Shown in pieces: positions 1 through 58,728 of a stretch of DNA of 58,728 nt. Below the pieces are notes generated by a model. That model was not told the origin of the DNA and made no database searches. It was given only the letters and a program-made list of their open reading frames with translations. The stretch spans positions 1-58,728 of the forward strand of contig JAZQOE010000069.1 of NCBI GenBank assembly GCA_045627705.1, read 5' to 3'. Position numbers and translations under genes: made by a program. Source of the DNA: Kiritimatiellia bacterium. Lineage in GTDB: Bacteria > Verrucomicrobiota > Kiritimatiellia > RFP12 > JBMNHG01. The first letter of the stretch is position 1. Each line of letters starts with the position of its first letter.

Positions 1-101
1 ATCTCCTTCTCCGCGTCCTCGAACGCCATCTTCTTGAACGCGCACCTGCTCACCAGGTGGTAGTATCCTTCGCCTTCGTTCTTTGCTCTTGCCTTGCGCA
101 T
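1..101 (-). CDS. Partial CDS (first 33 codons, runs off the window edge); possibly an IS200-like / REP-associated Y1 transposase
   Basis: Minus-strand ATG at 99-101 with AAGGAG (complement of 108-113) 6 nt upstream. Translation is MRKARAKNEGEGYYHLVSRCAFKKMAFEDAEKE. The R-x-R...YH(L/V)xSR pattern resembles N-termini of Y1 transposases. The fragment is too short for certainty. Confidence 0.3.
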   Translation of the reverse strand, partial: MRKARAKNEGEGYYHLVSRCAFKKMAFEDAEKE

Positions 102-296
102 GGTTTTCTCCTTTGCACGCATGATACGACGGGACTTGCGGACAAGTCAATACTTAAATAGTCTGTCCCTTTAAGTGGGAATAGGATTAAGTTTGACCAG
201 AAAGGCAATGAGTGAGATGATTTGCCAAATGCAAGTTCGGGTGCGTGCCCGCGTTGCAAAGGGTTTAACCACATCGTTCCAATGATGGAGCAATCA

Positions 297-1412
297 ATGA
301 AGAAGACGAAGATCGGTATCATCGGATGCGGCAACATCAGCGGCATCTACTTCCAGAACTGCCACAAGAATTTCCAGAATCTCGAAGTCGCCGCATGCGC
401 CGACCTCGACATGTCCCGCGCCGAGGCGAAGGCCAAGGAATTCGGCGTTGCCAAGGCATGCTCGGTCGAAGAGCTCCTCGCGGATCCAGAGATCAAGATT
501 GTCGTTAACCTGACAGTTCCAAAGGCTCACGCACAAGTCGCACTTGCCGCGCTCAAGGCCGGTAAGAATGTCCACGGCGAAAAGCCCCTCAGCCTCAACC
601 GCGATGACGCCAAGAAGATTCTCGCCCTTGCGAAGAAGAACAACCTCCGCGTCGGTTCCGCACCCGACACCTTCCTCGGCGCCGGCATCCAGACTTGCCG
701 CAAGCTTATCGATGACGGCTGGATCGGACGCCCCGTTTCCTGCACCGCCTTCATGCAGTGCGCTGGCCACGAGAGCTGGCACCCCTCCCCCGAGTTCTAC
801 TATGAGCTCGGCGGCGGCCCGATGCTCGACATGGGGCCCTACTACCTTACCGCGCTCGTGAATCTCCTCGGTCCCGTCAAGCGCATCACCGGCTCGACCC
901 AGAGCGCGTTCAAGACCCGCACTATCACCAGCCAGCCGAAGTTCGGCAAGGTTGTCCCGGTCGAAACCCCCACTCACCTCGCCGGTGTGATGGATTTCGC
1001 CAATGGTGTCGTCGGAACGATCATCACAAGCTTTGACGTTGTCGCCCATCACCTTCCCAACATCGAAATCCATGGCACGGAAGGTTCGCTGCAGGTTCCA
1101 GACCCGAACTGCTACGGCGGTCCTGTGCGCGTCTTCCGCCGCGGCATGAAAGAATGGCAGGATGTCCCGCTCACCCATGGCTATGCCGAGAACTCCCGCG
1201 GCATCGGCGTGGCCGACATGGCTCTCGCCATCCAGCAGAAGCGCCAACACCGCGCAAACGGCGATCTCGCCTACCACGTGCTCGACCTCATGCTTTCCTT
1301 CCAGGAAGCATCAGAGTCCGGCAAGCACATCCTCGTGAAGAGCACCTGCGAACGCCCCGCACCACTGCCGATGGGCCTCGCGAACGGACTCCTCGAACCA
1401 TTGTTCAAGTAA
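297..1412 (+). CDS. Gfo/Idh/MocA family NAD(P)-dependent oxidoreductase
   Basis: N-terminal Rossmann motif MKKTKIGIIGCGNISG and the conserved EKP motif (GKNVHGEKPLS). GGAG lies 6 nt upstream of ATG 297. Upstream in-frame ATGs at 282/285 are possible alternative starts. Confidence 0.85.
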   Translation: MKKTKIGIIGCGNISGIYFQNCHKNFQNLEVAACADLDMSRAEAKAKEFGVAKACSVEELLADPEIKIVVNLTVPKAHAQVALAALKAGKNVHGEKPLSLNRDDAKKILALAKKNNLRVGSAPDTFLGAGIQTCRKLIDDGWIGRPVSCTAFMQCAGHESWHPSPEFYYELGGGPMLDMGPYYLTALVNLLGPVKRITGSTQSAFKTRTITSQPKFGKVVPVETPTHLAGVMDFANGVVGTIITSFDVVAHHLPNIEIHGTEGSLQVPDPNCYGGPVRVFRRGMKEWQDVPLTHGYAENSRGIGVADMALAIQQKRQHRANGDLAYHVLDLMLSFQEASESGKHILVKSTCERPAPLPMGLANGLLEPLFK

Positions 1413-1476
1413 GCAAACCCAAACGAGCCGCGAGGCGAATGTCTCGCGGCCCTTGTTCCATAAAGGAAGAATGACA

Positions 1477-2262
1477 ATGAAGAAGCCAATCGTCGCCGCG
1501 CAACTCTACTCGTTCCGCGAATTCATGAAGGTTCCTGCCGACATGGCCAAAACGCTCAAGCGCGTCAAGAAGATCGGCTATGACCATGCCCAGGTCTCGG
1601 GTGTCGGCCCAATCGATCCTGCCGACCTCAAGAAACTCTTCGATGATGCTGGCGTCTCCCCAATCGGCGCACATGTTGGCCTCGACAAGTTCCGCAATGA
1701 CCTGAAGGGCGTCGCCGCCTACTGCCATGCACTCGGCATCGAGTATGTCGCGATTCCATGGCTCGACAGCAAGATGTGCAAGACCGCCGCCGACTGGAAA
1801 AAGCTCTTCAAGGAATTTGACGGCTATGCCGTAAAGCTAGCCAAGGAAGGCATCCACGTCCAGTACCACAACCACATGTTCGAGTTCGAGCAGTTCGGCG
1901 TCAAGAACGGCAAGGGCGGCACGACTCTTCTCGAAATGCTCTACTCCAACACCAAGGTCCTTCAGTCCGAACTCGACTTCGGCTGGGTCGCCCGCGGCGG
2001 TCACAGTCCCGCAAAGTGGGCTCTCCGCATGGCAGGCCGCGCCGATCAGGTCCACCTGAAGGATTGGTCGATCGTGAACGGCAACGAGGTCGCTTGGCGC
2101 GCAATCGGCCAGGGCGGCATCGACTGGCCCGAAGTCATCAAGGCCTGCAAGAAGGCCGGAACCCGCTACTTCATCATCGAGCAGGATACCTGCCCGATCA
2201 CAAATGACCCGTTCAAGAGCTTCACGATCAGCCGCGAGTATCTGAAGTCGCTCGGACTGTGA
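1477..2262 (+). CDS. Sugar phosphate isomerase/epimerase (xylose isomerase-like TIM barrel) family protein
   Basis: About 260 aa. Pattern AAQLYSFRE...GYDHAQVSG...IEYVAIPW...HNH..EF...ELDFGW...IIEQD is typical of AP_endonuc_2/xylose-isomerase-like TIM barrels. AGGAAG lies upstream. Start could be ATG 1471 or 1477. Confidence 0.75.
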   Translation: MKKPIVAAQLYSFREFMKVPADMAKTLKRVKKIGYDHAQVSGVGPIDPADLKKLFDDAGVSPIGAHVGLDKFRNDLKGVAAYCHALGIEYVAIPWLDSKMCKTAADWKKLFKEFDGYAVKLAKEGIHVQYHNHMFEFEQFGVKNGKGGTTLLEMLYSNTKVLQSELDFGWVARGGHSPAKWALRMAGRADQVHLKDWSIVNGNEVAWRAIGQGGIDWPEVIKACKKAGTRYFIIEQDTCPITNDPFKSFTISREYLKSLGL

Positions 2263-2328
2263 TAGGAAAGCGGCGGCGTGGGGCGCGCCGCCCGTAGCTC
2301 CACAACGGCCAATCAAGGAATCGCATAC

Positions 2329-4053
2329 ATGAACGCGGCAACACAGTCGAATTCACGCCCTCTCGCCGACCGCATCTCGCAGGGACGCGGCGACGCAAAG
2401 GCGGACCTCGTTATCAAAGGTGTCACGATCTTCCACCTCGCGACAGGTGAACTCGCCACTGGCGACATCGCAATCTGTGGCGACAGGATTGTCGGCGTCG
2501 GCGAATCATACGATGGCGTACGCGAGATCGACGGACGCGGCCTCACCGCCGTTCCGGGCTTCATCGACTCCCACGTGCATGTCGAATCATCGATGGTGAC
2601 ACCACATGAATTCGACCGTCTGGTCCTACCACACGGCACGACCACCGCAGTCTGCGATCCCCACGAATTGTCCAACGTGTGCGGGACGGATGCCATCGAC
2701 TACTTCCTCGATGCATCCTCCCGCCTTTGCATGGATCTTTTCACGAACATCAGCTCATGCGTGCCGGCCTCGCCTTTCGAAACTCCCGGCAAGTCCATTT
2801 CCGCAGAGCAGCTCGGTCGCTACACGACTCATCCGCGTGTGCTTGGTCTCGCCGAGTTCATGAATGTTCCCGGAGTACTCTCACACGACCCCGAATGCCT
2901 CGCCAAGATCGAGGCGTTCGAGGGTCGCGTCGATGGCCACTCGCCAATGCTTTCAGGGCGCGACCTGAACGCATATCTCTCCGCAGGTGTCCGCAACTGC
3001 CACGAATGCACCACCGCAGCCGAAGCGCTCGAAAAGCTTCGCAAGGGCGTGCAAGTCCTCATCCGCGAAGGATCCGTGGCCCGCGAACTCAATGCGCTTC
3101 TCTCTGTGCTCACGCTCGCCAACTCGGCCTGTCTCGGATTCTGCACCGACGACCGCACACCGCCAGATGTCGCCGCCGATGGACATATCGACGGCATTAT
3201 CGCACGCGCAATCGCGGGTGGCGCGGATCCGCTTGCCGTCTATCGCACGGCATCGCTTTCCGCCGCGCGCCACTTCCGTCTCTTCGACCGTGGCCTTGTC
3301 GCCCCTGGCTACAAGGCGGATATCGTTCTTCTCTCCGACCTCCGCAAGTGCACCGTCGCAAAGGTCATCAAGTCCGGCTTGATTGTTGACGACGCACTTT
3401 TCGCTGCGCGTCCCCCTGCCCCGGCATCCGAATTCTGCCGCGGCTCAATCCATTTGCGGAACATCGCCGCAAGCGATTTCGAAGTTCATTCGTCGCATGC
3501 CTCGTCGCCCGTGATCGGCATCATTCCGCTTTCGGTGGTGACAACCCGCATCGACATGGATCTTCCACTCGCCAACGGCGTAAAGAGCGCCGATCCATCC
3601 AACGACGTCGCGAAGATCGCCGTTCTCGAACGCCATGGGCACAACGGCAACATCGGCCTTGGCTTCGTAAAGGGATTCGGTTTCAAGCGCGGCGCGATCG
3701 CATCGAGCGTCGGTCACGATGCGCACAATGTCTGCGTTGTCGGAGCGGACGATGCAAGCATGGCCGCCGCTGTAAATGCTCTTCGCGAATCAAACGGCGG
3801 TTTCGCCGTAGCATGCAATGGCACCGTAACAGACGTGCTTCCCCTGCCCCTTTGCGGACTTCTTTCCGACCGTCCTCACGAGGAAGTCGCCGCGGCATTG
3901 CTGCGCATCAGCAAGTCGGCGCAGAAGCTTGGCACGCCACTTGAATCGCCCTTCCATCAGTTGGCATTCCTGCCACTTTCCGTGATTCCCGCAATGCGCA
4001 TCACGGACAAGGGACTCTTCGACGCTTCGGCTTTCAAATTCGTCGAGCCATAG
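2329..4053 (+). CDS. ade: Adenine deaminase
   Basis: 574 aa. DLVIKGVTIFHLATGEL..DIAICGDRIVGVG..GLTAVPGFIDSHVHVESSMVTPHEF matches the amidohydrolase HxH metal site and adenine deaminase N-terminus. AAGGAA lies 8 nt upstream of ATG 2329. The track ORF starts at an upstream GTG (2278). Confidence 0.85.
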   Translation: MNAATQSNSRPLADRISQGRGDAKADLVIKGVTIFHLATGELATGDIAICGDRIVGVGESYDGVREIDGRGLTAVPGFIDSHVHVESSMVTPHEFDRLVLPHGTTTAVCDPHELSNVCGTDAIDYFLDASSRLCMDLFTNISSCVPASPFETPGKSISAEQLGRYTTHPRVLGLAEFMNVPGVLSHDPECLAKIEAFEGRVDGHSPMLSGRDLNAYLSAGVRNCHECTTAAEALEKLRKGVQVLIREGSVARELNALLSVLTLANSACLGFCTDDRTPPDVAADGHIDGIIARAIAGGADPLAVYRTASLSAARHFRLFDRGLVAPGYKADIVLLSDLRKCTVAKVIKSGLIVDDALFAARPPAPASEFCRGSIHLRNIAASDFEVHSSHASSPVIGIIPLSVVTTRIDMDLPLANGVKSADPSNDVAKIAVLERHGHNGNIGLGFVKGFGFKRGAIASSVGHDAHNVCVVGADDASMAAAVNALRESNGGFAVACNGTVTDVLPLPLCGLLSDRPHEEVAAALLRISKSAQKLGTPLESPFHQLAFLPLSVIPAMRITDKGLFDASAFKFVEP

Positions 4054-4067
4054 CCGATCGCGTCAAA

Positions 4068-4808
4068 TCAATCTTTCATGCAAAGGCCGCCATCAATCAA
4101 GATGGTTTGGCCCGTGATATATGAAGCATCATCCGAAGCAAGGAAACGCACTGCGGCGGCAACTTCGTCTGGCGTTCCCATGCGCCCCATTGGGACAAGT
4201 GAAAGCTGATGCTCGCGGCGAGCGCCAGTGAGTCCCGCGACCATAGGCGTCTCGATAACGCCAGGCGCAACGGCGTTCACCGTGACGCCAACCGACGCGA
4301 GTTCGCGCGCGGCACTGCGGACAAGCCCAAGCAATCCCGCCTTCGACGCGCTGTACGCGGAGTGAAGGGCGTCACCCAACAGCGCAGCATCGGACGAAAC
4401 CACAATGATCCTGCCATGCTTGCGTCGCATCATTGGACGCGCCGCAGCCTTCATGAGACTGAAGACTGAATCAAGGTTCACCGCCATCGTCTCACGCCAG
4501 TCCTCGAATTTCGTGAGGGCGAGGAACTGCGTTTTCTGCAGCCCGGCATTGCAGACAACCACATCGACTGGCCCAACGGAGGCTTCGGCATCGGCAAGAA
4601 GTGCAGGTGCTTCCGCTGGACTTGAAAGATCGCGTGGCGGAAGTGCGAACGCGCCATCGCCAAGTTCGGCCGCGAGTCCTTCCACCCGCGCGACAGACTT
4701 GTTGCCCGCCAGCGCGACCCTGCATCCTGCGGCATGGAGCGCCCTCGCAATAGCGGCGCCGATTGCGCCGGAAGCACCAGTGACCAATGCGTTTGCTTCG
4801 TTAGCCAT
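4068..4808 (-). CDS. SDR family oxidoreductase (FabG-like 3-oxoacyl reductase)
   Basis: TGASGAIGAAIA (TGxxxGxG), NAG, and the catalytic YSASK (YxxxK) motif. 246 aa, classical SDR length. Confidence 0.85.
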   Translation of the reverse strand: MANEANALVTGASGAIGAAIARALHAAGCRVALAGNKSVARVEGLAAELGDGAFALPPRDLSSPAEAPALLADAEASVGPVDVVVCNAGLQKTQFLALTKFEDWRETMAVNLDSVFSLMKAAARPMMRRKHGRIIVVSSDAALLGDALHSAYSASKAGLLGLVRSAARELASVGVTVNAVAPGVIETPMVAGLTGARREHQLSLVPMGRMGTPDEVAAAVRFLASDDASYITGQTILIDGGLCMKD

Positions 4809-4815
4809 GGCAGGA

Positions 4816-5346
4816 CTATTTCTTCAGATACTCGGCAAGAATTGCTTCGGTCACAATCGTTGCGCCAGACGCAGCGGCGACGGCGGCGAGATCGATTCCC
4901 TGCTCGCGCGCCAGACGCTTTGCTTTCGGCGTGGCGCGGATGCCGGCCGATTGCGCTGATGGCGTAGCGGGTGCAGCGGCGACTCCTTGCGAAGACGAGG
5001 CTGTGGAAGTCGCAGGTTGCGCAGCAGGACGCGCACTCACGGCGCCATTCTCCCTTGCGGCCTTTTCGAGAAGCGCGCGGTTTAGTTCCGGAATGGCGGG
5101 ATCAGTTTCGCCGGGTTCGCCGATAAGGGCGAGCACGAATCCAACTGGCACGATACTCTTCAGCGGCGCGAACACCTCAAGCAGAGTGCCGTCTGTAGGG
5201 CACTCCAGCTCAAATGCGGCCTTGTCAGTCGTTACTTCGGCGATCAGTTCGCCCTTTTCGACCTTGTCGCCAGGATTCCGCATCCAGCGTGTGACGGTCA
5301 CGTCAACGAGATTGGCATCGAGAAGTGGAACGGTAAAATGCGTCAT
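4816..5346 (-). CDS. Lipoyl-attachment domain plus E3-binding (peripheral subunit-binding) domain protein; an E2-like protein lacking the acyltransferase catalytic domain
   Basis: N-terminal lipoyl domain with EVTTDKAAFELECP (lipoyl-lysine context), an Ala/Pro-rich linker, then ATPKAKRLAREQGIDLAAV..G..IVTEAIL (PSBD-like). Only 176 aa, so there is no catalytic domain. Its ATG overlaps the stop of the upstream giant gene (ATGA at 5343-5346). Confidence 0.75.
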   Translation of the reverse strand: MTHFTVPLLDANLVDVTVTRWMRNPGDKVEKGELIAEVTTDKAAFELECPTDGTLLEVFAPLKSIVPVGFVLALIGEPGETDPAIPELNRALLEKAARENGAVSARPAAQPATSTASSSQGVAAAPATPSAQSAGIRATPKAKRLAREQGIDLAAVAAASGATIVTEAILAEYLKK

Positions 5347-8300
5347 GGCTCATCCTCTATGGCAGGTTCAGAAATTGAAAGTTCGCCCGAATCGGTGTAG
5401 CTGGCTGGCGGGAGCGGAAGCAAGCGCGGTTCAGAAAGATTGCCTGCACGGTCCCTGACCTTGACTTCGAGCCAGCCGACATTACCGGGCAGTTTCACGC
5501 GGGCGGGACGAAGCGAAAGCTCGGTTGCGGCGCCTCCATCCCACACGAGGCCATCGATACCGCTGGCGTCGTATGCGTTGAAGGTAATCAGATGGTCGGG
5601 TTGCCACGCCATCAGGATTGCGGCCGCACGGATTTGAAGGGCGTATGAATCATCGCCTGGCATGGCGACCAGGAACTCGCGAAGAGGCGGAGCCTCGGCG
5701 AGGCCGGTTTCGTTGCGGAGGAATGCATCGACATCGATGACGAGGTCACGCCATTCTCCGGGCGTCCACCCGGCATTGGCGCCAGCGACAATCCATTCCT
5801 GATCCGAATTTTCCGCCGAGGGCAGCGGGATTGAGAACGGGGCGTTGTCGGCAGGGCGCTTCGCATCCTCCGGCAGATGCTGCGGGGTGAACTGGAGCGT
5901 CATCGGCGGAATGCCTGGCTCCTTTGGAAGCGAAAGCACGCGCGCACTGATGGCGAGATACTGGTGAACACTCGGCTTCCACGGATTCTGCGGGAAGGTA
6001 TGGGCGACAGACGCGTCGTTCGCGCCGTTCACGGCATGCAGCTCGAGGATATACATTCCGTTCGTGACAACCGGTTGCGGTCGGATGTTGCGCGGTCCGC
6101 CTCCGATGAAATCACGCGGCTGGCGGATATCGGGAAGATACCAGAGGAAGTTAGTTCCAGTCCTCGGATGCTGGACGGTCGGCGGCGTCTTGTCGGACGC
6201 ATAGTCTATCGGGATGCGGGCGACATGGGATGCGGGCGCATTGCCCGCGGCATCGGCGATATTCGTGAAGGCGACCTGGAGGACATCTCCATCGTGTGTC
6301 TTCTGTATCTCTCGGCGGAATATCGCCGGCCAGTTCATATTAAAGGTCACGGCATCGGGCATGAAGGAGACAACGCCATTTACGCGGGAAAGGTCAATGT
6401 CACGTCCGTTGCAGTTGACCTTCATTGTCTCGAAGCGGGGCAGCGACCCGCCAAAGGTGTGGAAGGTGACATTGAGCGCCGTGCCATTGTTCTGGTTGGG
6501 CGTCTCGACAATCGAGCTTTCGATCGTGATTGCGCGGCGGTCGAGCATAAACGGCACGTCCGTCACTGGAGACCAGGCTCCCAAGCCATCGGAAGCTGTG
6601 AGGACCAAGTGGTGTACGCCGTCCTGCAAATGGCCGAGGAATGGCTTGTACGGCACGTCGTTGGTGATCGATATCCACGGAGCGATACCTGGCACGCCAT
6701 CGGCGCGGACGACGGCGTTTGTCCTGGCGGACCACGGTTCGGGACCTTCGACGATAGCGCAGAGCACTGTCGCCACGCCATCTGGATCCGAGAATGAAGG
6801 CGTGATTGAAAGCGGCAGGTTTGGACCGACGACGGGGCCGCCCACCAACTCATCGACATCGAGGAAACTGTAGCGGCCGGTCTGGTCCTGTCCGTTGAAG
6901 GACCCAATCACGAGATCGGCTGGCTGTACCGCGTAGCCATTGCGGAACTGGCGCGCGCCGATGGCATCCGCCATCACGCCAAACCAAGTCTGCCACGGCT
7001 CGCGCGGATCGTCGGGATAATCGAGCGTCAAGGGGTCAAGCGCGGCCGGAGGCGTCGCGAAGCGGACAGGGCGCGCGTTCGGATGCGACTCCGTGAAATT
7101 CGCGAAACCGTAACCGACAGTCTGGAGCGAGACAATCGGCAATGCGCCGCCGCGACGGTACTTCATGGAGAACAGCGGCGTGGCGCCAAGATCGATAAGC
7201 CCTGGCGCAAGCGAAGCCTGGAGCCGGCCAGGCGCGCCATTGTTGGCGATATGCAGATACGAACCGAATGGGAAACCGTCATCCTGCAGGATGCGCAGTG
7301 GCTGGCTGCGCTGGTGGCTCGCGGTAAGCGCGGGAGCGCGCGTCTCGAAGCCCTGGTAGAAACCGCGCTCGATGCGCATCGCGAGCAGGACCGGGGGGAC
7401 ATTGGTAATGGCGGAAAGTTCCGAGAACTGGCGCGGACGGAATATCTGCTTGAAGACCCGGCCATCGCGCTGGCGCACGGAAAGCGTCATGTCGGCATCT
7501 GTCTGCGCCGGACGCGGAATGTACGCGAGAACGGAGTTGCCGTTGTCAACGAATGATGCCGCGATGGGCTGCCCATTGACCTGCACTTCCTGGACATCGA
7601 GCGTCCGTTGAGGCCATGGCAGCGTCGAATGGATCAGGAATGAATCGGAAGGATCGGAAAGCAGCTCGGCCTTGAGACCGAACGAAGTGCGCGGCGTGAT
7701 GCCCCAAGACAGCTTGGCATTGCGCGGATCGATTTCCTTGGGCAGGTCGATCGTCTGTATTTCACCGATAGGCATCGCAAGCGCCTTCTTCTCGATCTCG
7801 TCAAGCGTCGGACGAAGGGAATCGGGACCCGACAAAAGCGGCGCGCCGTTGATTATCGGGCGGAGATTCCGAATCGCATACCATGCGCCGGGCGGCGTCG
7901 CACCAATGCCCTCCTGCGCCTCGCTGGGCTGGAAGGAACCGAATCCCTCGAAGATCACGCGCGTATTGGTAACGGCTTTTTCAACTGGAATCCAAACCTG
8001 CACGGGAGTCCACACGAGGGTCTTCGCGCCATCAGGTGTCGGCGGCACATTTGCGGAACCTGCGAGACGGCGCGGGCCGCGCGTTTCAAAGAGGCCGCCA
8101 AGCGGGAACGAATAGACGGCGTTCGTGATAATCGACTTGCCTGCAGGTTCGCAAATCGCGAAGCCGACTTCGGGACGCGCTTCAGGATGACGCGCCACCT
8201 CGAAGCTCCAGCCAAGGATCGTGTGGATCTGTCGCATCGGGATGTTCGCCCGCGCAGAGAACTCGCCGGCGCCTAGACTGGACTCGACGCGCATCACGGG

Positions 8301-11300
8301 ACGGCCGTCCTTGTCAGGCGTGAACGAGAGGATTGGGCGGCTCACGGGATCGTCGGCCGTCCAAAGCGAAGGGTCGAGCATTTCGACAGGCCAAGTGCTG
8401 GCGCAGACATTCGTGATGCCAGCGGGGACAACCGCAGCGCTCTTGCGCGGCTTCGCCTTCGCGGCGGCTTCGCCCACAGGGAGCTCGCGGATCGCGAAGC
8501 GGCGCGGACGGATTTCATCAGCGGTGATCCTGACGCGCGCCACCATCATCGAGTTGCGGTATGTCCAGATTCCAAAGATGCCGGAAGAAAGCGGATCGGG
8601 ATCGCTCCAGGCGAAAACGGGAACATTGTCGAAGATGTATTCGAGACGCGAGCCGAGACGGCGCAAGCGCATCGCGTACCACGCGCCGTGGACATCGCGG
8701 CCCGCCGCGACGAGCGGTTCGACAATGCGGCGGGCGTTGCCGTCGCGGAAGCGCGGCGCGAGATAACGGTCGGAGACGGCCTTTGTCTCGCCGTTGCGAA
8801 CAAGGCGCGTGCGCAGCTGCGACGAATCGGGATCCCAGCCTGTGCAGATCACGGAATAGCCATCGCCGGCACCGCCGCGCTTGCTGAGCACGGTAAGGTT
8901 GAAGTCGCCGACTCGGTCATACCAGCCATGGCGCTCGCCGGCGTAGAACTCCATGCTGAAATCGCCGCCGACCTCCATCTTCGACCAAAGCGCTGCGAGG
9001 GTGTCGGCGCTTTCGCCGTTCATGTGCGACCACGAAGGCTCGCACTGGAAGCGGTTCACGACCTCCCACTTGCCTCCGTTGATTGTCCAGCCGGCGAGCG
9101 ATTCGTTGAAGAGGCAGTCAACGACATGGTCGCGCATGATGCGCGTGTGGCGCAGATGCTCAAGCGCGAGGCCTTTCACGCGCATGCGGCGGCCCACGGG
9201 GCGCTCCGGCAGATGGACGCGCGCAAGGATGCCTGTCGGGCATGACACCCAGAACAGATGGCCATCGAGATGGGCGTCGGCGATTTGGTAATCCACGGCG
9301 GGCTGCGCGCCTACCGCATCGAAGTGCGTGACTGGAATCGCGGAAACAGGGAACTCGGCCTCCGCGAGAACGGCGCCTTCGAAGTTTGTAGCCACAAGTT
9401 TCGCGATACCGTTTGCGACAATGATCTGGCATGCGCCTGGCAGTTCCTCGGGTGTCGGCGCGACAATCTGGTAGGTTGTCGCGGGCGGCGAAAACTCATC
9501 GCCTTCCGTCGGCGCGGGTTCCGGCACCGCGACATGCAACTCCATCGGGTCGGCGATCGGGAGCCGCACATCGACGCGGCCGAGGAAGTCCGAACGGAAC
9601 CACGCATTGCCGTCCGGCGTCTGCAGCCACTGCCCTTCGGGCGAAGCCCAGTTCTTCATGAACGGATCGTTCACGTAGCTCATGTTCTTTTCGAAACGGT
9701 CGCGGTAGAGTGGCGCCGAAGCGCGGGAAAGCGGCATGAGCGCACGCGCCTCGCCGCCCTGCCCAACGAACAAGCCGCAAGCGCCTTCGACCGGCTTGTC
9801 AGTCGCCGCGAGCACAACGAGTTCTCCATTCACCCGACCGGAGATTTCGCCTGCGTCCATCGCATCCATGACAAGGTGGAAGGATTTCGCTTCGGAAGCG
9901 GGAAGACGCTGTTCATCGGCGATTTCGTCCCCGCGCAGCAGCCTGGCGCAAATACCATCGTCCGCGCGTACGATCGCAAGGCGCCATGCGGGGGCATTCG
10001 TTCCATTCCATCCTGCGACAAGGCCGAATTCCCCGCAGTCGGAATCGGGGACAAATACGGTCTCAAAGCGGCGCGGCGCATCGGCAGTCGAACCAAGGAG
10101 GAGAAGCCCCTCGGCATTCTTTTCGGCTTCGAGACGGAGATGTCGCGCGGTTTCGAACGGCACATCGCGCGGGACTTCGACCTTGCCTGGCTTGCCGCTC
10201 TTTACGCTTGTGTGCGCCGTGTCGGAAAGCGTGGCGGAAACGATGTCCTCTTCCGTCGCGAAAACCATGTCGCCATGCGTGCCAGCCGAGACATCGTCGA
10301 AGCGTGCGCCGTCGGCGCCATTCTGGAAAAGACCGAATTGTCCGCCAGGCGGAAGTGCGCCCTCGTAGGCGAAGACATCGATGCCGTCAACGGCGCAGGC
10401 GATACGGCCGGGATAAATCCTGGCCTCGAGTGCATACCACTGTCCGGGAAGAAGGTCTGTCGCCACGGAACGCAACGTCTCGCGACTCGCGTCGAGATCG
10501 TCGATGCGTCCGCGCCAGAGGTCAAAGGCGAGACGTCCGTCTTCTGGATTGTCGCGGCAAGTGAAGCCATACGCGTTCAAGTCGGCATCGACGAGGAAGA
10601 CGATGCCGTTCGTGCCGCCGCACTCGTGGTGAAGCGCGGCCTTCATGCGGTAGCGGTCGTAAAATGCTTCGCCGGCGACAATCACGGCATTGGTGCCGCG
10701 GCCGTCGAGGGCATAGAAATTCGGGCTGTGTTCAGCGGTGGGCTGGCGTCCGAGCTTGGCCTTGGCGTTCGCGCCGGAAACGGAACCGGTAACGGTGTGC
10801 ATTCGCCAGTCGCCCTGGAGTATTTCCCAGTTGCGGAGAGGATCTGCGGTTCCTTCGGGAACCATGAAGGCATCGTCGAAGCGGAACGAACCGACACGCT
10901 GCTGATAGTCGCCGGGGGCATCGGAATCATCGCCGGGAACGACATCCGCGGGAGTAGAAACGCGAACCACGCCCTCCCAGGCCTCGCGGAAGCGAACGGC
11001 CAACTGATTGTCAACGAATATCCCCCACCCTTCGGGGAGACGCTGCCATGCGACATTCGCCCATTCGCCTTCTGGCGCCTTGAATGGCGTGGCCGTGAAC
11101 GCCTTTGGAGCGAACGACCCCTTCTTCAGTTCGGCACCCTTGCGGGGCAAAAGCGTCAATTCCATTACCTCGCTGGATTCGACATTTTCAAGGCGCAAGG
11201 GAATCGACGTCCCATTCCAAAGACACGACATCGTGGCGAGCAAGCTGCGCTCCGGCGATTCGATTCGCGCAGTCCATTCCGTTTCCGCGCGGATGCCAAA

Positions 11301-11342
11301 TGCACTGATCGCAATGCAAAGCAAAAGGATTGTTTTTTTCAT
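5343..11342 (-). CDS. Giant secreted protein (1999 aa), function unknown; contains LamG/DUF1080-like jelly-roll segments
   Basis: Uninterrupted 6-kb ORF with AGGAG upstream and signal peptide MKKTILLLCIAISAFGIRAE. Two segments have the W-x-x-x-x-G-x-W jelly-roll pattern (NWEILQGDWRMH; GWTINGGKWEVV). I recognised no catalytic motif. Confidence 0.8.
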   Translation of the reverse strand: MKKTILLLCIAISAFGIRAETEWTARIESPERSLLATMSCLWNGTSIPLRLENVESSEVMELTLLPRKGAELKKGSFAPKAFTATPFKAPEGEWANVAWQRLPEGWGIFVDNQLAVRFREAWEGVVRVSTPADVVPGDDSDAPGDYQQRVGSFRFDDAFMVPEGTADPLRNWEILQGDWRMHTVTGSVSGANAKAKLGRQPTAEHSPNFYALDGRGTNAVIVAGEAFYDRYRMKAALHHECGGTNGIVFLVDADLNAYGFTCRDNPEDGRLAFDLWRGRIDDLDASRETLRSVATDLLPGQWYALEARIYPGRIACAVDGIDVFAYEGALPPGGQFGLFQNGADGARFDDVSAGTHGDMVFATEEDIVSATLSDTAHTSVKSGKPGKVEVPRDVPFETARHLRLEAEKNAEGLLLLGSTADAPRRFETVFVPDSDCGEFGLVAGWNGTNAPAWRLAIVRADDGICARLLRGDEIADEQRLPASEAKSFHLVMDAMDAGEISGRVNGELVVLAATDKPVEGACGLFVGQGGEARALMPLSRASAPLYRDRFEKNMSYVNDPFMKNWASPEGQWLQTPDGNAWFRSDFLGRVDVRLPIADPMELHVAVPEPAPTEGDEFSPPATTYQIVAPTPEELPGACQIIVANGIAKLVATNFEGAVLAEAEFPVSAIPVTHFDAVGAQPAVDYQIADAHLDGHLFWVSCPTGILARVHLPERPVGRRMRVKGLALEHLRHTRIMRDHVVDCLFNESLAGWTINGGKWEVVNRFQCEPSWSHMNGESADTLAALWSKMEVGGDFSMEFYAGERHGWYDRVGDFNLTVLSKRGGAGDGYSVICTGWDPDSSQLRTRLVRNGETKAVSDRYLAPRFRDGNARRIVEPLVAAGRDVHGAWYAMRLRRLGSRLEYIFDNVPVFAWSDPDPLSSGIFGIWTYRNSMMVARVRITADEIRPRRFAIRELPVGEAAAKAKPRKSAAVVPAGITNVCASTWPVEMLDPSLWTADDPVSRPILSFTPDKDGRPVMRVESSLGAGEFSARANIPMRQIHTILGWSFEVARHPEARPEVGFAICEPAGKSIITNAVYSFPLGGLFETRGPRRLAGSANVPPTPDGAKTLVWTPVQVWIPVEKAVTNTRVIFEGFGSFQPSEAQEGIGATPPGAWYAIRNLRPIINGAPLLSGPDSLRPTLDEIEKKALAMPIGEIQTIDLPKEIDPRNAKLSWGITPRTSFGLKAELLSDPSDSFLIHSTLPWPQRTLDVQEVQVNGQPIAASFVDNGNSVLAYIPRPAQTDADMTLSVRQRDGRVFKQIFRPRQFSELSAITNVPPVLLAMRIERGFYQGFETRAPALTASHQRSQPLRILQDDGFPFGSYLHIANNGAPGRLQASLAPGLIDLGATPLFSMKYRRGGALPIVSLQTVGYGFANFTESHPNARPVRFATPPAALDPLTLDYPDDPREPWQTWFGVMADAIGARQFRNGYAVQPADLVIGSFNGQDQTGRYSFLDVDELVGGPVVGPNLPLSITPSFSDPDGVATVLCAIVEGPEPWSARTNAVVRADGVPGIAPWISITNDVPYKPFLGHLQDGVHHLVLTASDGLGAWSPVTDVPFMLDRRAITIESSIVETPNQNNGTALNVTFHTFGGSLPRFETMKVNCNGRDIDLSRVNGVVSFMPDAVTFNMNWPAIFRREIQKTHDGDVLQVAFTNIADAAGNAPASHVARIPIDYASDKTPPTVQHPRTGTNFLWYLPDIRQPRDFIGGGPRNIRPQPVVTNGMYILELHAVNGANDASVAHTFPQNPWKPSVHQYLAISARVLSLPKEPGIPPMTLQFTPQHLPEDAKRPADNAPFSIPLPSAENSDQEWIVAGANAGWTPGEWRDLVIDVDAFLRNETGLAEAPPLREFLVAMPGDDSYALQIRAAAILMAWQPDHLITFNAYDASGIDGLVWDGGAATELSLRPARVKLPGNVGWLEVKVRDRAGNLSEPRLLPLPPASYTDSGELSISEPAIEDEP

Positions 11343-11560
11343 GGCAAACTAAAGACTCCTGGGAAAATTCATCGGCACGGCACGAGAAGTAACACTCGCG
11401 CATGCCCGTGAACGAGCATAAGTTATGCCACTGGATTGGCAGGACTGACAGTATTTGATTGTAAAAAAACGGCGCGCCGCGATTTTACTTCGCAAAATGC
11501 ATTGTCTCAGGACCTCATAAAGTTTATCATTTCCGCATCAAGTTCTTACAGGGAGTTGCC

Positions 11561-14500
11561 ATGAACAAAACAATCTTTATCGCACTTTCGTTGGCACTGG
11601 GATTTTGGGGAAGCGACGTGGCACGCGCCACGGAACGACTCTATTCCGTCACGGCCGACAACATCGCCTCATACCAGCAGATGACGGTGATGCGAGCTTT
11701 CAATGGTGTATTCGACCATGACGACTCCTCATCGACCGCTATCATCGACCTTCGCGAGCCGATGCACATCACCAAGATGCTCTTCCACGGCCGCAATGAA
11801 AACGAAGGCGTGAGCACAAGAATGCGCGGAGCGATTTTCTACGTGTCAAACGACCGGCAGAACTGGACTTCCGTTTATCAAGTGCCCAACGACTTCACAC
11901 CCGACGACAATTTCGCCCCGATTCCATGCGCCTTTGATTCCTCCGAGAAATTCCGCTATGTCCATTGGGCAAATGTCGGTGCAGGAAGCATGGACGAGTT
12001 CCAGGTCTGGGTGGATTCCACTTCGGTCCAAGTCGAGTCGTTCGAGCTTATCGACTACTCGGCATCGACAATAACAGTCTCGGCTTCCGCACAGGCATAC
12101 GGCGATGTTTCCGAATACGTCCTCACGCTGAAAGTCGCGATGGCGGCGTCCGACCTTGGCGATGACATCGCCGATTGGATCGATGGCGGCACAGTCACCA
12201 CCCTCGGCACCGCCGCGAATGGCGAAGTCGTCACCGCGGATGTTCCCGTTCCCGCCGCCAACCAGAAATACTTCGTGCGCCTCTTCGCCACCGCGGGGGA
12301 CGCAACCGGCGCATCGGCTGCGGCGAAGGAAATCACCCCGTACAACTACAAGAGCTACGAAACGCTTTTCCATGTGACAATCGACAACCTGATCGACGTC
12401 TATTCGAAGAATGGTTCGCCGATCAACTGCTTCGATGGCATCTTCAACAATGACGACACCGCAGTGGATGCGACCGTCGATCTCGGCAAGTCCCTCCACA
12501 TCACGCGCATCCTCTACCATGGCCGCCAAAACCTCGAAACACGCCTCATCGGCCGCCAATTCAAGGTTTCGAATGACAACGAAAACTGGACGGTCATCTA
12601 TACGGTCCCGCTTTCGTTCACGTACGACGCCAACGCCTGCACGCCGACATATTGGTTCCCGCCGCAGGACGAGACATACCGCTATGTCCGCTGGGAAAAT
12701 GTCGAGTGGGGCAGCATGGACGAATTCGAAATCTATGTCGATTCATCGACGCTTTCGTCGGTTTCGTTCGCCGTCGATGACTACTCATCCACGAATCTCG
12801 CCGTCACAGGCGCCGTCTCCATGTACGGCCCGATCTCCGAATCCGGATGCGACCTTTATTGCGCGGCGGCGGCGACCGATCTCGGCGACAATCTCGGCGA
12901 TTGGCGCACCGGCGGCGTAGTGACTTCCCTTGGCAAAGCGTACCACGGCATTCCACTCTCCGCCAGTGTACTGCACCTTGGCGACGGCGTGACCGCAAAC
13001 GTGCGCCTCTTCGCGGTCGCGGGCGACCTTTCAATCGCTACCCCCGTGAAGATCGTCACGCCCTGCGACTATGCCCTCTTCAATGTGACCGCCGCGAATG
13101 TCATCGACGCGGACACGACTCAGACGACCTTCATGCACGCTTTCGACGGCATCCTCGACCAGACAAACGCGACAGGAGGAGATTCCGCAAGGCATCTCAC
13201 GCTTGACCTCAAGGCGCTCTACCCGATCGCGCGCCTCAAGTTCTACGACCGCACTGAACTCGCCTCACGCATGCGCGGCGCGACCTTCTCGGTTTCGAAG
13301 GACGGCAGCAATTGGACACCCGTCTATACCGTCCCATTTGACTACAACGTAACCGAACCCGTCGGCACATGGATTCCCTGGCCGTCTGGCGATAGCGTCT
13401 GCACTGGCGACAATCTTTTCCGCTTCATAAAGTGGGAGGGCGTCGAGTACGGCAGCATCTCGGAATTCCAGGTGTACGCCGGCGCGGCATCGGTCGTTAT
13501 CCTGGACGATTTCTCGATCGACTCCGCGACATCTTCCGCCCTCCAGCTTTCAGGAACCGCCACCATCGAAGGAACTTTCGCGACATCGAACATAACCTTC
13601 TACGCGGCATACGCGGCATCCGATCTCGGCGACGACATCGCGGCATGGCAGGCAGGTGGAACTGTCGCAGAGGCCGGCAGTGCCCTCCCTGGCGAAACAT
13701 TCTCCGGCAGCGTAAGCCTCTCTGATGCAAGCGGCAGGATTTTCGTGCGCGTCTTCGCATCCCTCGAAGGCAAGATCGCCGCTTCGCCAGTGAAGACAGT
13801 CATGATCCGCGACTGCGTCGAGATCCGTCCTCTCGTCGAAAGCGCCGATTCCATCCTCCCGATCTATTCCAGCACGGATACCGCCGCCGAACGCGACAAT
13901 GCCTGGCTTGCGTTCGATAGCGACCCCACCACGCTCACGACATCCGATTTCGCCGCCCTCGACCTGGGGCGCCCCGTCCGCATCGACCGCATCACGATGT
14001 CAGTCGATCCCGAAAACATCGGCAACCTGAACGGCCTGCTCCTCCAGGGATCGAATGACGGTTTCAACTGGGACACGATGACATCCTTTGCGGAAGTGCC
14101 GCACGGTGCGCAGACGATTTTCGACCTCGCCGAACCATACGCCGCCCGCTATGTACGATTCTTCAATTTCACCAGTGGCTCCCTGCTTCCAGCGCGCATC
14201 TACGACCTGCGCTTCTATACTCTTGCATCCGAACAGGCGCATCCCGCGATCACGAACGAAATCGAAATCTCCCGCTCCGCGAACGGCATCAATCTTTCCG
14301 CCTCGCTCGCCGCCAATGGCACATTCAGCGGCACGGCGCATGTCATCGCGCTTTGCGCTACATCCGACCTCGGCGCGTGGCCCGCAGATTGGACAAACGC
14401 CCAGGATGTTGTATCCATCGACCTTGGCGACCGTGCCGCCGGCACATCGTTTACGACGACCGTGCCGCCCGCTGCCGCGTCTGGCCTGAACGTTGCGAGA

Positions 14501-15049
14501 CTTCTCGTCGAGACACCCGCCGGTGCCTTCCTCGGTGCACCGCACTTCTTCACGCCAAACAACGAAATCCTGATTCCAATCACCGTCGCGCAGGTCGAGG
14601 CGATGACGCCCCAGGTCAATGGAGTTTACGCCGAACATCCGGACTGGTGCGCTTCCATGGCATGGCACCACACCTTTTTCGGCGATGGCATTCTCAACAC
14701 GACGTCCGACACTCCAATGCCGACCGCGGCATCACTCCGCAAACGCTACAAGATCACGCGCGCCGAGCTTTATCCCCGTGTCGAAGGCTCCCTCTGGATC
14801 ATGGAGCGCTCCAATGGCGCGACAGTCTATGTCGCCCCCGAAAAGACGTCCGGGGACTGGACGCAAGACTCGGCCTGGACTTCTTTTGCCACCGCCTATA
14901 GCTCCGTTCTTTACAACGGCTGGCTGCAGCTTGTCGGAACACCGACCATCGGCTATCACCTGAAGGTCGATGGCGGGCAGTATGGCAATTACTTCCTCCG
15001 TTTCTGGGGCGTCCCAATGGATGAAGGCACGGTATTGATGGTGCGATGA
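11561..15049 (+). CDS. Secreted protein with tandem F5/8 type C (discoidin)-like modules
   Basis: Signal peptide MNKTIFIALSLALGFWGSDVARA. A repeated block F(N/D)G(V/I)(F/L)....D L....I..(M/I)L(F/Y)HGR........R.....V S.D..NWT.VY.VP...(Y/F)(V/I).W......GSM.EF.(V/I) recurs four times plus a degenerate fifth. Each block is followed by an Ig-like spacer with AASDLGDDIA.W..GG. Confidence 0.75.
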   Translation: MNKTIFIALSLALGFWGSDVARATERLYSVTADNIASYQQMTVMRAFNGVFDHDDSSSTAIIDLREPMHITKMLFHGRNENEGVSTRMRGAIFYVSNDRQNWTSVYQVPNDFTPDDNFAPIPCAFDSSEKFRYVHWANVGAGSMDEFQVWVDSTSVQVESFELIDYSASTITVSASAQAYGDVSEYVLTLKVAMAASDLGDDIADWIDGGTVTTLGTAANGEVVTADVPVPAANQKYFVRLFATAGDATGASAAAKEITPYNYKSYETLFHVTIDNLIDVYSKNGSPINCFDGIFNNDDTAVDATVDLGKSLHITRILYHGRQNLETRLIGRQFKVSNDNENWTVIYTVPLSFTYDANACTPTYWFPPQDETYRYVRWENVEWGSMDEFEIYVDSSTLSSVSFAVDDYSSTNLAVTGAVSMYGPISESGCDLYCAAAATDLGDNLGDWRTGGVVTSLGKAYHGIPLSASVLHLGDGVTANVRLFAVAGDLSIATPVKIVTPCDYALFNVTAANVIDADTTQTTFMHAFDGILDQTNATGGDSARHLTLDLKALYPIARLKFYDRTELASRMRGATFSVSKDGSNWTPVYTVPFDYNVTEPVGTWIPWPSGDSVCTGDNLFRFIKWEGVEYGSISEFQVYAGAASVVILDDFSIDSATSSALQLSGTATIEGTFATSNITFYAAYAASDLGDDIAAWQAGGTVAEAGSALPGETFSGSVSLSDASGRIFVRVFASLEGKIAASPVKTVMIRDCVEIRPLVESADSILPIYSSTDTAAERDNAWLAFDSDPTTLTTSDFAALDLGRPVRIDRITMSVDPENIGNLNGLLLQGSNDGFNWDTMTSFAEVPHGAQTIFDLAEPYAARYVRFFNFTSGSLLPARIYDLRFYTLASEQAHPAITNEIEISRSANGINLSASLAANGTFSGTAHVIALCATSDLGAWPADWTNAQDVVSIDLGDRAAGTSFTTTVPPAAASGLNVARLLVETPAGAFLGAPHFFTPNNEILIPITVAQVEAMTPQVNGVYAEHPDWCASMAWHHTFFGDGILNTTSDTPMPTAASLRKRYKITRAELYPRVEGSLWIMERSNGATVYVAPEKTSGDWTQDSAWTSFATAYSSVLYNGWLQLVGTPTIGYHLKVDGGQYGNYFLRFWGVPMDEGTVLMVR
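11633..14556 (+). repeat. Four tandem coding modules of about 710-730 bp (discoidin-like plus Ig-like spacer) inside the 1162-aa gene
   Basis: FNGVFDHDD at 11699, FDGIFNNDD at 12431 and FDGILDQT at 13141 give a period of about 710-732 bp. The AASDLGDDIA(D/A)W motif recurs with the same period. Divergence is at the protein level; the DNA copies are not near-identical. Confidence 0.7.
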
Positions 15050-15861
15050 GGGCAGTGCCAGGCAGCATGAATTTGCCATCGCGCGGTTTTACGCTTGTCG
15101 AACTTTTGGTCGTTGTCACAATTATCGGCGTCCTTGCGGCGTCTCTGACGATTGGTGCCAAGTCGGCAGTGGAATATGCCCGGAGGACGCGTTGCGCGAC
15201 AAACCTCCACCAACTCTTCATCGCGAATGCCGCGTATGCCGCGGAATTTGGCTGCTATGTACCCGCGGCATCGACCGTCTGGTCCGCCAAGGACCTCTGC
15301 CGATGGCATGGATACAGGGATAGTTCGAAAGAGCCGTTCCGCGGTGAACTTGGTCCCCTGGCGGAATACCTCGACTCCAATGGCATCCGCGCGTGCCCTT
15401 CATTTCACCCGAAAGCCAACGGCCTTTCCGCAAGCGAAAACTTCGAGCATGGCTGCGGCGGGTACGGCTACAACCAGGTCGGAGTCGGATCTCGCCTATA
15501 CCTCGACGGAATGTGCGCCGCGGCCTACGAGGAAGGAATGCCGCCGGATCAAATTGCCGATGCGCCCAATACCGCGATGTTCGGCGATGCGGCGTTTCTC
15601 TCCTCTGGCAGGAAAGGCGACACCACCTTGATCGAATATTCATTCATCGAGCCATACCACTGGGTTTTTGCGCCAGGGACTGAATCCTCGGCCGTGTCCG
15701 AGCCAAGTGTCCATTTCCGTCATAGAAAGTATGCAAATGTCGCGTGGTGCGACGGGCATGTTAGCCCAGTGAAGATGGAACATGTGCCTGGCGAGAAATA
15801 CAAGAAAGCGCACCTTGGCTGGATTGGACCGAAAGACAATACACTAATGGACCCGAATTAA
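15046..15861 (+). CDS. Prepilin-type N-terminal cleavage/methylation domain protein with H-X9-DG motif (DUF1559-like pseudopilin)
   Basis: SRGFTLVELLVVVTIIGVLAA is a class III signal/methylation motif. C-terminal HRKYANVAWCDGH fits H-X9-DG. ATG 15046 overlaps the upstream stop (ATGA). An alternative start is ATG 15067 (MNLPSRGFTLVE). Confidence 0.85.
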   Translation: MRAVPGSMNLPSRGFTLVELLVVVTIIGVLAASLTIGAKSAVEYARRTRCATNLHQLFIANAAYAAEFGCYVPAASTVWSAKDLCRWHGYRDSSKEPFRGELGPLAEYLDSNGIRACPSFHPKANGLSASENFEHGCGGYGYNQVGVGSRLYLDGMCAAAYEEGMPPDQIADAPNTAMFGDAAFLSSGRKGDTTLIEYSFIEPYHWVFAPGTESSAVSEPSVHFRHRKYANVAWCDGHVSPVKMEHVPGEKYKKAHLGWIGPKDNTLMDPN

Positions 15862-15999
15862 AACGGCAACGCAAAGTCATTTAATCACATCGACACCGTA
15901 CAACGAGAATTTGTCGTCGCCAGTGACTATGACGAGATTTTCTTCAAGTATGGATATTTAGTCACCATCATCCATGCGAATTATGTATAATACGCGCTC

Positions 16000-16809
16000 A
16001 TGCCCAAACCACTTTCCAATCCTAATCCAGACGAGTACAAGGTCGATCTCGAGGTCTTTGAAGGCCCCCTCGACTTGCTTCTGTACCTGATCCGCCGCGA
16101 TGAGCTCGACATCTACGACATTCCGATCGAGCACATCACGACGCAGTACATGGCGTATCTGGAGACAATGAAGTTGCTCGACCTCAACATCGCTGGCGAA
16201 TTCCTCGTGATGGCCGCTACGCTGATGATGATCAAGAGCCGCATGCTTCTCCCCGCCGAGGAACGCGCCGCGGAGGAAGAGGAGGAGGAAGGTGTCGACC
16301 CGCGCCTCGATCTTGTCAGGCAGCTTATCGAATACAAGAAATTCAAGGATGCCGCGTCACGCCTCCAGCACCTCGAGGCATTGCGAAACGAGAGCTTCCG
16401 CTTCGGCGGCGAACCGCCGATCCCGCCGCCCGATGAAGAAGAGGGCGTGCGCCTCCTTGACGATGTCGGCCTCTTCGACCTTCTCACGGCTTTCCAGGAA
16501 GTGCTTTCGCGCGCCCCCATCGCTCCGCTCGGCCACCTCGAGCCAATCCGCTGGGCGGTGCCAGATAAGATGGACGACATCTCATCCCGCGTAAAGAGCG
16601 AGGGACAAGTCTCATTCTCCAAGCTCTTCAACGCTGAATCGCCGCGCGGCGAAATCATCGTGACATTCATCGCGCTCCTCGAACTTCTGAAGCAGCATCT
16701 CGTGCGTGTGAGCCAGGGCGCGCTTTTCAGCGAAATCGTAATCCTGCCCCTCGCGGCCGAAGCGACAACCCCACAGCCCGAAACGGCGACAATCGAAAAC
16801 CATGGATAA
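16000..16809 (+). CDS. scpA: Segregation and condensation protein A
   Basis: FEGPLDLLLYLIRRDELDIYDIPIEHITTQYMAYL is the ScpA kleisin N-terminal signature. The gene overlaps scpB by 8 nt. Confidence 0.85.
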   Translation: MPKPLSNPNPDEYKVDLEVFEGPLDLLLYLIRRDELDIYDIPIEHITTQYMAYLETMKLLDLNIAGEFLVMAATLMMIKSRMLLPAEERAAEEEEEEGVDPRLDLVRQLIEYKKFKDAASRLQHLEALRNESFRFGGEPPIPPPDEEEGVRLLDDVGLFDLLTAFQEVLSRAPIAPLGHLEPIRWAVPDKMDDISSRVKSEGQVSFSKLFNAESPRGEIIVTFIALLELLKQHLVRVSQGALFSEIVILPLAAEATTPQPETATIENHG

Positions 16810-17707
16810 CAGCGAAGACACATCATTGCCCGTTGCCGGCAGCCTGAGGCAGGTTGTCGGAGCACTCGTGTTCGGTTCCGACCACGACCTCGCGCCAGAT
16901 GAAATCCGCAAATGCCTTCAGGAAGTCGCCAAGCAGGAAAACGCGCCAGCGGAAGCAGCGCTCTATGCAAAGTCGTCAACCGCCGACATCCGCGACGCCC
17001 TTATCGACTTGCGCAAGGACATTGCGCGTCTCGAACTCGGTTTCGAACTCGCGGAAGTCGGATCTGCCTGGCGTCTGCAAAGCTCTGCGCCGACAGGACG
17101 CTGGGTGCGCAATCTGCTACGCCAGGACCGTCCCGGACGGCTCTCCCATCCCGCCCTTGAAACGCTTTCGATCATCGCGTATCGTCAGCCGATCGCGAAG
17201 TCGGAAATCGAAGGCATCCGCGGCGTGGCTGTCGATCACATCGTGAAGGCGCTGATGGAAATGCACCTCGTGCGCATTGTCGGTCGCTCCGACCTGCCAG
17301 GCCACCCATTCCTTTACGGCACAACGGCGAGCTTCCTCGACCACTTCGGCCTGAAGAGCCTGAACGAACTCAACGACATGGATCCGACGCTCCAGCGTTC
17401 GAAGCCGAAGGAACGAAACGCGATCCACCGCAAGCCAAAGCCACCGCAGGAAAAGACGCCCCAAGCCGCCCAGGAAGAGGCGCTCATGGCGGGCGCAAAT
17501 TCGCAACCAGCGCCCGCGACCGCACAGGCTGAACCGCAAACCGAAACTGCCGACGGCGACATTCCCGCGCAATCGGATGCCGAATTCTCGAACGGCAATA
17601 TCGAGGAAGCACCGGCGCCAGAGGCAACGGAAGGCGCGGTTGCAATCCGCGAGATTCTCGGACCGGACGAAACGCCGCCCAGTGCCGAGCCAGTCTTCGA
17701 ATCCTGA
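16802..17707 (+). CDS. scpB: Segregation and condensation protein B, with a C-terminal low-complexity tail of about 100 aa
   Basis: ALETLSIIAYRQPIAKSEIEGIRGV...LVRIVGR...PGHPFLYGTT..FLDHFGL is the ScpB signature. Residues after about 200 are Pro/Glu/Ala-rich. Confidence 0.85.
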   Translation: MDNSEDTSLPVAGSLRQVVGALVFGSDHDLAPDEIRKCLQEVAKQENAPAEAALYAKSSTADIRDALIDLRKDIARLELGFELAEVGSAWRLQSSAPTGRWVRNLLRQDRPGRLSHPALETLSIIAYRQPIAKSEIEGIRGVAVDHIVKALMEMHLVRIVGRSDLPGHPFLYGTTASFLDHFGLKSLNELNDMDPTLQRSKPKERNAIHRKPKPPQEKTPQAAQEEALMAGANSQPAPATAQAEPQTETADGDIPAQSDAEFSNGNIEEAPAPEATEGAVAIREILGPDETPPSAEPVFES

Positions 17708-17757
17708 ATTGAAACAACTTCCACTAATTCCAACCACCCAAAACGCGACAAACCACC

Positions 17758-18930
17758 ATGAGCGAAAATCCATCCCGTCTTTCTTCCGAAGTCCGCGCGA
17801 AGTTCCTTGAAACATTCGGACGCGCCCCGGATGTCGTCGCGTACGCCCCCGGACGCATCGAAGTACTCGGCAACCATACCGACTACAACGAGGGATTCGT
17901 CCTTTCCGCCGCGATCGACTGCGGAATCTGCTTTGCTGCCGCCAAACGCGCCGACCGCACCGCGCATATCGTCTCCGGCAACATGAATTCAGAATCGACA
18001 TTCCCAGTCGATATCGTCGAGCCTTCGAATGCCGAGCCGTGGACGAACTACTGCCGCGGCGTGCTCGTGGGGCTTTCCGCGCTGAAGAAACCCGGATTCG
18101 GCTTTGACGCGCTTGTGCTTGGCGACATCCCGCCCGGAAGCGGACTTTCAAGTTCCGCCGCGCTCGAAGTGAGCACTGGGCTTGCGCTCGCGAAGCTCTA
18201 CGGGATCGAAGTTGACCGTCTGACGATGGCGAAAATCGGCCAGACTGCCGAACACGAATACGCGGGCGTAAAATGCGGTCTGCTCGACCAGGTTTCGAGT
18301 CTCTTTGGAGAAGAGGGCAAACTTGTCTCCACCGACTTCCGTTCCCTCGACGTCCGCACGATGCCGCTTGGCGCCGACGCTTGCTTCCTGATGTGCAACA
18401 CGCTCGCGAAGCATGCGCTCGTCGATGGCGAATACAATAAGCGGCGCGCCGCTTGCGAAGAGGCGTCCGCGACATTCGCGAAGATTCTCCCCCACCCTGT
18501 CACAGCGCTTCGAGACGTATCGTGGGAAGAGTGGAAGGCGCATTCCGCAGAACTGGCGCCAATGGCGGCGCGCCGTTCCGCGCATCCAATCGGCGAAGAC
18601 ACCAGGGTGATCGAAGGCTGCAAGATGCTCGAGGCGGGTGACCTTGAAGGATTCGGACGCCTCATGTTCGAGTCGCACGATTCCTCGCGCGACTATTTCG
18701 AGAACTCATGCCGCGAGCTTGATGTCGTGGTCGATGCCGCACGCAAGACCGCCGGCGTACTTGGCGCGCGCCTTTCCGGCGGCGGTTTCGGCGGTAGCGC
18801 GGTAGTGCTTGTCAAGCCAGCGTTCGCAGAATCCGCGATGGCGGAAATCGCAGCCGCCTTCCGCCAGGCACTCGGACGCGATTGCGAAATCCGCGCGATC
18901 AAGCCCGGCCCCGGCGCATGCCTGGCATGA
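17758..18930 (+). CDS. galK: Galactokinase
   Basis: APGRIEVLGNHTDYNEGFVL (galactokinase signature) and GDIPPGSGLSSSAALEV (GHMP kinase ATP motif). 390 aa. Confidence 0.9.
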   Translation: MSENPSRLSSEVRAKFLETFGRAPDVVAYAPGRIEVLGNHTDYNEGFVLSAAIDCGICFAAAKRADRTAHIVSGNMNSESTFPVDIVEPSNAEPWTNYCRGVLVGLSALKKPGFGFDALVLGDIPPGSGLSSSAALEVSTGLALAKLYGIEVDRLTMAKIGQTAEHEYAGVKCGLLDQVSSLFGEEGKLVSTDFRSLDVRTMPLGADACFLMCNTLAKHALVDGEYNKRRAACEEASATFAKILPHPVTALRDVSWEEWKAHSAELAPMAARRSAHPIGEDTRVIEGCKMLEAGDLEGFGRLMFESHDSSRDYFENSCRELDVVVDAARKTAGVLGARLSGGGFGGSAVVLVKPAFAESAMAEIAAAFRQALGRDCEIRAIKPGPGACLA

Positions 18931-19016
18931 TTTATTGTCCATCTGAATCGGGGTGCGTCCCCGATCATTGCGACCGCCCGGCAAGCGACGTGAAACAATT
19001 CGAAGGGAAATCCTCC

Positions 19017-20252
19017 ATGAAACCCGAAGCATCCTTGATGGAAAAGTACGCGCGTCTGATTGTCGGTGTGGGCGCGAATGTCCAGCCTGGGCAAAAGGTG
19101 AGAATCAACGCGTCCGTGCAAGAACACGAGTTTGCCTGCATGGTGATGGAAGAATGCTACAAGGCCGGTGCCAAGGCAGTATCGATCGACTGGACTTGCG
19201 ACTTCCAAAACCGCTTGAACTACGAATATGCGGAAGAGGCGGTGCTTGGCGAAGTGCTGCCTTGGGAAAAGGCCAAACTACAGCAGATGGTCGAGGACCT
19301 GCCCTGTCGCATCTTCATACTGTCGGACGACCCGGACGCCCTGGCCGGCATCGACCCAAAGAAGATCGGCGCTGTCATGCGCGCCCGTGGCGCCGTGACA
19401 AAACCATACCGCAATGCGATCGAGGGCATTCACCAGTGGGTGATTGCCGCGATTCCTTCCCCCAGGTGGGCGCAAAAGTGCTTCCCTGATCTTGACGAGG
19501 AAGCAGCAATGGCGAAACTCTGGGATGCAATACTGAAAACTGTCCGTGTTTCCAAGGACAACGATCCCGTCGTCCTTTGGCATGCGCATACCGATGGGAT
19601 TTCCGCCAAGGCTGATTGGCTAAACGAACAAGGTTTCTCTTCGCTGCGCTATCGGAGCGCGAATGGCACGGACTTCACGGTCGAGTTGATTCCTGGCGCC
19701 GCATGGTGTGGGGCAAGGGAACCAAACTCAAAGAACGGCGTTTATTTTGTCCCCAACATGCCGACCGAAGAGATATTCACTTCGCCAATGGCGGGGCGTT
19801 GCGAAGGCACGCTGGTAGCTGTCAAGCCGCTCAGTTGGAACAGCCAGCTGATCGATGGTTTTTCCATTGCCTTCAAAGATGGCAAGGCGGTTTCCTGCAA
19901 GGCGGAAAAGGGACAGGAACTGCTCGAGCAAATGTTCAGGATGGACGAGACGGCGTGCATGCTTGGCGAAGTTGCGCTGGTGCCAAAGGAAAGTCCTGTC
20001 AACCAGTGCGGATTCCTCTTCTACAACACGCTCTTCGACGAGAACGCATGCTGCCATGTGGCGCTTGGCATGGGCTTCAAGGAAGTCCTGCCTAATGGCC
20101 ATGAAATAAGCATATCCGAAGCACAGAAGCAGGGGATCAACGATTCGGTGATCCATGTCGATTTCATGGTTGGCGCGGATGACCTCTCAATCACCGGCAT
20201 CAAGCCTGACGGCAGCGAAGTTCCGGTTTTCGTCAACGGAACCTGGGCTTGA
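19017..20252 (+). CDS. Aminopeptidase, M29 (AmpS/PepS) family
   Basis: MEKYARLIVGVGANVQPGQKV..., NMPTEEIFTSP, CHVALG and VIHVDFM are typical M29 blocks. The ATG at 19017 gives the family-typical N-terminus. The track ORF extends upstream into the galK 3' end. Confidence 0.85.
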   Translation: MKPEASLMEKYARLIVGVGANVQPGQKVRINASVQEHEFACMVMEECYKAGAKAVSIDWTCDFQNRLNYEYAEEAVLGEVLPWEKAKLQQMVEDLPCRIFILSDDPDALAGIDPKKIGAVMRARGAVTKPYRNAIEGIHQWVIAAIPSPRWAQKCFPDLDEEAAMAKLWDAILKTVRVSKDNDPVVLWHAHTDGISAKADWLNEQGFSSLRYRSANGTDFTVELIPGAAWCGAREPNSKNGVYFVPNMPTEEIFTSPMAGRCEGTLVAVKPLSWNSQLIDGFSIAFKDGKAVSCKAEKGQELLEQMFRMDETACMLGEVALVPKESPVNQCGFLFYNTLFDENACCHVALGMGFKEVLPNGHEISISEAQKQGINDSVIHVDFMVGADDLSITGIKPDGSEVPVFVNGTWA

Positions 20253-20341
20253 CGTACGTGGCGGAAGCGTCCGCGTCGATCCACCCGGTCATCTGTTATC
20301 TCAACATTTGTGGCGCAAGGGACACAAGCGACACAAGCGAC

Positions 20342-20548
20342 CTACGGACGCTGGTTCTTGAGCATGGATTCGGCTTCGTCGTTCAACTTGCACAGTTGGC
20401 CACCGCGCACTGGTTCCATGACCCATATCGGAAGATTGAGTTCGTTTAGCATGGTTACTTTGGCCTTGGCGTCCTGTAGCGTCCAGTCCAGCCAGGCAAG
20501 CATGCTGGACAGTGGAAAGGGTTGGAAAGGGACTATTTCGTATCGCAA
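20342..20548 (-). pseudogene. Possible relic fragment of an aldo/keto reductase gene
   Basis: The 68-codon ORF contains ...LPIWVMEPVRGGQLCKL..., resembling the (V/I)MEP(L/V)RGG block of Fe-S-type aldo/keto reductases. There is no room for the remaining ~300 aa between the convergent aminopeptidase and isomerase genes. The upstream ORF end overlaps the isomerase stop. Confidence 0.3.
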
Positions 20549-21312
20549 TACGAGCGGAAAAGCCCGATGGCATCGGCTAGTTCATTCATTGGATCATTCT
20601 TTGGAAGGAACTCCATGCCGAGGAAACCGCTGTAGCTGCCTTCGGGTATGGCGCGAAGGATTCCGCGATAATCGATGCCGTTGTCTTCGCCGGGGAATGT
20701 GCGGCCGTTAAGCGCGGCGATGTGGAAGTGCGAAATCATCGGAAGCTTCGCATCGAGATTGGCGAGCAGTTTATCGCCCGACACTTCCATGTGGTAGATG
20801 TCGTAGAGTACGGAGAAATCGGGGTCCGCAAGTTCGCGGGCGAGACGGAAGCCAAACTCTTCGCGATCGGCCTGGTAGTCCTTGTGGTCCTTGGCATTGA
20901 GCATTTCGAACTGGAGACGGACGCCGGAACCGCGTGCCTTGTCGAGCAGACGGGAGAACGCTTCGAGGCAGTTGTCGAAAGCCTCCTCGTCAGAAAGGCC
21001 ATCCTTGCGGCAGCCACTGAAGACAATCAAATTCTGCACGCCAGCATTCGCAAGCTGCTCGATCAATCGCATGTTGGCATCGAGGAGCGGATTGCGGTTC
21101 GCGCGGACGTTAAAGCCTTCCATCATGCCTTCGCCACAGGCATTGAGAAGCGCAAGTCCCGCATCCTTCGCAGCAGTCCAGCGTTCGGGCGCGACCATTT
21201 CAGCGGCGGTGTAGCCCATTTCCGCAAGTTGACCATAGTATTTCGCAGGATCGAATCCCTCGCGGAAGAAACACCAGTCGGGTGCGCTGAACTTGAGTTC
21301 GGAAGCCTTCAT
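20533..21312 (-). CDS. Sugar phosphate isomerase/epimerase (xylose isomerase-like TIM barrel; hydroxypyruvate-isomerase-like)
   Basis: 259 aa. GYTAAEM..., LIVFSG..., FEMLN..DHKDY and HFHIA are typical TIM-barrel isomerase blocks. AAGGAG lies upstream of ATG 21312. The gene is 30 nt downstream of era on the same strand. Confidence 0.8.
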   Translation of the reverse strand: MKASELKFSAPDWCFFREGFDPAKYYGQLAEMGYTAAEMVAPERWTAAKDAGLALLNACGEGMMEGFNVRANRNPLLDANMRLIEQLANAGVQNLIVFSGCRKDGLSDEEAFDNCLEAFSRLLDKARGSGVRLQFEMLNAKDHKDYQADREEFGFRLARELADPDFSVLYDIYHMEVSGDKLLANLDAKLPMISHFHIAALNGRTFPGEDNGIDYRGILRAIPEGSYSGFLGMEFLPKNDPMNELADAIGLFRSYCDTK

Positions 21313-21342
21313 CTCTGCCTACTCCTTATGGCTGCGCTGGAA

Positions 21343-22278
21343 TCAGCGTGGTTCGAGGTAGCCCATCTGGCGCATAAGCCAGAAATTCTTCGACCAATCC
21401 TTCTCCACCTTCACCCAAAGTTCGACTTCGGCATCGACGCCGAACATCTCCGAGATTTCAGGCTCGGAAGCGCGTCGGACGGCGCGTATTGTGCGGCCCT
21501 TGTATCCGAGGACGATCGGACGCTGTGATGGACGGTTCACGAAAATCGTGGCGCGGATGTGCCAGTGCGTCCCCTCCTCCGCTATGTTGTCAATGCGCAC
21601 GCCGATCTCGTGGGGCAGCTCGTCGCCAAGGCGCATGAAGAGTTTTTCGCGGATTACGTCGGAAATCGCCAGCGGACGCGGATAGTCTGTCGCGGTGTCG
21701 GACGGGAAATACGGTTCGCCCGGCTCCGCATGGGTGAAAATGAGATCGACGAGTTGCGGGACGTTGCTGTTCGATGCGGCGGCAACCTCGATCCACTCGA
21801 CATCGTCGCGGTGGTGGTCCTTCTCCTCCTGAATGGCTTTCCACGCGGCATGGTATTCGGCGACGTGCCTTGTAGTGCCGTGGTCGCACTTGTTCAACAC
21901 GATGATCACAGGTTGGTCGGCGAAAAGCGCGCGACGAAGCCATCCCTCGTCCTCAAGCTGCGGGGCATGCGATGCATCGACTACAACGGCGAGCACATTC
22001 ACGTTCGCCGACGCCTGGCGCGCCATGCGGTTCATCAGCGTACCGAGGCGGTTCTCGCTCTTGTGGAGACCGGGAGTATCGACGAGCACGATCTGTCCGC
22101 GCTTGTCGGTGAAGACGCCGCGCACAACGTTGCGCGTGGTCTGGACTACGGGCGACACAATGCTCACCTTCTCGCCGACGATTGTGTTGACGAGCGTCGA
22201 TTTGCCCGCGTTCGTACGCCCTACGACGCCCACTATCGCGTAGCGGCGTTCCTTCTTTGTTTCATTCGCTTCTGCCAT
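21343..22278 (-). CDS. era: GTPase Era
   Basis: G1 GRTNAGKST, G3 DTPG and G4 NKCD, plus a C-terminal KH domain (VLGYKGRTIRAV). The ATG at 22278 gives the family-typical N-terminus. The track ORF extends 35 codons further upstream. Confidence 0.9.
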   Translation of the reverse strand: MAEANETKKERRYAIVGVVGRTNAGKSTLVNTIVGEKVSIVSPVVQTTRNVVRGVFTDKRGQIVLVDTPGLHKSENRLGTLMNRMARQASANVNVLAVVVDASHAPQLEDEGWLRRALFADQPVIIVLNKCDHGTTRHVAEYHAAWKAIQEEKDHHRDDVEWIEVAAASNSNVPQLVDLIFTHAEPGEPYFPSDTATDYPRPLAISDVIREKLFMRLGDELPHEIGVRIDNIAEEGTHWHIRATIFVNRPSQRPIVLGYKGRTIRAVRRASEPEISEMFGVDAEVELWVKVEKDWSKNFWLMRQMGYLEPR

Positions 22279-22356
22279 GGGGCGAATGGTAATCCTTACG
22301 GAGGTCCGGCGGCAAGATGAATCTCCCAATGAACGCCCGGTTTCACGAGCGCGGCA

Positions 22357-22384
22357 TTGATTCCCAAGGGGGATGTGGTACAAT
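22357..22384 (+). promoter_or_regulatory. Candidate sigma-70 promoter of parE (TTGATT-N16-TGgTACAAT)
   Basis: -35 TTGATT at 22357-22362, 16-nt spacer, extended -10 TG at 22376-22377 and TACAAT at 22379-22384. The predicted TSS is about 22391, only 3-4 nt before ATG 22395. No Shine-Dalgarno is present. Confidence 0.45.
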
Positions 22385-22394
22385 ACCCCCCATC

Positions 22395-24251
22395 ATGGCA
22401 TCCGATACGAATCAACAAGATCTTGTCGCCGCCGCTTCCGATTATGGCGACAGCTCAATCCAGACACTTTCCGACGTTGCGCACATCCGCGCCAGGCTTG
22501 GCATGTACATCGGCCGCGCCGGCGATGGTTCCCAGTACGAAGACGGCATATACATCCTCCTGAAGGAGGTCATCGACAATGCGATCGACGAATTTATCAT
22601 GGGGCATGGCAAGCGCGTCGAAATCCGCCTGAACTTCAATTCCGGCGAGGTGACAGTGCGCGACTTCGGTCGCGGCATCCCGCTCGGCAAGGTCGTGGAC
22701 TGCGTCTCGAAGAAAAACACAGGCGGCAAGTTCGACGACAAGTCGTTCCAGTTCTCGGTCGGCATGAACGGCGTCGGCACGAAGGCCGTGAACGCACTTT
22801 CGTCCGAGTTCGAAGTGCGTTCCGTGCGCGATGGCGAATTCTCCGAGGCCTCATTCCGCGAGGGCGAACTTGTCTCGCAGAATCGCGACAAGCTTACGGC
22901 GAACGAGCGCAACGGCACCTTCGTGCGCTTCATCCCCGATCCGAATATCTTCAAGAACTACCAGTTCCGCGAAGAGCACGTGCTCCGCAGGATGCGCATG
23001 TACGCATATCTCAACGCGGGTCTCACGATCGACTTCAACGGTTCGAAGATCATCTCGGAAAACGGGCTGCTCGACCTCATACACGACGAGTCCGACCTCG
23101 AGAAGCTCTACACGCCGTTCCACTACCGCTCGAAGCAGCTCGAAGTGGTGTTCGTCCACACGAACCGCTTCAGCGAATCGTACTTCTCGTTTGTGAACGG
23201 CCAGTTCACGACCGATGGCGGCACGCACCTCACGGCCTTCAAGGAGGGCGTCCTCAAGGCCGTCAACGAATACTCGAAGAAGAAGTTCGATGGCGACGAC
23301 GTGCGCGACGGCATCGTCGGCGCGATTTCCGTGCGCGTGCAGAACCCCGTATTCGAGGCGCAGACGAAGAACAAGCTCGGCATGCCAGACCTCCGCAACG
23401 GCTGGGTGAACGAGGTCAAGCGCGTTGTCGAAGAGCAGTTCCACCGCGAACCGGGCGAGGCGGCCAAGCTGCTCGAGAAGATTGCATCGACAAGCGAGAT
23501 GCGCGCCGAGATCGGCAAGGTGAAGAAGCTCGCCCGCGAGCGCGCCCGCGCCGTGACCGTGCGAGTGCCGCAGCTGAGCGACTGCAAGCACCACCTGAAC
23601 ATGGCGAAGGATAGCGGCCATGACTCGATGATCTTCATCGTGGAGGGCTTGTCCGCCGCGGGCACGCTCAAGAACTCGCGAGACGCGAACAACCAGGCCG
23701 TCTTCACCCTGCGCGGCAAGCCGCTGAACGTGTGCGAACTGAAGCGCGATGCCCTTTACAAGAACGAGGAACTCTTCAACCTTATGAAGAGCCTCGACAT
23801 CGAGGAAGCGTTTGAACGCCTGCGCTACGAGAAGGTCGTGCTTGCGACGGATGCCGATGTCGATGGACTCCACATCCGCAACCTGATGATCACCTTCTTC
23901 ATGAAGTTCTTCGACCGCGTGATCAAGGAGGGGCACCTCTTCATCCTCGAGACGCCGTTGTTCCGCGTGAGGAACAAGAAGGAAAACTTCTACTGCTACA
24001 CCGAAGAAGAGCGCGTAAAGGCGATCGACAAGGTCGGCAAGGGCGGCGAGATCACACGGTTCAAGGGCCTCGGCGAAATCAACAAGGAAGAGTTCCGCGA
24101 TTTCATCGGCAAGGACATGCGCCTTACGCCAGTTGACGCATCACATGATGTATCGGTGCGCGACACACTCCAGTTCTACATGGGTTCGAACACCCGCGAG
24201 CGCCGCCAGTACATCATGGACAACCTCGTCGTCGGCGAGGAGTCGCTGTAG
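22395..24251 (+). CDS. parE: Type IIA topoisomerase B subunit (short, ParE-like)
   Basis: YGDSSIQTLSDVAHIRARLGMYIG..DGIYILLKEVIDNAIDE (GHKL ATPase N-box), Toprim EGLSAAG, and DADVDGLHIRNL. 618 aa, resembling Bacteroidetes-type ParE rather than long GyrB. Confidence 0.8.
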   Translation: MASDTNQQDLVAAASDYGDSSIQTLSDVAHIRARLGMYIGRAGDGSQYEDGIYILLKEVIDNAIDEFIMGHGKRVEIRLNFNSGEVTVRDFGRGIPLGKVVDCVSKKNTGGKFDDKSFQFSVGMNGVGTKAVNALSSEFEVRSVRDGEFSEASFREGELVSQNRDKLTANERNGTFVRFIPDPNIFKNYQFREEHVLRRMRMYAYLNAGLTIDFNGSKIISENGLLDLIHDESDLEKLYTPFHYRSKQLEVVFVHTNRFSESYFSFVNGQFTTDGGTHLTAFKEGVLKAVNEYSKKKFDGDDVRDGIVGAISVRVQNPVFEAQTKNKLGMPDLRNGWVNEVKRVVEEQFHREPGEAAKLLEKIASTSEMRAEIGKVKKLARERARAVTVRVPQLSDCKHHLNMAKDSGHDSMIFIVEGLSAAGTLKNSRDANNQAVFTLRGKPLNVCELKRDALYKNEELFNLMKSLDIEEAFERLRYEKVVLATDADVDGLHIRNLMITFFMKFFDRVIKEGHLFILETPLFRVRNKKENFYCYTEEERVKAIDKVGKGGEITRFKGLGEINKEEFRDFIGKDMRLTPVDASHDVSVRDTLQFYMGSNTRERRQYIMDNLVVGEESL

Positions 24252-24291
24252 CCATTCATCCCACGGTCCTTCAACAGGCAAGGGACGCTTC

Positions 24292-24326
24292 TTGCCAACT
24301 GGTAAGCAAAGTATTATTCTCTTACC
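24292..24326 (+). promoter_or_regulatory. Candidate promoter/operator of the vapBC-defence operon
   Basis: TTGCCA (24292-24297)-N17-TATTCT (24315-24320). The inverted repeat GGTAAG (24301-24306) / CTTACC (24321-24326) straddles the -10. AGGAG is 7 nt before ATG 24350. A separate hairpin GGCAAG-N8-CTTGCC (24277-24296) follows the parE stop. Confidence 0.3.
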
Positions 24327-24349
24327 CATCTTACAAATAGGAGAACGCA

Positions 24350-24679
24350 ATGTATTCAGTCGAAACTGCAAAAATGTCGTCCAAGGGGCAACTTGTAATC
24401 CCGGATGCATTGCGGAAGCGCTATGGATGGCAACCGGGTACGACCCTGCTGATGATTGGAACCGGTGATGCGATAGTGCTTCAGGCGCTTCAAACTCCGA
24501 GCGACGAGACGATCGACTCCGTATTGGCAGAATCGAAAGCCGCAGGCGATTCTGTGTCGCATCGCATCGCAAATGCGAAAGCGGCATTGTCAAAACTAGG
24601 GAAACTTGGCATAAGGCTGCCAAATGGCATTGAAAAGAGTGAATCGCGCCGTTCCATGCTTCTGGAGAAACATTCTTGA
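24350..24679 (+). CDS. vapB: AbrB/MazE/SpoVT-family antitoxin (VapB-like)
   Basis: N-terminal KMSSKGQLVIPDALRKRYGW is the SpoVT-AbrB swapped-hairpin motif. The protein is small (109 aa) and overlaps the downstream PIN gene by 4 nt. Confidence 0.75.
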   Translation: MYSVETAKMSSKGQLVIPDALRKRYGWQPGTTLLMIGTGDAIVLQALQTPSDETIDSVLAESKAAGDSVSHRIANAKAALSKLGKLGIRLPNGIEKSESRRSMLLEKHS

Positions 24680-25074
24680 AAGTAATGTTCGATATAAATG
24701 TCATTCTCGACATTCTGGCGAACAGGGAACCGTTCCTCGATGATTCCAGGTCGGCCTTCATGAGGGCGATAGAGAACGACGATGAACCATTTGTAGCCGT
24801 ACATGCATTGTCAACGCTGTATTATCTTCTTGGGAGCGCCACGACCCGCAAGCTTCGCGATGCAGCCATGGGATGGATATTCAATTCCTTCAAGATTGCA
24901 GGTGCGGGAGAAGTGGAGGCGAATGCCGCGCGCGCGATGAAGTTTCGAGATTTCGAAGACGCATTGGTCGCGGCATGCGCGGTATCGTCAAGTTGTGAAG
25001 TAATTGTCACACGCAATCTCAAGGACTTCAGGAATTCCCCGATCCGGGCAGTTCATCCCCGCGAGTTCCAATGA
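24676..25074 (+). CDS. vapC: PIN-domain toxin (VapC-like ribonuclease)
   Basis: MFDINVILD (first acidic residue), FEDALV and VTRNLKDF are typical PIN blocks. TTG 24676 overlaps the vapB stop. ATG 24685 is an alternative start. Confidence 0.8.
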   Translation: MKVMFDINVILDILANREPFLDDSRSAFMRAIENDDEPFVAVHALSTLYYLLGSATTRKLRDAAMGWIFNSFKIAGAGEVEANAARAMKFRDFEDALVAACAVSSSCEVIVTRNLKDFRNSPIRAVHPREFQ

Positions 25075-26690
25075 CGAAAATCGAAAATTCGCAAGCGCTT
25101 TTCATGGGTGAAGAACAAGGACATCCCGTTGCCAGTGCCATGGCCAGGAAGAACGAACCTGCCGCCATCGGCGCATACACCCTGGTGCTTGACGATGCGC
25201 CGGATGATGGACAGCCACGCTATCGCGAAACGCCGATCGCATTCGGCGCGGGTGCGCGGCCGATTGGGTTGTCATCATTGGACGAAAGGCGTGTGCCGGA
25301 AAGAATCCGTCAGATGCGGCGGCTCCACGATTACGCTGACGACTCCTACACTCAGCGGCACAAGAACTTCTTCCTGCAGGGCATCTTCATGGCGGACTAC
25401 GAAGACAATGCGCCATGGCATGGCAACTTGCATCGCTATTTCCCTGTTTATGACGATCTTTCAGTTTCACAGCTGCGTGGCTATTTCACATGGCGGACAC
25501 AGCTCCGGAAAGGGCGCTTCGAAGAGATTACCCCTTCGTTCGCCTATCTCTACATCTATGAAATCCTCAATGGCATCGGAACGAAATCCGTCGAGGAAGG
25601 CATCGGGCGACTTGTAGAGTTCGAGAAGCAATACATAGATGCCGGCTTCGGCGATGACATCATGCGGCGGAACCTGCGACAGTGGCGCCTGGAGTTCGCG
25701 GTGGTGAGTGGACTGCCGCCTGACAAACTGCGCGAATACGCGCATCCGCAGATCCTGAAGACAGATGCGGCGCTGTACACGTTGAAGAATCCACAGTCTG
25801 CCGATGACGCAGCAGTCTTCGACGCGATGTGCGCAATGGGAAATGCTAAACTGGCCACATCGCCAGTGGTCACGAAGAAAGGCGATGCAGGGATACATCT
25901 CTTCGCTGAGACATGGCGCGTGGCCCTTGCAAAATGCCTCATAGACGGGAAAAATCTCTTCGCAGCCTGTTTCGGCACACGCTGCTCCTGCCACTGGTAT
26001 CCGCTCGCAAACGCGGTTTACTGGCGTCGCTACCCGATGAGCCCAGTCGTCAGGGAACTCAACCCATGCCACCACTTCCTCATCAAGGACGGCGGGTGGT
26101 TCGAGCGGTGCTACCGCAAGATCAACTTCAACCGCGAACTGTTCGCGGGCTTCCTTCACGAGACAGACCGTCAACTTAGAAATTACTTTAGGCAAGTCGG
26201 CGGACCCATGCGCGAACGCAAGGAGGAATCATGGGCGTCCGAGTATGTGCATTCCGTGATACAGGCGGATCAAAAGGCCAGGATCGAGGCCGCGCGCCCA
26301 AAGGTATCGATCAGTTTCACGGAACTCGATAAGATCCGCGATGACGCCCTGCAAACACAGGATTGGCTGTTGACGGACGACGAGAAGGCGGATGCTCCAT
26401 GCGAAACGCCAGTGGCGGCTGTCGAGTCCCCATCGGGGCAAGCAGACGAAACATCCCCGCGGATTGCGTTGGACGATTTCCATGCCGCCGTGGTATGCGC
26501 GCTTTTGCGTGGCGAGTCCCCTGCCCCGTTGATCGCCGCTCACCACGCCATGCCGGAGATTATTGCCGATGCGTTAAACGAAGCATTTTTCGATGAAATC
26601 GGCGACACCGCTTTTTCCTGCGATGACGGTTCTCTCGCCATCATCGAAGATTATCGCGATGATGTCGCAAGGCTGATTGGAGAATTTTGA
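25071..26690 (+). CDS. sngA: TerB-N / TerB-C domain protein (Shango SngA-like)
   Basis: YFPVYDDLSVSQLRGYFTWRTQLRKGRFEEITPSFAYLYIYEILNG matches my memory of the TerB_N hallmark. The C-terminal MPEIIADALNEAFFDEIGDTAF..LAIIEDYRDDV resembles TerB_C. ATG 25071 overlaps the vapC stop (ATGA). Confidence 0.65.
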   Translation: MTKIENSQALFMGEEQGHPVASAMARKNEPAAIGAYTLVLDDAPDDGQPRYRETPIAFGAGARPIGLSSLDERRVPERIRQMRRLHDYADDSYTQRHKNFFLQGIFMADYEDNAPWHGNLHRYFPVYDDLSVSQLRGYFTWRTQLRKGRFEEITPSFAYLYIYEILNGIGTKSVEEGIGRLVEFEKQYIDAGFGDDIMRRNLRQWRLEFAVVSGLPPDKLREYAHPQILKTDAALYTLKNPQSADDAAVFDAMCAMGNAKLATSPVVTKKGDAGIHLFAETWRVALAKCLIDGKNLFAACFGTRCSCHWYPLANAVYWRRYPMSPVVRELNPCHHFLIKDGGWFERCYRKINFNRELFAGFLHETDRQLRNYFRQVGGPMRERKEESWASEYVHSVIQADQKARIEAARPKVSISFTELDKIRDDALQTQDWLLTDDEKADAPCETPVAAVESPSGQADETSPRIALDDFHAAVVCALLRGESPAPLIAAHHAMPEIIADALNEAFFDEIGDTAFSCDDGSLAIIEDYRDDVARLIGEF

Positions 26691-26691
26691 A

Positions 26692-28023
26692 ATGGATGAA
26701 CCAACAAGAAAAGTACCGCGTCGCATAGCGCAAACCGTGCTCAATTCGCTCAAGGGCGGCGTTGTACCGAGGATCGGCTTGCCGTATGTCACGGTCGGGC
26801 GCAAGAGCGAGATCCAAGCATTGCTGCACGATGTGGACATCATCTCGGAAGGCGGCGCGTCATTCAGGTTCATCGTCGGGCGCTATGGATCTGGCAAGAG
26901 CTTCCTTCTCCAGACAATCCGCAATCACGTAATGGATCGCGGTTTTATCGTTGCCGATGCGGATCTCTCGCCCGAACGCCGTCTCCAAGGCACACATGGA
27001 CAAGGCCTCGCGACATACCGGGAACTGATCGGGAATCTTTCGACCAGGACAAAACCCGAGGGCGGCGCGCTCACGCTTATCCTCGACCGCTGGATCGGAG
27101 CGGCGCAATCCGCCGCCGCGCAGGAATCGGGCCATGCTCCAGGCGATCCAGCGCTCACGCCGCTCGTTGACCGCAAGATCGCGGAAGTCACGGCGTCGGT
27201 CAGGGAACTCGTCCACGGCTTCGAATTCGCGAGGCTGCTTTCCGCCTACTACCATGCGTATGTCGGAGGCGATGACGAAACGAAGGCAAAGGTCGTCCGC
27301 TGGTTCCGCGGCGAGTATTCGCTGAAGCGCGAGGCGAAGGAAGAACTTGGCGTGAACATCATCATCACCGATGACGACTGGTACGACTATCTGAAGCTCT
27401 TCGCCGTTTTCTTCCGTCTCGCAGGCTACGCGGGAATGATGATCATGGTCGATGAGCTTGTGAACATCTACAAGATTCCGAACTCGATCACGCGCCAGTA
27501 CAACTACGAGAAGATGCTCACGATGTACAACGACACCCTTCAGGGCAAGGCGAAATACCTGGGCATCATCATGGGCGCGACACCGCAGGCGATCGAAGAC
27601 AAGCGTCGCGGAGTTTACAGCTACGAGGCGCTTCGCTCGCGACTGTCGGAAGGGAAGTTCTCGAAACCGGGCGCACGTGATTTGCTGGCGCCTGTCATCC
27701 GGCTGGAACCACTTGTCGCCGAAGAAATGCTGGTCCTCTGCGAAAAGCTTGCGGCGATGCATGCGGACCTTTACGGGTATCCGTGCCGTATCGCCACCGA
27801 CGATCTTGCCGCGTTCATAAGAATCGAGTACGAGCGTATCGGCGCCGACGCCAACATCACGCCGCGCGAGGTGATCCGCGACTTCATTGAACTTCTCGAC
27901 CTGCTGTATCAGAATCCGGCAATGACGCCACAGGCGCTTCTCGAATCTGACGCCTTCACATACGCGAAATCCGAGGCCGTCTCCGACAATGCAGAGCAGT
28001 CCTTCGTCGAGTTCGAGCTCTAG
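26692..28023 (+). CDS. sngB: DUF2791 / BrxD-like P-loop ATPase (Shango SngB-like)
   Basis: LKGGVVPRIGLPYVTVGRKSEIQALLHDVDIISEGGASFRFIVGRYGSGKSFLL is the DUF2791-type N-terminus with Walker A. Walker B is MMIMVDE. GGAG is 9 nt before ATG 26692, and 1 nt separates that ATG from the upstream stop (TGA ending at 26690). The track ORF starts at TTG 26677. Confidence 0.65.
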   Translation: MDEPTRKVPRRIAQTVLNSLKGGVVPRIGLPYVTVGRKSEIQALLHDVDIISEGGASFRFIVGRYGSGKSFLLQTIRNHVMDRGFIVADADLSPERRLQGTHGQGLATYRELIGNLSTRTKPEGGALTLILDRWIGAAQSAAAQESGHAPGDPALTPLVDRKIAEVTASVRELVHGFEFARLLSAYYHAYVGGDDETKAKVVRWFRGEYSLKREAKEELGVNIIITDDDWYDYLKLFAVFFRLAGYAGMMIMVDELVNIYKIPNSITRQYNYEKMLTMYNDTLQGKAKYLGIIMGATPQAIEDKRRGVYSYEALRSRLSEGKFSKPGARDLLAPVIRLEPLVAEEMLVLCEKLAAMHADLYGYPCRIATDDLAAFIRIEYERIGADANITPREVIRDFIELLDLLYQNPAMTPQALLESDAFTYAKSEAVSDNAEQSFVEFEL

Positions 28024-28038
28024 CGGGAGCCAGCGGCA

Positions 28039-30273
28039 ATGGACATCTTCAGCCAATATGCGCCGTTCATCCAGGACTTCATCTACCGTTCCGGATGGAA
28101 AGCCCTGCGCGCCGTGCAGAACGCCGCGGGCGATGCAATCTTCAACACCGATTCAAATGTGCTTCTCACGGCATCGACCGCATCGGGAAAGACGGAAGCC
28201 GCATTCTTCCCCATACTGAGCATCCTCAATGAGCAGCCATCGGCATCTGTCGCCGTGTTGTACATTGCGCCGTTGAAGGCCCTGATCAACGACCAGTTCG
28301 GCCGGATCACGGAACTTTGCGAGGAGCAGAACATAGCGGTTACGCGCTGGCATGGCGACGCGCCGCAATCGCAGAAGCGCAAGCTTCTCCGCAATCCCGC
28401 CGGAATTCTCCAGATCACCCCGGAGTCGCTTGAGTCGCTGATGATAACCAAGCACATGGAGATCCCATCGCTCTTCCATGACTTGAAATTCATCGTGATC
28501 GACGAAATCCACTCGCTTCTGCGCGGCGACCGCGGCGGCCAGGTATTCTGCCTGATCGAGCGTCTCTGCCGCACGGCAGGCTGCAACCCGCGCCGCATCG
28601 GTCTCTCCGCCACGATCGGCAACCCGGCGGTGGCCGCGAAGTTCCTTGGAGCCGGAAGCAGACGCGAGACCCTAATCCCGAAATTCGACGGCGGAAAGGA
28701 AAAGTGGCGCCTGTCCATGGAGCATTTCTTCAACTCCGCGCCGCAAGCAGACGAAAACCGCGAAATAACCGTCGCAACGCCAGAACAGGAACCTGCCACA
28801 GACACAGCGCCAGAAGCCGCCGATCCCGGAATCGGCTACATCTTCGAACATACGCGGGGAAAGAAATGCCTCGTCTTCACAAACTCCCGCGAGGAATGCG
28901 AATCCGTATGCCAATGCCTGCGCCAATACTGCGAGGCGGCCCACGAGCCGGAACGCTTCCTGATCCATCACGGCAACCTTTCGACATCGTACCGCGAAAG
29001 CGCCGAAGAGGAGATGAAAGACGATGATTCGCTGATGAGCGTTTGCGCGACGGCGACCCTGGAACTCGGCATCGATATCGGGCGTCTCGAACGGGCGTTT
29101 CAGATCGACGCGCCCTTCACCGTTTCTGGATTCCTCCAGCGGATGGGCCGCACGGGCCGCCGGGGCGATCCATCCGAAATGTGGTTCGTAATGCGCGAGG
29201 AACATCCCGAGGCGCGCGCGATGATGCCCGAGATGATACCATGGCGCCTGATCCAGGGAATCGCTCTTGTCCAACTCTACATCGAAGAGCGTTTCGTGGA
29301 ACCGCCGCGCACGGATAGGCTCCCCTACTCCCTTCTCTATCACCAGACGATGTCCACGCTGGCGTCATGCGGCGAAATGACACCCGCCGAACTCGCCTCG
29401 CGCGTGCTGCCGCTCTCCGTATTCCACCGCATCACGGCAGATGACTTCCGCACTCTGCTTCGCCATTTGATCGAAACGGATCATGTGAACCGCACCGAAA
29501 ACGGCGGACTCATTGTCGGCATCGCCGGCGAACGAATCACCAATAGCTACAAGTTCTACGCCGTATTCCAGGAAAATATCGAATACACTGTCCGCGCCTC
29601 CTCCGAAGAACTTGGCACGATCTGCAGACCGCCGCCCGTTGGCGACAAAATTGCCATCGCCGGCCGCGTGTGGATTGTGGATGAAGTCGATCGCCAGCGC
29701 CACGAAGTCTATTGCACGCTGGTCAAAGGCAACATACCGGCATACTTCGGCGATTGCCCAGGCGACATCCACACGCGCATCCTCGAGCGTATGTACCGCG
29801 TACTAGCGGAAGACAAAGGCTATCCGTATCTCATGCCACATGCCGTCTGCCGTCTTGCCGCCGCCCGCGAGACATTCCAAAAAGCGGGTGTATGCGATCG
29901 CCCGTTGGTCAACCTTGGCGGCAAGATGTGGGCGCTGTTCCCGTGGCTTGGCACATATTCGTTCCTGGCGCTGGAGCGCTTCCTCAAGATCCGTTGCGCC
30001 AATAGGCTTGGCCTGAAAGGATTGAATCCAGCGCGGCCATACTACCTCCAGTTCACGATGCAGGTCGGCGAGGAAGAGTTTTACCAGATTGTCGCGGAAG
30101 AGGCCGCCAGGGATTTCGACCCATTGGAACTCGTCTATCCCGATGAAGTCCCGGTCTTCGAGAAGTATGATGAATTCGTTCCGCCAGAACTCGTCCGCAA
30201 AGGCTTCGCCCTCGGAGTACTCGACATCGAGGAAATGAAACAGCGGGTACTTGGACGCTTTGGGTGGAGATAG
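28039..30273 (+). CDS. sngC: DEAD/DEAH-box SF2 helicase, Lhr-like (Shango SngC-like)
   Basis: Motif I ASTASGKTEAAF, motif II VIDEIHSL, motif III LSATIGN and motif VI QRMGRTGRRG, plus a ~300-aa C-terminal extension as in Lhr-type helicases. The gene lies 15 nt downstream of the ATPase gene. Confidence 0.8.
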   Translation: MDIFSQYAPFIQDFIYRSGWKALRAVQNAAGDAIFNTDSNVLLTASTASGKTEAAFFPILSILNEQPSASVAVLYIAPLKALINDQFGRITELCEEQNIAVTRWHGDAPQSQKRKLLRNPAGILQITPESLESLMITKHMEIPSLFHDLKFIVIDEIHSLLRGDRGGQVFCLIERLCRTAGCNPRRIGLSATIGNPAVAAKFLGAGSRRETLIPKFDGGKEKWRLSMEHFFNSAPQADENREITVATPEQEPATDTAPEAADPGIGYIFEHTRGKKCLVFTNSREECESVCQCLRQYCEAAHEPERFLIHHGNLSTSYRESAEEEMKDDDSLMSVCATATLELGIDIGRLERAFQIDAPFTVSGFLQRMGRTGRRGDPSEMWFVMREEHPEARAMMPEMIPWRLIQGIALVQLYIEERFVEPPRTDRLPYSLLYHQTMSTLASCGEMTPAELASRVLPLSVFHRITADDFRTLLRHLIETDHVNRTENGGLIVGIAGERITNSYKFYAVFQENIEYTVRASSEELGTICRPPPVGDKIAIAGRVWIVDEVDRQRHEVYCTLVKGNIPAYFGDCPGDIHTRILERMYRVLAEDKGYPYLMPHAVCRLAAARETFQKAGVCDRPLVNLGGKMWALFPWLGTYSFLALERFLKIRCANRLGLKGLNPARPYYLQFTMQVGEEEFYQIVAEEAARDFDPLELVYPDEVPVFEKYDEFVPPELVRKGFALGVLDIEEMKQRVLGRFGWR

Positions 30274-30391
30274 CAGCGAACAAATAACATGTTACTTTTC
30301 CCCTCTAAAACAGTATAATAACCACATTCTTGTACGCATCTTGGAATGCGACAGTTCCACCCTTTTTCACCACAATTAATCAGGAAAACGA

Positions 30392-33300
30392 ATGAAGAAA
30401 TCTTCACCCGTGGTTATCGCCTCGTCACTCCTTGTAGTCCTCCTTGCGATCAATGCCATACTGCTTGCGACACGCAAGCCGACAACAACCCATGACGGTG
30501 TTTCGGGCAACGCAACAACGCCGTCAGTGGAGACGAACGCAGCAGCCAACGCATCAGCGCCAGCAGGCACTCCTTCTCCAATAACGACTCAACCCTTCAC
30601 TGTCGAAGGCACGGCGGTTGACAGACAGGACAACTCCATCGAAATCACCTTTTCGGGTATTTCCGGAGACATAGTCACTCCCGAAGGTTATCCCGGCATC
30701 TCCGTTTCGCCCACGGTTGCTGGCAAGATCGAACTAAAACAGTGGACTAAATACAATGGCAGGAGGGTGCTCAACATCGAGGGCGCCTTTCAACCAGAGG
30801 TCACGTACAGCGTGCGAATCCCCGCAGGGCTTACCGATTCCGCGAGCAACAAGCTCAGTCGCGCGGTGGCACTCTCGGTGCGCATTCCACCCAAGCCCAC
30901 GGAGATCGATTTCCATCTTTCCGGCCTCTACATGCAAAGCAAGGGTGCCAGGAAAATCCCCATTCGACTCACCAATGCGTCGAGGGTCGAGTTCACGCTT
31001 CAAAAGCACTATGACAACAATCTGAATGTCTCATTCCACCCCTGGTACTGTTACGGCGAGAACTCCCACTGGGATTCCGAGATGCTTGTCGATGTCGCAA
31101 GCATGCAAAAGACATTCAACATCCCGCGCAACAAGCAAGTCGATGCAACAATCGACCTGCGGGAACTCTTCGGCGACATCCCATGCGGCATATACAGACT
31201 TCTCGCCAAGCCAAAGGGTGCCGACAACCACTGGTATTCCGCAAGCACATGGTTCGCGATTTCCGATATTGCGGTCCAAGCCGTCATCGATGCAAACGGG
31301 CGCAAGGCTTCAGTCTTTGCGCGCACGATTTCCGATGACACTCCTGTGGCCAATGCCGATGTCCGCATTTTCAGCACCAAGAACCAAGTCATCGCAGAAG
31401 GCAGGACAGACGCCAATGGCTGCGCCATGCTCAGGTTCATGCCGAAGTACAACCTTTCCGTCGATGAGCCGAAGAGCGTAATTGTCGCTACCGATACGGA
31501 CATGACCTTCGAAATGCTATCCGACGGATATCGGTCCGACAGCAACCTGCATCCAAAGCTTGCGAACGCGCGCACGTACGCCAACCACCCCGAAGCACTC
31601 ATGTTCGCGGAGCGCGGCATATACCGTCCAGGCGAAACGATCTTCGCCTCGACATTCGTCCGCAAGATCGAAGCCGGCGCCACGCGCGCCGTGTCAGGCT
31701 CGCCAATCGTGTTCGTCCTGTGCGATCCGATGGACAATGAAGTCGGGCGCGTGGCGGCGACTACCGATGCGCATGGCTTCGCCGAGGCGTCTTTCAAACT
31801 AGGCCAGGACGCAAAGACCGGCAGTTATTCGATAATTTGCCGTCCAGCCGACCAAGTCCAATGGGGAAGAACCAAAGTCCTTGTGAGCGCTTTCGTTCCG
31901 GACCGCATCAAGGCTGCGCTAAAATCCGACATAGCCCCTAGAACCGCGGTTTCCCCCGATGACGCCATCAAGTACACGACCTCGGCAAACTACTATTTCG
32001 GCACGCCTGTCGAAAGTTTCGACTTTGATTTTTCCGCCGTGTTGGAGCCGATGCCCACCCTTCCCGAGCACATGAAGGGCTGGAAGATTGGTGAAAGCGC
32101 CAACACCCGCCTTGAAATCGATAGGTCCACGGGCAAGGGATCGAACCAGATGGAAATCGAAATCGGCGGCCTGGACAGATTCGTCGGCAAAGCCTTTTCG
32201 CCGCAACTAATCAAGGCATGGAATGACGTATCTGAAATCGGCGGACGCGCCGTGACGGCATTTGGCCCGAGCATTCCATTTCACCCTACCCCGTCATACA
32301 TCGGGCTGCGCCATGTCGATGGCGGGCAAGGTGGCGACGTTGTCGAGCTTGCGCTAGTCCCGGCAATAGCGGGCGATGCCGTGAAACCGCTTCCCGTCAA
32401 CGTCGCGCTCGTGCGCAAGGAATGGGAGTTCGAGTTCTATGAGGACAGAAACAAGACACGCCGCCGCTGGGTCGAGAAATCAATCGACATCCCGACTTTC
32501 AACCGTGAGCTAACCGCTACTGGCGACATCGCGAAACTTTCGCTGAATGATCTGCCATTCGGCCGCTACGAACTTGTCGCGACAGCCCAGGACCGCAAGA
32601 ACAGGCTTGAGTTCTGGCATGATGCCGGCGAAGGAGGAATCCGTTCCGGCGACCCGAATGTCGTCGAGTTCAAGCTCGACGCCGAATCCTACAAGCCGGG
32701 CGATGTCGCCCGGATCACGTTCGAGTCGATTGGCGCCGGCGAAGCATTCATCGTCTGCGGCGAAAGCGCAATTGACGCCAACACATCCTTCAAGGTCAAG
32801 GCGGGGACAAACGCATTCGACTTCCAAGTCCCGCCATCGATCGTCGGCAATGCGTATCACTTCGGCGTGACAATCGTCTCCCGCGATATCAACAACATCC
32901 TGCAGCGTCAATTCGGCCTGCTGTCGCTCGCCATCGACCAATCGCGGTTCGGAATGTCGGTTGCCCTTGACGCGCCGGAAAAGACCGAACCCAAATCGGA
33001 AATCGAGGTCAAAGTCCATCTTCGCGATAGCAATGGGGCGCCCGTGTCCGGACTCGTCCGCCTCTACGCCGTCGATGAGGGCATACTCTCCCTTACGAAA
33101 TACGCGACTCCCGATCCCCTCGCCTTCTTCCATTGCGGGCGTTTTTGCGAGTTCAAGTTCTTCGACCTCTACGACGATATCATACCGGAACTGGCAATCA
33201 CTCCCGACCGGCAAATCGGCGGCGACGCATTCATCTCGGCGGCCAACCGTTCGAAGATTGACAACATGGAATCGGCCGTAGTCGTTTCAGCCCCAATCGA

Positions 33301-35344
33301 AGTCGGCGATACCGGCGATGCCGCCATCACGCTCAAGCTTCCCAACCACACGGGCGAACTCCGCATAATGGCAGTCGCCGCTGGCGAGAGGCTCCTAGGT
33401 TCTGCCCAACGCCCGCTCGTCATGCGGGATGTCGCAACCGCCACGGCTTCCGCGCCTCGAGCCGTCGCCCCCGATGACGAATTCGACGTTACATGCAAGC
33501 TCTTCAACCATGAGTGCGAAGACGGACGTTTCGCCTTCGCCCTTTCCCTTCCCGATGGTATCGCGCCCGCCTACGATGCCGCGAAACTTTCCTGGAGCGG
33601 CAATCTCCAGCGTGGCTCATCCTCGAACATCGTTGTGAGGATGCGCGCCGGCGATGCCTCCACCTTCCGCAATCTCTCCATCACCAATACGCTTGCGATC
33701 GACGGGCACTCGTTCCTCGGCGAGACATACGTGACAATCCGTCCTCTTAATCCGCCGATGACAGCCTCAAAGACAATCAGGATCAATCCATCCGAAGAGA
33801 TTGCCATCAACTCAAACCCCGACGACTGGCAGGGCGACACGGCTTCGACAATCGAAGTCCTTGCGCATCCCGCCACCGGCTTGCGCGATGCCGCCACATG
33901 GCTCAACGGCTATCCATACGGATGCCTCGAGCAAACCACATCGTCAGTATTCCCCCTCCTTGCAGCGGACAGTCTGGCCAAGGCCGGATTGATCGACCCG
34001 GAAATCGCGCAAACCGCAAAAGAAAAGATCGCCGCGGGAATCGTGCGCATCAAGTCGATGCAACTTGCCGATGGCAGTTTCGCGATGTGGCCAGGCGCCG
34101 ACTACAGCGCCGACGGCTACGTCGTCCTCTACGCTGCGCACTTCCTGATCGAAGCGCATCGCCATGGATTCTCGCCAAATGGCATTGACGGATCCGTGGC
34201 CAACTACATCAGGAAGACCTTCATCGACAGCACTGTCAACCATGCGGATTCCGGAAACAGCGATGTCGCCGACACTTTCCTCGCGGACTTCGAACAAGCA
34301 TACGCCGCATATCTGCTAGTCCTTGCGGGCAAGGGCGAAAACGTTGTCGCCACGCTTAGGAATCTCATGATCGGCGAAGGCGACAACCTGAGCTGCTACA
34401 AGGTTCTCGCCGCGACCGCCCTCGCAAAGGCGGGATACGCGGGAGAAGCCGCTGCCGTCCTTCGTACGCTCGTGAATTCCGATGACATGCCGATCAGCGA
34501 CTTGCCGCGTGGCTGCCATCTTTCGTACATGGATCAGACTTCCATCATGGGTCTCATCCTCAATGCGACAATGGAAGTGCTCCCCGACCCAGCGACCGCG
34601 ACCCGTCTTGCAGGCTACATCGCATCGCGCCAGCGTGCCGACGACTCGGCATGGGGAACGCCTCACGCAAACGCCTGGGCCATGCTCGGACTCGCCCGCT
34701 ACTGCGCCATCTGCAAGCCTGGCGATGTTGACTTCGCAATCAAGGCGAATGGGCGGGAATCACAGCGCATAACCCTGCCTGCGACTGGCGACAAGCATTC
34801 CTTCGCCGCGCAACTCGGCAATGGAGGCACCGTTCTCCATAACTACGGACAGGCGCCGATTTTCGCCGTGCTGCGCACGCGCGGCATTCCGCGCAATCCT
34901 CCTGCGACTGGCGGCAACGTTAAGATAAAGCGCGAAATATTCGACGAAGGCGGCAAACTTGTCAGCGGGACAGTCGCGCACGGCGATCTGCTCGAGGTCC
35001 GCATTTCAATCGAGAATGAAATGGAACTCGACGAGGCGATCCTCTGCGACATCCTGCCCGGTGGTTTGGAAATCGAAGACGAACGTCTCGCGACACGGGC
35101 GAACGCCATGACTCGTTCCGATAAGTCGAAGATGGACGGCATCCATGCCGCCTGCATCGAACGCGGCGACGACCGGTTCCTGCTCTTTGCGGATATCGAG
35201 CCTGGCAAGCACTCGGTATCATACCGCGTCCGCGCCGTCACTCCCGGCCGCTACACCACGGCGCCAGTCCGAATCGAGTGCATGTACAATCCCGATATCA
35301 CGGGTACATTCTACGATGGCATGGATATCGCTGTTGAACGATAA
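30392..35344 (+). CDS. Bacterial alpha-2-macroglobulin family protein (YfhM/ECAM-like) with thioester motif
   Basis: 1650 aa, the same size class as E. coli YfhM. N-terminal membrane anchor MKKSSPVVIASSLLVVLLAINAILLA. GYPYGCLEQTTSS is the thioester site. The body is a repetitive MG-domain-like beta-rich sequence. Confidence 0.85.
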   Translation: MKKSSPVVIASSLLVVLLAINAILLATRKPTTTHDGVSGNATTPSVETNAAANASAPAGTPSPITTQPFTVEGTAVDRQDNSIEITFSGISGDIVTPEGYPGISVSPTVAGKIELKQWTKYNGRRVLNIEGAFQPEVTYSVRIPAGLTDSASNKLSRAVALSVRIPPKPTEIDFHLSGLYMQSKGARKIPIRLTNASRVEFTLQKHYDNNLNVSFHPWYCYGENSHWDSEMLVDVASMQKTFNIPRNKQVDATIDLRELFGDIPCGIYRLLAKPKGADNHWYSASTWFAISDIAVQAVIDANGRKASVFARTISDDTPVANADVRIFSTKNQVIAEGRTDANGCAMLRFMPKYNLSVDEPKSVIVATDTDMTFEMLSDGYRSDSNLHPKLANARTYANHPEALMFAERGIYRPGETIFASTFVRKIEAGATRAVSGSPIVFVLCDPMDNEVGRVAATTDAHGFAEASFKLGQDAKTGSYSIICRPADQVQWGRTKVLVSAFVPDRIKAALKSDIAPRTAVSPDDAIKYTTSANYYFGTPVESFDFDFSAVLEPMPTLPEHMKGWKIGESANTRLEIDRSTGKGSNQMEIEIGGLDRFVGKAFSPQLIKAWNDVSEIGGRAVTAFGPSIPFHPTPSYIGLRHVDGGQGGDVVELALVPAIAGDAVKPLPVNVALVRKEWEFEFYEDRNKTRRRWVEKSIDIPTFNRELTATGDIAKLSLNDLPFGRYELVATAQDRKNRLEFWHDAGEGGIRSGDPNVVEFKLDAESYKPGDVARITFESIGAGEAFIVCGESAIDANTSFKVKAGTNAFDFQVPPSIVGNAYHFGVTIVSRDINNILQRQFGLLSLAIDQSRFGMSVALDAPEKTEPKSEIEVKVHLRDSNGAPVSGLVRLYAVDEGILSLTKYATPDPLAFFHCGRFCEFKFFDLYDDIIPELAITPDRQIGGDAFISAANRSKIDNMESAVVVSAPIEVGDTGDAAITLKLPNHTGELRIMAVAAGERLLGSAQRPLVMRDVATATASAPRAVAPDDEFDVTCKLFNHECEDGRFAFALSLPDGIAPAYDAAKLSWSGNLQRGSSSNIVVRMRAGDASTFRNLSITNTLAIDGHSFLGETYVTIRPLNPPMTASKTIRINPSEEIAINSNPDDWQGDTASTIEVLAHPATGLRDAATWLNGYPYGCLEQTTSSVFPLLAADSLAKAGLIDPEIAQTAKEKIAAGIVRIKSMQLADGSFAMWPGADYSADGYVVLYAAHFLIEAHRHGFSPNGIDGSVANYIRKTFIDSTVNHADSGNSDVADTFLADFEQAYAAYLLVLAGKGENVVATLRNLMIGEGDNLSCYKVLAATALAKAGYAGEAAAVLRTLVNSDDMPISDLPRGCHLSYMDQTSIMGLILNATMEVLPDPATATRLAGYIASRQRADDSAWGTPHANAWAMLGLARYCAICKPGDVDFAIKANGRESQRITLPATGDKHSFAAQLGNGGTVLHNYGQAPIFAVLRTRGIPRNPPATGGNVKIKREIFDEGGKLVSGTVAHGDLLEVRISIENEMELDEAILCDILPGGLEIEDERLATRANAMTRSDKSKMDGIHAACIERGDDRFLLFADIEPGKHSVSYRVRAVTPGRYTTAPVRIECMYNPDITGTFYDGMDIAVER
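33923..33934 (+). other. CLEQ thioester-forming motif codons of the alpha-2-macroglobulin
   Basis: tgc ctc gag caa, in frame with the ORF starting at 30392, within GYPYGCLEQTTS. Confidence 0.8.
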
Positions 35345-35445
35345 CCATCGCGCGAGGCGCCGTCCGCCTATTGTTTCATTTCCGCATTCGTTGCGAAATC
35401 GCAACCGTACAAATCAAGCATGATCAAAAAGAAAGTTCTCATCCC

Positions 35446-38400
35446 ATGACAAAGCGTTTCGTTGTTTCCGCCGCATTGGCCGCGGCCGCTGTCATTCCAG
35501 TGTTCGCGACCGAGACTGAACACACGCAGTTCAAACTGTTCCGCGCGCCTGGCCCCGTGACGATCGACGGCAAGTTCGACGACTGGGACCTCACCGGCTC
35601 GATGCTGATCTGCTCGGATGTCGAGAACTACCGCGACCAGTATGCGTCGTGGCAGTGCGCGATGTACGATGACGACAACCTCTACCTCCTCTCCCGCTGG
35701 ATTGATCCGACACCGCTCAACAATCCCGGCATCGTTGGAGCGGACATGGGGTTCCAGGGCGACTGCCTCCAGGTCCGTGTCATCGTTGACTCCACGGGCG
35801 AAGCGAAGGAACGCGAGTCGAAGACCGAAAAACTCTGCCACATCGACGCCTGGCGCGGGCGCGACGGGCGCGATGTCGTCTCTGCCGGCTGCGGCCGCAA
35901 TTTCAAGCAGCCTGGCTACAAGAACATGCTCGAACTCGGCGCGAAGCAGGCCTTCGCCGTGAATGCCGACAATTCCGGCTACACCCAGGAACTTTCGATT
36001 CCATGGAAACTTCTTTCCCCCGATGAAGGATACCGTCCGACAATGGGCGACACGCTTCTCATGACCTACGAACCGAACTTCGGCACGTCATCGAAACTCC
36101 GTATTTCGACGAAAGACCTGTTCCGTCCGAATGTCACCCCGGACCGCGTCTTCGCCTTCCGCGCATTCACGTCTTGGGGCTTCGTGAAACTCCTTGGCGA
36201 AAGCGACCGCACTCCAATGCCCGTCCGACTTGCCGACGGCCGCACATTCCCGGTGAAGCTGAATGATGAGGGCGTTCCAGAAGTCGATTGGAATGGCCTC
36301 TACGTCGAAAATGAAATCGAAGGATTCAAGCCGATTTCATTCGAGATGCCCGAAGATGGCTTTGTGTCGCTCGTGATCCGCGACTCGAATGGCTATGTCG
36401 TGCGCAACCTCCTGAACGCCGAGTTCATGACCAAGGGCACCCATGAGATTCCGTGGGACGGTCTTACGACAACCAGCGGCAAAACCTACGGCGAACCCGT
36501 CGCCGCTGGCGAATACACCTGGGAGGCCATCTGGCGCAAGGCCCTCGACCTTAAGCTTGTCGGCTGGGCCGCGAACGCCGGTTCTTCGCCCTTCAACAGC
36601 CCAGGCGGCAACTGGGGCGGCGATCAGGGCAATCCGAATGCGGTGGACTGCGATTCAAAGCGCGTATTCCTTGGCTGGACAGGCTCGGAAGCGGGGCGCG
36701 CAGTTGTCTGCGTGAACTACGATGGCAAGGTCCAGTGGCGTCACAAGCGCGGCGGTTTCGGCGGCGCTTCGCTTCTCGCAGTCAATGGCGCAGTGTTGTT
36801 CGTTTACGATGCCGGACAGGAAAACGCCATCTATCGTCTCGACTCAATGAAGGGCGAATACGTTAATTTCGAAGGTCGCGACACGGCGGTTCTGCCGCTT
36901 GACCCAATTCTCGAGCCGTATGCGCCGGAGGTCGATGGCGAACGCGCGAAAGTCGAATTGAGCGGGATGACCGCTATCGGCGGAAAGCTGTTCCTCAGTG
37001 TCGGTCCCAGCAAGGCTCGCTGGCATTCCGAGCAACCGTCCGCGGATGTCGTCATAGCGCTCGACGCTGCGACAGGCGACAAGGTCGGCGAGTTACGCGT
37101 GAAGAATCCGCTCGATATCAAGGCTGGCGCCGATGGCAGGCTGTACCTCCTTGCCGATGGCGTGGTGAGCGTTGTCGATCCGGCCACGCTCTCCATGGCC
37201 AAGGTCGTCGATGGCCTCGGCGAAGAAGCGCGCTCAGTCGCAGCCGATGCCGATGGCAACGTCTATGTGGGTTGCGGCGCACCATCGAAACAGATCAAGG
37301 TCTTCGGCGCTGATGGCAAGCAGACACGTTCAATCGGCCGCGAGGGTGGCCGCGCATTGGTTGGCAAGTGGCAGAAGGACGGCTTCCATGCGCTCGCCGG
37401 GATGCGGATCGATGGCAAGGGGCGTCTCTGGGTCGCCGAGTGCGACGACAAGCCACGCCGCTTCACGATGTGGGATGCGGCTTCCGGCGAATTGCTCCGT
37501 GAATTCTTCGGTCCTACCCACTATGGCGCAGGCGGCGGAGCCATTTGTCCGTCCGACCCATACACTATGGTCGGCCTAAACTGCGAGTGGAAGATTGATC
37601 CCGAGACTGGACGTGACGAGTGCGTTGCAGTCATCTCCCGCGGCGCATGGGGATCGGCGCGCTTTGGCGAAAGCCCAGACGGACGCGTCTATCTCGCCGT
37701 CGGTGGTGGCCGCGCCGGGAAATCCGTTGAAATCTACGAGCGCCTCGACGCAGGCGAATGGGTGCTTCGCACCATTATCGGGCGGCCCACGGGCGAAGTC
37801 GCAAACGCAAACACGCCTCCAAAGGGCCTGCGTGTCTGGGCCGACCGCAACGGCGACCAGAAGGAACAGCCAGAGGAGGTCCAGGAAAAGCTCATTGGCG
37901 ACATCGCGGGATGGATCGATGGCTGGTACATGCCTATGAACCAGAATCTCACCTTCGGCGGCGGCAACTACATCATCGCCGTCACGGGATGGACGGAGTG
38001 CGGCGCACCCGAATACGACATCGAGAAGCTCCAGCGCCTGCCAGACAGCGCAGTCGCCGCATCCGCATACCGCGGCGGCATGGGCGCCCAGCGCTGCATC
38101 ATTTCCCAGGATGGGCGCTACGTGATCTACAATGCCCGCTATGGCGTCGATAACAGCGACATGCCATGCTTCGAGATTCCGTCTGGACGCAAGGTCGCGG
38201 CCTATCCGAGCAACTATGTCGGTGTGCATGGAGGCCACCGTGCGCCGCCCGCCGTGCAGGGCATGATCCGCGCGGCATACGACTATGTCGGCACGATCAC
38301 CATGCCGGCGCCGCTTGGCAACATCTTCTTCATCGGCACCGACAAGGGCGAATGGCACATCATCAACGATGCGGGATACTACATCGGCAAACTCTTCGAG

Positions 38401-39366
38401 GGCGACCCGATGAAGATCCGTTGGCCAGACGAAGCAGTCCCTGGCGCGAACATGAACACCGTGCCACCAGGCATGGGCGCCGAGGACTTCGGCGGTTCGG
38501 TAATCCAGGCCGACGACGGCTCCATCTACGTACAGGCCGGCAAGACGGCCTTCATCGACATGAAGCTCACCGGCCTCGAAACCTACCGGCTGCTTGGCGG
38601 CGGAGAAATCGCCTTCACCGATGAAGATGTCCAAACGGCGCAGGGTTTCAAGGTGAAATACCTCAGTGCCGTCGAGTCGTCGAAGATTTGCACCGTGCGC
38701 CAACGCGAAGTCGAGTTCACGGGAAATCCCGACAAGGACTTTGGCGAACCAGCCGTGAAATTCGGCGAGCGCGATTCGCTCCGCGGCTGGATCGCGTATG
38801 GCGCCGACAAGCTGTACCTCGCCTGGCGCGCCGATGACAAGACAGCATGGGTCAATGGAGCGACCGGATTCGAAAACCTCTATGCGATGGGCGACACGGT
38901 GGACTTCCAGCTTGCGACCGATCCCACGGCTGAACGCAAGCGCGGCGAGGCCGGCAAGGGCGATTTGCGCCTCTCGATCGGCAACTGGCGCGGAGTTGAC
39001 ACCGCGGTCCTGTACCGCAAGGTTTCCGATGAAAAGTCACCGATGACCTTCACGTCCGGCGTGTGGCGCGACGGCTACAAGATGGACTATGTGAAGATTG
39101 TCTCCAATGCCGAAATCACCCATTCGATCTACGGCAAGGGATCGGGATACATCGTCGAAGCCGCGATTCCTCTCGCCGCCCTTGGGTTGGAGCCCAAAGC
39201 CGGCCTGAGCCTGAAGGGCGACTTCGGCTTCACCTTCGGCGATGCCGCCGGGACAGATACGAACCTCCGCATCCACTGGGCAAACAAGGCGACGGGCATC
39301 GTCGCCGACGAAGTCGCCGAGCTGATGATGCAGCCCGCGCTTTGGGGAACCATCGACTTCGAGTAG
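35446..39366 (+). CDS. Large secreted protein: CBM9/DOMON-like ends, FlgD-Ig-like domain, NHL-like beta-propeller repeats (function unknown)
   Basis: Signal peptide MTKRFVVSAALAAAAVIPVFA. N-terminal VTIDGKFDDWDL...NLYLLSRW and C-terminal DKLYLAWRADD blocks (CBM9-like). VSLVIRDSNGYVVRNLL...GTHEIPWDG....GEPVAAGEYTWE (FlgD Ig-like). Repeats of the type DGNVYVG / GRLWVAE / DGRVYLA. The start is set at the first ATG preceding the signal peptide. Confidence 0.65.
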   Translation: MTKRFVVSAALAAAAVIPVFATETEHTQFKLFRAPGPVTIDGKFDDWDLTGSMLICSDVENYRDQYASWQCAMYDDDNLYLLSRWIDPTPLNNPGIVGADMGFQGDCLQVRVIVDSTGEAKERESKTEKLCHIDAWRGRDGRDVVSAGCGRNFKQPGYKNMLELGAKQAFAVNADNSGYTQELSIPWKLLSPDEGYRPTMGDTLLMTYEPNFGTSSKLRISTKDLFRPNVTPDRVFAFRAFTSWGFVKLLGESDRTPMPVRLADGRTFPVKLNDEGVPEVDWNGLYVENEIEGFKPISFEMPEDGFVSLVIRDSNGYVVRNLLNAEFMTKGTHEIPWDGLTTTSGKTYGEPVAAGEYTWEAIWRKALDLKLVGWAANAGSSPFNSPGGNWGGDQGNPNAVDCDSKRVFLGWTGSEAGRAVVCVNYDGKVQWRHKRGGFGGASLLAVNGAVLFVYDAGQENAIYRLDSMKGEYVNFEGRDTAVLPLDPILEPYAPEVDGERAKVELSGMTAIGGKLFLSVGPSKARWHSEQPSADVVIALDAATGDKVGELRVKNPLDIKAGADGRLYLLADGVVSVVDPATLSMAKVVDGLGEEARSVAADADGNVYVGCGAPSKQIKVFGADGKQTRSIGREGGRALVGKWQKDGFHALAGMRIDGKGRLWVAECDDKPRRFTMWDAASGELLREFFGPTHYGAGGGAICPSDPYTMVGLNCEWKIDPETGRDECVAVISRGAWGSARFGESPDGRVYLAVGGGRAGKSVEIYERLDAGEWVLRTIIGRPTGEVANANTPPKGLRVWADRNGDQKEQPEEVQEKLIGDIAGWIDGWYMPMNQNLTFGGGNYIIAVTGWTECGAPEYDIEKLQRLPDSAVAASAYRGGMGAQRCIISQDGRYVIYNARYGVDNSDMPCFEIPSGRKVAAYPSNYVGVHGGHRAPPAVQGMIRAAYDYVGTITMPAPLGNIFFIGTDKGEWHIINDAGYYIGKLFEGDPMKIRWPDEAVPGANMNTVPPGMGAEDFGGSVIQADDGSIYVQAGKTAFIDMKLTGLETYRLLGGGEIAFTDEDVQTAQGFKVKYLSAVESSKICTVRQREVEFTGNPDKDFGEPAVKFGERDSLRGWIAYGADKLYLAWRADDKTAWVNGATGFENLYAMGDTVDFQLATDPTAERKRGEAGKGDLRLSIGNWRGVDTAVLYRKVSDEKSPMTFTSGVWRDGYKMDYVKIVSNAEITHSIYGKGSGYIVEAAIPLAALGLEPKAGLSLKGDFGFTFGDAAGTDTNLRIHWANKATGIVADEVAELMMQPALWGTIDFE

Positions 39367-39396
39367 GCATCCCTCTCGCCTAACGGCTTGAGTGGT

Positions 39397-40230
39397 ATGC
39401 TTTCTGCTTTACGCACATCGATGAAAGCTTTTGCAAAATCGATGTGCGTTTTTTGTTTGATCGGGCTTCTTGCCACGCTTGCGAACGCAGGGGAATGGGC
39501 GGCTCGCGCCCACCAGATGAATCGTCGCGAGATATCATCGGACGAAGCGAAAAGCGCCTCCGCCGGCGAAGAGGTCGATCGCCGCAACAAACTCTGCATG
39601 CGCCGTATCAAGCCCGCGATGAAGGGGCCAGACTGGGATGCCGATCCGACTGGCATACCGTATGCGCTGTATCAGATCAACAAGCGTACGGAATTGCCAG
39701 TCCATATCGACAACGAAGGGCTTGATGTAGCCTCGGGCGAACTTTTCGAGGAGACGATTCTTTATTTGACAGCCCATTCCCGCTGGGCGTTCAATGCCGC
39801 CGAAATGGAGAATCTCTCGCGTTGGCTTACGCGCGGCGGTACCTTGCTGCTCGACGACTGCTATCTCCGCGGCAGCGGTTTCACGGAATCGAAAAACACC
39901 GAGGTCGCCAAAATCATGCCAGGCATTGAGGGCCCCATCTTCGCATTCGACGATACGCCCGTCGGTCACGACATGTTCAGCCTGCTCTATGCCAGCGCAC
40001 CACGTCCGGAAACCATCCGCGAACGCCATGTGTGGGAATACTTCATGTACGACGATCGTCCGATGGTCTTCTTCACTATGAACGACGATGGATGCGCATG
40101 GGAGGTTTCGACTCCCCCGACGGCCTCCAATCCAATCGGCGAAGGCATCGGCCACGGTGGCGACAACACCTTCCGGGAACTGTCCTACCAGTGGCTCACA
40201 AGTTGGTTCCTCTATGCCATGTGCCATTGA
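39397..40230 (+). CDS. Secreted protein, probably DUF4159 family
   Basis: Signal peptide MKAFAKSMCVFCLIGLLATLANA. LYLTAHSRWAFNAAEMENLSRWLTRGGTLLLDDC resembles the DUF4159 core. The start is ambiguous (TTG 39388, ATG 39397, ATG 39421). Confidence 0.5.
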   Translation: MLSALRTSMKAFAKSMCVFCLIGLLATLANAGEWAARAHQMNRREISSDEAKSASAGEEVDRRNKLCMRRIKPAMKGPDWDADPTGIPYALYQINKRTELPVHIDNEGLDVASGELFEETILYLTAHSRWAFNAAEMENLSRWLTRGGTLLLDDCYLRGSGFTESKNTEVAKIMPGIEGPIFAFDDTPVGHDMFSLLYASAPRPETIRERHVWEYFMYDDRPMVFFTMNDDGCAWEVSTPPTASNPIGEGIGHGGDNTFRELSYQWLTSWFLYAMCH

Positions 40231-40245
40231 CGGGGCGCCAAAGCA

Positions 40246-41880
40246 ATGAGCGAAAAGAAATCCCTGGGAAAGAAGATCGCAAGGGCGACGCTGCTCATAG
40301 CCTTCGCCAACCTGCTTTTCAAACTCGCCGGTCTCATCCAGGCCAAGGTGATGGGCCACTGCCTTTCGGCGGGTGATTTCGACGTAATGTATTCCTTCGC
40401 ATTCCAGAACTGCATTTTCGGGCTGTTCTTGATTGGCGAAGAAGGATTGGCGCCCGCATTCATGCCGACATTCATGGAAGAAATCGACAAGGATGAGCGA
40501 GGCGGCTGGCATTTCGCGAATTCCGTACTGTCGCTGCAGGCGGTGATACTTGTCGCCGTGGTCGCGCTGCTGATGTTCTTCCCGGACATCGTTGTGCGCA
40601 TCTGGACGGACTGGACGCCCGAAGCCGATCCAGAACGCTTCCGTCTTGGCGCATTCAGCATTCGTTGGCAGGCTCCCGCATTGATAGGCCTTTCGCTCGG
40701 CACCACTTCATACGTGCTTCTCAACGCCCACAAGCGCTTTTTCCTTGCGGCGTTCGGAGATGCAGTCTGGAAGTTCACGGTCGTCGCGGCGCTGCTAGGT
40801 GGGTGCGTCTTCCTCGGCGGCGATGCCGGGAAGATGCTGCTTGTGGGGCTTGTCGCCGGCGCGACGCTGAAGTTCGCCACCCACCTTGTCGGCCTACGTG
40901 ACAAGCTTCACCACATGCGTCCAAGCTTCGACTGGACCAGCCCGGCGATGAAGAAGCTCTACCTGCTCGCGCTTCCCCTGCTTGCTGGAATCGTCTTCGC
41001 GAAATTCCGCGACGCCTTCAACAACGTTTACATCCTCAGCAAGGTCAAGGGCATCGATGGCCTCATGCAGGCGAACTCCGTGGGGCGCATGCTCCAGGGG
41101 ACAATCCATACGCTTGTGCCACTCACGCTTTCGACCGCGGTGTTCCCCTTCCTCTGCGAACTGGTCGATCAGAACGACCATGAAAAACTGGCGGAAGTTC
41201 TAACGCACGTTGGTCGCTTCCTGCTCGCGATTTTCATACCCTTCGTCGCTGTGCTAGCGGTTCTTGCGACTCCCCTCACCCACTTCATCTTCCATGGCGG
41301 GGAATTCACCGATCTTGCCGTGCGGCGCGCCGCTCTTTCCACGGCGCTCTACTCGCTCGTGCTTCCCGCTTCCGCAATCGAGGCGCTGGCGATGCGCGGC
41401 TTTTTCGCAAGCCGGCGGATGGTTGCGGTAACAGTCGCGGGGATCGTCTTTTCATCGATCAGCATGCTCGTGAGCTGGCTTGGCCTGCGCTTCGACGATG
41501 GCAACGGATGGATCGCTCTTGCCGCGATCGCCGGCGGCTTCTCGCTAACGCGCCTAATGAAATGCGTCGTGCTTGTAGGCCTGCTCCGCAAGAGCGCGCC
41601 GGTATTCCCGCCTCGCGAGACAATCGCATTCCTTTTCAAGGTCACGGTTGTGGCCGTTGCATCGTGCGCCATAGCCTATGCGGCTTCGCGCGCCTGTGCG
41701 TACCTGCCATTTGATTCCGCGCTTCTCGGCGGCCGGATCGACGATGCCGCGCGTCTCGCCTTCGGTGGAGGCTGCGGCGCGGTCACCGCCCTTGCAGGAT
41801 GCTGGATATTGCGTATCCGCGAACCGTTCGAAATTGTCGGACTCGTCATCCGCAAGCGTAAACATTTTCAGAAAAAATAA
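40246..41880 (+). CDS. murJ: Lipid II flippase MurJ (MviN family)
   Basis: 544-aa polytopic membrane protein. The N-terminus IARATLLIAFANLLFKLAGLIQAKVMGHCLSAGDFDVMYSFAF is typical of MurJ. The hydrophobicity pattern suggests about 14 TM segments. Confidence 0.8.
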   Translation: MSEKKSLGKKIARATLLIAFANLLFKLAGLIQAKVMGHCLSAGDFDVMYSFAFQNCIFGLFLIGEEGLAPAFMPTFMEEIDKDERGGWHFANSVLSLQAVILVAVVALLMFFPDIVVRIWTDWTPEADPERFRLGAFSIRWQAPALIGLSLGTTSYVLLNAHKRFFLAAFGDAVWKFTVVAALLGGCVFLGGDAGKMLLVGLVAGATLKFATHLVGLRDKLHHMRPSFDWTSPAMKKLYLLALPLLAGIVFAKFRDAFNNVYILSKVKGIDGLMQANSVGRMLQGTIHTLVPLTLSTAVFPFLCELVDQNDHEKLAEVLTHVGRFLLAIFIPFVAVLAVLATPLTHFIFHGGEFTDLAVRRAALSTALYSLVLPASAIEALAMRGFFASRRMVAVTVAGIVFSSISMLVSWLGLRFDDGNGWIALAAIAGGFSLTRLMKCVVLVGLLRKSAPVFPPRETIAFLFKVTVVAVASCAIAYAASRACAYLPFDSALLGGRIDDAARLAFGGGCGAVTALAGCWILRIREPFEIVGLVIRKRKHFQKK

Positions 41881-41900
41881 ATCAAATGAATCGAATGGAT

Positions 41901-41919
41901 CGAATGCGCGCGCAATTCG
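41901..41919. terminator. Candidate bidirectional hairpin between convergent murJ and the lectin-repeat gene
   Basis: CGAATGCGCGCGCAATTCG is a near-perfect palindrome (CGAAT..GCGCGCGC..ATTCG) in the 43-nt convergent gap. There is no strong U-tract. Confidence 0.35.
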
Positions 41920-41923
41920 CACG

Positions 41924-43552
41924 CTATTCGGCAAATGCCCGGAGAGGCCGGACAGACCGCCCGCTGTAGCGGCCGATGCTGTACCGGTAGAAATAGCCCG
42001 AACTGAAGTAGAGCTTCCACGCGTAGTAGGAATAGTCCGAATAAGGCGTAGAAGACCAGTAGTAGCCGTTCGAGCCGGCGTAGTAGAGGTAGGAGCCGCT
42101 GCCGTAGCCGGCAGCGGGAAGGAAGATGCTCTTTGAGGCGTACGCCCCCTTGCCCGTTACAAGACGCCCCGAAACGCCGTTGCTTGTCATCCATGCCGTT
42201 GTACAGTTGCTGATGAGCGCGGACCACTCCGCATCCGTCGGCATCCGCCACGGCGCGCCGAGGTGCGCCGTGGCGGCGTCGTGCGCGGCGACGAGATTGC
42301 CCAATGCGTCGATCCAGCCCTCGGATTGCAACTGCGAATTGTTCTTGCCGTACGTGGGACAATTGCCGGAACCGAAACTGAATGACGCCCCGTCCGCTAC
42401 CGACACCCAGCCGTTGTTGCCGGCGTTTCGCTTGTACCCCACCGTGTCGCCCCACCAGAAGTAGTACCCGTATTTCTCGGGTTTCGTGGCGCCGACGTTG
42501 CACTCCGCCCAGTAGGGACCGTTTTCCCAAAGTTGCACGCCGCCGAGACCGCCATTAACCCACACCGCGTACAGCATGACCGTCCCGCCCGCGATAGCCG
42601 TGAGGTTCGAGACTGTCTGGCCGTCCGTATAAACAACGGATCCCGTTGCGCACGTCGCCCAGCCGCCAAACGTGTAGCCCGTGCGGGTGAAGGCGTTGGC
42701 GGTCAGCGCCTTCGATGCACCGTAGGTGAAGGCCTCGTCCGCCATCGTACCGGCACCGCCATTCGCGTTGAAGGCAACCGTGTAGCTCGCGGAAGGATCC
42801 TCGGCAAATCCTCGGAGAGGCCGGACAGACTGCCCGTAGTAGCGGTCGTAGTAGTAGTACCGGCCGAAACCGCCCGAACCGAAGTCGAGCTCCCACGCGA
42901 GGTAGGAACTGTCCGAATACGGCGTAGAAGACCAGTAGAGGCCGTACGAGCCGGTATTGTTGAGGTAGGAGCCGTAGCCGTTGCCGGCAGCGGGAAGGAA
43001 GATGCTCTTTGAGGCGTACGCCCCCTTGCCCGTTACAAGACGCCCCGAAACGCCGTTGCTTGTCATCCATGTCGTTGTGCAGTTGCTGATGAGCGCGGAC
43101 CCCTCCGCACCCGTCGGCATCCGCCACGGCGCGCCGAGGTGCGCCGTGGCGGCGTCGTGCGCGGCGACGAGATTGCCCGATGCGTCGATCCAGACCGCGG
43201 ATTGCAACTGCGAATTGTTCTTGCCGTACGTGGGACAATTGCCGGAACCGAAACTGAATGACGCCCCGTTCGCAACCGACACCCAGCCATTATTGTCGGC
43301 ATTGCGCCTGTACCCCACCGTGTCGCCCCACCAGAAGTAGTAGCCGTATTCCTCCGGCTTGCTTGCGCCGACGTTGCACTCCGCCCAGTACGGGCCGTTC
43401 TCCCAGAGCTGTACGCCGCCCAGCGGCCCGACATCGACCGTCAGCGCGACGTCGTCGATCTTCACATTCGGAACGTCCGCGCACGCAGTGCCAATCGCGA
43501 CCGCCGCCACGACCGCCGCCGCAAATGTTTTCAATCCATGTCGAATGCTCAT
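41924..43552 (-). CDS. Secreted protein with two FISUMP/DUF1566-like lectin-fold domains separated by a Listeria-Bacteroides (InlB B-type) repeat
   Basis: Signal peptide MSIRHGLKTFAAAVVAAVAIGTACA. Two ~205-aa copies of GGVQLWENGPYWAECNVGA...YYFWWGDTVGY...WRMPT..E..ALI...SIFLPAAG...YWSSTP...AW.L.F......SVRPLR.FAE. The central YTVAFNANGGAGTM...GYTFGGWA...LYAVW is the InlB B-repeat. The track ORF extends 132 codons upstream of this ATG through low-complexity sequence. Confidence 0.75.
   Translation of the reverse strand: MSIRHGLKTFAAAVVAAVAIGTACADVPNVKIDDVALTVDVGPLGGVQLWENGPYWAECNVGASKPEEYGYYFWWGDTVGYRRNADNNGWVSVANGASFSFGSGNCPTYGKNNSQLQSAVWIDASGNLVAAHDAATAHLGAPWRMPTGAEGSALISNCTTTWMTSNGVSGRLVTGKGAYASKSIFLPAAGNGYGSYLNNTGSYGLYWSSTPYSDSSYLAWELDFGSGGFGRYYYYDRYYGQSVRPLRGFAEDPSASYTVAFNANGGAGTMADEAFTYGASKALTANAFTRTGYTFGGWATCATGSVVYTDGQTVSNLTAIAGGTVMLYAVWVNGGLGGVQLWENGPYWAECNVGATKPEKYGYYFWWGDTVGYKRNAGNNGWVSVADGASFSFGSGNCPTYGKNNSQLQSEGWIDALGNLVAAHDAATAHLGAPWRMPTDAEWSALISNCTTAWMTSNGVSGRLVTGKGAYASKSIFLPAAGYGSGSYLYYAGSNGYYWSSTPYSDYSYYAWKLYFSSGYFYRYSIGRYSGRSVRPLRAFAE
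41927..42544 (-). repeat. Intragenic direct repeat, copy 2 (C-terminal lectin domain)
   Basis: Long stretches are identical to 42800-43420. For example, ggaaggaagatgctctttgaggcgtacgcccccttgcccgttacaagacgccccgaaacgccgttgcttgtcatccatg occurs at both 42118 and 42994. The offset is 876 bp. Confidence 0.9.
42800..43420 (-). repeat. Intragenic direct repeat, copy 1 (N-terminal lectin domain)
   Basis: See copy 2. The copies are near-identical except for the ~180 bp encoding the C-terminal Tyr/Gly/Ser-rich patch. Confidence 0.9.
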
Positions 43553-43653
43553 CCGTAGATTCCTTTCAAGTTTCAGGAAAAGGAGATTATACAACATGGG
43601 GAAAGGGGAATGGAAAAATGAAAATTGAAAATTGATGCTGGGGGCGGCGGATT

Positions 43654-43690
43654 GGTAAGAGGTAAAAGGTAATAGGCAAAAGGTAAAAGG
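43654..43690. repeat. Imperfect heptanucleotide tandem repeat (TAAAAGG-like, x5) in a divergent promoter region
   Basis: ggtaaga ggtaaaa ggtaata ggcaaaa ggtaaaa gg. Flanked by other 7-mer duplications: aaaattg x2 (43621-43634) and gataaca x2 (43698-43711). Confidence 0.7.
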
Positions 43691-43986
43691 TTTGGGAAGA
43701 TAACAGATAACAGATGTCGCTGGGGGCTGTGCCCCAAAGACCCCTGCGCTTTGTGACCGTGCGGGACGCGCGGTCCCCCGGATGTCGCGGTCTGACCCCG
43801 TTTTTGCATGTCGAGGTAATCGAGTTGTCCGACATGATCGACACGAGCGATTTCGCCATGGTTGCGCCGCGCCCGACACTGGCGGCAACCGTGCCGCGTG
43901 CGTTGCGATGTCCGTCCCCATAGCCAACCTGTTTTTATTTACCACCAATAATCAGTTTTGCTACATTTTATCCATCGGAGTTACAC

Positions 43987-46900
43987 ATGAAGTCAATAGC
44001 ATCGGTTGCCATCGTTGTCCTCATATCACTTTCCACTTTCGCCGCGCAAGACGAGGCGCTGAAACTGGCGCAGGCGCGAACCGAGGACGTGCGCCGACTG
44101 CACCGCGCGGCTATCGCCGAGATACAGGACGTCCGCACACTCGCCCGCTACCTGAAGGACTGGGGCGGTCCCGACCGAGACCCCGAAGCAGATACGCTCA
44201 TGGTCGAGGCCGAAGGGCTTTATGGCATCGTCCGCGCCGCCGACCATGCAAGCCAGGGCCTCCAGGCACTGCGCGACGCGACAAACTACGAAGCGCGGCG
44301 CACCGCCCGGGAAGCCGCGAAAGCCGCCGGTGGCGACGCCGACGCAATCGCAGCCGCCGAAACCACCGCCGGAGCCGATATCCCGACGACAGATTCCGAA
44401 TATCTCTCGCTGCTGGATGCGGCGCGCCGTTATGCGGCAATCGAAGTCACCAGCCTTTACGGTCGCGCAGGCGCCTTGAAGACGATCCTCATCGGAGAAG
44501 TGCGCGCGAAAGCGCGCGAGGCTCGTCCGTTCGAGATTGTTTCCGAAGCGATGCCGTGGGTTGACGATCCAATCCGCGAAGCCAACCGCAACGCAGGGTT
44601 GCAGTACGGATGGTCGATGGATGAAGAGTTCTTTGCGATGTCGCCATCAGACCAGGATGCCATGGCCGCGAAGGCCGCGTCGATCGGCGCTCGCTTCGTC
44701 GAAGTCGATTGGTCGGCCGCTTGCGACTGGGGCGAAATGGAGCCAGAGCCTGGCGTCTATGACTTCAGCGGACTCGATCATGCGGTCGCCCTTCTTTCCG
44801 AGCATGGACTCCACATCGTTCCGCGTCTGCGCACCTTCACAGGCAAGCCGCCAGAATGGTTCCTCGAAGGACACAAGAACAAATGCAGGCTGGAGGTACC
44901 GAATCGCGAACGCGATGGTAGCATCTCCATCAAGCCCACCGGCATCAACCTCCTCGATCCCACGACAAACGATGCTTTCATCAAATTTCTAACGGCATAC
45001 GCCGAGCATCTGCGCAGCATTGCCGATGGCCTGGTCGATGCGATTTCCATCGACAACCGCGTCGAAACCGAAGCAGTGCCAGACATCTCGCCCGCAATGA
45101 ACGAAGCCTGGCAAGCGGTGGGGAACAATGGCGTATGGACACCGCCAGAAGAAATACCGCTCGACACGCCCGAAAACGCGACTGCGCACATTTCTGCCGA
45201 ATCCTTCCGAGAATACGTCTTGACATACTCGCTCGCCATGATGCGTGACGCCCTGAAGAAGGGCTGGCCAGAAGTCAATGTGCAGATACCTGTCGCAAGC
45301 GACGACTTCCACCGCATGATCGACGGCCACACTGGTCTCTCCCGCGACTTTGCGCAAATCTCCATGCTTGCGGATGTCGCGAGCACGGCGACCGACAGCC
45401 CGGCCGGTTTCGCGCTTCTACACTCACTCGCTTTCGGCCGCACCGTCTGGAGCCACATGATCCATTCAGGTTGCGGAATGTGCGGCTCAACCGCCGCATC
45501 GCACGTGCCGTTCTACGACACCGTCCACATTGTCCACGGCAACCAAGGACGTTCTACGCGCTCGCACTTCCCCGACTCCTGGTTCCGCTATCAGGACCAC
45601 CAGCTCGGCGACAGCGGAATCGGCAACCACTGGATCGCCCCGCTCCGCATGGCGCAAATCGCGCCCACGATCCTCAACACCCGCCCTGTCTATGCCGATG
45701 TCGCAGTGTACTGGAGCCAGGGCAGTCTCCGCCGCGACCGCAAGTCAACCTACAAGAGCGCGATGGCATGGGGCCACCTCCTCCAGCGCATCCAAGTCCC
45801 GTACGATTATGTCGCCAACGATCGCCTCGGCGATCTGCTGCGGCATCACAAGGTTCTCATCCTCCCGAACTGCCAGTCGATGTCGGACTCCGAATGCGAC
45901 ACCATCCGCGATTGGGTCCGCGCGGGTGGCATCCTTCTCGCCTTTGGTGTACCAGGGCGCTTTGCATCCGATGGCACGGAGCGCGATGCTCTTCCGCTCG
46001 CGGATGTCTTCGGGGCCGACATCGCGACGATGTGCCAGCCTGGCCCGGTCACTCCCGACAAGCTTGATACCACCCACCCCGAAGGCTGCTTCCAAGGCGG
46101 CAATCTCCCGCCCCGTCCGTACAAGTTCGAAACGAATCTCGCCGCGGTTCTCGCGCCACGCGATGATGTCGAAGCCCGCGCATGGTACGATGGCGCACAC
46201 CGCGAACCCGCGATTGTCGAGCACCGTTTCGGCGATGGCGAAGCACTCTTCTGCGGCTTCCCGCTCGGTTTCGAATACTGGGAAAGCGCACCATACGAAC
46301 TCGCGCTTGGAATGACGCACCACCGCAATCCAAACCACAACGCCGAGCAGAAGCGCTACGAGGCATGGGTGCTGGCCGAGCTTTCAAGGCGCGGCATAGT
46401 GCGGCCCGCAGTCCTTTCCAGCGGACGCTACCTGCGTGCGCAGCGCGGCGACGATCCCGACTGGTACCACGTTTACCGCAACGGACCAAACTACCAGGAA
46501 TACATGTTCGAGGACGAGACACCAGTGCGCGCGTCGTACGCATTCCCACGCTGCCGCGATGGCATCGACGCCACATACGTTGGCATCGCGAACACCGAGA
46601 TCAACTACATGTGGGAACGCGGGTACTTCATCTCGACCCTCGCCGGAGCGTACATAACGGCGGATGTCGCGGTATCGACGACTCCCGCAGCGGATGCGGG
46701 ACTCGTTGTAGATGCGCGACTCGGCGTGCCTGTTCCCTTCCAAGTCCTAACGGGGCACGGTCCGGCCGAAAGCGCTCCGGCGGAACCGACCCGCCTGCGC
46801 TTCACCGCATGGATCCCGGCCGCGCAGTCCGCGGCATTCGCGGTAACGGCTTCTTCGTCCATCCGGCTCTTCGGCGAAGGAGCGCAGGCTGGCGACACGC

Positions 46901-47469
46901 CAGAGACAGTCCGCGAACGTGTCATGGCCGACATAAAAAACGGCGCGCCGCTTTCCGAGGGCGTGACACTCGTGCATGAAGACGAACTGAAATCAGCAAT
47001 CGCCGCCCTCGGCGAAAAGGACTCTGTCCTAATCGGCTGCGGCGACCGCCGCTTCCTCCCCGCAGCGAAGCGCCTTGCCACGCGCCTCGGCGAAGAACTC
47101 GGCATTGAATCACAGATCACGATGGCCGGAGCGCGCGTCAGGAATTGCAGGGACGACTACATGGATGGATATGGTTGGACGGACTATGGCGCCGCACCAG
47201 TACGCGCCGATATCCTAATCGGCAACGCGCAGGACAATGGACTGATGTTCGACTTCCTCACCCTCAAGGGAGACTGCCGCTGGCTGCCGCTTGAAATCAA
47301 CCAGGACTTTCCCGGACCGGGGCGCGCGATTGTCGCATTGCCCCTTCCCTGCACATCGCGGTCCAGCGGACGCACCAACGCAAGGCTCGATGGATATCGT
47401 CCGATCGTACTCGGCGCAAGCCATCCCGCCGATGCAATCAGCGCCGTCGCGGCCCTGCCGCTGAAGTAG
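43987..47469 (+). CDS. Large secreted protein with GH42-like (beta-galactosidase-type) TIM barrel and GATase1-like trimerisation-type domain
   Basis: Signal peptide MKSIASVAIVVLISLSTFAA with GGAG upstream. ARFVEVDWSAACDWGEMEPEPGVYDFSGLDHAVALLSEHGLHIVPRL resembles the GH42 N-terminal block. HKVLILPNCQSMSDSECDTIRDWVRAGGILLAFG resembles the GH42 middle domain. The family call is tentative. Confidence 0.5.
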   Translation: MKSIASVAIVVLISLSTFAAQDEALKLAQARTEDVRRLHRAAIAEIQDVRTLARYLKDWGGPDRDPEADTLMVEAEGLYGIVRAADHASQGLQALRDATNYEARRTAREAAKAAGGDADAIAAAETTAGADIPTTDSEYLSLLDAARRYAAIEVTSLYGRAGALKTILIGEVRAKAREARPFEIVSEAMPWVDDPIREANRNAGLQYGWSMDEEFFAMSPSDQDAMAAKAASIGARFVEVDWSAACDWGEMEPEPGVYDFSGLDHAVALLSEHGLHIVPRLRTFTGKPPEWFLEGHKNKCRLEVPNRERDGSISIKPTGINLLDPTTNDAFIKFLTAYAEHLRSIADGLVDAISIDNRVETEAVPDISPAMNEAWQAVGNNGVWTPPEEIPLDTPENATAHISAESFREYVLTYSLAMMRDALKKGWPEVNVQIPVASDDFHRMIDGHTGLSRDFAQISMLADVASTATDSPAGFALLHSLAFGRTVWSHMIHSGCGMCGSTAASHVPFYDTVHIVHGNQGRSTRSHFPDSWFRYQDHQLGDSGIGNHWIAPLRMAQIAPTILNTRPVYADVAVYWSQGSLRRDRKSTYKSAMAWGHLLQRIQVPYDYVANDRLGDLLRHHKVLILPNCQSMSDSECDTIRDWVRAGGILLAFGVPGRFASDGTERDALPLADVFGADIATMCQPGPVTPDKLDTTHPEGCFQGGNLPPRPYKFETNLAAVLAPRDDVEARAWYDGAHREPAIVEHRFGDGEALFCGFPLGFEYWESAPYELALGMTHHRNPNHNAEQKRYEAWVLAELSRRGIVRPAVLSSGRYLRAQRGDDPDWYHVYRNGPNYQEYMFEDETPVRASYAFPRCRDGIDATYVGIANTEINYMWERGYFISTLAGAYITADVAVSTTPAADAGLVVDARLGVPVPFQVLTGHGPAESAPAEPTRLRFTAWIPAAQSAAFAVTASSSIRLFGEGAQAGDTPETVRERVMADIKNGAPLSEGVTLVHEDELKSAIAALGEKDSVLIGCGDRRFLPAAKRLATRLGEELGIESQITMAGARVRNCRDDYMDGYGWTDYGAAPVRADILIGNAQDNGLMFDFLTLKGDCRWLPLEINQDFPGPGRAIVALPLPCTSRSSGRTNARLDGYRPIVLGASHPADAISAVAALPLK

Positions 47470-47637
47470 GGACGGCGTTCCGCAATCTCCTCCGCGCGGG
47501 ACTCGCGGTCCACCAATCGCACCAAGCGGTTTAAACACAACATGCTTCTTCTGCAGGCAGCGCCATTTCGTCTTCCATGCGCGAGAGTAAGTAGGTATAA
47601 TTTACTGCCAATCGAGAGAACTATTTGCCCAATCACC

Positions 47638-48036
47638 ATGGAAGATCCAACCTTTCAAGCCGCGGTCGAGGCTCTCGGCCAGAAAGACGCCCGATACGAT
47701 ACGGAGGCATACTATTTCCTCCGTGAAGCGCTTGAACACACTCTGAAAACCCTCTCGGAAAAGGAGGGAAAGCCCATACATCGCCATGTGACCGGGCAGG
47801 AACTCCTCGATGGATTCCGAACACTCGCCCTCGATGAATTCGGACCTTTGACTTTCACCGTCCTCGATTCCTGGGGCCTGCACCGCACAGAGGATGTCGG
47901 AGAACTCGTCTTCAACCTTGTCGGCGCCGGCGTTTTTGGAAAGACACCGAAGGACAGCCGCGCAGATTTCGCGAACGGCTACGATTTCGAAACCGCCTTC
48001 CACGCGCCTTTCGAACCGGCGTCAGCATCAGATTGA
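47638..48036 (+). CDS. Small conserved hypothetical protein (possibly the PVC-restricted Minf_1886 / TIGR04138-like family)
   Basis: 132 aa. DARYDTEAYYFLREALEHTLK....HVTGQELLDGFR..ALDEFG resembles my memory of that family. A candidate -10 TATAAT lies at 47596-47601. Confidence 0.45.
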   Translation: MEDPTFQAAVEALGQKDARYDTEAYYFLREALEHTLKTLSEKEGKPIHRHVTGQELLDGFRTLALDEFGPLTFTVLDSWGLHRTEDVGELVFNLVGAGVFGKTPKDSRADFANGYDFETAFHAPFEPASASD

Positions 48037-48063
48037 TCCTCCCACCCTTCACCCGGCACAACC

Positions 48064-50277
48064 ATGGAAAACGGCATCATATTCGAACATGCGGCGGCGA
48101 CATGGCTGCTGTGGCTCGCGCTGATCGCGGCGGTCGCCGTGACAGGCTGGTCGGCATGGAGCCATCTCCGCCGCGAACGCTCGTGGCCCTGGCTCCTCAT
48201 CATCCGCCTCGTCTTCCTCGTGTTGCTCGGCTGGACGATGTCAATGCCTTCGCGGCGCGCCGCCATTACGGAAATGATCCGTCCACGCTTCCTGGTTCTC
48301 CTCGACACTTCGGCCAGCATGCAGCGCGGCACCGAAGACGGCCTCGCCGAATCAAACCGCTGGCAAAACGCGATGGCGCTCCTCGGCGACGACTGGCATA
48401 AATCCGTCTCCACAGGTTGCGACATCACCCTCACGGGCTTCGACGCTGGTCTCTCCGAAGCGGCCGCCATCGACAAGTTCCAGGATTTCGAACCCGAAGG
48501 CCAGTCAACCAAGCTCCGCGCCTCTCTCGACGCGCTTTTCGCGCGCCATCGAGGACAGGACATCGCAGGCGTCCTCCTCCTTTCCGACGGCATCGATACC
48601 TCCGAGCCCGACCACTCGTGGATTTCGGACCGCTCATGGCCCGCGCCAATCCACACCGCGATTCTCGGCGAAGTCGCAAAACAGGAACTGAAGGCCGATG
48701 TCCGCATCGAGGCGATCGACACGCCGCGCCGCGCGGTCGTTGGCTGGGACACGCGCCTTTCCGCCACGGTCGCCGGTGTCGCCCCCGATGGCGAGCCCTT
48801 CGTGGTGCGTCTCCTCCGCAACGGCGAACAAGTCGAGGAAGTGCCGGCGCAACTGCCCGCGGAAGGCGGCGAGCAGGAACTTTCGTTCAAGCTCCCACAC
48901 TCCGAAATCGGCATCGAGACATGGCAGGTCGCAGTCCCGCCGCTCGAAGGCGAAGCGCAGACAAACGACAATGCGATGTCGGCGGTGGTCGAAGTCGTCG
49001 ACGCCCGGAACCGTCTGCTCTACATCGAGGATGTCCCGCGCTGGGAAAGCAAGTACCTCAACCGCGAACTGCTCGCGAACAAGGACATTACGCCCCTCTC
49101 ATTCATTCGCGGTCCAGGTGGAAAATTCATCTCGTACACACAGGCTGGCGGAGCTTCCCTCGACCTCACCGCGGAACAGCTGGCGCTCTACAAGATCGTC
49201 GTGCTGGGCGACCTCGATGCAGAAGCGCTCGGCCCCGACCGCGCGGAGGCGCTTCGCGGATTTGTCGAACGCGGCGGCGGACTGATCCTCCTCGGCGGTC
49301 CCAAGACGCTCGGATCGGGCGGCCTCGCAACGACCGCGCTTTCCGCCCTCATGCCGTTTACGCGGCCGACGACCTCCCCTGTCGAAGGCAAGTTCGACGC
49401 GCGCTGGAGCGCGGACGGACGCGGCCACCCCGCCCTCGCCGGCGCGGAGGAAGTTCCCGAATCCGTGCCGCCTGTGCTGTCGGTCTTTGGTGACGCCCAT
49501 CTCGGCGACGCATCGATCTCGCTCGCGGAAGCAAACACACCATCCGGCTGGCAGCCGTTGATCGTGACGCGTCCGTACGGACAAGGCAAAGTCGTCGCGC
49601 TGCTCACCGATTCACTCTGGCGCTGGCACCTCGAACCCGGCACGCGCGAAGCATACTCGTTCCTTTGGAAGCGTCTCGTCGAATGGCTGTCGCCCGAAGC
49701 GTCCGACACCGACGGCAACGCGCTGGAACTCTTCAGCGCCGCGAGCAGAGTCGATGTCGGCGAAGAATTCGAAGTCACGGCGCGCGTGACAATGGCCGAT
49801 GGAAGCAACCCGCCGCTTGGTCTCCGCGTGGCATGCGAAATGGAACTGCCCGACGGCCGCGATGTCCCGCTCACGATGGAGACCGCAGTCGTAAATGCGG
49901 CGGGCCGCGATTTCACAGGCTTCCGCGTGCGCTTCACCCCGCAGATCGAAGGTCCCTACCGTGCGGTCGCACGCGCAGAAATCGACGGCGTGGAAATCGA
50001 ATCCGCCCCCCTGCTCTTCCAGGCGCGAGAAGCGGCGCGCGAAGATGCGCCTATTCCGCTCGACATCGAATGTCTGCATGCGCTCTCGCGCGCAAGCGGC
50101 GGTCGTAGCGGAACTCCGGACGAAATCGCGACATTCCTCCGCAGCACCCGCTTTGACTCCCGCCGCGAAACGCGCGTCGAATACGAATCCCTCTGGCAGA
50201 AGCCGCTTATCCTCTCGCTCCTGCTTCTTCTCCTGCTACTTGAATGGATCGCCCGCAAGATGCGCGGCCTGTCGTAA
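48064..50277 (+). CDS. Membrane protein with N-terminal double-TM segment, vWA-like region, GATase1-like (DUF1355-like) domain and C-terminal TM anchor (BatA-like)
   Basis: Two N-terminal TM helices, then RFLVLLDTSASM (vWA MIDAS-like DxSxS). YKIVVLGDLDAEAL...FVERGGGLILLGG. C-terminal LILSLLLLLLLLEWIARK. Confidence 0.5.
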   Translation: MENGIIFEHAAATWLLWLALIAAVAVTGWSAWSHLRRERSWPWLLIIRLVFLVLLGWTMSMPSRRAAITEMIRPRFLVLLDTSASMQRGTEDGLAESNRWQNAMALLGDDWHKSVSTGCDITLTGFDAGLSEAAAIDKFQDFEPEGQSTKLRASLDALFARHRGQDIAGVLLLSDGIDTSEPDHSWISDRSWPAPIHTAILGEVAKQELKADVRIEAIDTPRRAVVGWDTRLSATVAGVAPDGEPFVVRLLRNGEQVEEVPAQLPAEGGEQELSFKLPHSEIGIETWQVAVPPLEGEAQTNDNAMSAVVEVVDARNRLLYIEDVPRWESKYLNRELLANKDITPLSFIRGPGGKFISYTQAGGASLDLTAEQLALYKIVVLGDLDAEALGPDRAEALRGFVERGGGLILLGGPKTLGSGGLATTALSALMPFTRPTTSPVEGKFDARWSADGRGHPALAGAEEVPESVPPVLSVFGDAHLGDASISLAEANTPSGWQPLIVTRPYGQGKVVALLTDSLWRWHLEPGTREAYSFLWKRLVEWLSPEASDTDGNALELFSAASRVDVGEEFEVTARVTMADGSNPPLGLRVACEMELPDGRDVPLTMETAVVNAAGRDFTGFRVRFTPQIEGPYRAVARAEIDGVEIESAPLLFQAREAAREDAPIPLDIECLHALSRASGGRSGTPDEIATFLRSTRFDSRRETRVEYESLWQKPLILSLLLLLLLLEWIARKMRGLS

Positions 50278-50324
50278 AATGCCAGTCGCAATGGACAACC
50301 TATAACCCTCCAGGAAACGCACTC

Positions 50325-51605
<1,281 letters not shown>

Positions 51606-51638
51606 TTGTTGGTGTGCTCCTTTTCGATATATGAGTTG

Positions 51639-51668
51639 TTGACATGTAATCCATACTTTATGGATAAT
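51639..51668 (+). promoter_or_regulatory. Sigma-70-type promoter with embedded palindromic operator for the second vapBC module
   Basis: TTGACA (51639-51644)-N18-GATAAT (51663-51668). The perfect inverted repeat ATCCATA-CTT-TATGGAT (51649-51665) occupies the spacer and -10. A third half-site, TCCATAC, is at 51672-51678. AGGAG at 51684-51688 precedes ATG 51698. Confidence 0.6.
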
Positions 51669-51697
51669 AATTCCATACTCGAAAGGAGCGAGGCAAC

Positions 51698-51919
51698 ATG
51701 AATACGGCGGTACTTTGCGAACGTGGACAGGTCACGATCCCCAAGAAATTCAGGACACGGCTTGGGCTCCACCCAAGCATGGTCCTGACATTCCGCGTTT
51801 CAGGAGACGCCTTGATTGTTGAAAAACAAAAGAAGCGGAATCCGTTTGCAGAAGCGCGGGGTTGCCTTGAATCAAAGGCGCGCACAGACGATTTGGTCAA
51901 GGAAATGCGGGGTTGCTGA
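51698..51919 (+). CDS. vapB: AbrB/MazE/SpoVT-family antitoxin (VapB-like)
   Basis: MNTAVLCERGQVTIPKKFRTRLGL is the SpoVT-AbrB motif. 73 aa. The stop overlaps the vapC ATG (TGATG). Confidence 0.75.
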   Translation: MNTAVLCERGQVTIPKKFRTRLGLHPSMVLTFRVSGDALIVEKQKKRNPFAEARGCLESKARTDDLVKEMRGC

Positions 51920-52353
51920 TGACATACGCGATAGACAGCAACGTGTTATTGGATATTTTCCTTGATGACAAGGATTATGCCGATTCGGCTGTCGATACGC
52001 TTTTTGCCGCCGCGAACAAGGGCGATCTCATCGCATGCGACATCGTATGGGCAGAAACATCGTCGGCATTCCCCAACAAAAACATGTTCTTGGCAAAAAT
52101 GTCCGATTTAGGAATCGTCTTCTCTCCGATGACCATCAGCGCCGCAATCAAAGCGGGTGCGCTTTGGAAGGCATCAAGGGTTAACGCATCGAAGACAAAG
52201 GGCAAGGGCCGACATCAGGTTATCCCGGATTTCCTCATCGGCGCCCATGCGCTTGAAGCTGCGGATGCGTTGATAACTCGCGATCGTGGTTTCCTCCGCG
52301 AGTATTTCAAGGAATTGACTGTTATCGATCCATCCAAGGGCGACAGACCCTGA
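51919..52353 (+). CDS. vapC: PIN-domain toxin (VapC-like)
   Basis: MTYAIDSNVLLDIF, VWAETS, IPDFLIGAHA and ITRDRGF carry the PIN acidic residues and the typical C-terminal block. The track ORF starts at TTG 51913. Confidence 0.8.
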   Translation: MTYAIDSNVLLDIFLDDKDYADSAVDTLFAAANKGDLIACDIVWAETSSAFPNKNMFLAKMSDLGIVFSPMTISAAIKAGALWKASRVNASKTKGKGRHQVIPDFLIGAHALEAADALITRDRGFLREYFKELTVIDPSKGDRP

Positions 52354-52367
52354 TCAAGGAGAACCAA

Positions 52368-52874
52368 ATGGACAAACCGCTAGTTGGAATCGTAATGGGC
52401 AGCAAATCGGATTGGCCCGCGCTGCAGAAGGCCGTCGAAACGCTCAATGGCTTTGGAATCCCGCATGAGGTGCGCGTGATCTCTGCGCATCGTTCACCCG
52501 AAATCGCGGCCGAGTATTCGGCAACCGCCGAAAAGCGCGGGCTTAAGGTAATCATCGCCGCCGCCGGCGGTGCCGCCCACCTTGGCGGTGTTCTCGCCGC
52601 GCACACGATTCTCCCCGTTATCGGAGTGCCTGTCGCCGGAGGTTCGCTCAACGGACTCGATGCGCTTCTCGCGACGGTCCAGATGCCGTCCGGCATTCCA
52701 GTCGCGACAGTCGCGCTTGGATCCGCTGGCCCTGCCAACGCCGCCATTCTCGCCGCGCAAATGCTCGCGATTTCCAATCCCGAACTCAGCGAGAAGATTC
52801 GCGCTCACAAGGCGACGCTCCTCCGCAAGGTCGAAGCCGCCAATGCCGAACTCCAGGCCGAACTGTCTCGCTGA
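52368..52874 (+). CDS. purE: 5-(carboxyamino)imidazole ribonucleotide mutase
   Basis: VGIVMGSKSDWPALQKA, VISAHRSP, AAGGAAHLGGV, PVIGVPV. 168 aa. AAGGAG lies upstream. Confidence 0.92.
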   Translation: MDKPLVGIVMGSKSDWPALQKAVETLNGFGIPHEVRVISAHRSPEIAAEYSATAEKRGLKVIIAAAGGAAHLGGVLAAHTILPVIGVPVAGGSLNGLDALLATVQMPSGIPVATVALGSAGPANAAILAAQMLAISNPELSEKIRAHKATLLRKVEAANAELQAELSR

Positions 52875-52930
52875 CACGAGGACAATCCTACCTCTCCATC
52901 CATTGTTCCTTGTCCAGTTCCATCACGGCA

Positions 52931-54025
52931 TCATGGTGTGTGGTCGGCCGTTATCCATCCACCACCGATCACTTCATCATTGGAATAGAGGACTGCGGCC
53001 TGTCCGGGGGCAACGGCGAATTGAGGTTCGTCGAAGTCGAGGCGGATCACACCGTCCGGCGTGAGTGAAAGCGTGGATGGAACGCCGGAATGGCGGTAGC
53101 GCAGACGGACGGAAAAACGCGAACCGCTCGCGGGCGCCTCGCCGGATATCCAGGAAGGATCGTCGAGCAGACACGAGGGAGAGAAAACCTCATCGCGCCT
53201 GCCGACCACGACTGTGTTATCCGCCGCGCGCAGTTCCTTCACATACATCTTCTCGCCAGTGGCTATGCCAAGGCCCTGGCGCTGACCAACGGTGCAACGC
53301 GCGATTCCGGGATGCGTTCCAATAACGCGCCCCGAAGTATCAACGACCGGTCCAGGGCGGAGGTCGGAAGAATTGAAGAGCATTCCTTCGTTGCCAGGCG
53401 CGATGAAATCCTGGCTTTCTTCGCGTTCCGCGAGATCCGCGAAACCGTTTGTCCGGGCCAACTCGGCGACATCCGCCTTGGTGAAGCTTGAAAGCGGGAA
53501 CAGCACGCCACGCAACAAATCCTGTGTGAGACGCGAAAGGAAGTACGACTGATCCTTGGTCCGGTCCAGTCCGCGAAAGAGGCGGATTCGACCGCTACCG
53601 GGATCGTGTTCGAGGCGCGCATAATGGCCCGTGGCGAAACGGTCGAAAGCAATGCCCTGTTCGTGCGCCCGTTGTGGCAGCAGGCCGAACTTCATCGAGG
53701 CATTGCAACGCACGCACGGATTCGGAGTGAGCCCGGCGAGATAGGTCTCGCGGAAATAGCCGAGGACGCAGCGGTTGAAATCATCGGCGAGATCGACCAC
53801 GTGGTGCCCGATTCCGAGACGGGCGCAAAGCCGCGCCGCATTGTCCACGGACTCATCCGATCCCGGCCCAAAGCAACCGCCATTCGACAATGGCATTGCG
53901 GAATCATGCGCGCTGGATTGTCCAAGGCGCATGGTGACGCCAACGACCTCGTGGCCTTCGCGGAGAAGAATCCACGAAGCCATTGCGGAATCGAGCCCGC
54001 CGCTCATGCCGACGGCGATTTTCAA
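52931..54025 (-). CDS. mnmA: tRNA 2-thiouridine(34) synthase MnmA
   Basis: PP-loop KIAVGMSGGLDSAMA, CVRCN, ATGHYAR, KDQSYFL. The start appears to be TTG at 54025, with GAGGGGG 9 nt upstream. Confidence 0.88.
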   Translation of the reverse strand: MKIAVGMSGGLDSAMASWILLREGHEVVGVTMRLGQSSAHDSAMPLSNGGCFGPGSDESVDNAARLCARLGIGHHVVDLADDFNRCVLGYFRETYLAGLTPNPCVRCNASMKFGLLPQRAHEQGIAFDRFATGHYARLEHDPGSGRIRLFRGLDRTKDQSYFLSRLTQDLLRGVLFPLSSFTKADVAELARTNGFADLAEREESQDFIAPGNEGMLFNSSDLRPGPVVDTSGRVIGTHPGIARCTVGQRQGLGIATGEKMYVKELRAADNTVVVGRRDEVFSPSCLLDDPSWISGEAPASGSRFSVRLRYRHSGVPSTLSLTPDGVIRLDFDEPQFAVAPGQAAVLYSNDEVIGGGWITADHTP

Positions 54026-54040
54026 GCGTCAAGCCCCCTC

Positions 54041-54066
54041 AAAAAAAACGGCGCGCCGGTTTTTTT
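54041..54066 (-). terminator. A-tract / CGGCGCGCCG palindrome / T-tract hairpin downstream of the beta-mannosidase gene
   Basis: aaaaaaaa-cggcgcgccg-g-ttttttt lies immediately 3' of the mannosidase stop (54068-54070) on the minus strand. The GC stem is short, and the A/T tracts can extend the pairing. It could act in both directions. Confidence 0.4.
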
Positions 54067-54067
54067 A

Positions 54068-56632
54068 TCACTTGGCAGCCTTGTTCTTCGGAGGCCGACC
54101 GCGACGCTTAGGCGCCGCGGGAGCGGGTTCGGGAAGCGAAGGCATCAGCGCCTCGGCGTAGGTGTCGCGAAGAGTGTGCACGCGCAACGCCTGGCGGAAC
54201 TCCTCGATCTTCATGCGAACAGCGGGAGAGACTCGCACGCGGACCGAGCGGCCAGGCTCGATGTTGAAGAAGTTGTCGTCGTACTTCGCCTCGACACCGT
54301 CGAGTTCGAGCCATGTCCAAAGGGCGGGATGGCGCGACGTGAGGGTAACCGCGTAGGAATTGTCGTCCCACGGGCGTATCTCGCACTGGACACGGGGATC
54401 GGGAAGATCGATATGCTTCGGACGGCAGAAGGTGACGAGGTTCGAGGATTCGACAGTGCCATCCTCGCGGAAGAGCGTGAGCCACACGAGCACGTCGCGC
54501 GGGCCGATCTGCTTCAGCAGGTCGCCAAGCTTCAAGACACCAAGGCGCATTGTCTTGTTCGGATCGAGGACGACCTTGCGCCCGTTGACGCGCACTTCCG
54601 TTCCATCGGCGCGGGTGATGCGCCACTGGATTTCGCCCTTGAAAGGCTTGAGGGAATCGTTCGAGAGATGGACCTCGACAACGCCTGTCTCGGGATTCTC
54701 GATGCCTGAAACCAGGACTGGGTTGTAGAACTTGCGCGCCATGTAGTGGAGCGCCTTCCAGCGTCCGTTGGAATCAATCGACGACCAGCTGGCGACTGGC
54801 CAGCAGTCATTCAGCTGCCAGTAGAGGGCGCCCATGCAGCGCGGGCGGTTGCGGCGCCAGTGCTCGACGGCATACTTGATCGCGAGACCCTGCTGTATCT
54901 GCGAGAGCCAGAGCGTCGAAGCGAAACTTGTCGGCATGCGGAACCACGAGAGCATGTACTGCATGATCACTGCGTTGCCGATGCCGCTGCGCTGGTGGCG
55001 CTCCATCACGTAGCTGGTGATGTTGCGGTCGTCGGGATCCGTGAACTTCTCGACCATGCGCGGCTCGGGGAAGCTCTGGAAGCCGAACTCGCTGCAGAAG
55101 CGGTGCATCGCCGTGCGATACCACTCGAAGGGCTTGCGGCCATGCCAAACATCCCACAGGTGCGCATCGCCGCGCGTGGGATCGTTGAAGTCGCGACGGT
55201 CGCCAGGCGCGGGAGTATGCGGGGAAGACGGCCAGTACTGGCGGTCCGGATCCTCGGCGGAAACGACCGATGGAATGAGCTTGTCGAAGAGCGCTTCGTA
55301 GTCGGCGGGCGGCATCTGCCACGGCTCGGTGCCCACGTTGCCCTGCTCCAGCTCGTTGTTGCCGACCCAGAGCGCGATGCAAGTGTGATGGCGCAGACGG
55401 CGCACATTCTGCTCGAACTCGACGCGCACGTTGTCCATGAACGCCTTGTCGTGGGCGGGATACGCGGAGCAGGCGAACATGAAGTCCTGCCAGACGCAGA
55501 TGCCGTATTCGTCGCAAAGGTCGTAGAAGCAGTCGTTCTCGTAAACGCCGCCGCCCCAGACGCGCAGCATGTTCATGTTCGCGACGGCGGCGGCCTTTAT
55601 TAGACGGGCGTATTCGACGCGCGTGAGACGCGTAATGAAGGCGTCGGCAGGAATCCAGTTCGCACCTTTCGCGAAAAACGGCACGCCGTTCGCCTTGAAA
55701 TGGAAGCTCTCGCCCCACTCGTCCTTCTCGCGGACAAGCTCAAGCGTGCGGAGGCCTATGCGACGGGCGTAGAAATCGATATTGCGATGGCCGTCGCCCA
55801 ACTCGACCACGATTTCGTAGAGCGGTTGCTCGCCGAGTCCCGCGGGCCACCAGAGCTGCGGATTGCGCGCAAGCAGATGCGCGGACCCCCTGCCCTCCGC
55901 ATCAAGCTCGACGCGATCCTCGCTCATCGTCTGGCCCTTGTAAACGAGTTTGCAGTGGGCGGAAAGCGCAAGGTCCTCGGCGAATGCCTGCGTGGCGATC
56001 GTAAAGTCGAGACCGACGCCGCCATCGGCATTGTGGTCCTGATGCACATAGACGCTCGTGATGCGCGCGACATCCATCGTCACAAGCGAGATGTTGCGCC
56101 AGATGCCGCATGTCGTGAGCACCGGCCCCCAGTCCCAGCCGAAGTTGCACGCCATCTTGCGGACCCATGCGCGGTCTGGCATTTCGCTCGGTCCGGTGTA
56201 ACCAGACATCGGGCGGTCCTTGGCGCGCGCCTCGACATACGGGCTGATAGGATCGAAGCGGATCGAGATGGAGTTTTCGCCCTCACGCAGAATCTTCGAG
56301 ACATCGAATTCCCATACGCGGTGCATGTTGTCGGCGCGGCCGACCTCGACCCCGTTCAAAGTGATCGTGGCAAGCGTGTCCAGACCGTCGCAGCGAAGGA
56401 ACGTCACGGCGTCGGGATTGTGCGCGGGAAGCGAGAACTCGCGCTCGTATGTCCAAGCGGAGCGACTGATCCACTGGACTTGCGATTCGTTGTCGCGGAT
56501 GAACGGGTCGGGAATCTCGCCCGCCGCGAGCAAATCCGTGTGGACGCAGCCTGGAACTGTTGCGGGAAGAGTACGATGCCCGTCGTCCTGACGCAGCCTC
56601 CACTCTCCGTTCAAATCGAATTTTTTTGCCAT
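54068..56632 (-). CDS. Glycoside hydrolase family 2 beta-mannosidase
   Basis: 854 aa. MAKKFDLNGEWRL...LPATVPGCVHTDLLAAGEIPDPF, NMLRVWGGGVYE..FYDLCDEYGICVWQDFMFAC, WVGNNELE (acid/base region) and FCSEFGFQSFP (nucleophile region). The start is at ATG 56632, 38 nt downstream of the sigma-54 activator stop. The track ORF (to 57730) continues out of frame across that gene. Confidence 0.85.
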   Translation of the reverse strand: MAKKFDLNGEWRLRQDDGHRTLPATVPGCVHTDLLAAGEIPDPFIRDNESQVQWISRSAWTYEREFSLPAHNPDAVTFLRCDGLDTLATITLNGVEVGRADNMHRVWEFDVSKILREGENSISIRFDPISPYVEARAKDRPMSGYTGPSEMPDRAWVRKMACNFGWDWGPVLTTCGIWRNISLVTMDVARITSVYVHQDHNADGGVGLDFTIATQAFAEDLALSAHCKLVYKGQTMSEDRVELDAEGRGSAHLLARNPQLWWPAGLGEQPLYEIVVELGDGHRNIDFYARRIGLRTLELVREKDEWGESFHFKANGVPFFAKGANWIPADAFITRLTRVEYARLIKAAAVANMNMLRVWGGGVYENDCFYDLCDEYGICVWQDFMFACSAYPAHDKAFMDNVRVEFEQNVRRLRHHTCIALWVGNNELEQGNVGTEPWQMPPADYEALFDKLIPSVVSAEDPDRQYWPSSPHTPAPGDRRDFNDPTRGDAHLWDVWHGRKPFEWYRTAMHRFCSEFGFQSFPEPRMVEKFTDPDDRNITSYVMERHQRSGIGNAVIMQYMLSWFRMPTSFASTLWLSQIQQGLAIKYAVEHWRRNRPRCMGALYWQLNDCWPVASWSSIDSNGRWKALHYMARKFYNPVLVSGIENPETGVVEVHLSNDSLKPFKGEIQWRITRADGTEVRVNGRKVVLDPNKTMRLGVLKLGDLLKQIGPRDVLVWLTLFREDGTVESSNLVTFCRPKHIDLPDPRVQCEIRPWDDNSYAVTLTSRHPALWTWLELDGVEAKYDDNFFNIEPGRSVRVRVSPAVRMKIEEFRQALRVHTLRDTYAEALMPSLPEPAPAAPKRRGRPPKNKAAK

Positions 56633-56670
56633 TTCGTTACTAACCCCTAAAGTCATCATGCGCGGAAGCG

Positions 56671-58065
56671 CTATTTCAAACCGTACTTGTGGACCAGGCG
56701 CTGGAATGCCGCGCGGTCGATTCCCGCCTCGTGGGCGGACTTCGCGATATCGCCATCGTTGCGCGCGAGGATATCCTGGAGATACTTGCGCTCGAACTCC
56801 TCGACAATCGCGTTCTTGGCATCCTTGAACGGACGGTCGGAATTCACGGCGACAGTCGAAGCCGGCTTTTCGTCGCGTTCGTCGTCGGTCGAATGCATCC
56901 CGCGCAAACGCCCGAAGCTGAGGAGCGCGCCGAGATCGACAGGACGCTGCGCACCATAAAGCGCCATCTCGACGAGATTGCGCAGTTCGCGCACGTTGCC
57001 CGGCCATTCGTGGCGCCTGAGCAATTCCATCGTGCCATCGAAATCCGCGATCTGCTTGTCCGCCCCATGCCCGTGAAGATCCACGAGGAACTTCTTGATC
57101 AGGATCGGAAGGTCGTCGAGACGTCGGCGCAACGGCGGAAGCTCGATAGGCACAACCGAAAGGCGATAGTAGAGGTCTTCGCGGAAGCGTCCCTCGTTGA
57201 CCTCGACATCCAGCTTGCGGTTCGTCGCGCAAATGATGCGCACATTGATCTTGCAGACCTTGTTGCTGCCAACCCTGCGGATCTCGCGCTTCTCGAGGAC
57301 TCGCAGGAGCTTCGGCTGCAAATCGGGGCTGAGGTCGCCGATTTCGTCCAGGAACACCGTGCCGCCATCGGCGTGTTCGAATGCGCCCTGGCGATCCGTA
57401 TTCGCGCCAGTGAAGGCACCCTTCACATGTCCAAAGAGTTCGCTTTCGATCAAGTCCTTCGCCATGGCGGCACAATCGATCACGATGAATGGCTTGTTGC
57501 GGCGCTTGCTGTGGCGATGGATTTCTTCCGCGAGGATTTCCTTGCCCGTGCCGGTCTCGCCGGTGATCATGACAGTCGCGTCGGTCGGCGCGTAGGTCTC
57601 CGCGATGTAGAAGATGCGGCGCATCGCGACGCTGCGGCCGAGCATCGAGCCAAAGCTCTCGTTGCGGCTGAGCGGGATTTCCTTGTCCTCCTGGAGCGGA
57701 CAGAACACAATGTGCGTCTTGCCGAGGCACAGTTCCGCACCTGGATGGAGGTACGCCTTCGCGACACGCACGCCCTGCACCACCGTGCCGTTCGTGCTGC
57801 CGAGGTCGCGGATAAGATAGCCATTACCATCGACGGTGATCTCGCAATGGCGCTTTGAAATCGTCGAATCCGCAATTACCAAATCGTTGCCCGTGCCGGA
57901 ACCCAAGGTAAAGGCCTCTTTGTCGATCACCATTTCCTGGCCTTGAAGCGGGCCGCTCACAATCAGCAATTTGGTTTTGCGCACGCGCATAGTCTCGCGC
58001 CCGGCGACTGGTGGCATCACCAGCGTCTGGGCGGCGGCGCGTCTTGTAGATGTAAGATTGCTCAT
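56671..58065 (-). CDS. Sigma-54-dependent transcriptional activator with N-terminal FHA domain
   Basis: FHA: FTLGSGTGNDLVIADSTISKRHCEI....YLIRDLGSTNGTVV. AAA+ domain: GETGTGKE, ESELFGH, GAFTGA, DEIGDL. C-terminal Fis-type HTH: GDIAKSAHEAGIDRAAFQRLVHKYGL. ATG 58065 has GGAG upstream. ATG 58095 is an alternative start. Confidence 0.88.
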   Translation of the reverse strand: MSNLTSTRRAAAQTLVMPPVAGRETMRVRKTKLLIVSGPLQGQEMVIDKEAFTLGSGTGNDLVIADSTISKRHCEITVDGNGYLIRDLGSTNGTVVQGVRVAKAYLHPGAELCLGKTHIVFCPLQEDKEIPLSRNESFGSMLGRSVAMRRIFYIAETYAPTDATVMITGETGTGKEILAEEIHRHSKRRNKPFIVIDCAAMAKDLIESELFGHVKGAFTGANTDRQGAFEHADGGTVFLDEIGDLSPDLQPKLLRVLEKREIRRVGSNKVCKINVRIICATNRKLDVEVNEGRFREDLYYRLSVVPIELPPLRRRLDDLPILIKKFLVDLHGHGADKQIADFDGTMELLRRHEWPGNVRELRNLVEMALYGAQRPVDLGALLSFGRLRGMHSTDDERDEKPASTVAVNSDRPFKDAKNAIVEEFERKYLQDILARNDGDIAKSAHEAGIDRAAFQRLVHKYGLK

Positions 58066-58154
58066 TCTCTTCTCACTCCGTATCAGTGTCGGCATTCTAC
58101 TATATGCTGGCAGTCACACACAACTTATTTTGTGGCCAGATGTCACCGCAACGG

Positions 58155-58177
58155 CGGCGGGCGGGAATCGCCCGCCG
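58155..58177 (-). terminator. GC-rich hairpin downstream of the partial PD-(D/E)XK gene
   Basis: A perfect 9-bp stem, CGGCGGGCG-GGAAT-CGCCCGCCG, begins 6 nt after the stop (58183-58185). No clear U-tract follows on the minus strand. Confidence 0.4.
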
Positions 58178-58182
58178 GGAGA

Positions 58183-58728
58183 TCAGCAGCAGAAGAGGTG
58201 GATCATCCTGCCGTCGCGGGCGATGTCCTCGTGGCGGAGCTTCGCCTCCCACGGCACGGACATGTCGGGGTCGAACACCACTAGCCACCCCTCGCCCACG
58301 CCCAGGTGGTCCATGTAGCGGCACACCTGGTCGTAAGCCTTGTCATGGCTCTTCTCGTAGTTGTACCTGAGCTTCACCTCGACCGCGTACTTCGCGCCGC
58401 GGAAAAGCACCCCGAGGTCCAGCGCGCCCTTGCCGAGCGCCATCTCGCGGATTATCTCCCCGCCGCCGTTGATCACGCGCTGGAGAAAGGCCTGCAGCAC
58501 GATGTGCGGGTACGACTCCGCATAGCCGAAGGGCGGCGCGTAAACGCCCGCGTTCTCCCGCCAGAAGTCCTGGAAGGCGAGAAGCAGACCCTGCATGTCG
58601 AGCCCGTCGTCCTTCACCCACGGCGTCTCGGGCACGGTTACGCCCATCCCCTGCTGGGTCCCCCATGAAAGGTAGCGACCGATGATTTCCGAATACATCG
58701 GGTTCGCGGGCTTGAGCACCCTGCCGTC
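58183..58728 (-). CDS. Partial CDS (C-terminal part): PD-(D/E)XK nuclease-like domain (PDDEXK_9/DUF1703-type)
   Basis: The frame is open to the window edge. YAESYPHIVLQAFLQRV...EMALGKGALDLGVLFRGAKYAVEVKLRY....AYDQVCRYMD fits the E..G.G..D-x(n)-E.K nuclease core arrangement of that family. Confidence 0.45.
   Translation of the reverse strand, partial: DGRVLKPANPMYSEIIGRYLSWGTQQGMGVTVPETPWVKDDGLDMQGLLLAFQDFWRENAGVYAPPFGYAESYPHIVLQAFLQRVINGGGEIIREMALGKGALDLGVLFRGAKYAVEVKLRYNYEKSHDKAYDQVCRYMDHLGVGEGWLVVFDPDMSVPWEAKLRHEDIARDGRMIHLFCC

Follow-up and report, generated by a model that had tools for sequence, protein, structure and literature searches.

We asked whether three closely packed genes on a contig of a Kiritimatiellia bacterium (JAZQOE010000069.1, assembly GCA_045627705.1), analysed here as a window of 58,728 nucleotides, encode an anti-phage system, and whether two small genes directly upstream belong to it. 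An initial annotation made from the sequence had proposed that the trio is a Shango system in a PVC-like genome. Two studies, Millman et al. 2022 (bioRxiv 10.1101/2022.05.11.491447) and Johnson et al. 2023 (PMC10250203), reported Shango, with phage protection in E. coli and P. aeruginosa PA14. Both papers cite Anantharaman, Iyer and Aravind 2012 for the link between TerB domains and defence, and the literature named in the annotation is consistent with these two sources. According to a 2025 preprint (10.1101/2025.09.30.679545), what TerB-domain proteins do in defence is still unclear. The host assignment could be refined to Kiritimatiellia, as the ParE protein encoded next to the cassette is 85% identical to proteins of Kiritimatiellia MAGs.

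Table 1. Features of the locus and its flanks (positions in the window)
Feature	Position	Strand	Product length	Basis
GyrB/ParE-type topoisomerase subunit, flank	22317-24251			Pfam
Intergenic region 5' of vapB, candidate promoter	24252-24349	+		sigma-70-like match
vapB-like antitoxin	24350-24679	+	109 aa	AbrB/MazE/SpoVT fold; Pfam, NCBIfam
vapC-like PIN-domain toxin	24676-25074	+	132 aa	Pfam PIN_3, PIN
sngA	25071-26690	+	539 aa	ORF and PADLOC SngA
sngB	26692-28023 (ATG 26692)	+	443 aa	ORF and PADLOC SngB
sngC	28039-30273	+	744 aa	ORF and PADLOC SngC
Alpha-2-macroglobulin, other flank	30392-35344			Pfam

The five genes are tightly arranged (Table 1). The vapC stop codon overlaps the first sngA ATG as ATGA, and the vapC/sngA, sngA/sngB and sngB/sngC gaps measure -4, +1 and +15 nt. 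The latter two, which read ...TTTTGA A ATGGAT... and ...CTCTAG CGGGAGCCAGCGGCA ATGGAC..., had been described correctly for the three co-directional genes, as ORF bounds and junction sequences attest, and the peptide strings quoted at the time are all present in the alignment or translation. vapC starts with a TTG at 24676 that overlaps the vapB stop as TTGA (alternative start, ATG 24685). The start of sngA is ambiguous, at ATG 25071 or at in-frame ATGs 25104 or 25140, which would yield 528 or 516 residues; the database gene call, at 516 residues, corresponds to the last. GGAG-type Shine-Dalgarno motifs precede vapB (AGGAG upstream of its ATG), vapC, sngB and sngC but none of the candidate sngA starts, which suggests translational coupling. 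No terminator-like site was found on the + strand between vapB and sngC. The region upstream of vapB holds one sigma-70-like match (TTGCCA-17-TATTCT, 24292-24320); since the number of such matches does not exceed the shuffled expectation, it is only a candidate promoter for a vapBC-sngABC transcript. The vapBC pair and the cassette probably share a transcript, and translation of sngA is probably coupled to that of the pair.

As first noted, the locus sits between core genes, parE and an alpha-2-macroglobulin gene, and neither an integrase nor a transposase or tRNA was found anywhere in the window. No direct repeats flank the cassette, and synteny with relatives is locally too poor to define insertion boundaries. 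The early impression that the locus is more AT-rich than parE (GC content 0.586) clearly applies to vapB (0.509) and vapC (0.518) and weakly to sngA (0.562) but not to sngB (0.581) and sngC (0.585), which equal parE and the other genes of the window (0.591 +/- 0.030) and are thus host-like.

The best PADLOC models for the three proteins are SngA (6.6e-66), SngB (4.8e-185) and SngC (5.5e-279), matched over nearly full length and in canonical order, and the locus is called automatically by standard defence-finder models. The next-best models, BrxD for SngB (1.9e-46) and BrxHI for SngC (1.8e-121, near full length like the SngC model itself), are beaten by a wide margin: the Sng models score 614 and 926 bits, the Brx models 157 and 405. 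HMM E-values across the three proteins, from 4e-16 to 5.5e-279, are far beyond chance, and the matches to TerB_N/TerB_C, DUF2791, DEAD and Helicase_C anticipated in the initial annotation are all significant. By homology, sngABC is a complete three-gene Shango system, a further member of an already catalogued family. Taken as a whole, the locus is very probably an intact SngABC anti-phage system on a Kiritimatiellia chromosome, with an independent VapBC-type pair directly upstream.

SngA harbours the TerB_N (residues 72-289, 4.1e-23) and TerB_C (398-532, 3.9e-16) domains recognised by eye, with no Pfam match to the TerB core domain (PF05099). Its maximal hydropathy over 19 residues is 1.33, indicating a soluble protein devoid of transmembrane helix, and it has no enzyme-like motif. 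The AlphaFold2 model has a mean pLDDT of 84.4, with residues 1-43, 45-50, 52-68 and 443-460 below 50. It has no structural relative in the PDB or BFVD other than weak, partial matches to LysR-type winged helix-turn-helix domains. In the model, residues 469-536 follow the order H-H-H-E-E-H, suggesting that the C-terminus bears a winged-helix-like, DNA-binding-type element.

SngB belongs to the Pfam family BrxC_BrxD (formerly DUF2791, 3e-165) and has intact Walker A (GRYGSGKS) and Walker B (MIMVDE) motifs, in line with the DUF2791-type ATPase initially proposed. Its sequence identifies it as a BrxD-like, ORC/Cdc6-type AAA+ ATPase, and it has no sequence match among solved structures.

SngC contains Pfam DEAD and Helicase_C domains, with helicase motifs I (S49-G50-K51-T52), II (D155-E156-I-H158), III (S190-A191-T192) and VI (Q367-R-x-G-x-T-G-R-R-G376) at positions invariant among 34 homologues. 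The description of this protein as an Lhr-like helicase is borne out for the two RecA-like domains, but DEAD_assoc was not detected at E <= 0.01 and the C-terminal ~360 residues match BrxHI, not Lhr, by sequence. The best solved relative, M. smegmatis Lhr (PDB 5v9x, 1e-30), covers the RecA domains only; among solved structures, Lhr (PDB 5v9x, 7lhl) and MrfA/YprA come closest to the two RecA-like domains, but they have no sequence-detectable similarity to SngC beyond about residue 375 and are found in other genomic contexts. MrfA/YprA and Lhr are also the top Foldseek matches, obtained with a low-confidence model of SngC (pLDDT 50.2). The C-terminal domains are assigned from the BrxHI HMM match together with the published BrxHI analysis, and SngC has been grouped with BrxHI, DruE and DpdJ (PMC12278908). 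SngC is an SF2 helicase with an Lhr-like RecA core that is BrxHI-like over its full length.

To situate the locus within the family, we compared it with a single proteobacterial copy, that of Klebsiella pneumoniae plasmid pF77_3, which is distinct from the E. coli and P. aeruginosa systems used in the experiments; the validated Shango systems are from Proteobacteria, unlike that of the window. The Klebsiella system is likewise made up of these three families, tightly packed and in identical order, and its SngA also harbours TerB_N and TerB_C. However, identity to the window proteins is 39% for SngB and 30% for SngC, and the SngA proteins share no similarity detectable by BLASTP. The Klebsiella SngA is longer (769 versus 539 residues), contains the TerB core and has a hydrophobic N-terminal stretch, read by eye from the translation, both of which the window SngA lacks. 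The Klebsiella SngB and SngC score 617.6 and 936 bits with the family models, compared with 613.8 and 925.9 for the window copies, placing both clades within these models.

The window system falls, by sequence similarity, in a clade living mainly in gut and rumen anaerobes, which we sampled with Clostridium estertheticum plasmid pCF002-344 and 80 mostly MAG loci. Across the 80 loci, which come from other phyla, SngB and SngC are 73-87% and 74-83% identical to those of the window, and the gene junctions and the TerB_N...TerB_C layout without TerB core are the same, but SngA is only 36-46% identical. Most SngA proteins of the clade carry an additional N-terminal YjbR 'double-wing'/PSPTO_3016-like domain of ~95 residues, with the N-termini of these long forms matching PSPTO_3016 (PDB 2kfp/3h9x) at 1.4e-09; the window SngA is a short form without this domain, as is that of pCF002-344 (533 residues). 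Among 5.8 billion proteins, the closest SngC is 83% identical and the closest SngA 49%.

Relatives of the Sng proteins are patchily distributed in Firmicutes, Chloroflexi, Bacteroidales, Spirochaetes and Proteobacteria. In PLSDB, 688 plasmids, including 541 conjugative ones, carry SngB homologues, and no Sng copies were found in phage or viral collections. Such a distribution would fit inter-plasmid competition, with Shango aimed mainly at plasmids or other mobile DNA instead of phages. We regard this as unlikely, as it is activity against phages that has been published (PMC10250203; 10.1101/2022.05.11.491447); we found no published anti-plasmid test.

The upstream pair consists of an antitoxin-like protein (Pfam MazE_antitoxin, 1e-05; NCBIfam AbrB-family domain, 1.3e-06) and a PIN-domain protein (PIN_3, 3.1e-18; PIN, 2.1e-05). 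The ATGA overlap, the missing Shine-Dalgarno motif of sngA, the uninterrupted + strand and the fact that neither Pfam nor PADLOC detected a nuclease domain in SngA, SngB or SngC could be read as signs of a five-gene composite, in which SngABC would sense infection and release the VapC PIN RNase from its VapB brake, causing abortive infection. The comparison with related loci makes this quite unlikely. VapB or VapC homologues were found in 0 of the 80 related Shango loci, and among 112 ORFs upstream of sngA in such loci no Pfam family is recurrent (at most 3/112), with no PIN or AbrB among them. The two parts differ in GC content (0.51-0.52 for vapBC, 0.56-0.585 for sngABC), and a second MazE+PIN pair lies in an unrelated context of the window, between purD and purE (51698-52353), making such pairs look like independent elements scattered in the genome. 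As judged from these comparisons, VapBC is an adjacent module outside the conserved Shango core.

A housekeeping role in DNA repair or replication restart, with an Lhr-type helicase and an accessory ATPase, would agree with the closeness of the SngC RecA core to the repair helicases Lhr and MrfA/YprA, and with the location of the cassette among core genes without mobility genes. NCBIfam likewise points to a ligase-associated DNA damage response DEXH helicase as the best match of SngC, but the score, 208 bits, is below the cut-off of 850, and the Sng models exceed all repair-helicase models by hundreds of bits. We retrieved 89 parE loci of relatives, with 60-85% ParE identity, and found neither Sng nor VapBC genes within 10 kb of parE in any of them, which argues against a housekeeping module conserved at this position. 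Together with the patchy distribution, the frequency on conjugative plasmids and the demonstrated anti-phage activity of family members (PMC10250203; 10.1101/2022.05.11.491447), this makes such a role very improbable.

A remnant or satellite of type-2 BREX (Pgl) that kept BrxD and BrxHI is more improbable still: SngB and SngC do match these models over near full length, and SngB also matches NCBIfam BREX_BrxD (4.2e-46), but at 158 bits, far under the cut-off of 350. The Sng models have a large advantage, no PglZ, PglX, BrxC or PglW domain is encoded by any ORF of the window, and, as far as the flank is available, the conserved third gene is one for a TerB_N/TerB_C protein (57 complete loci).

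In these 57 loci of the clade, which are complete for all three genes (most others are cut by contig ends), SngB and SngC each reach a median pairwise identity of 0.82 across phyla, compared with 0.47 for SngA. All three genes show saturation at synonymous sites (pS about 0.72-0.76). For the two pairs with the least divergence, dN/dS amounts to 0.15-0.20 in SngA versus 0.03-0.06 in SngB and SngC, a 3- to 6-fold difference. As the SngA values remain below 0.5, denoting net purifying selection, weaker constraint could explain its rate as well as an arms race.

For the Shango system of this Kiritimatiellia bacterium, homology and evolutionary rates suggest a division of labour between sensor, loader and motor. 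SngB and SngC may constitute a slowly evolving motor whose homologue in type-2 BREX is the BrxD-BrxHI dyad, which also pairs an ORC/Cdc6-type AAA+ ATPase with an SF2 helicase bearing DNA-binding domains at its C-terminus. Published comparative analysis describes BrxD and BrxHI as tightly linked and proposes that BrxD loads or activates BrxHI (PMC12839542); SngB would similarly load or activate SngC on DNA. Because it evolves faster, lacks enzyme-like motifs and has DNA-binding-type appendages, namely the winged-helix-like element at the C-terminus and, in most relatives but not in this copy, the N-terminal YjbR-like domain, SngA is proposed to be a sensor or specificity adaptor that would recognise either a phage factor or the phage DNA itself and engage SngBC. 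SngC would then act on phage DNA and, given that no nuclease domain was detected in the three proteins, restriction may proceed by ATP-driven movement along phage DNA or replication intermediates, by their ATP-driven unwinding, or by their handover to host nucleases.

The three co-directional genes lie where the initial annotation had placed them (see the table), with a single nucleotide between sngA and sngB and 15 nt between sngB and sngC, as read from the sequence at both junctions. The peptide strings and motifs that it quoted are present in the encoded proteins, and its interpretation of the locus as Shango was borne out. PADLOC searches returned the three Shango families as top models, covered over nearly their whole lengths: PDLC03958 for SngA (6.6e-66; residues 60-536, profile positions 63-527 of 528), PDLC03959 for SngB (4.8e-185; positions 4-438 of 439) and PDLC03960 for SngC (5.5e-279; positions 5-715 of 720). 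The second-best models were BrxD for SngB (1.9e-46) and BrxHI for SngC (1.8e-121). The domains recognised by eye were retrieved with Pfam signatures, namely TerB_N (4.1e-23) and TerB_C (3.9e-16) in SngA, BrxC_BrxD (formerly DUF2791; 3e-165) in SngB, and DEAD (1.1e-29) and Helicase_C (1.8e-18) in SngC. The Walker A and Walker B motifs of SngB and motifs I, II, III and VI of SngC are intact. No NCBIfam equivalog scored above its cut-off, with BrxD at 158 bits (cut-off 350) and the Lhr-type 'ligase-associated DEXH helicase' at 208 bits against SngC (cut-off 850). Since members of the SngA, SngB and SngC families are encoded by adjacent, co-directional genes, which is the operational definition of Shango in PADLOC and DefenseFinder, the locus is almost certainly a Shango-family cassette. 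It adds no new kind of system, as the family is already catalogued and standard tools call it automatically. An exact look-up of the window SngB in the contig index returned no record.

Coordinates of the features discussed in the text
Feature	Position	Strand	Description
ORF essentially without Pfam match	5343-11342	-	1999 aa
Two ORFs essentially without Pfam match	16113-18475	-	288 and 452 aa
Three small ORFs essentially without Pfam match	20310-22320	+	directly upstream of parE
vapB-like antitoxin	24350-24679	+	AbrB/MazE fold; MazE_antitoxin 1e-05
vapC-like toxin	24676-25074	+	PIN_3 3.1e-18
sngA	25071-26690	+	539 aa
sngB	26692-28023	+	443 aa
sngC	28039-30273	+	744 aa
purD	50244-51605		
Second MazE/AbrB-type antitoxin	51698-51919	+	6e-08
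Second PIN toxin	51913-52353	+	3.5e-09
purE	52368-52874		

SngC had been described as an Lhr-like helicase, which holds for its motor but not for its C-terminal half. Its RecA domains are closest to those of Mycobacterium smegmatis Lhr (PDB 5v9x, 1e-30), and the profile-to-PDB alignment stops at approximately residue 375. The Pfam signature DEAD_assoc, which covers the winged-helix and domain-4 region of Lhr, was not detected in SngC; the term Lhr-like therefore fits the motor, and the C-terminal half is BrxHI-like, the PADLOC BrxHI profile being covered over positions 3-685 of 698. The AlphaFold2 (AF2) model of SngC, for which 34 homologues, all ~82% identical, were used, is poor (pLDDT 50.2). 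Foldseek searches with this model retrieved MrfA and Lhr, in support of an SF2 MrfA/Lhr-like core only, and yielded no structural assignment for the C-terminal domains. For SngB, no sequence relative was found in the PDB. According to published structural analysis, BrxHI consists of an SF2 core with wHTH, HAS beta-barrel and Lhr-CTD-like domains, and its possible loader or activator, BrxD, is an AAA+ ATPase of the ORC/Cdc6 type (PMC12839542). SngC clusters with BrxHI, DruE and DpdJ in the phylogeny of the Hachiman paper (PMC12278908). As for BREX type 2 itself, the PglZ, PglX, BrxC and PglW domains are missing from all ORFs of the 58.7-kb window.

SngA is described in the literature as a TerB-domain protein, but the TerB core domain (PF05099) gave no match at E <= 0.01 in the window SngA or in three relatives of its clade, where TerB_N and TerB_C are found alone. 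The SngA protein of the Klebsiella pneumoniae plasmid pF77_3, in contrast, harbours PF05099 (2e-07) together with a hydrophobic N-terminal stretch, seen by eye in its translation. The window SngA and its clade have no membrane helix, the top 19-residue hydropathy being 1.33. The proteobacterial Shango of pF77_3 is far more distant from the window than are the members of this clade: its SngB and SngC are 39% and 30% identical to those of the window, respectively, and its SngA is below BLASTP detection. Even so, the family models of SngB and SngC give both clades equal scores. The absence of PF05099 is a subtype difference, which lies outside the HMM-based definition of Shango.

Most SngA proteins of the clade (~600-625 aa) harbour an additional N-terminal domain of ~95 aa related to PSPTO_3016 (PDB 2kfp/3h9x, 1.4e-09). 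It is seen in columns 1-130 of our SngA alignment (A1), in sequences P0002 and P0019 and in most of 57 loci. Pfam did not flag YjbR in the N-termini of these long forms, and the link is the profile match to PDB 2kfp; we take PSPTO_3016 to be a member of YjbR/DUF419, a DNA-binding family of the 'double-wing' type. The window SngA is a short form devoid of this domain, as are several others, including that of Clostridium estertheticum. The AF2 model of the window SngA is confident (mean pLDDT 84.4; residues 1-43, 45-50, 52-68 and 443-460 below 50). Foldseek searches of the PDB and BFVD with this model identified no relative (nothing at E < 0.8, best ~1), and the only repeated partial matches were LysR-type winged-helix domains. 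The final 70 residues are modelled as helix-helix-helix-strand-strand-helix, a succession that might be compatible with a winged helix. The TerB_N/TerB_C body has no sequence match in the PDB. The invariant residues of SngA are chiefly Trp, Tyr, Phe and Arg; acidic ones are few and His is absent, a pattern more suggestive of a binding protein than of an enzyme.

Scanning one genome per species with a SngA profile yielded 80 related loci, mostly in rumen or gut MAGs, from Firmicutes, Chloroflexi, Bacteroidales, Spirochaetes, one planctomycete and one proteobacterium. This origin agrees with a 2026 survey that reported Shango among the DefenseFinder-identified systems of rumen genomes and MAGs (PMC13356809). 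Across the 80 loci, identity to the window proteins is 73-87% for SngB, 74-83% for SngC and 36-46% for SngA, and the median pairwise identities among the 57 complete loci are 0.82, 0.82 and 0.47, respectively. The nearest matches in a large protein database are 49% identical for SngA and 83% for SngC. Recent horizontal transfer was ruled out as the cause of the 82% cross-phylum identity of SngB and SngC, given that all three genes are saturated at synonymous sites (pS about 0.72-0.76). In the two pairs with the lowest divergence (dS ~0.3 and ~0.6), dN/dS is 0.15-0.20 for sngA and 0.03-0.06 for sngB and sngC, a 3- to 6-fold difference. The pairwise distances of the three genes correlate (Spearman 0.53-0.62), and thus the genes mostly travel together.

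Two of the loci have additional genes between sngB and sngC. A Bacteroidales MAG (locus L021, 3783-6813) harbours a complete type II restriction-modification unit there on the same strand, consisting of two N6_N4_Mtase genes and an EcoRI-family endonuclease gene (5.3e-151), which splits an otherwise intact Shango operon. A Blautia MAG (locus L056, 3040-5434) harbours ~2.4 kb of opposite-strand genes, one of them UxuA-like (3.9e-29). In PLSDB, SngB homologues are present on 688 plasmids, mainly of Klebsiella (449) and Salmonella (144), of which 541 are predicted to be conjugative. None was found in the viral collections INPHARED and IMG/VR.

The window ParE (gene at 22317-24251) shares 85% identity with proteins from Kiritimatiellia MAGs, and the remaining genes code for enzymes of core metabolism and glycan degradation that are characteristic of this group. 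Neither an integrase, a transposase, a tRNA or an Rfam RNA family nor a further defence system was identified in the window. We collected 89 parE loci of relatives (60-85% ParE identity), 9 by protein look-ups and 80 by a metagenome scan, none of which has Sng or VapBC genes within 10 kb of parE. The cassette is therefore not a housekeeping module universally conserved at this position, a possibility that the initial annotation had considered. As none of these loci shares the other parE neighbours of the window, they show the absence of the cassette but yield neither an empty site nor insertion boundaries. A metagenome scan based on the alpha-2-macroglobulin gene downstream of sngC found nothing. 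Searches for flanking direct repeats or att sites revealed only short chance-level repeats, none bracketing 24252-30391, and promoter and terminator counts were at or below shuffled expectation. The GC content is 0.51-0.52 for vapB and vapC, 0.562 for sngA, 0.581 for sngB and 0.585 for sngC, against 0.591 +/- 0.030 for the other genes; sngB and sngC look native, and composition is weak evidence for a foreign origin. In two related lineages (loci L001-L004 and L091 compared), parC directly follows parE; in the window, parE is followed by vapBC-sngABC and the alpha-2-macroglobulin gene. The ParC-type DNA_topoisoIV domain is absent from all window ORFs scanned. Several window ORFs, listed in the table, are essentially devoid of Pfam matches and have no homologues in the 89 related loci.

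Immediately upstream of sngA, an AbrB/MazE-fold gene directly precedes a PIN gene with a TTGA overlap, the arrangement of VapBC type II toxin-antitoxin systems. The vapC stop codon overlaps the first ATG of sngA (ATGA). GGAG-type ribosome-binding motifs precede vapB, vapC, sngB and sngC, and none precedes the candidate sngA starts at 25071, 25104 and 25140. Given this overlap and the lack of a motif, sngA may plausibly be translated by coupling to vapC. That VapC is the Shango effector has a low probability, since tblastn identified no VapB or VapC homologues in the 80 related loci. Similarly, no family recurred when the 112 closest ORFs upstream of sngA, from 60 loci, were scanned with Pfam (at most 3 of 112 share one); the upstream families, listed down to two members, include no PIN or AbrB. 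VapBC is thus outside the conserved Shango system. A second antitoxin-PIN pair, of low GC content (0.508 for the PIN gene), is found between purD and purE. Our reading is that both pairs are independent toxin-antitoxin elements, and MazE/PIN-type pairs of this kind seem to lie dispersed over the Kiritimatiellia chromosome.

For Shango itself, we tentatively propose a sensor-loader-motor scheme, whose specifics are possible rather than probable. SngB and SngC behave as a single, slowly evolving unit and are homologous to the BrxD-BrxHI dyad; SngB would most likely act as an AAA+ loader or switch and SngC as a DNA helicase or translocase. SngA would be the sensor or adaptor, because it evolves fast, carries DNA-binding-type appendages and has no catalytic signature. 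The lack of detectable nuclease domains in SngA, SngB and SngC points to helicase-driven or host-nuclease-dependent restriction, in which the motor would act on phage DNA itself or host nucleases would be recruited. Phage resistance has been demonstrated for the Escherichia coli and Pseudomonas aeruginosa homologues only (10.1101/2022.05.11.491447; PMC10250203). In P. aeruginosa, a distant Shango homologue decreased phage plating 10-100-fold, and liquid cultures were protected at widely differing phage doses (PMC10250203), a phenotype that fits direct immunity of this homologue better than abortive infection.

A more far-reaching reading, which we consider rather unlikely, is that the clade represents a distinct soluble subtype devoid of the TerB core and membrane helix. 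SngA would be a fast-evolving specificity subunit that reads phage DNA or protein and feeds a near-invariant SngB-SngC loader-helicase motor, whose output here may be wired to the translationally coupled VapC RNase. If so, 'membrane surveillance' would not be the general mechanism of Shango.

We found no mechanistic or structural Shango paper in the full-text literature up to 2026, and according to a 2025 preprint, what TerB-domain proteins do in defence is still unclear (10.1101/2025.09.30.679545). Shango is widespread, on plasmids (688 in PLSDB with SngB homologues) and in rumen genomes and MAGs (PMC13356809). The window locus extends it to Kiritimatiellia and provides three leads at the level of the family: the apparent lack of a nuclease in all three proteins, a soluble subtype, in which an entire clade would work with neither the TerB core nor an anchor in the membrane, and SngA as the fast-evolving partner of SngB and SngC, which are held at ~82% identity across phyla.
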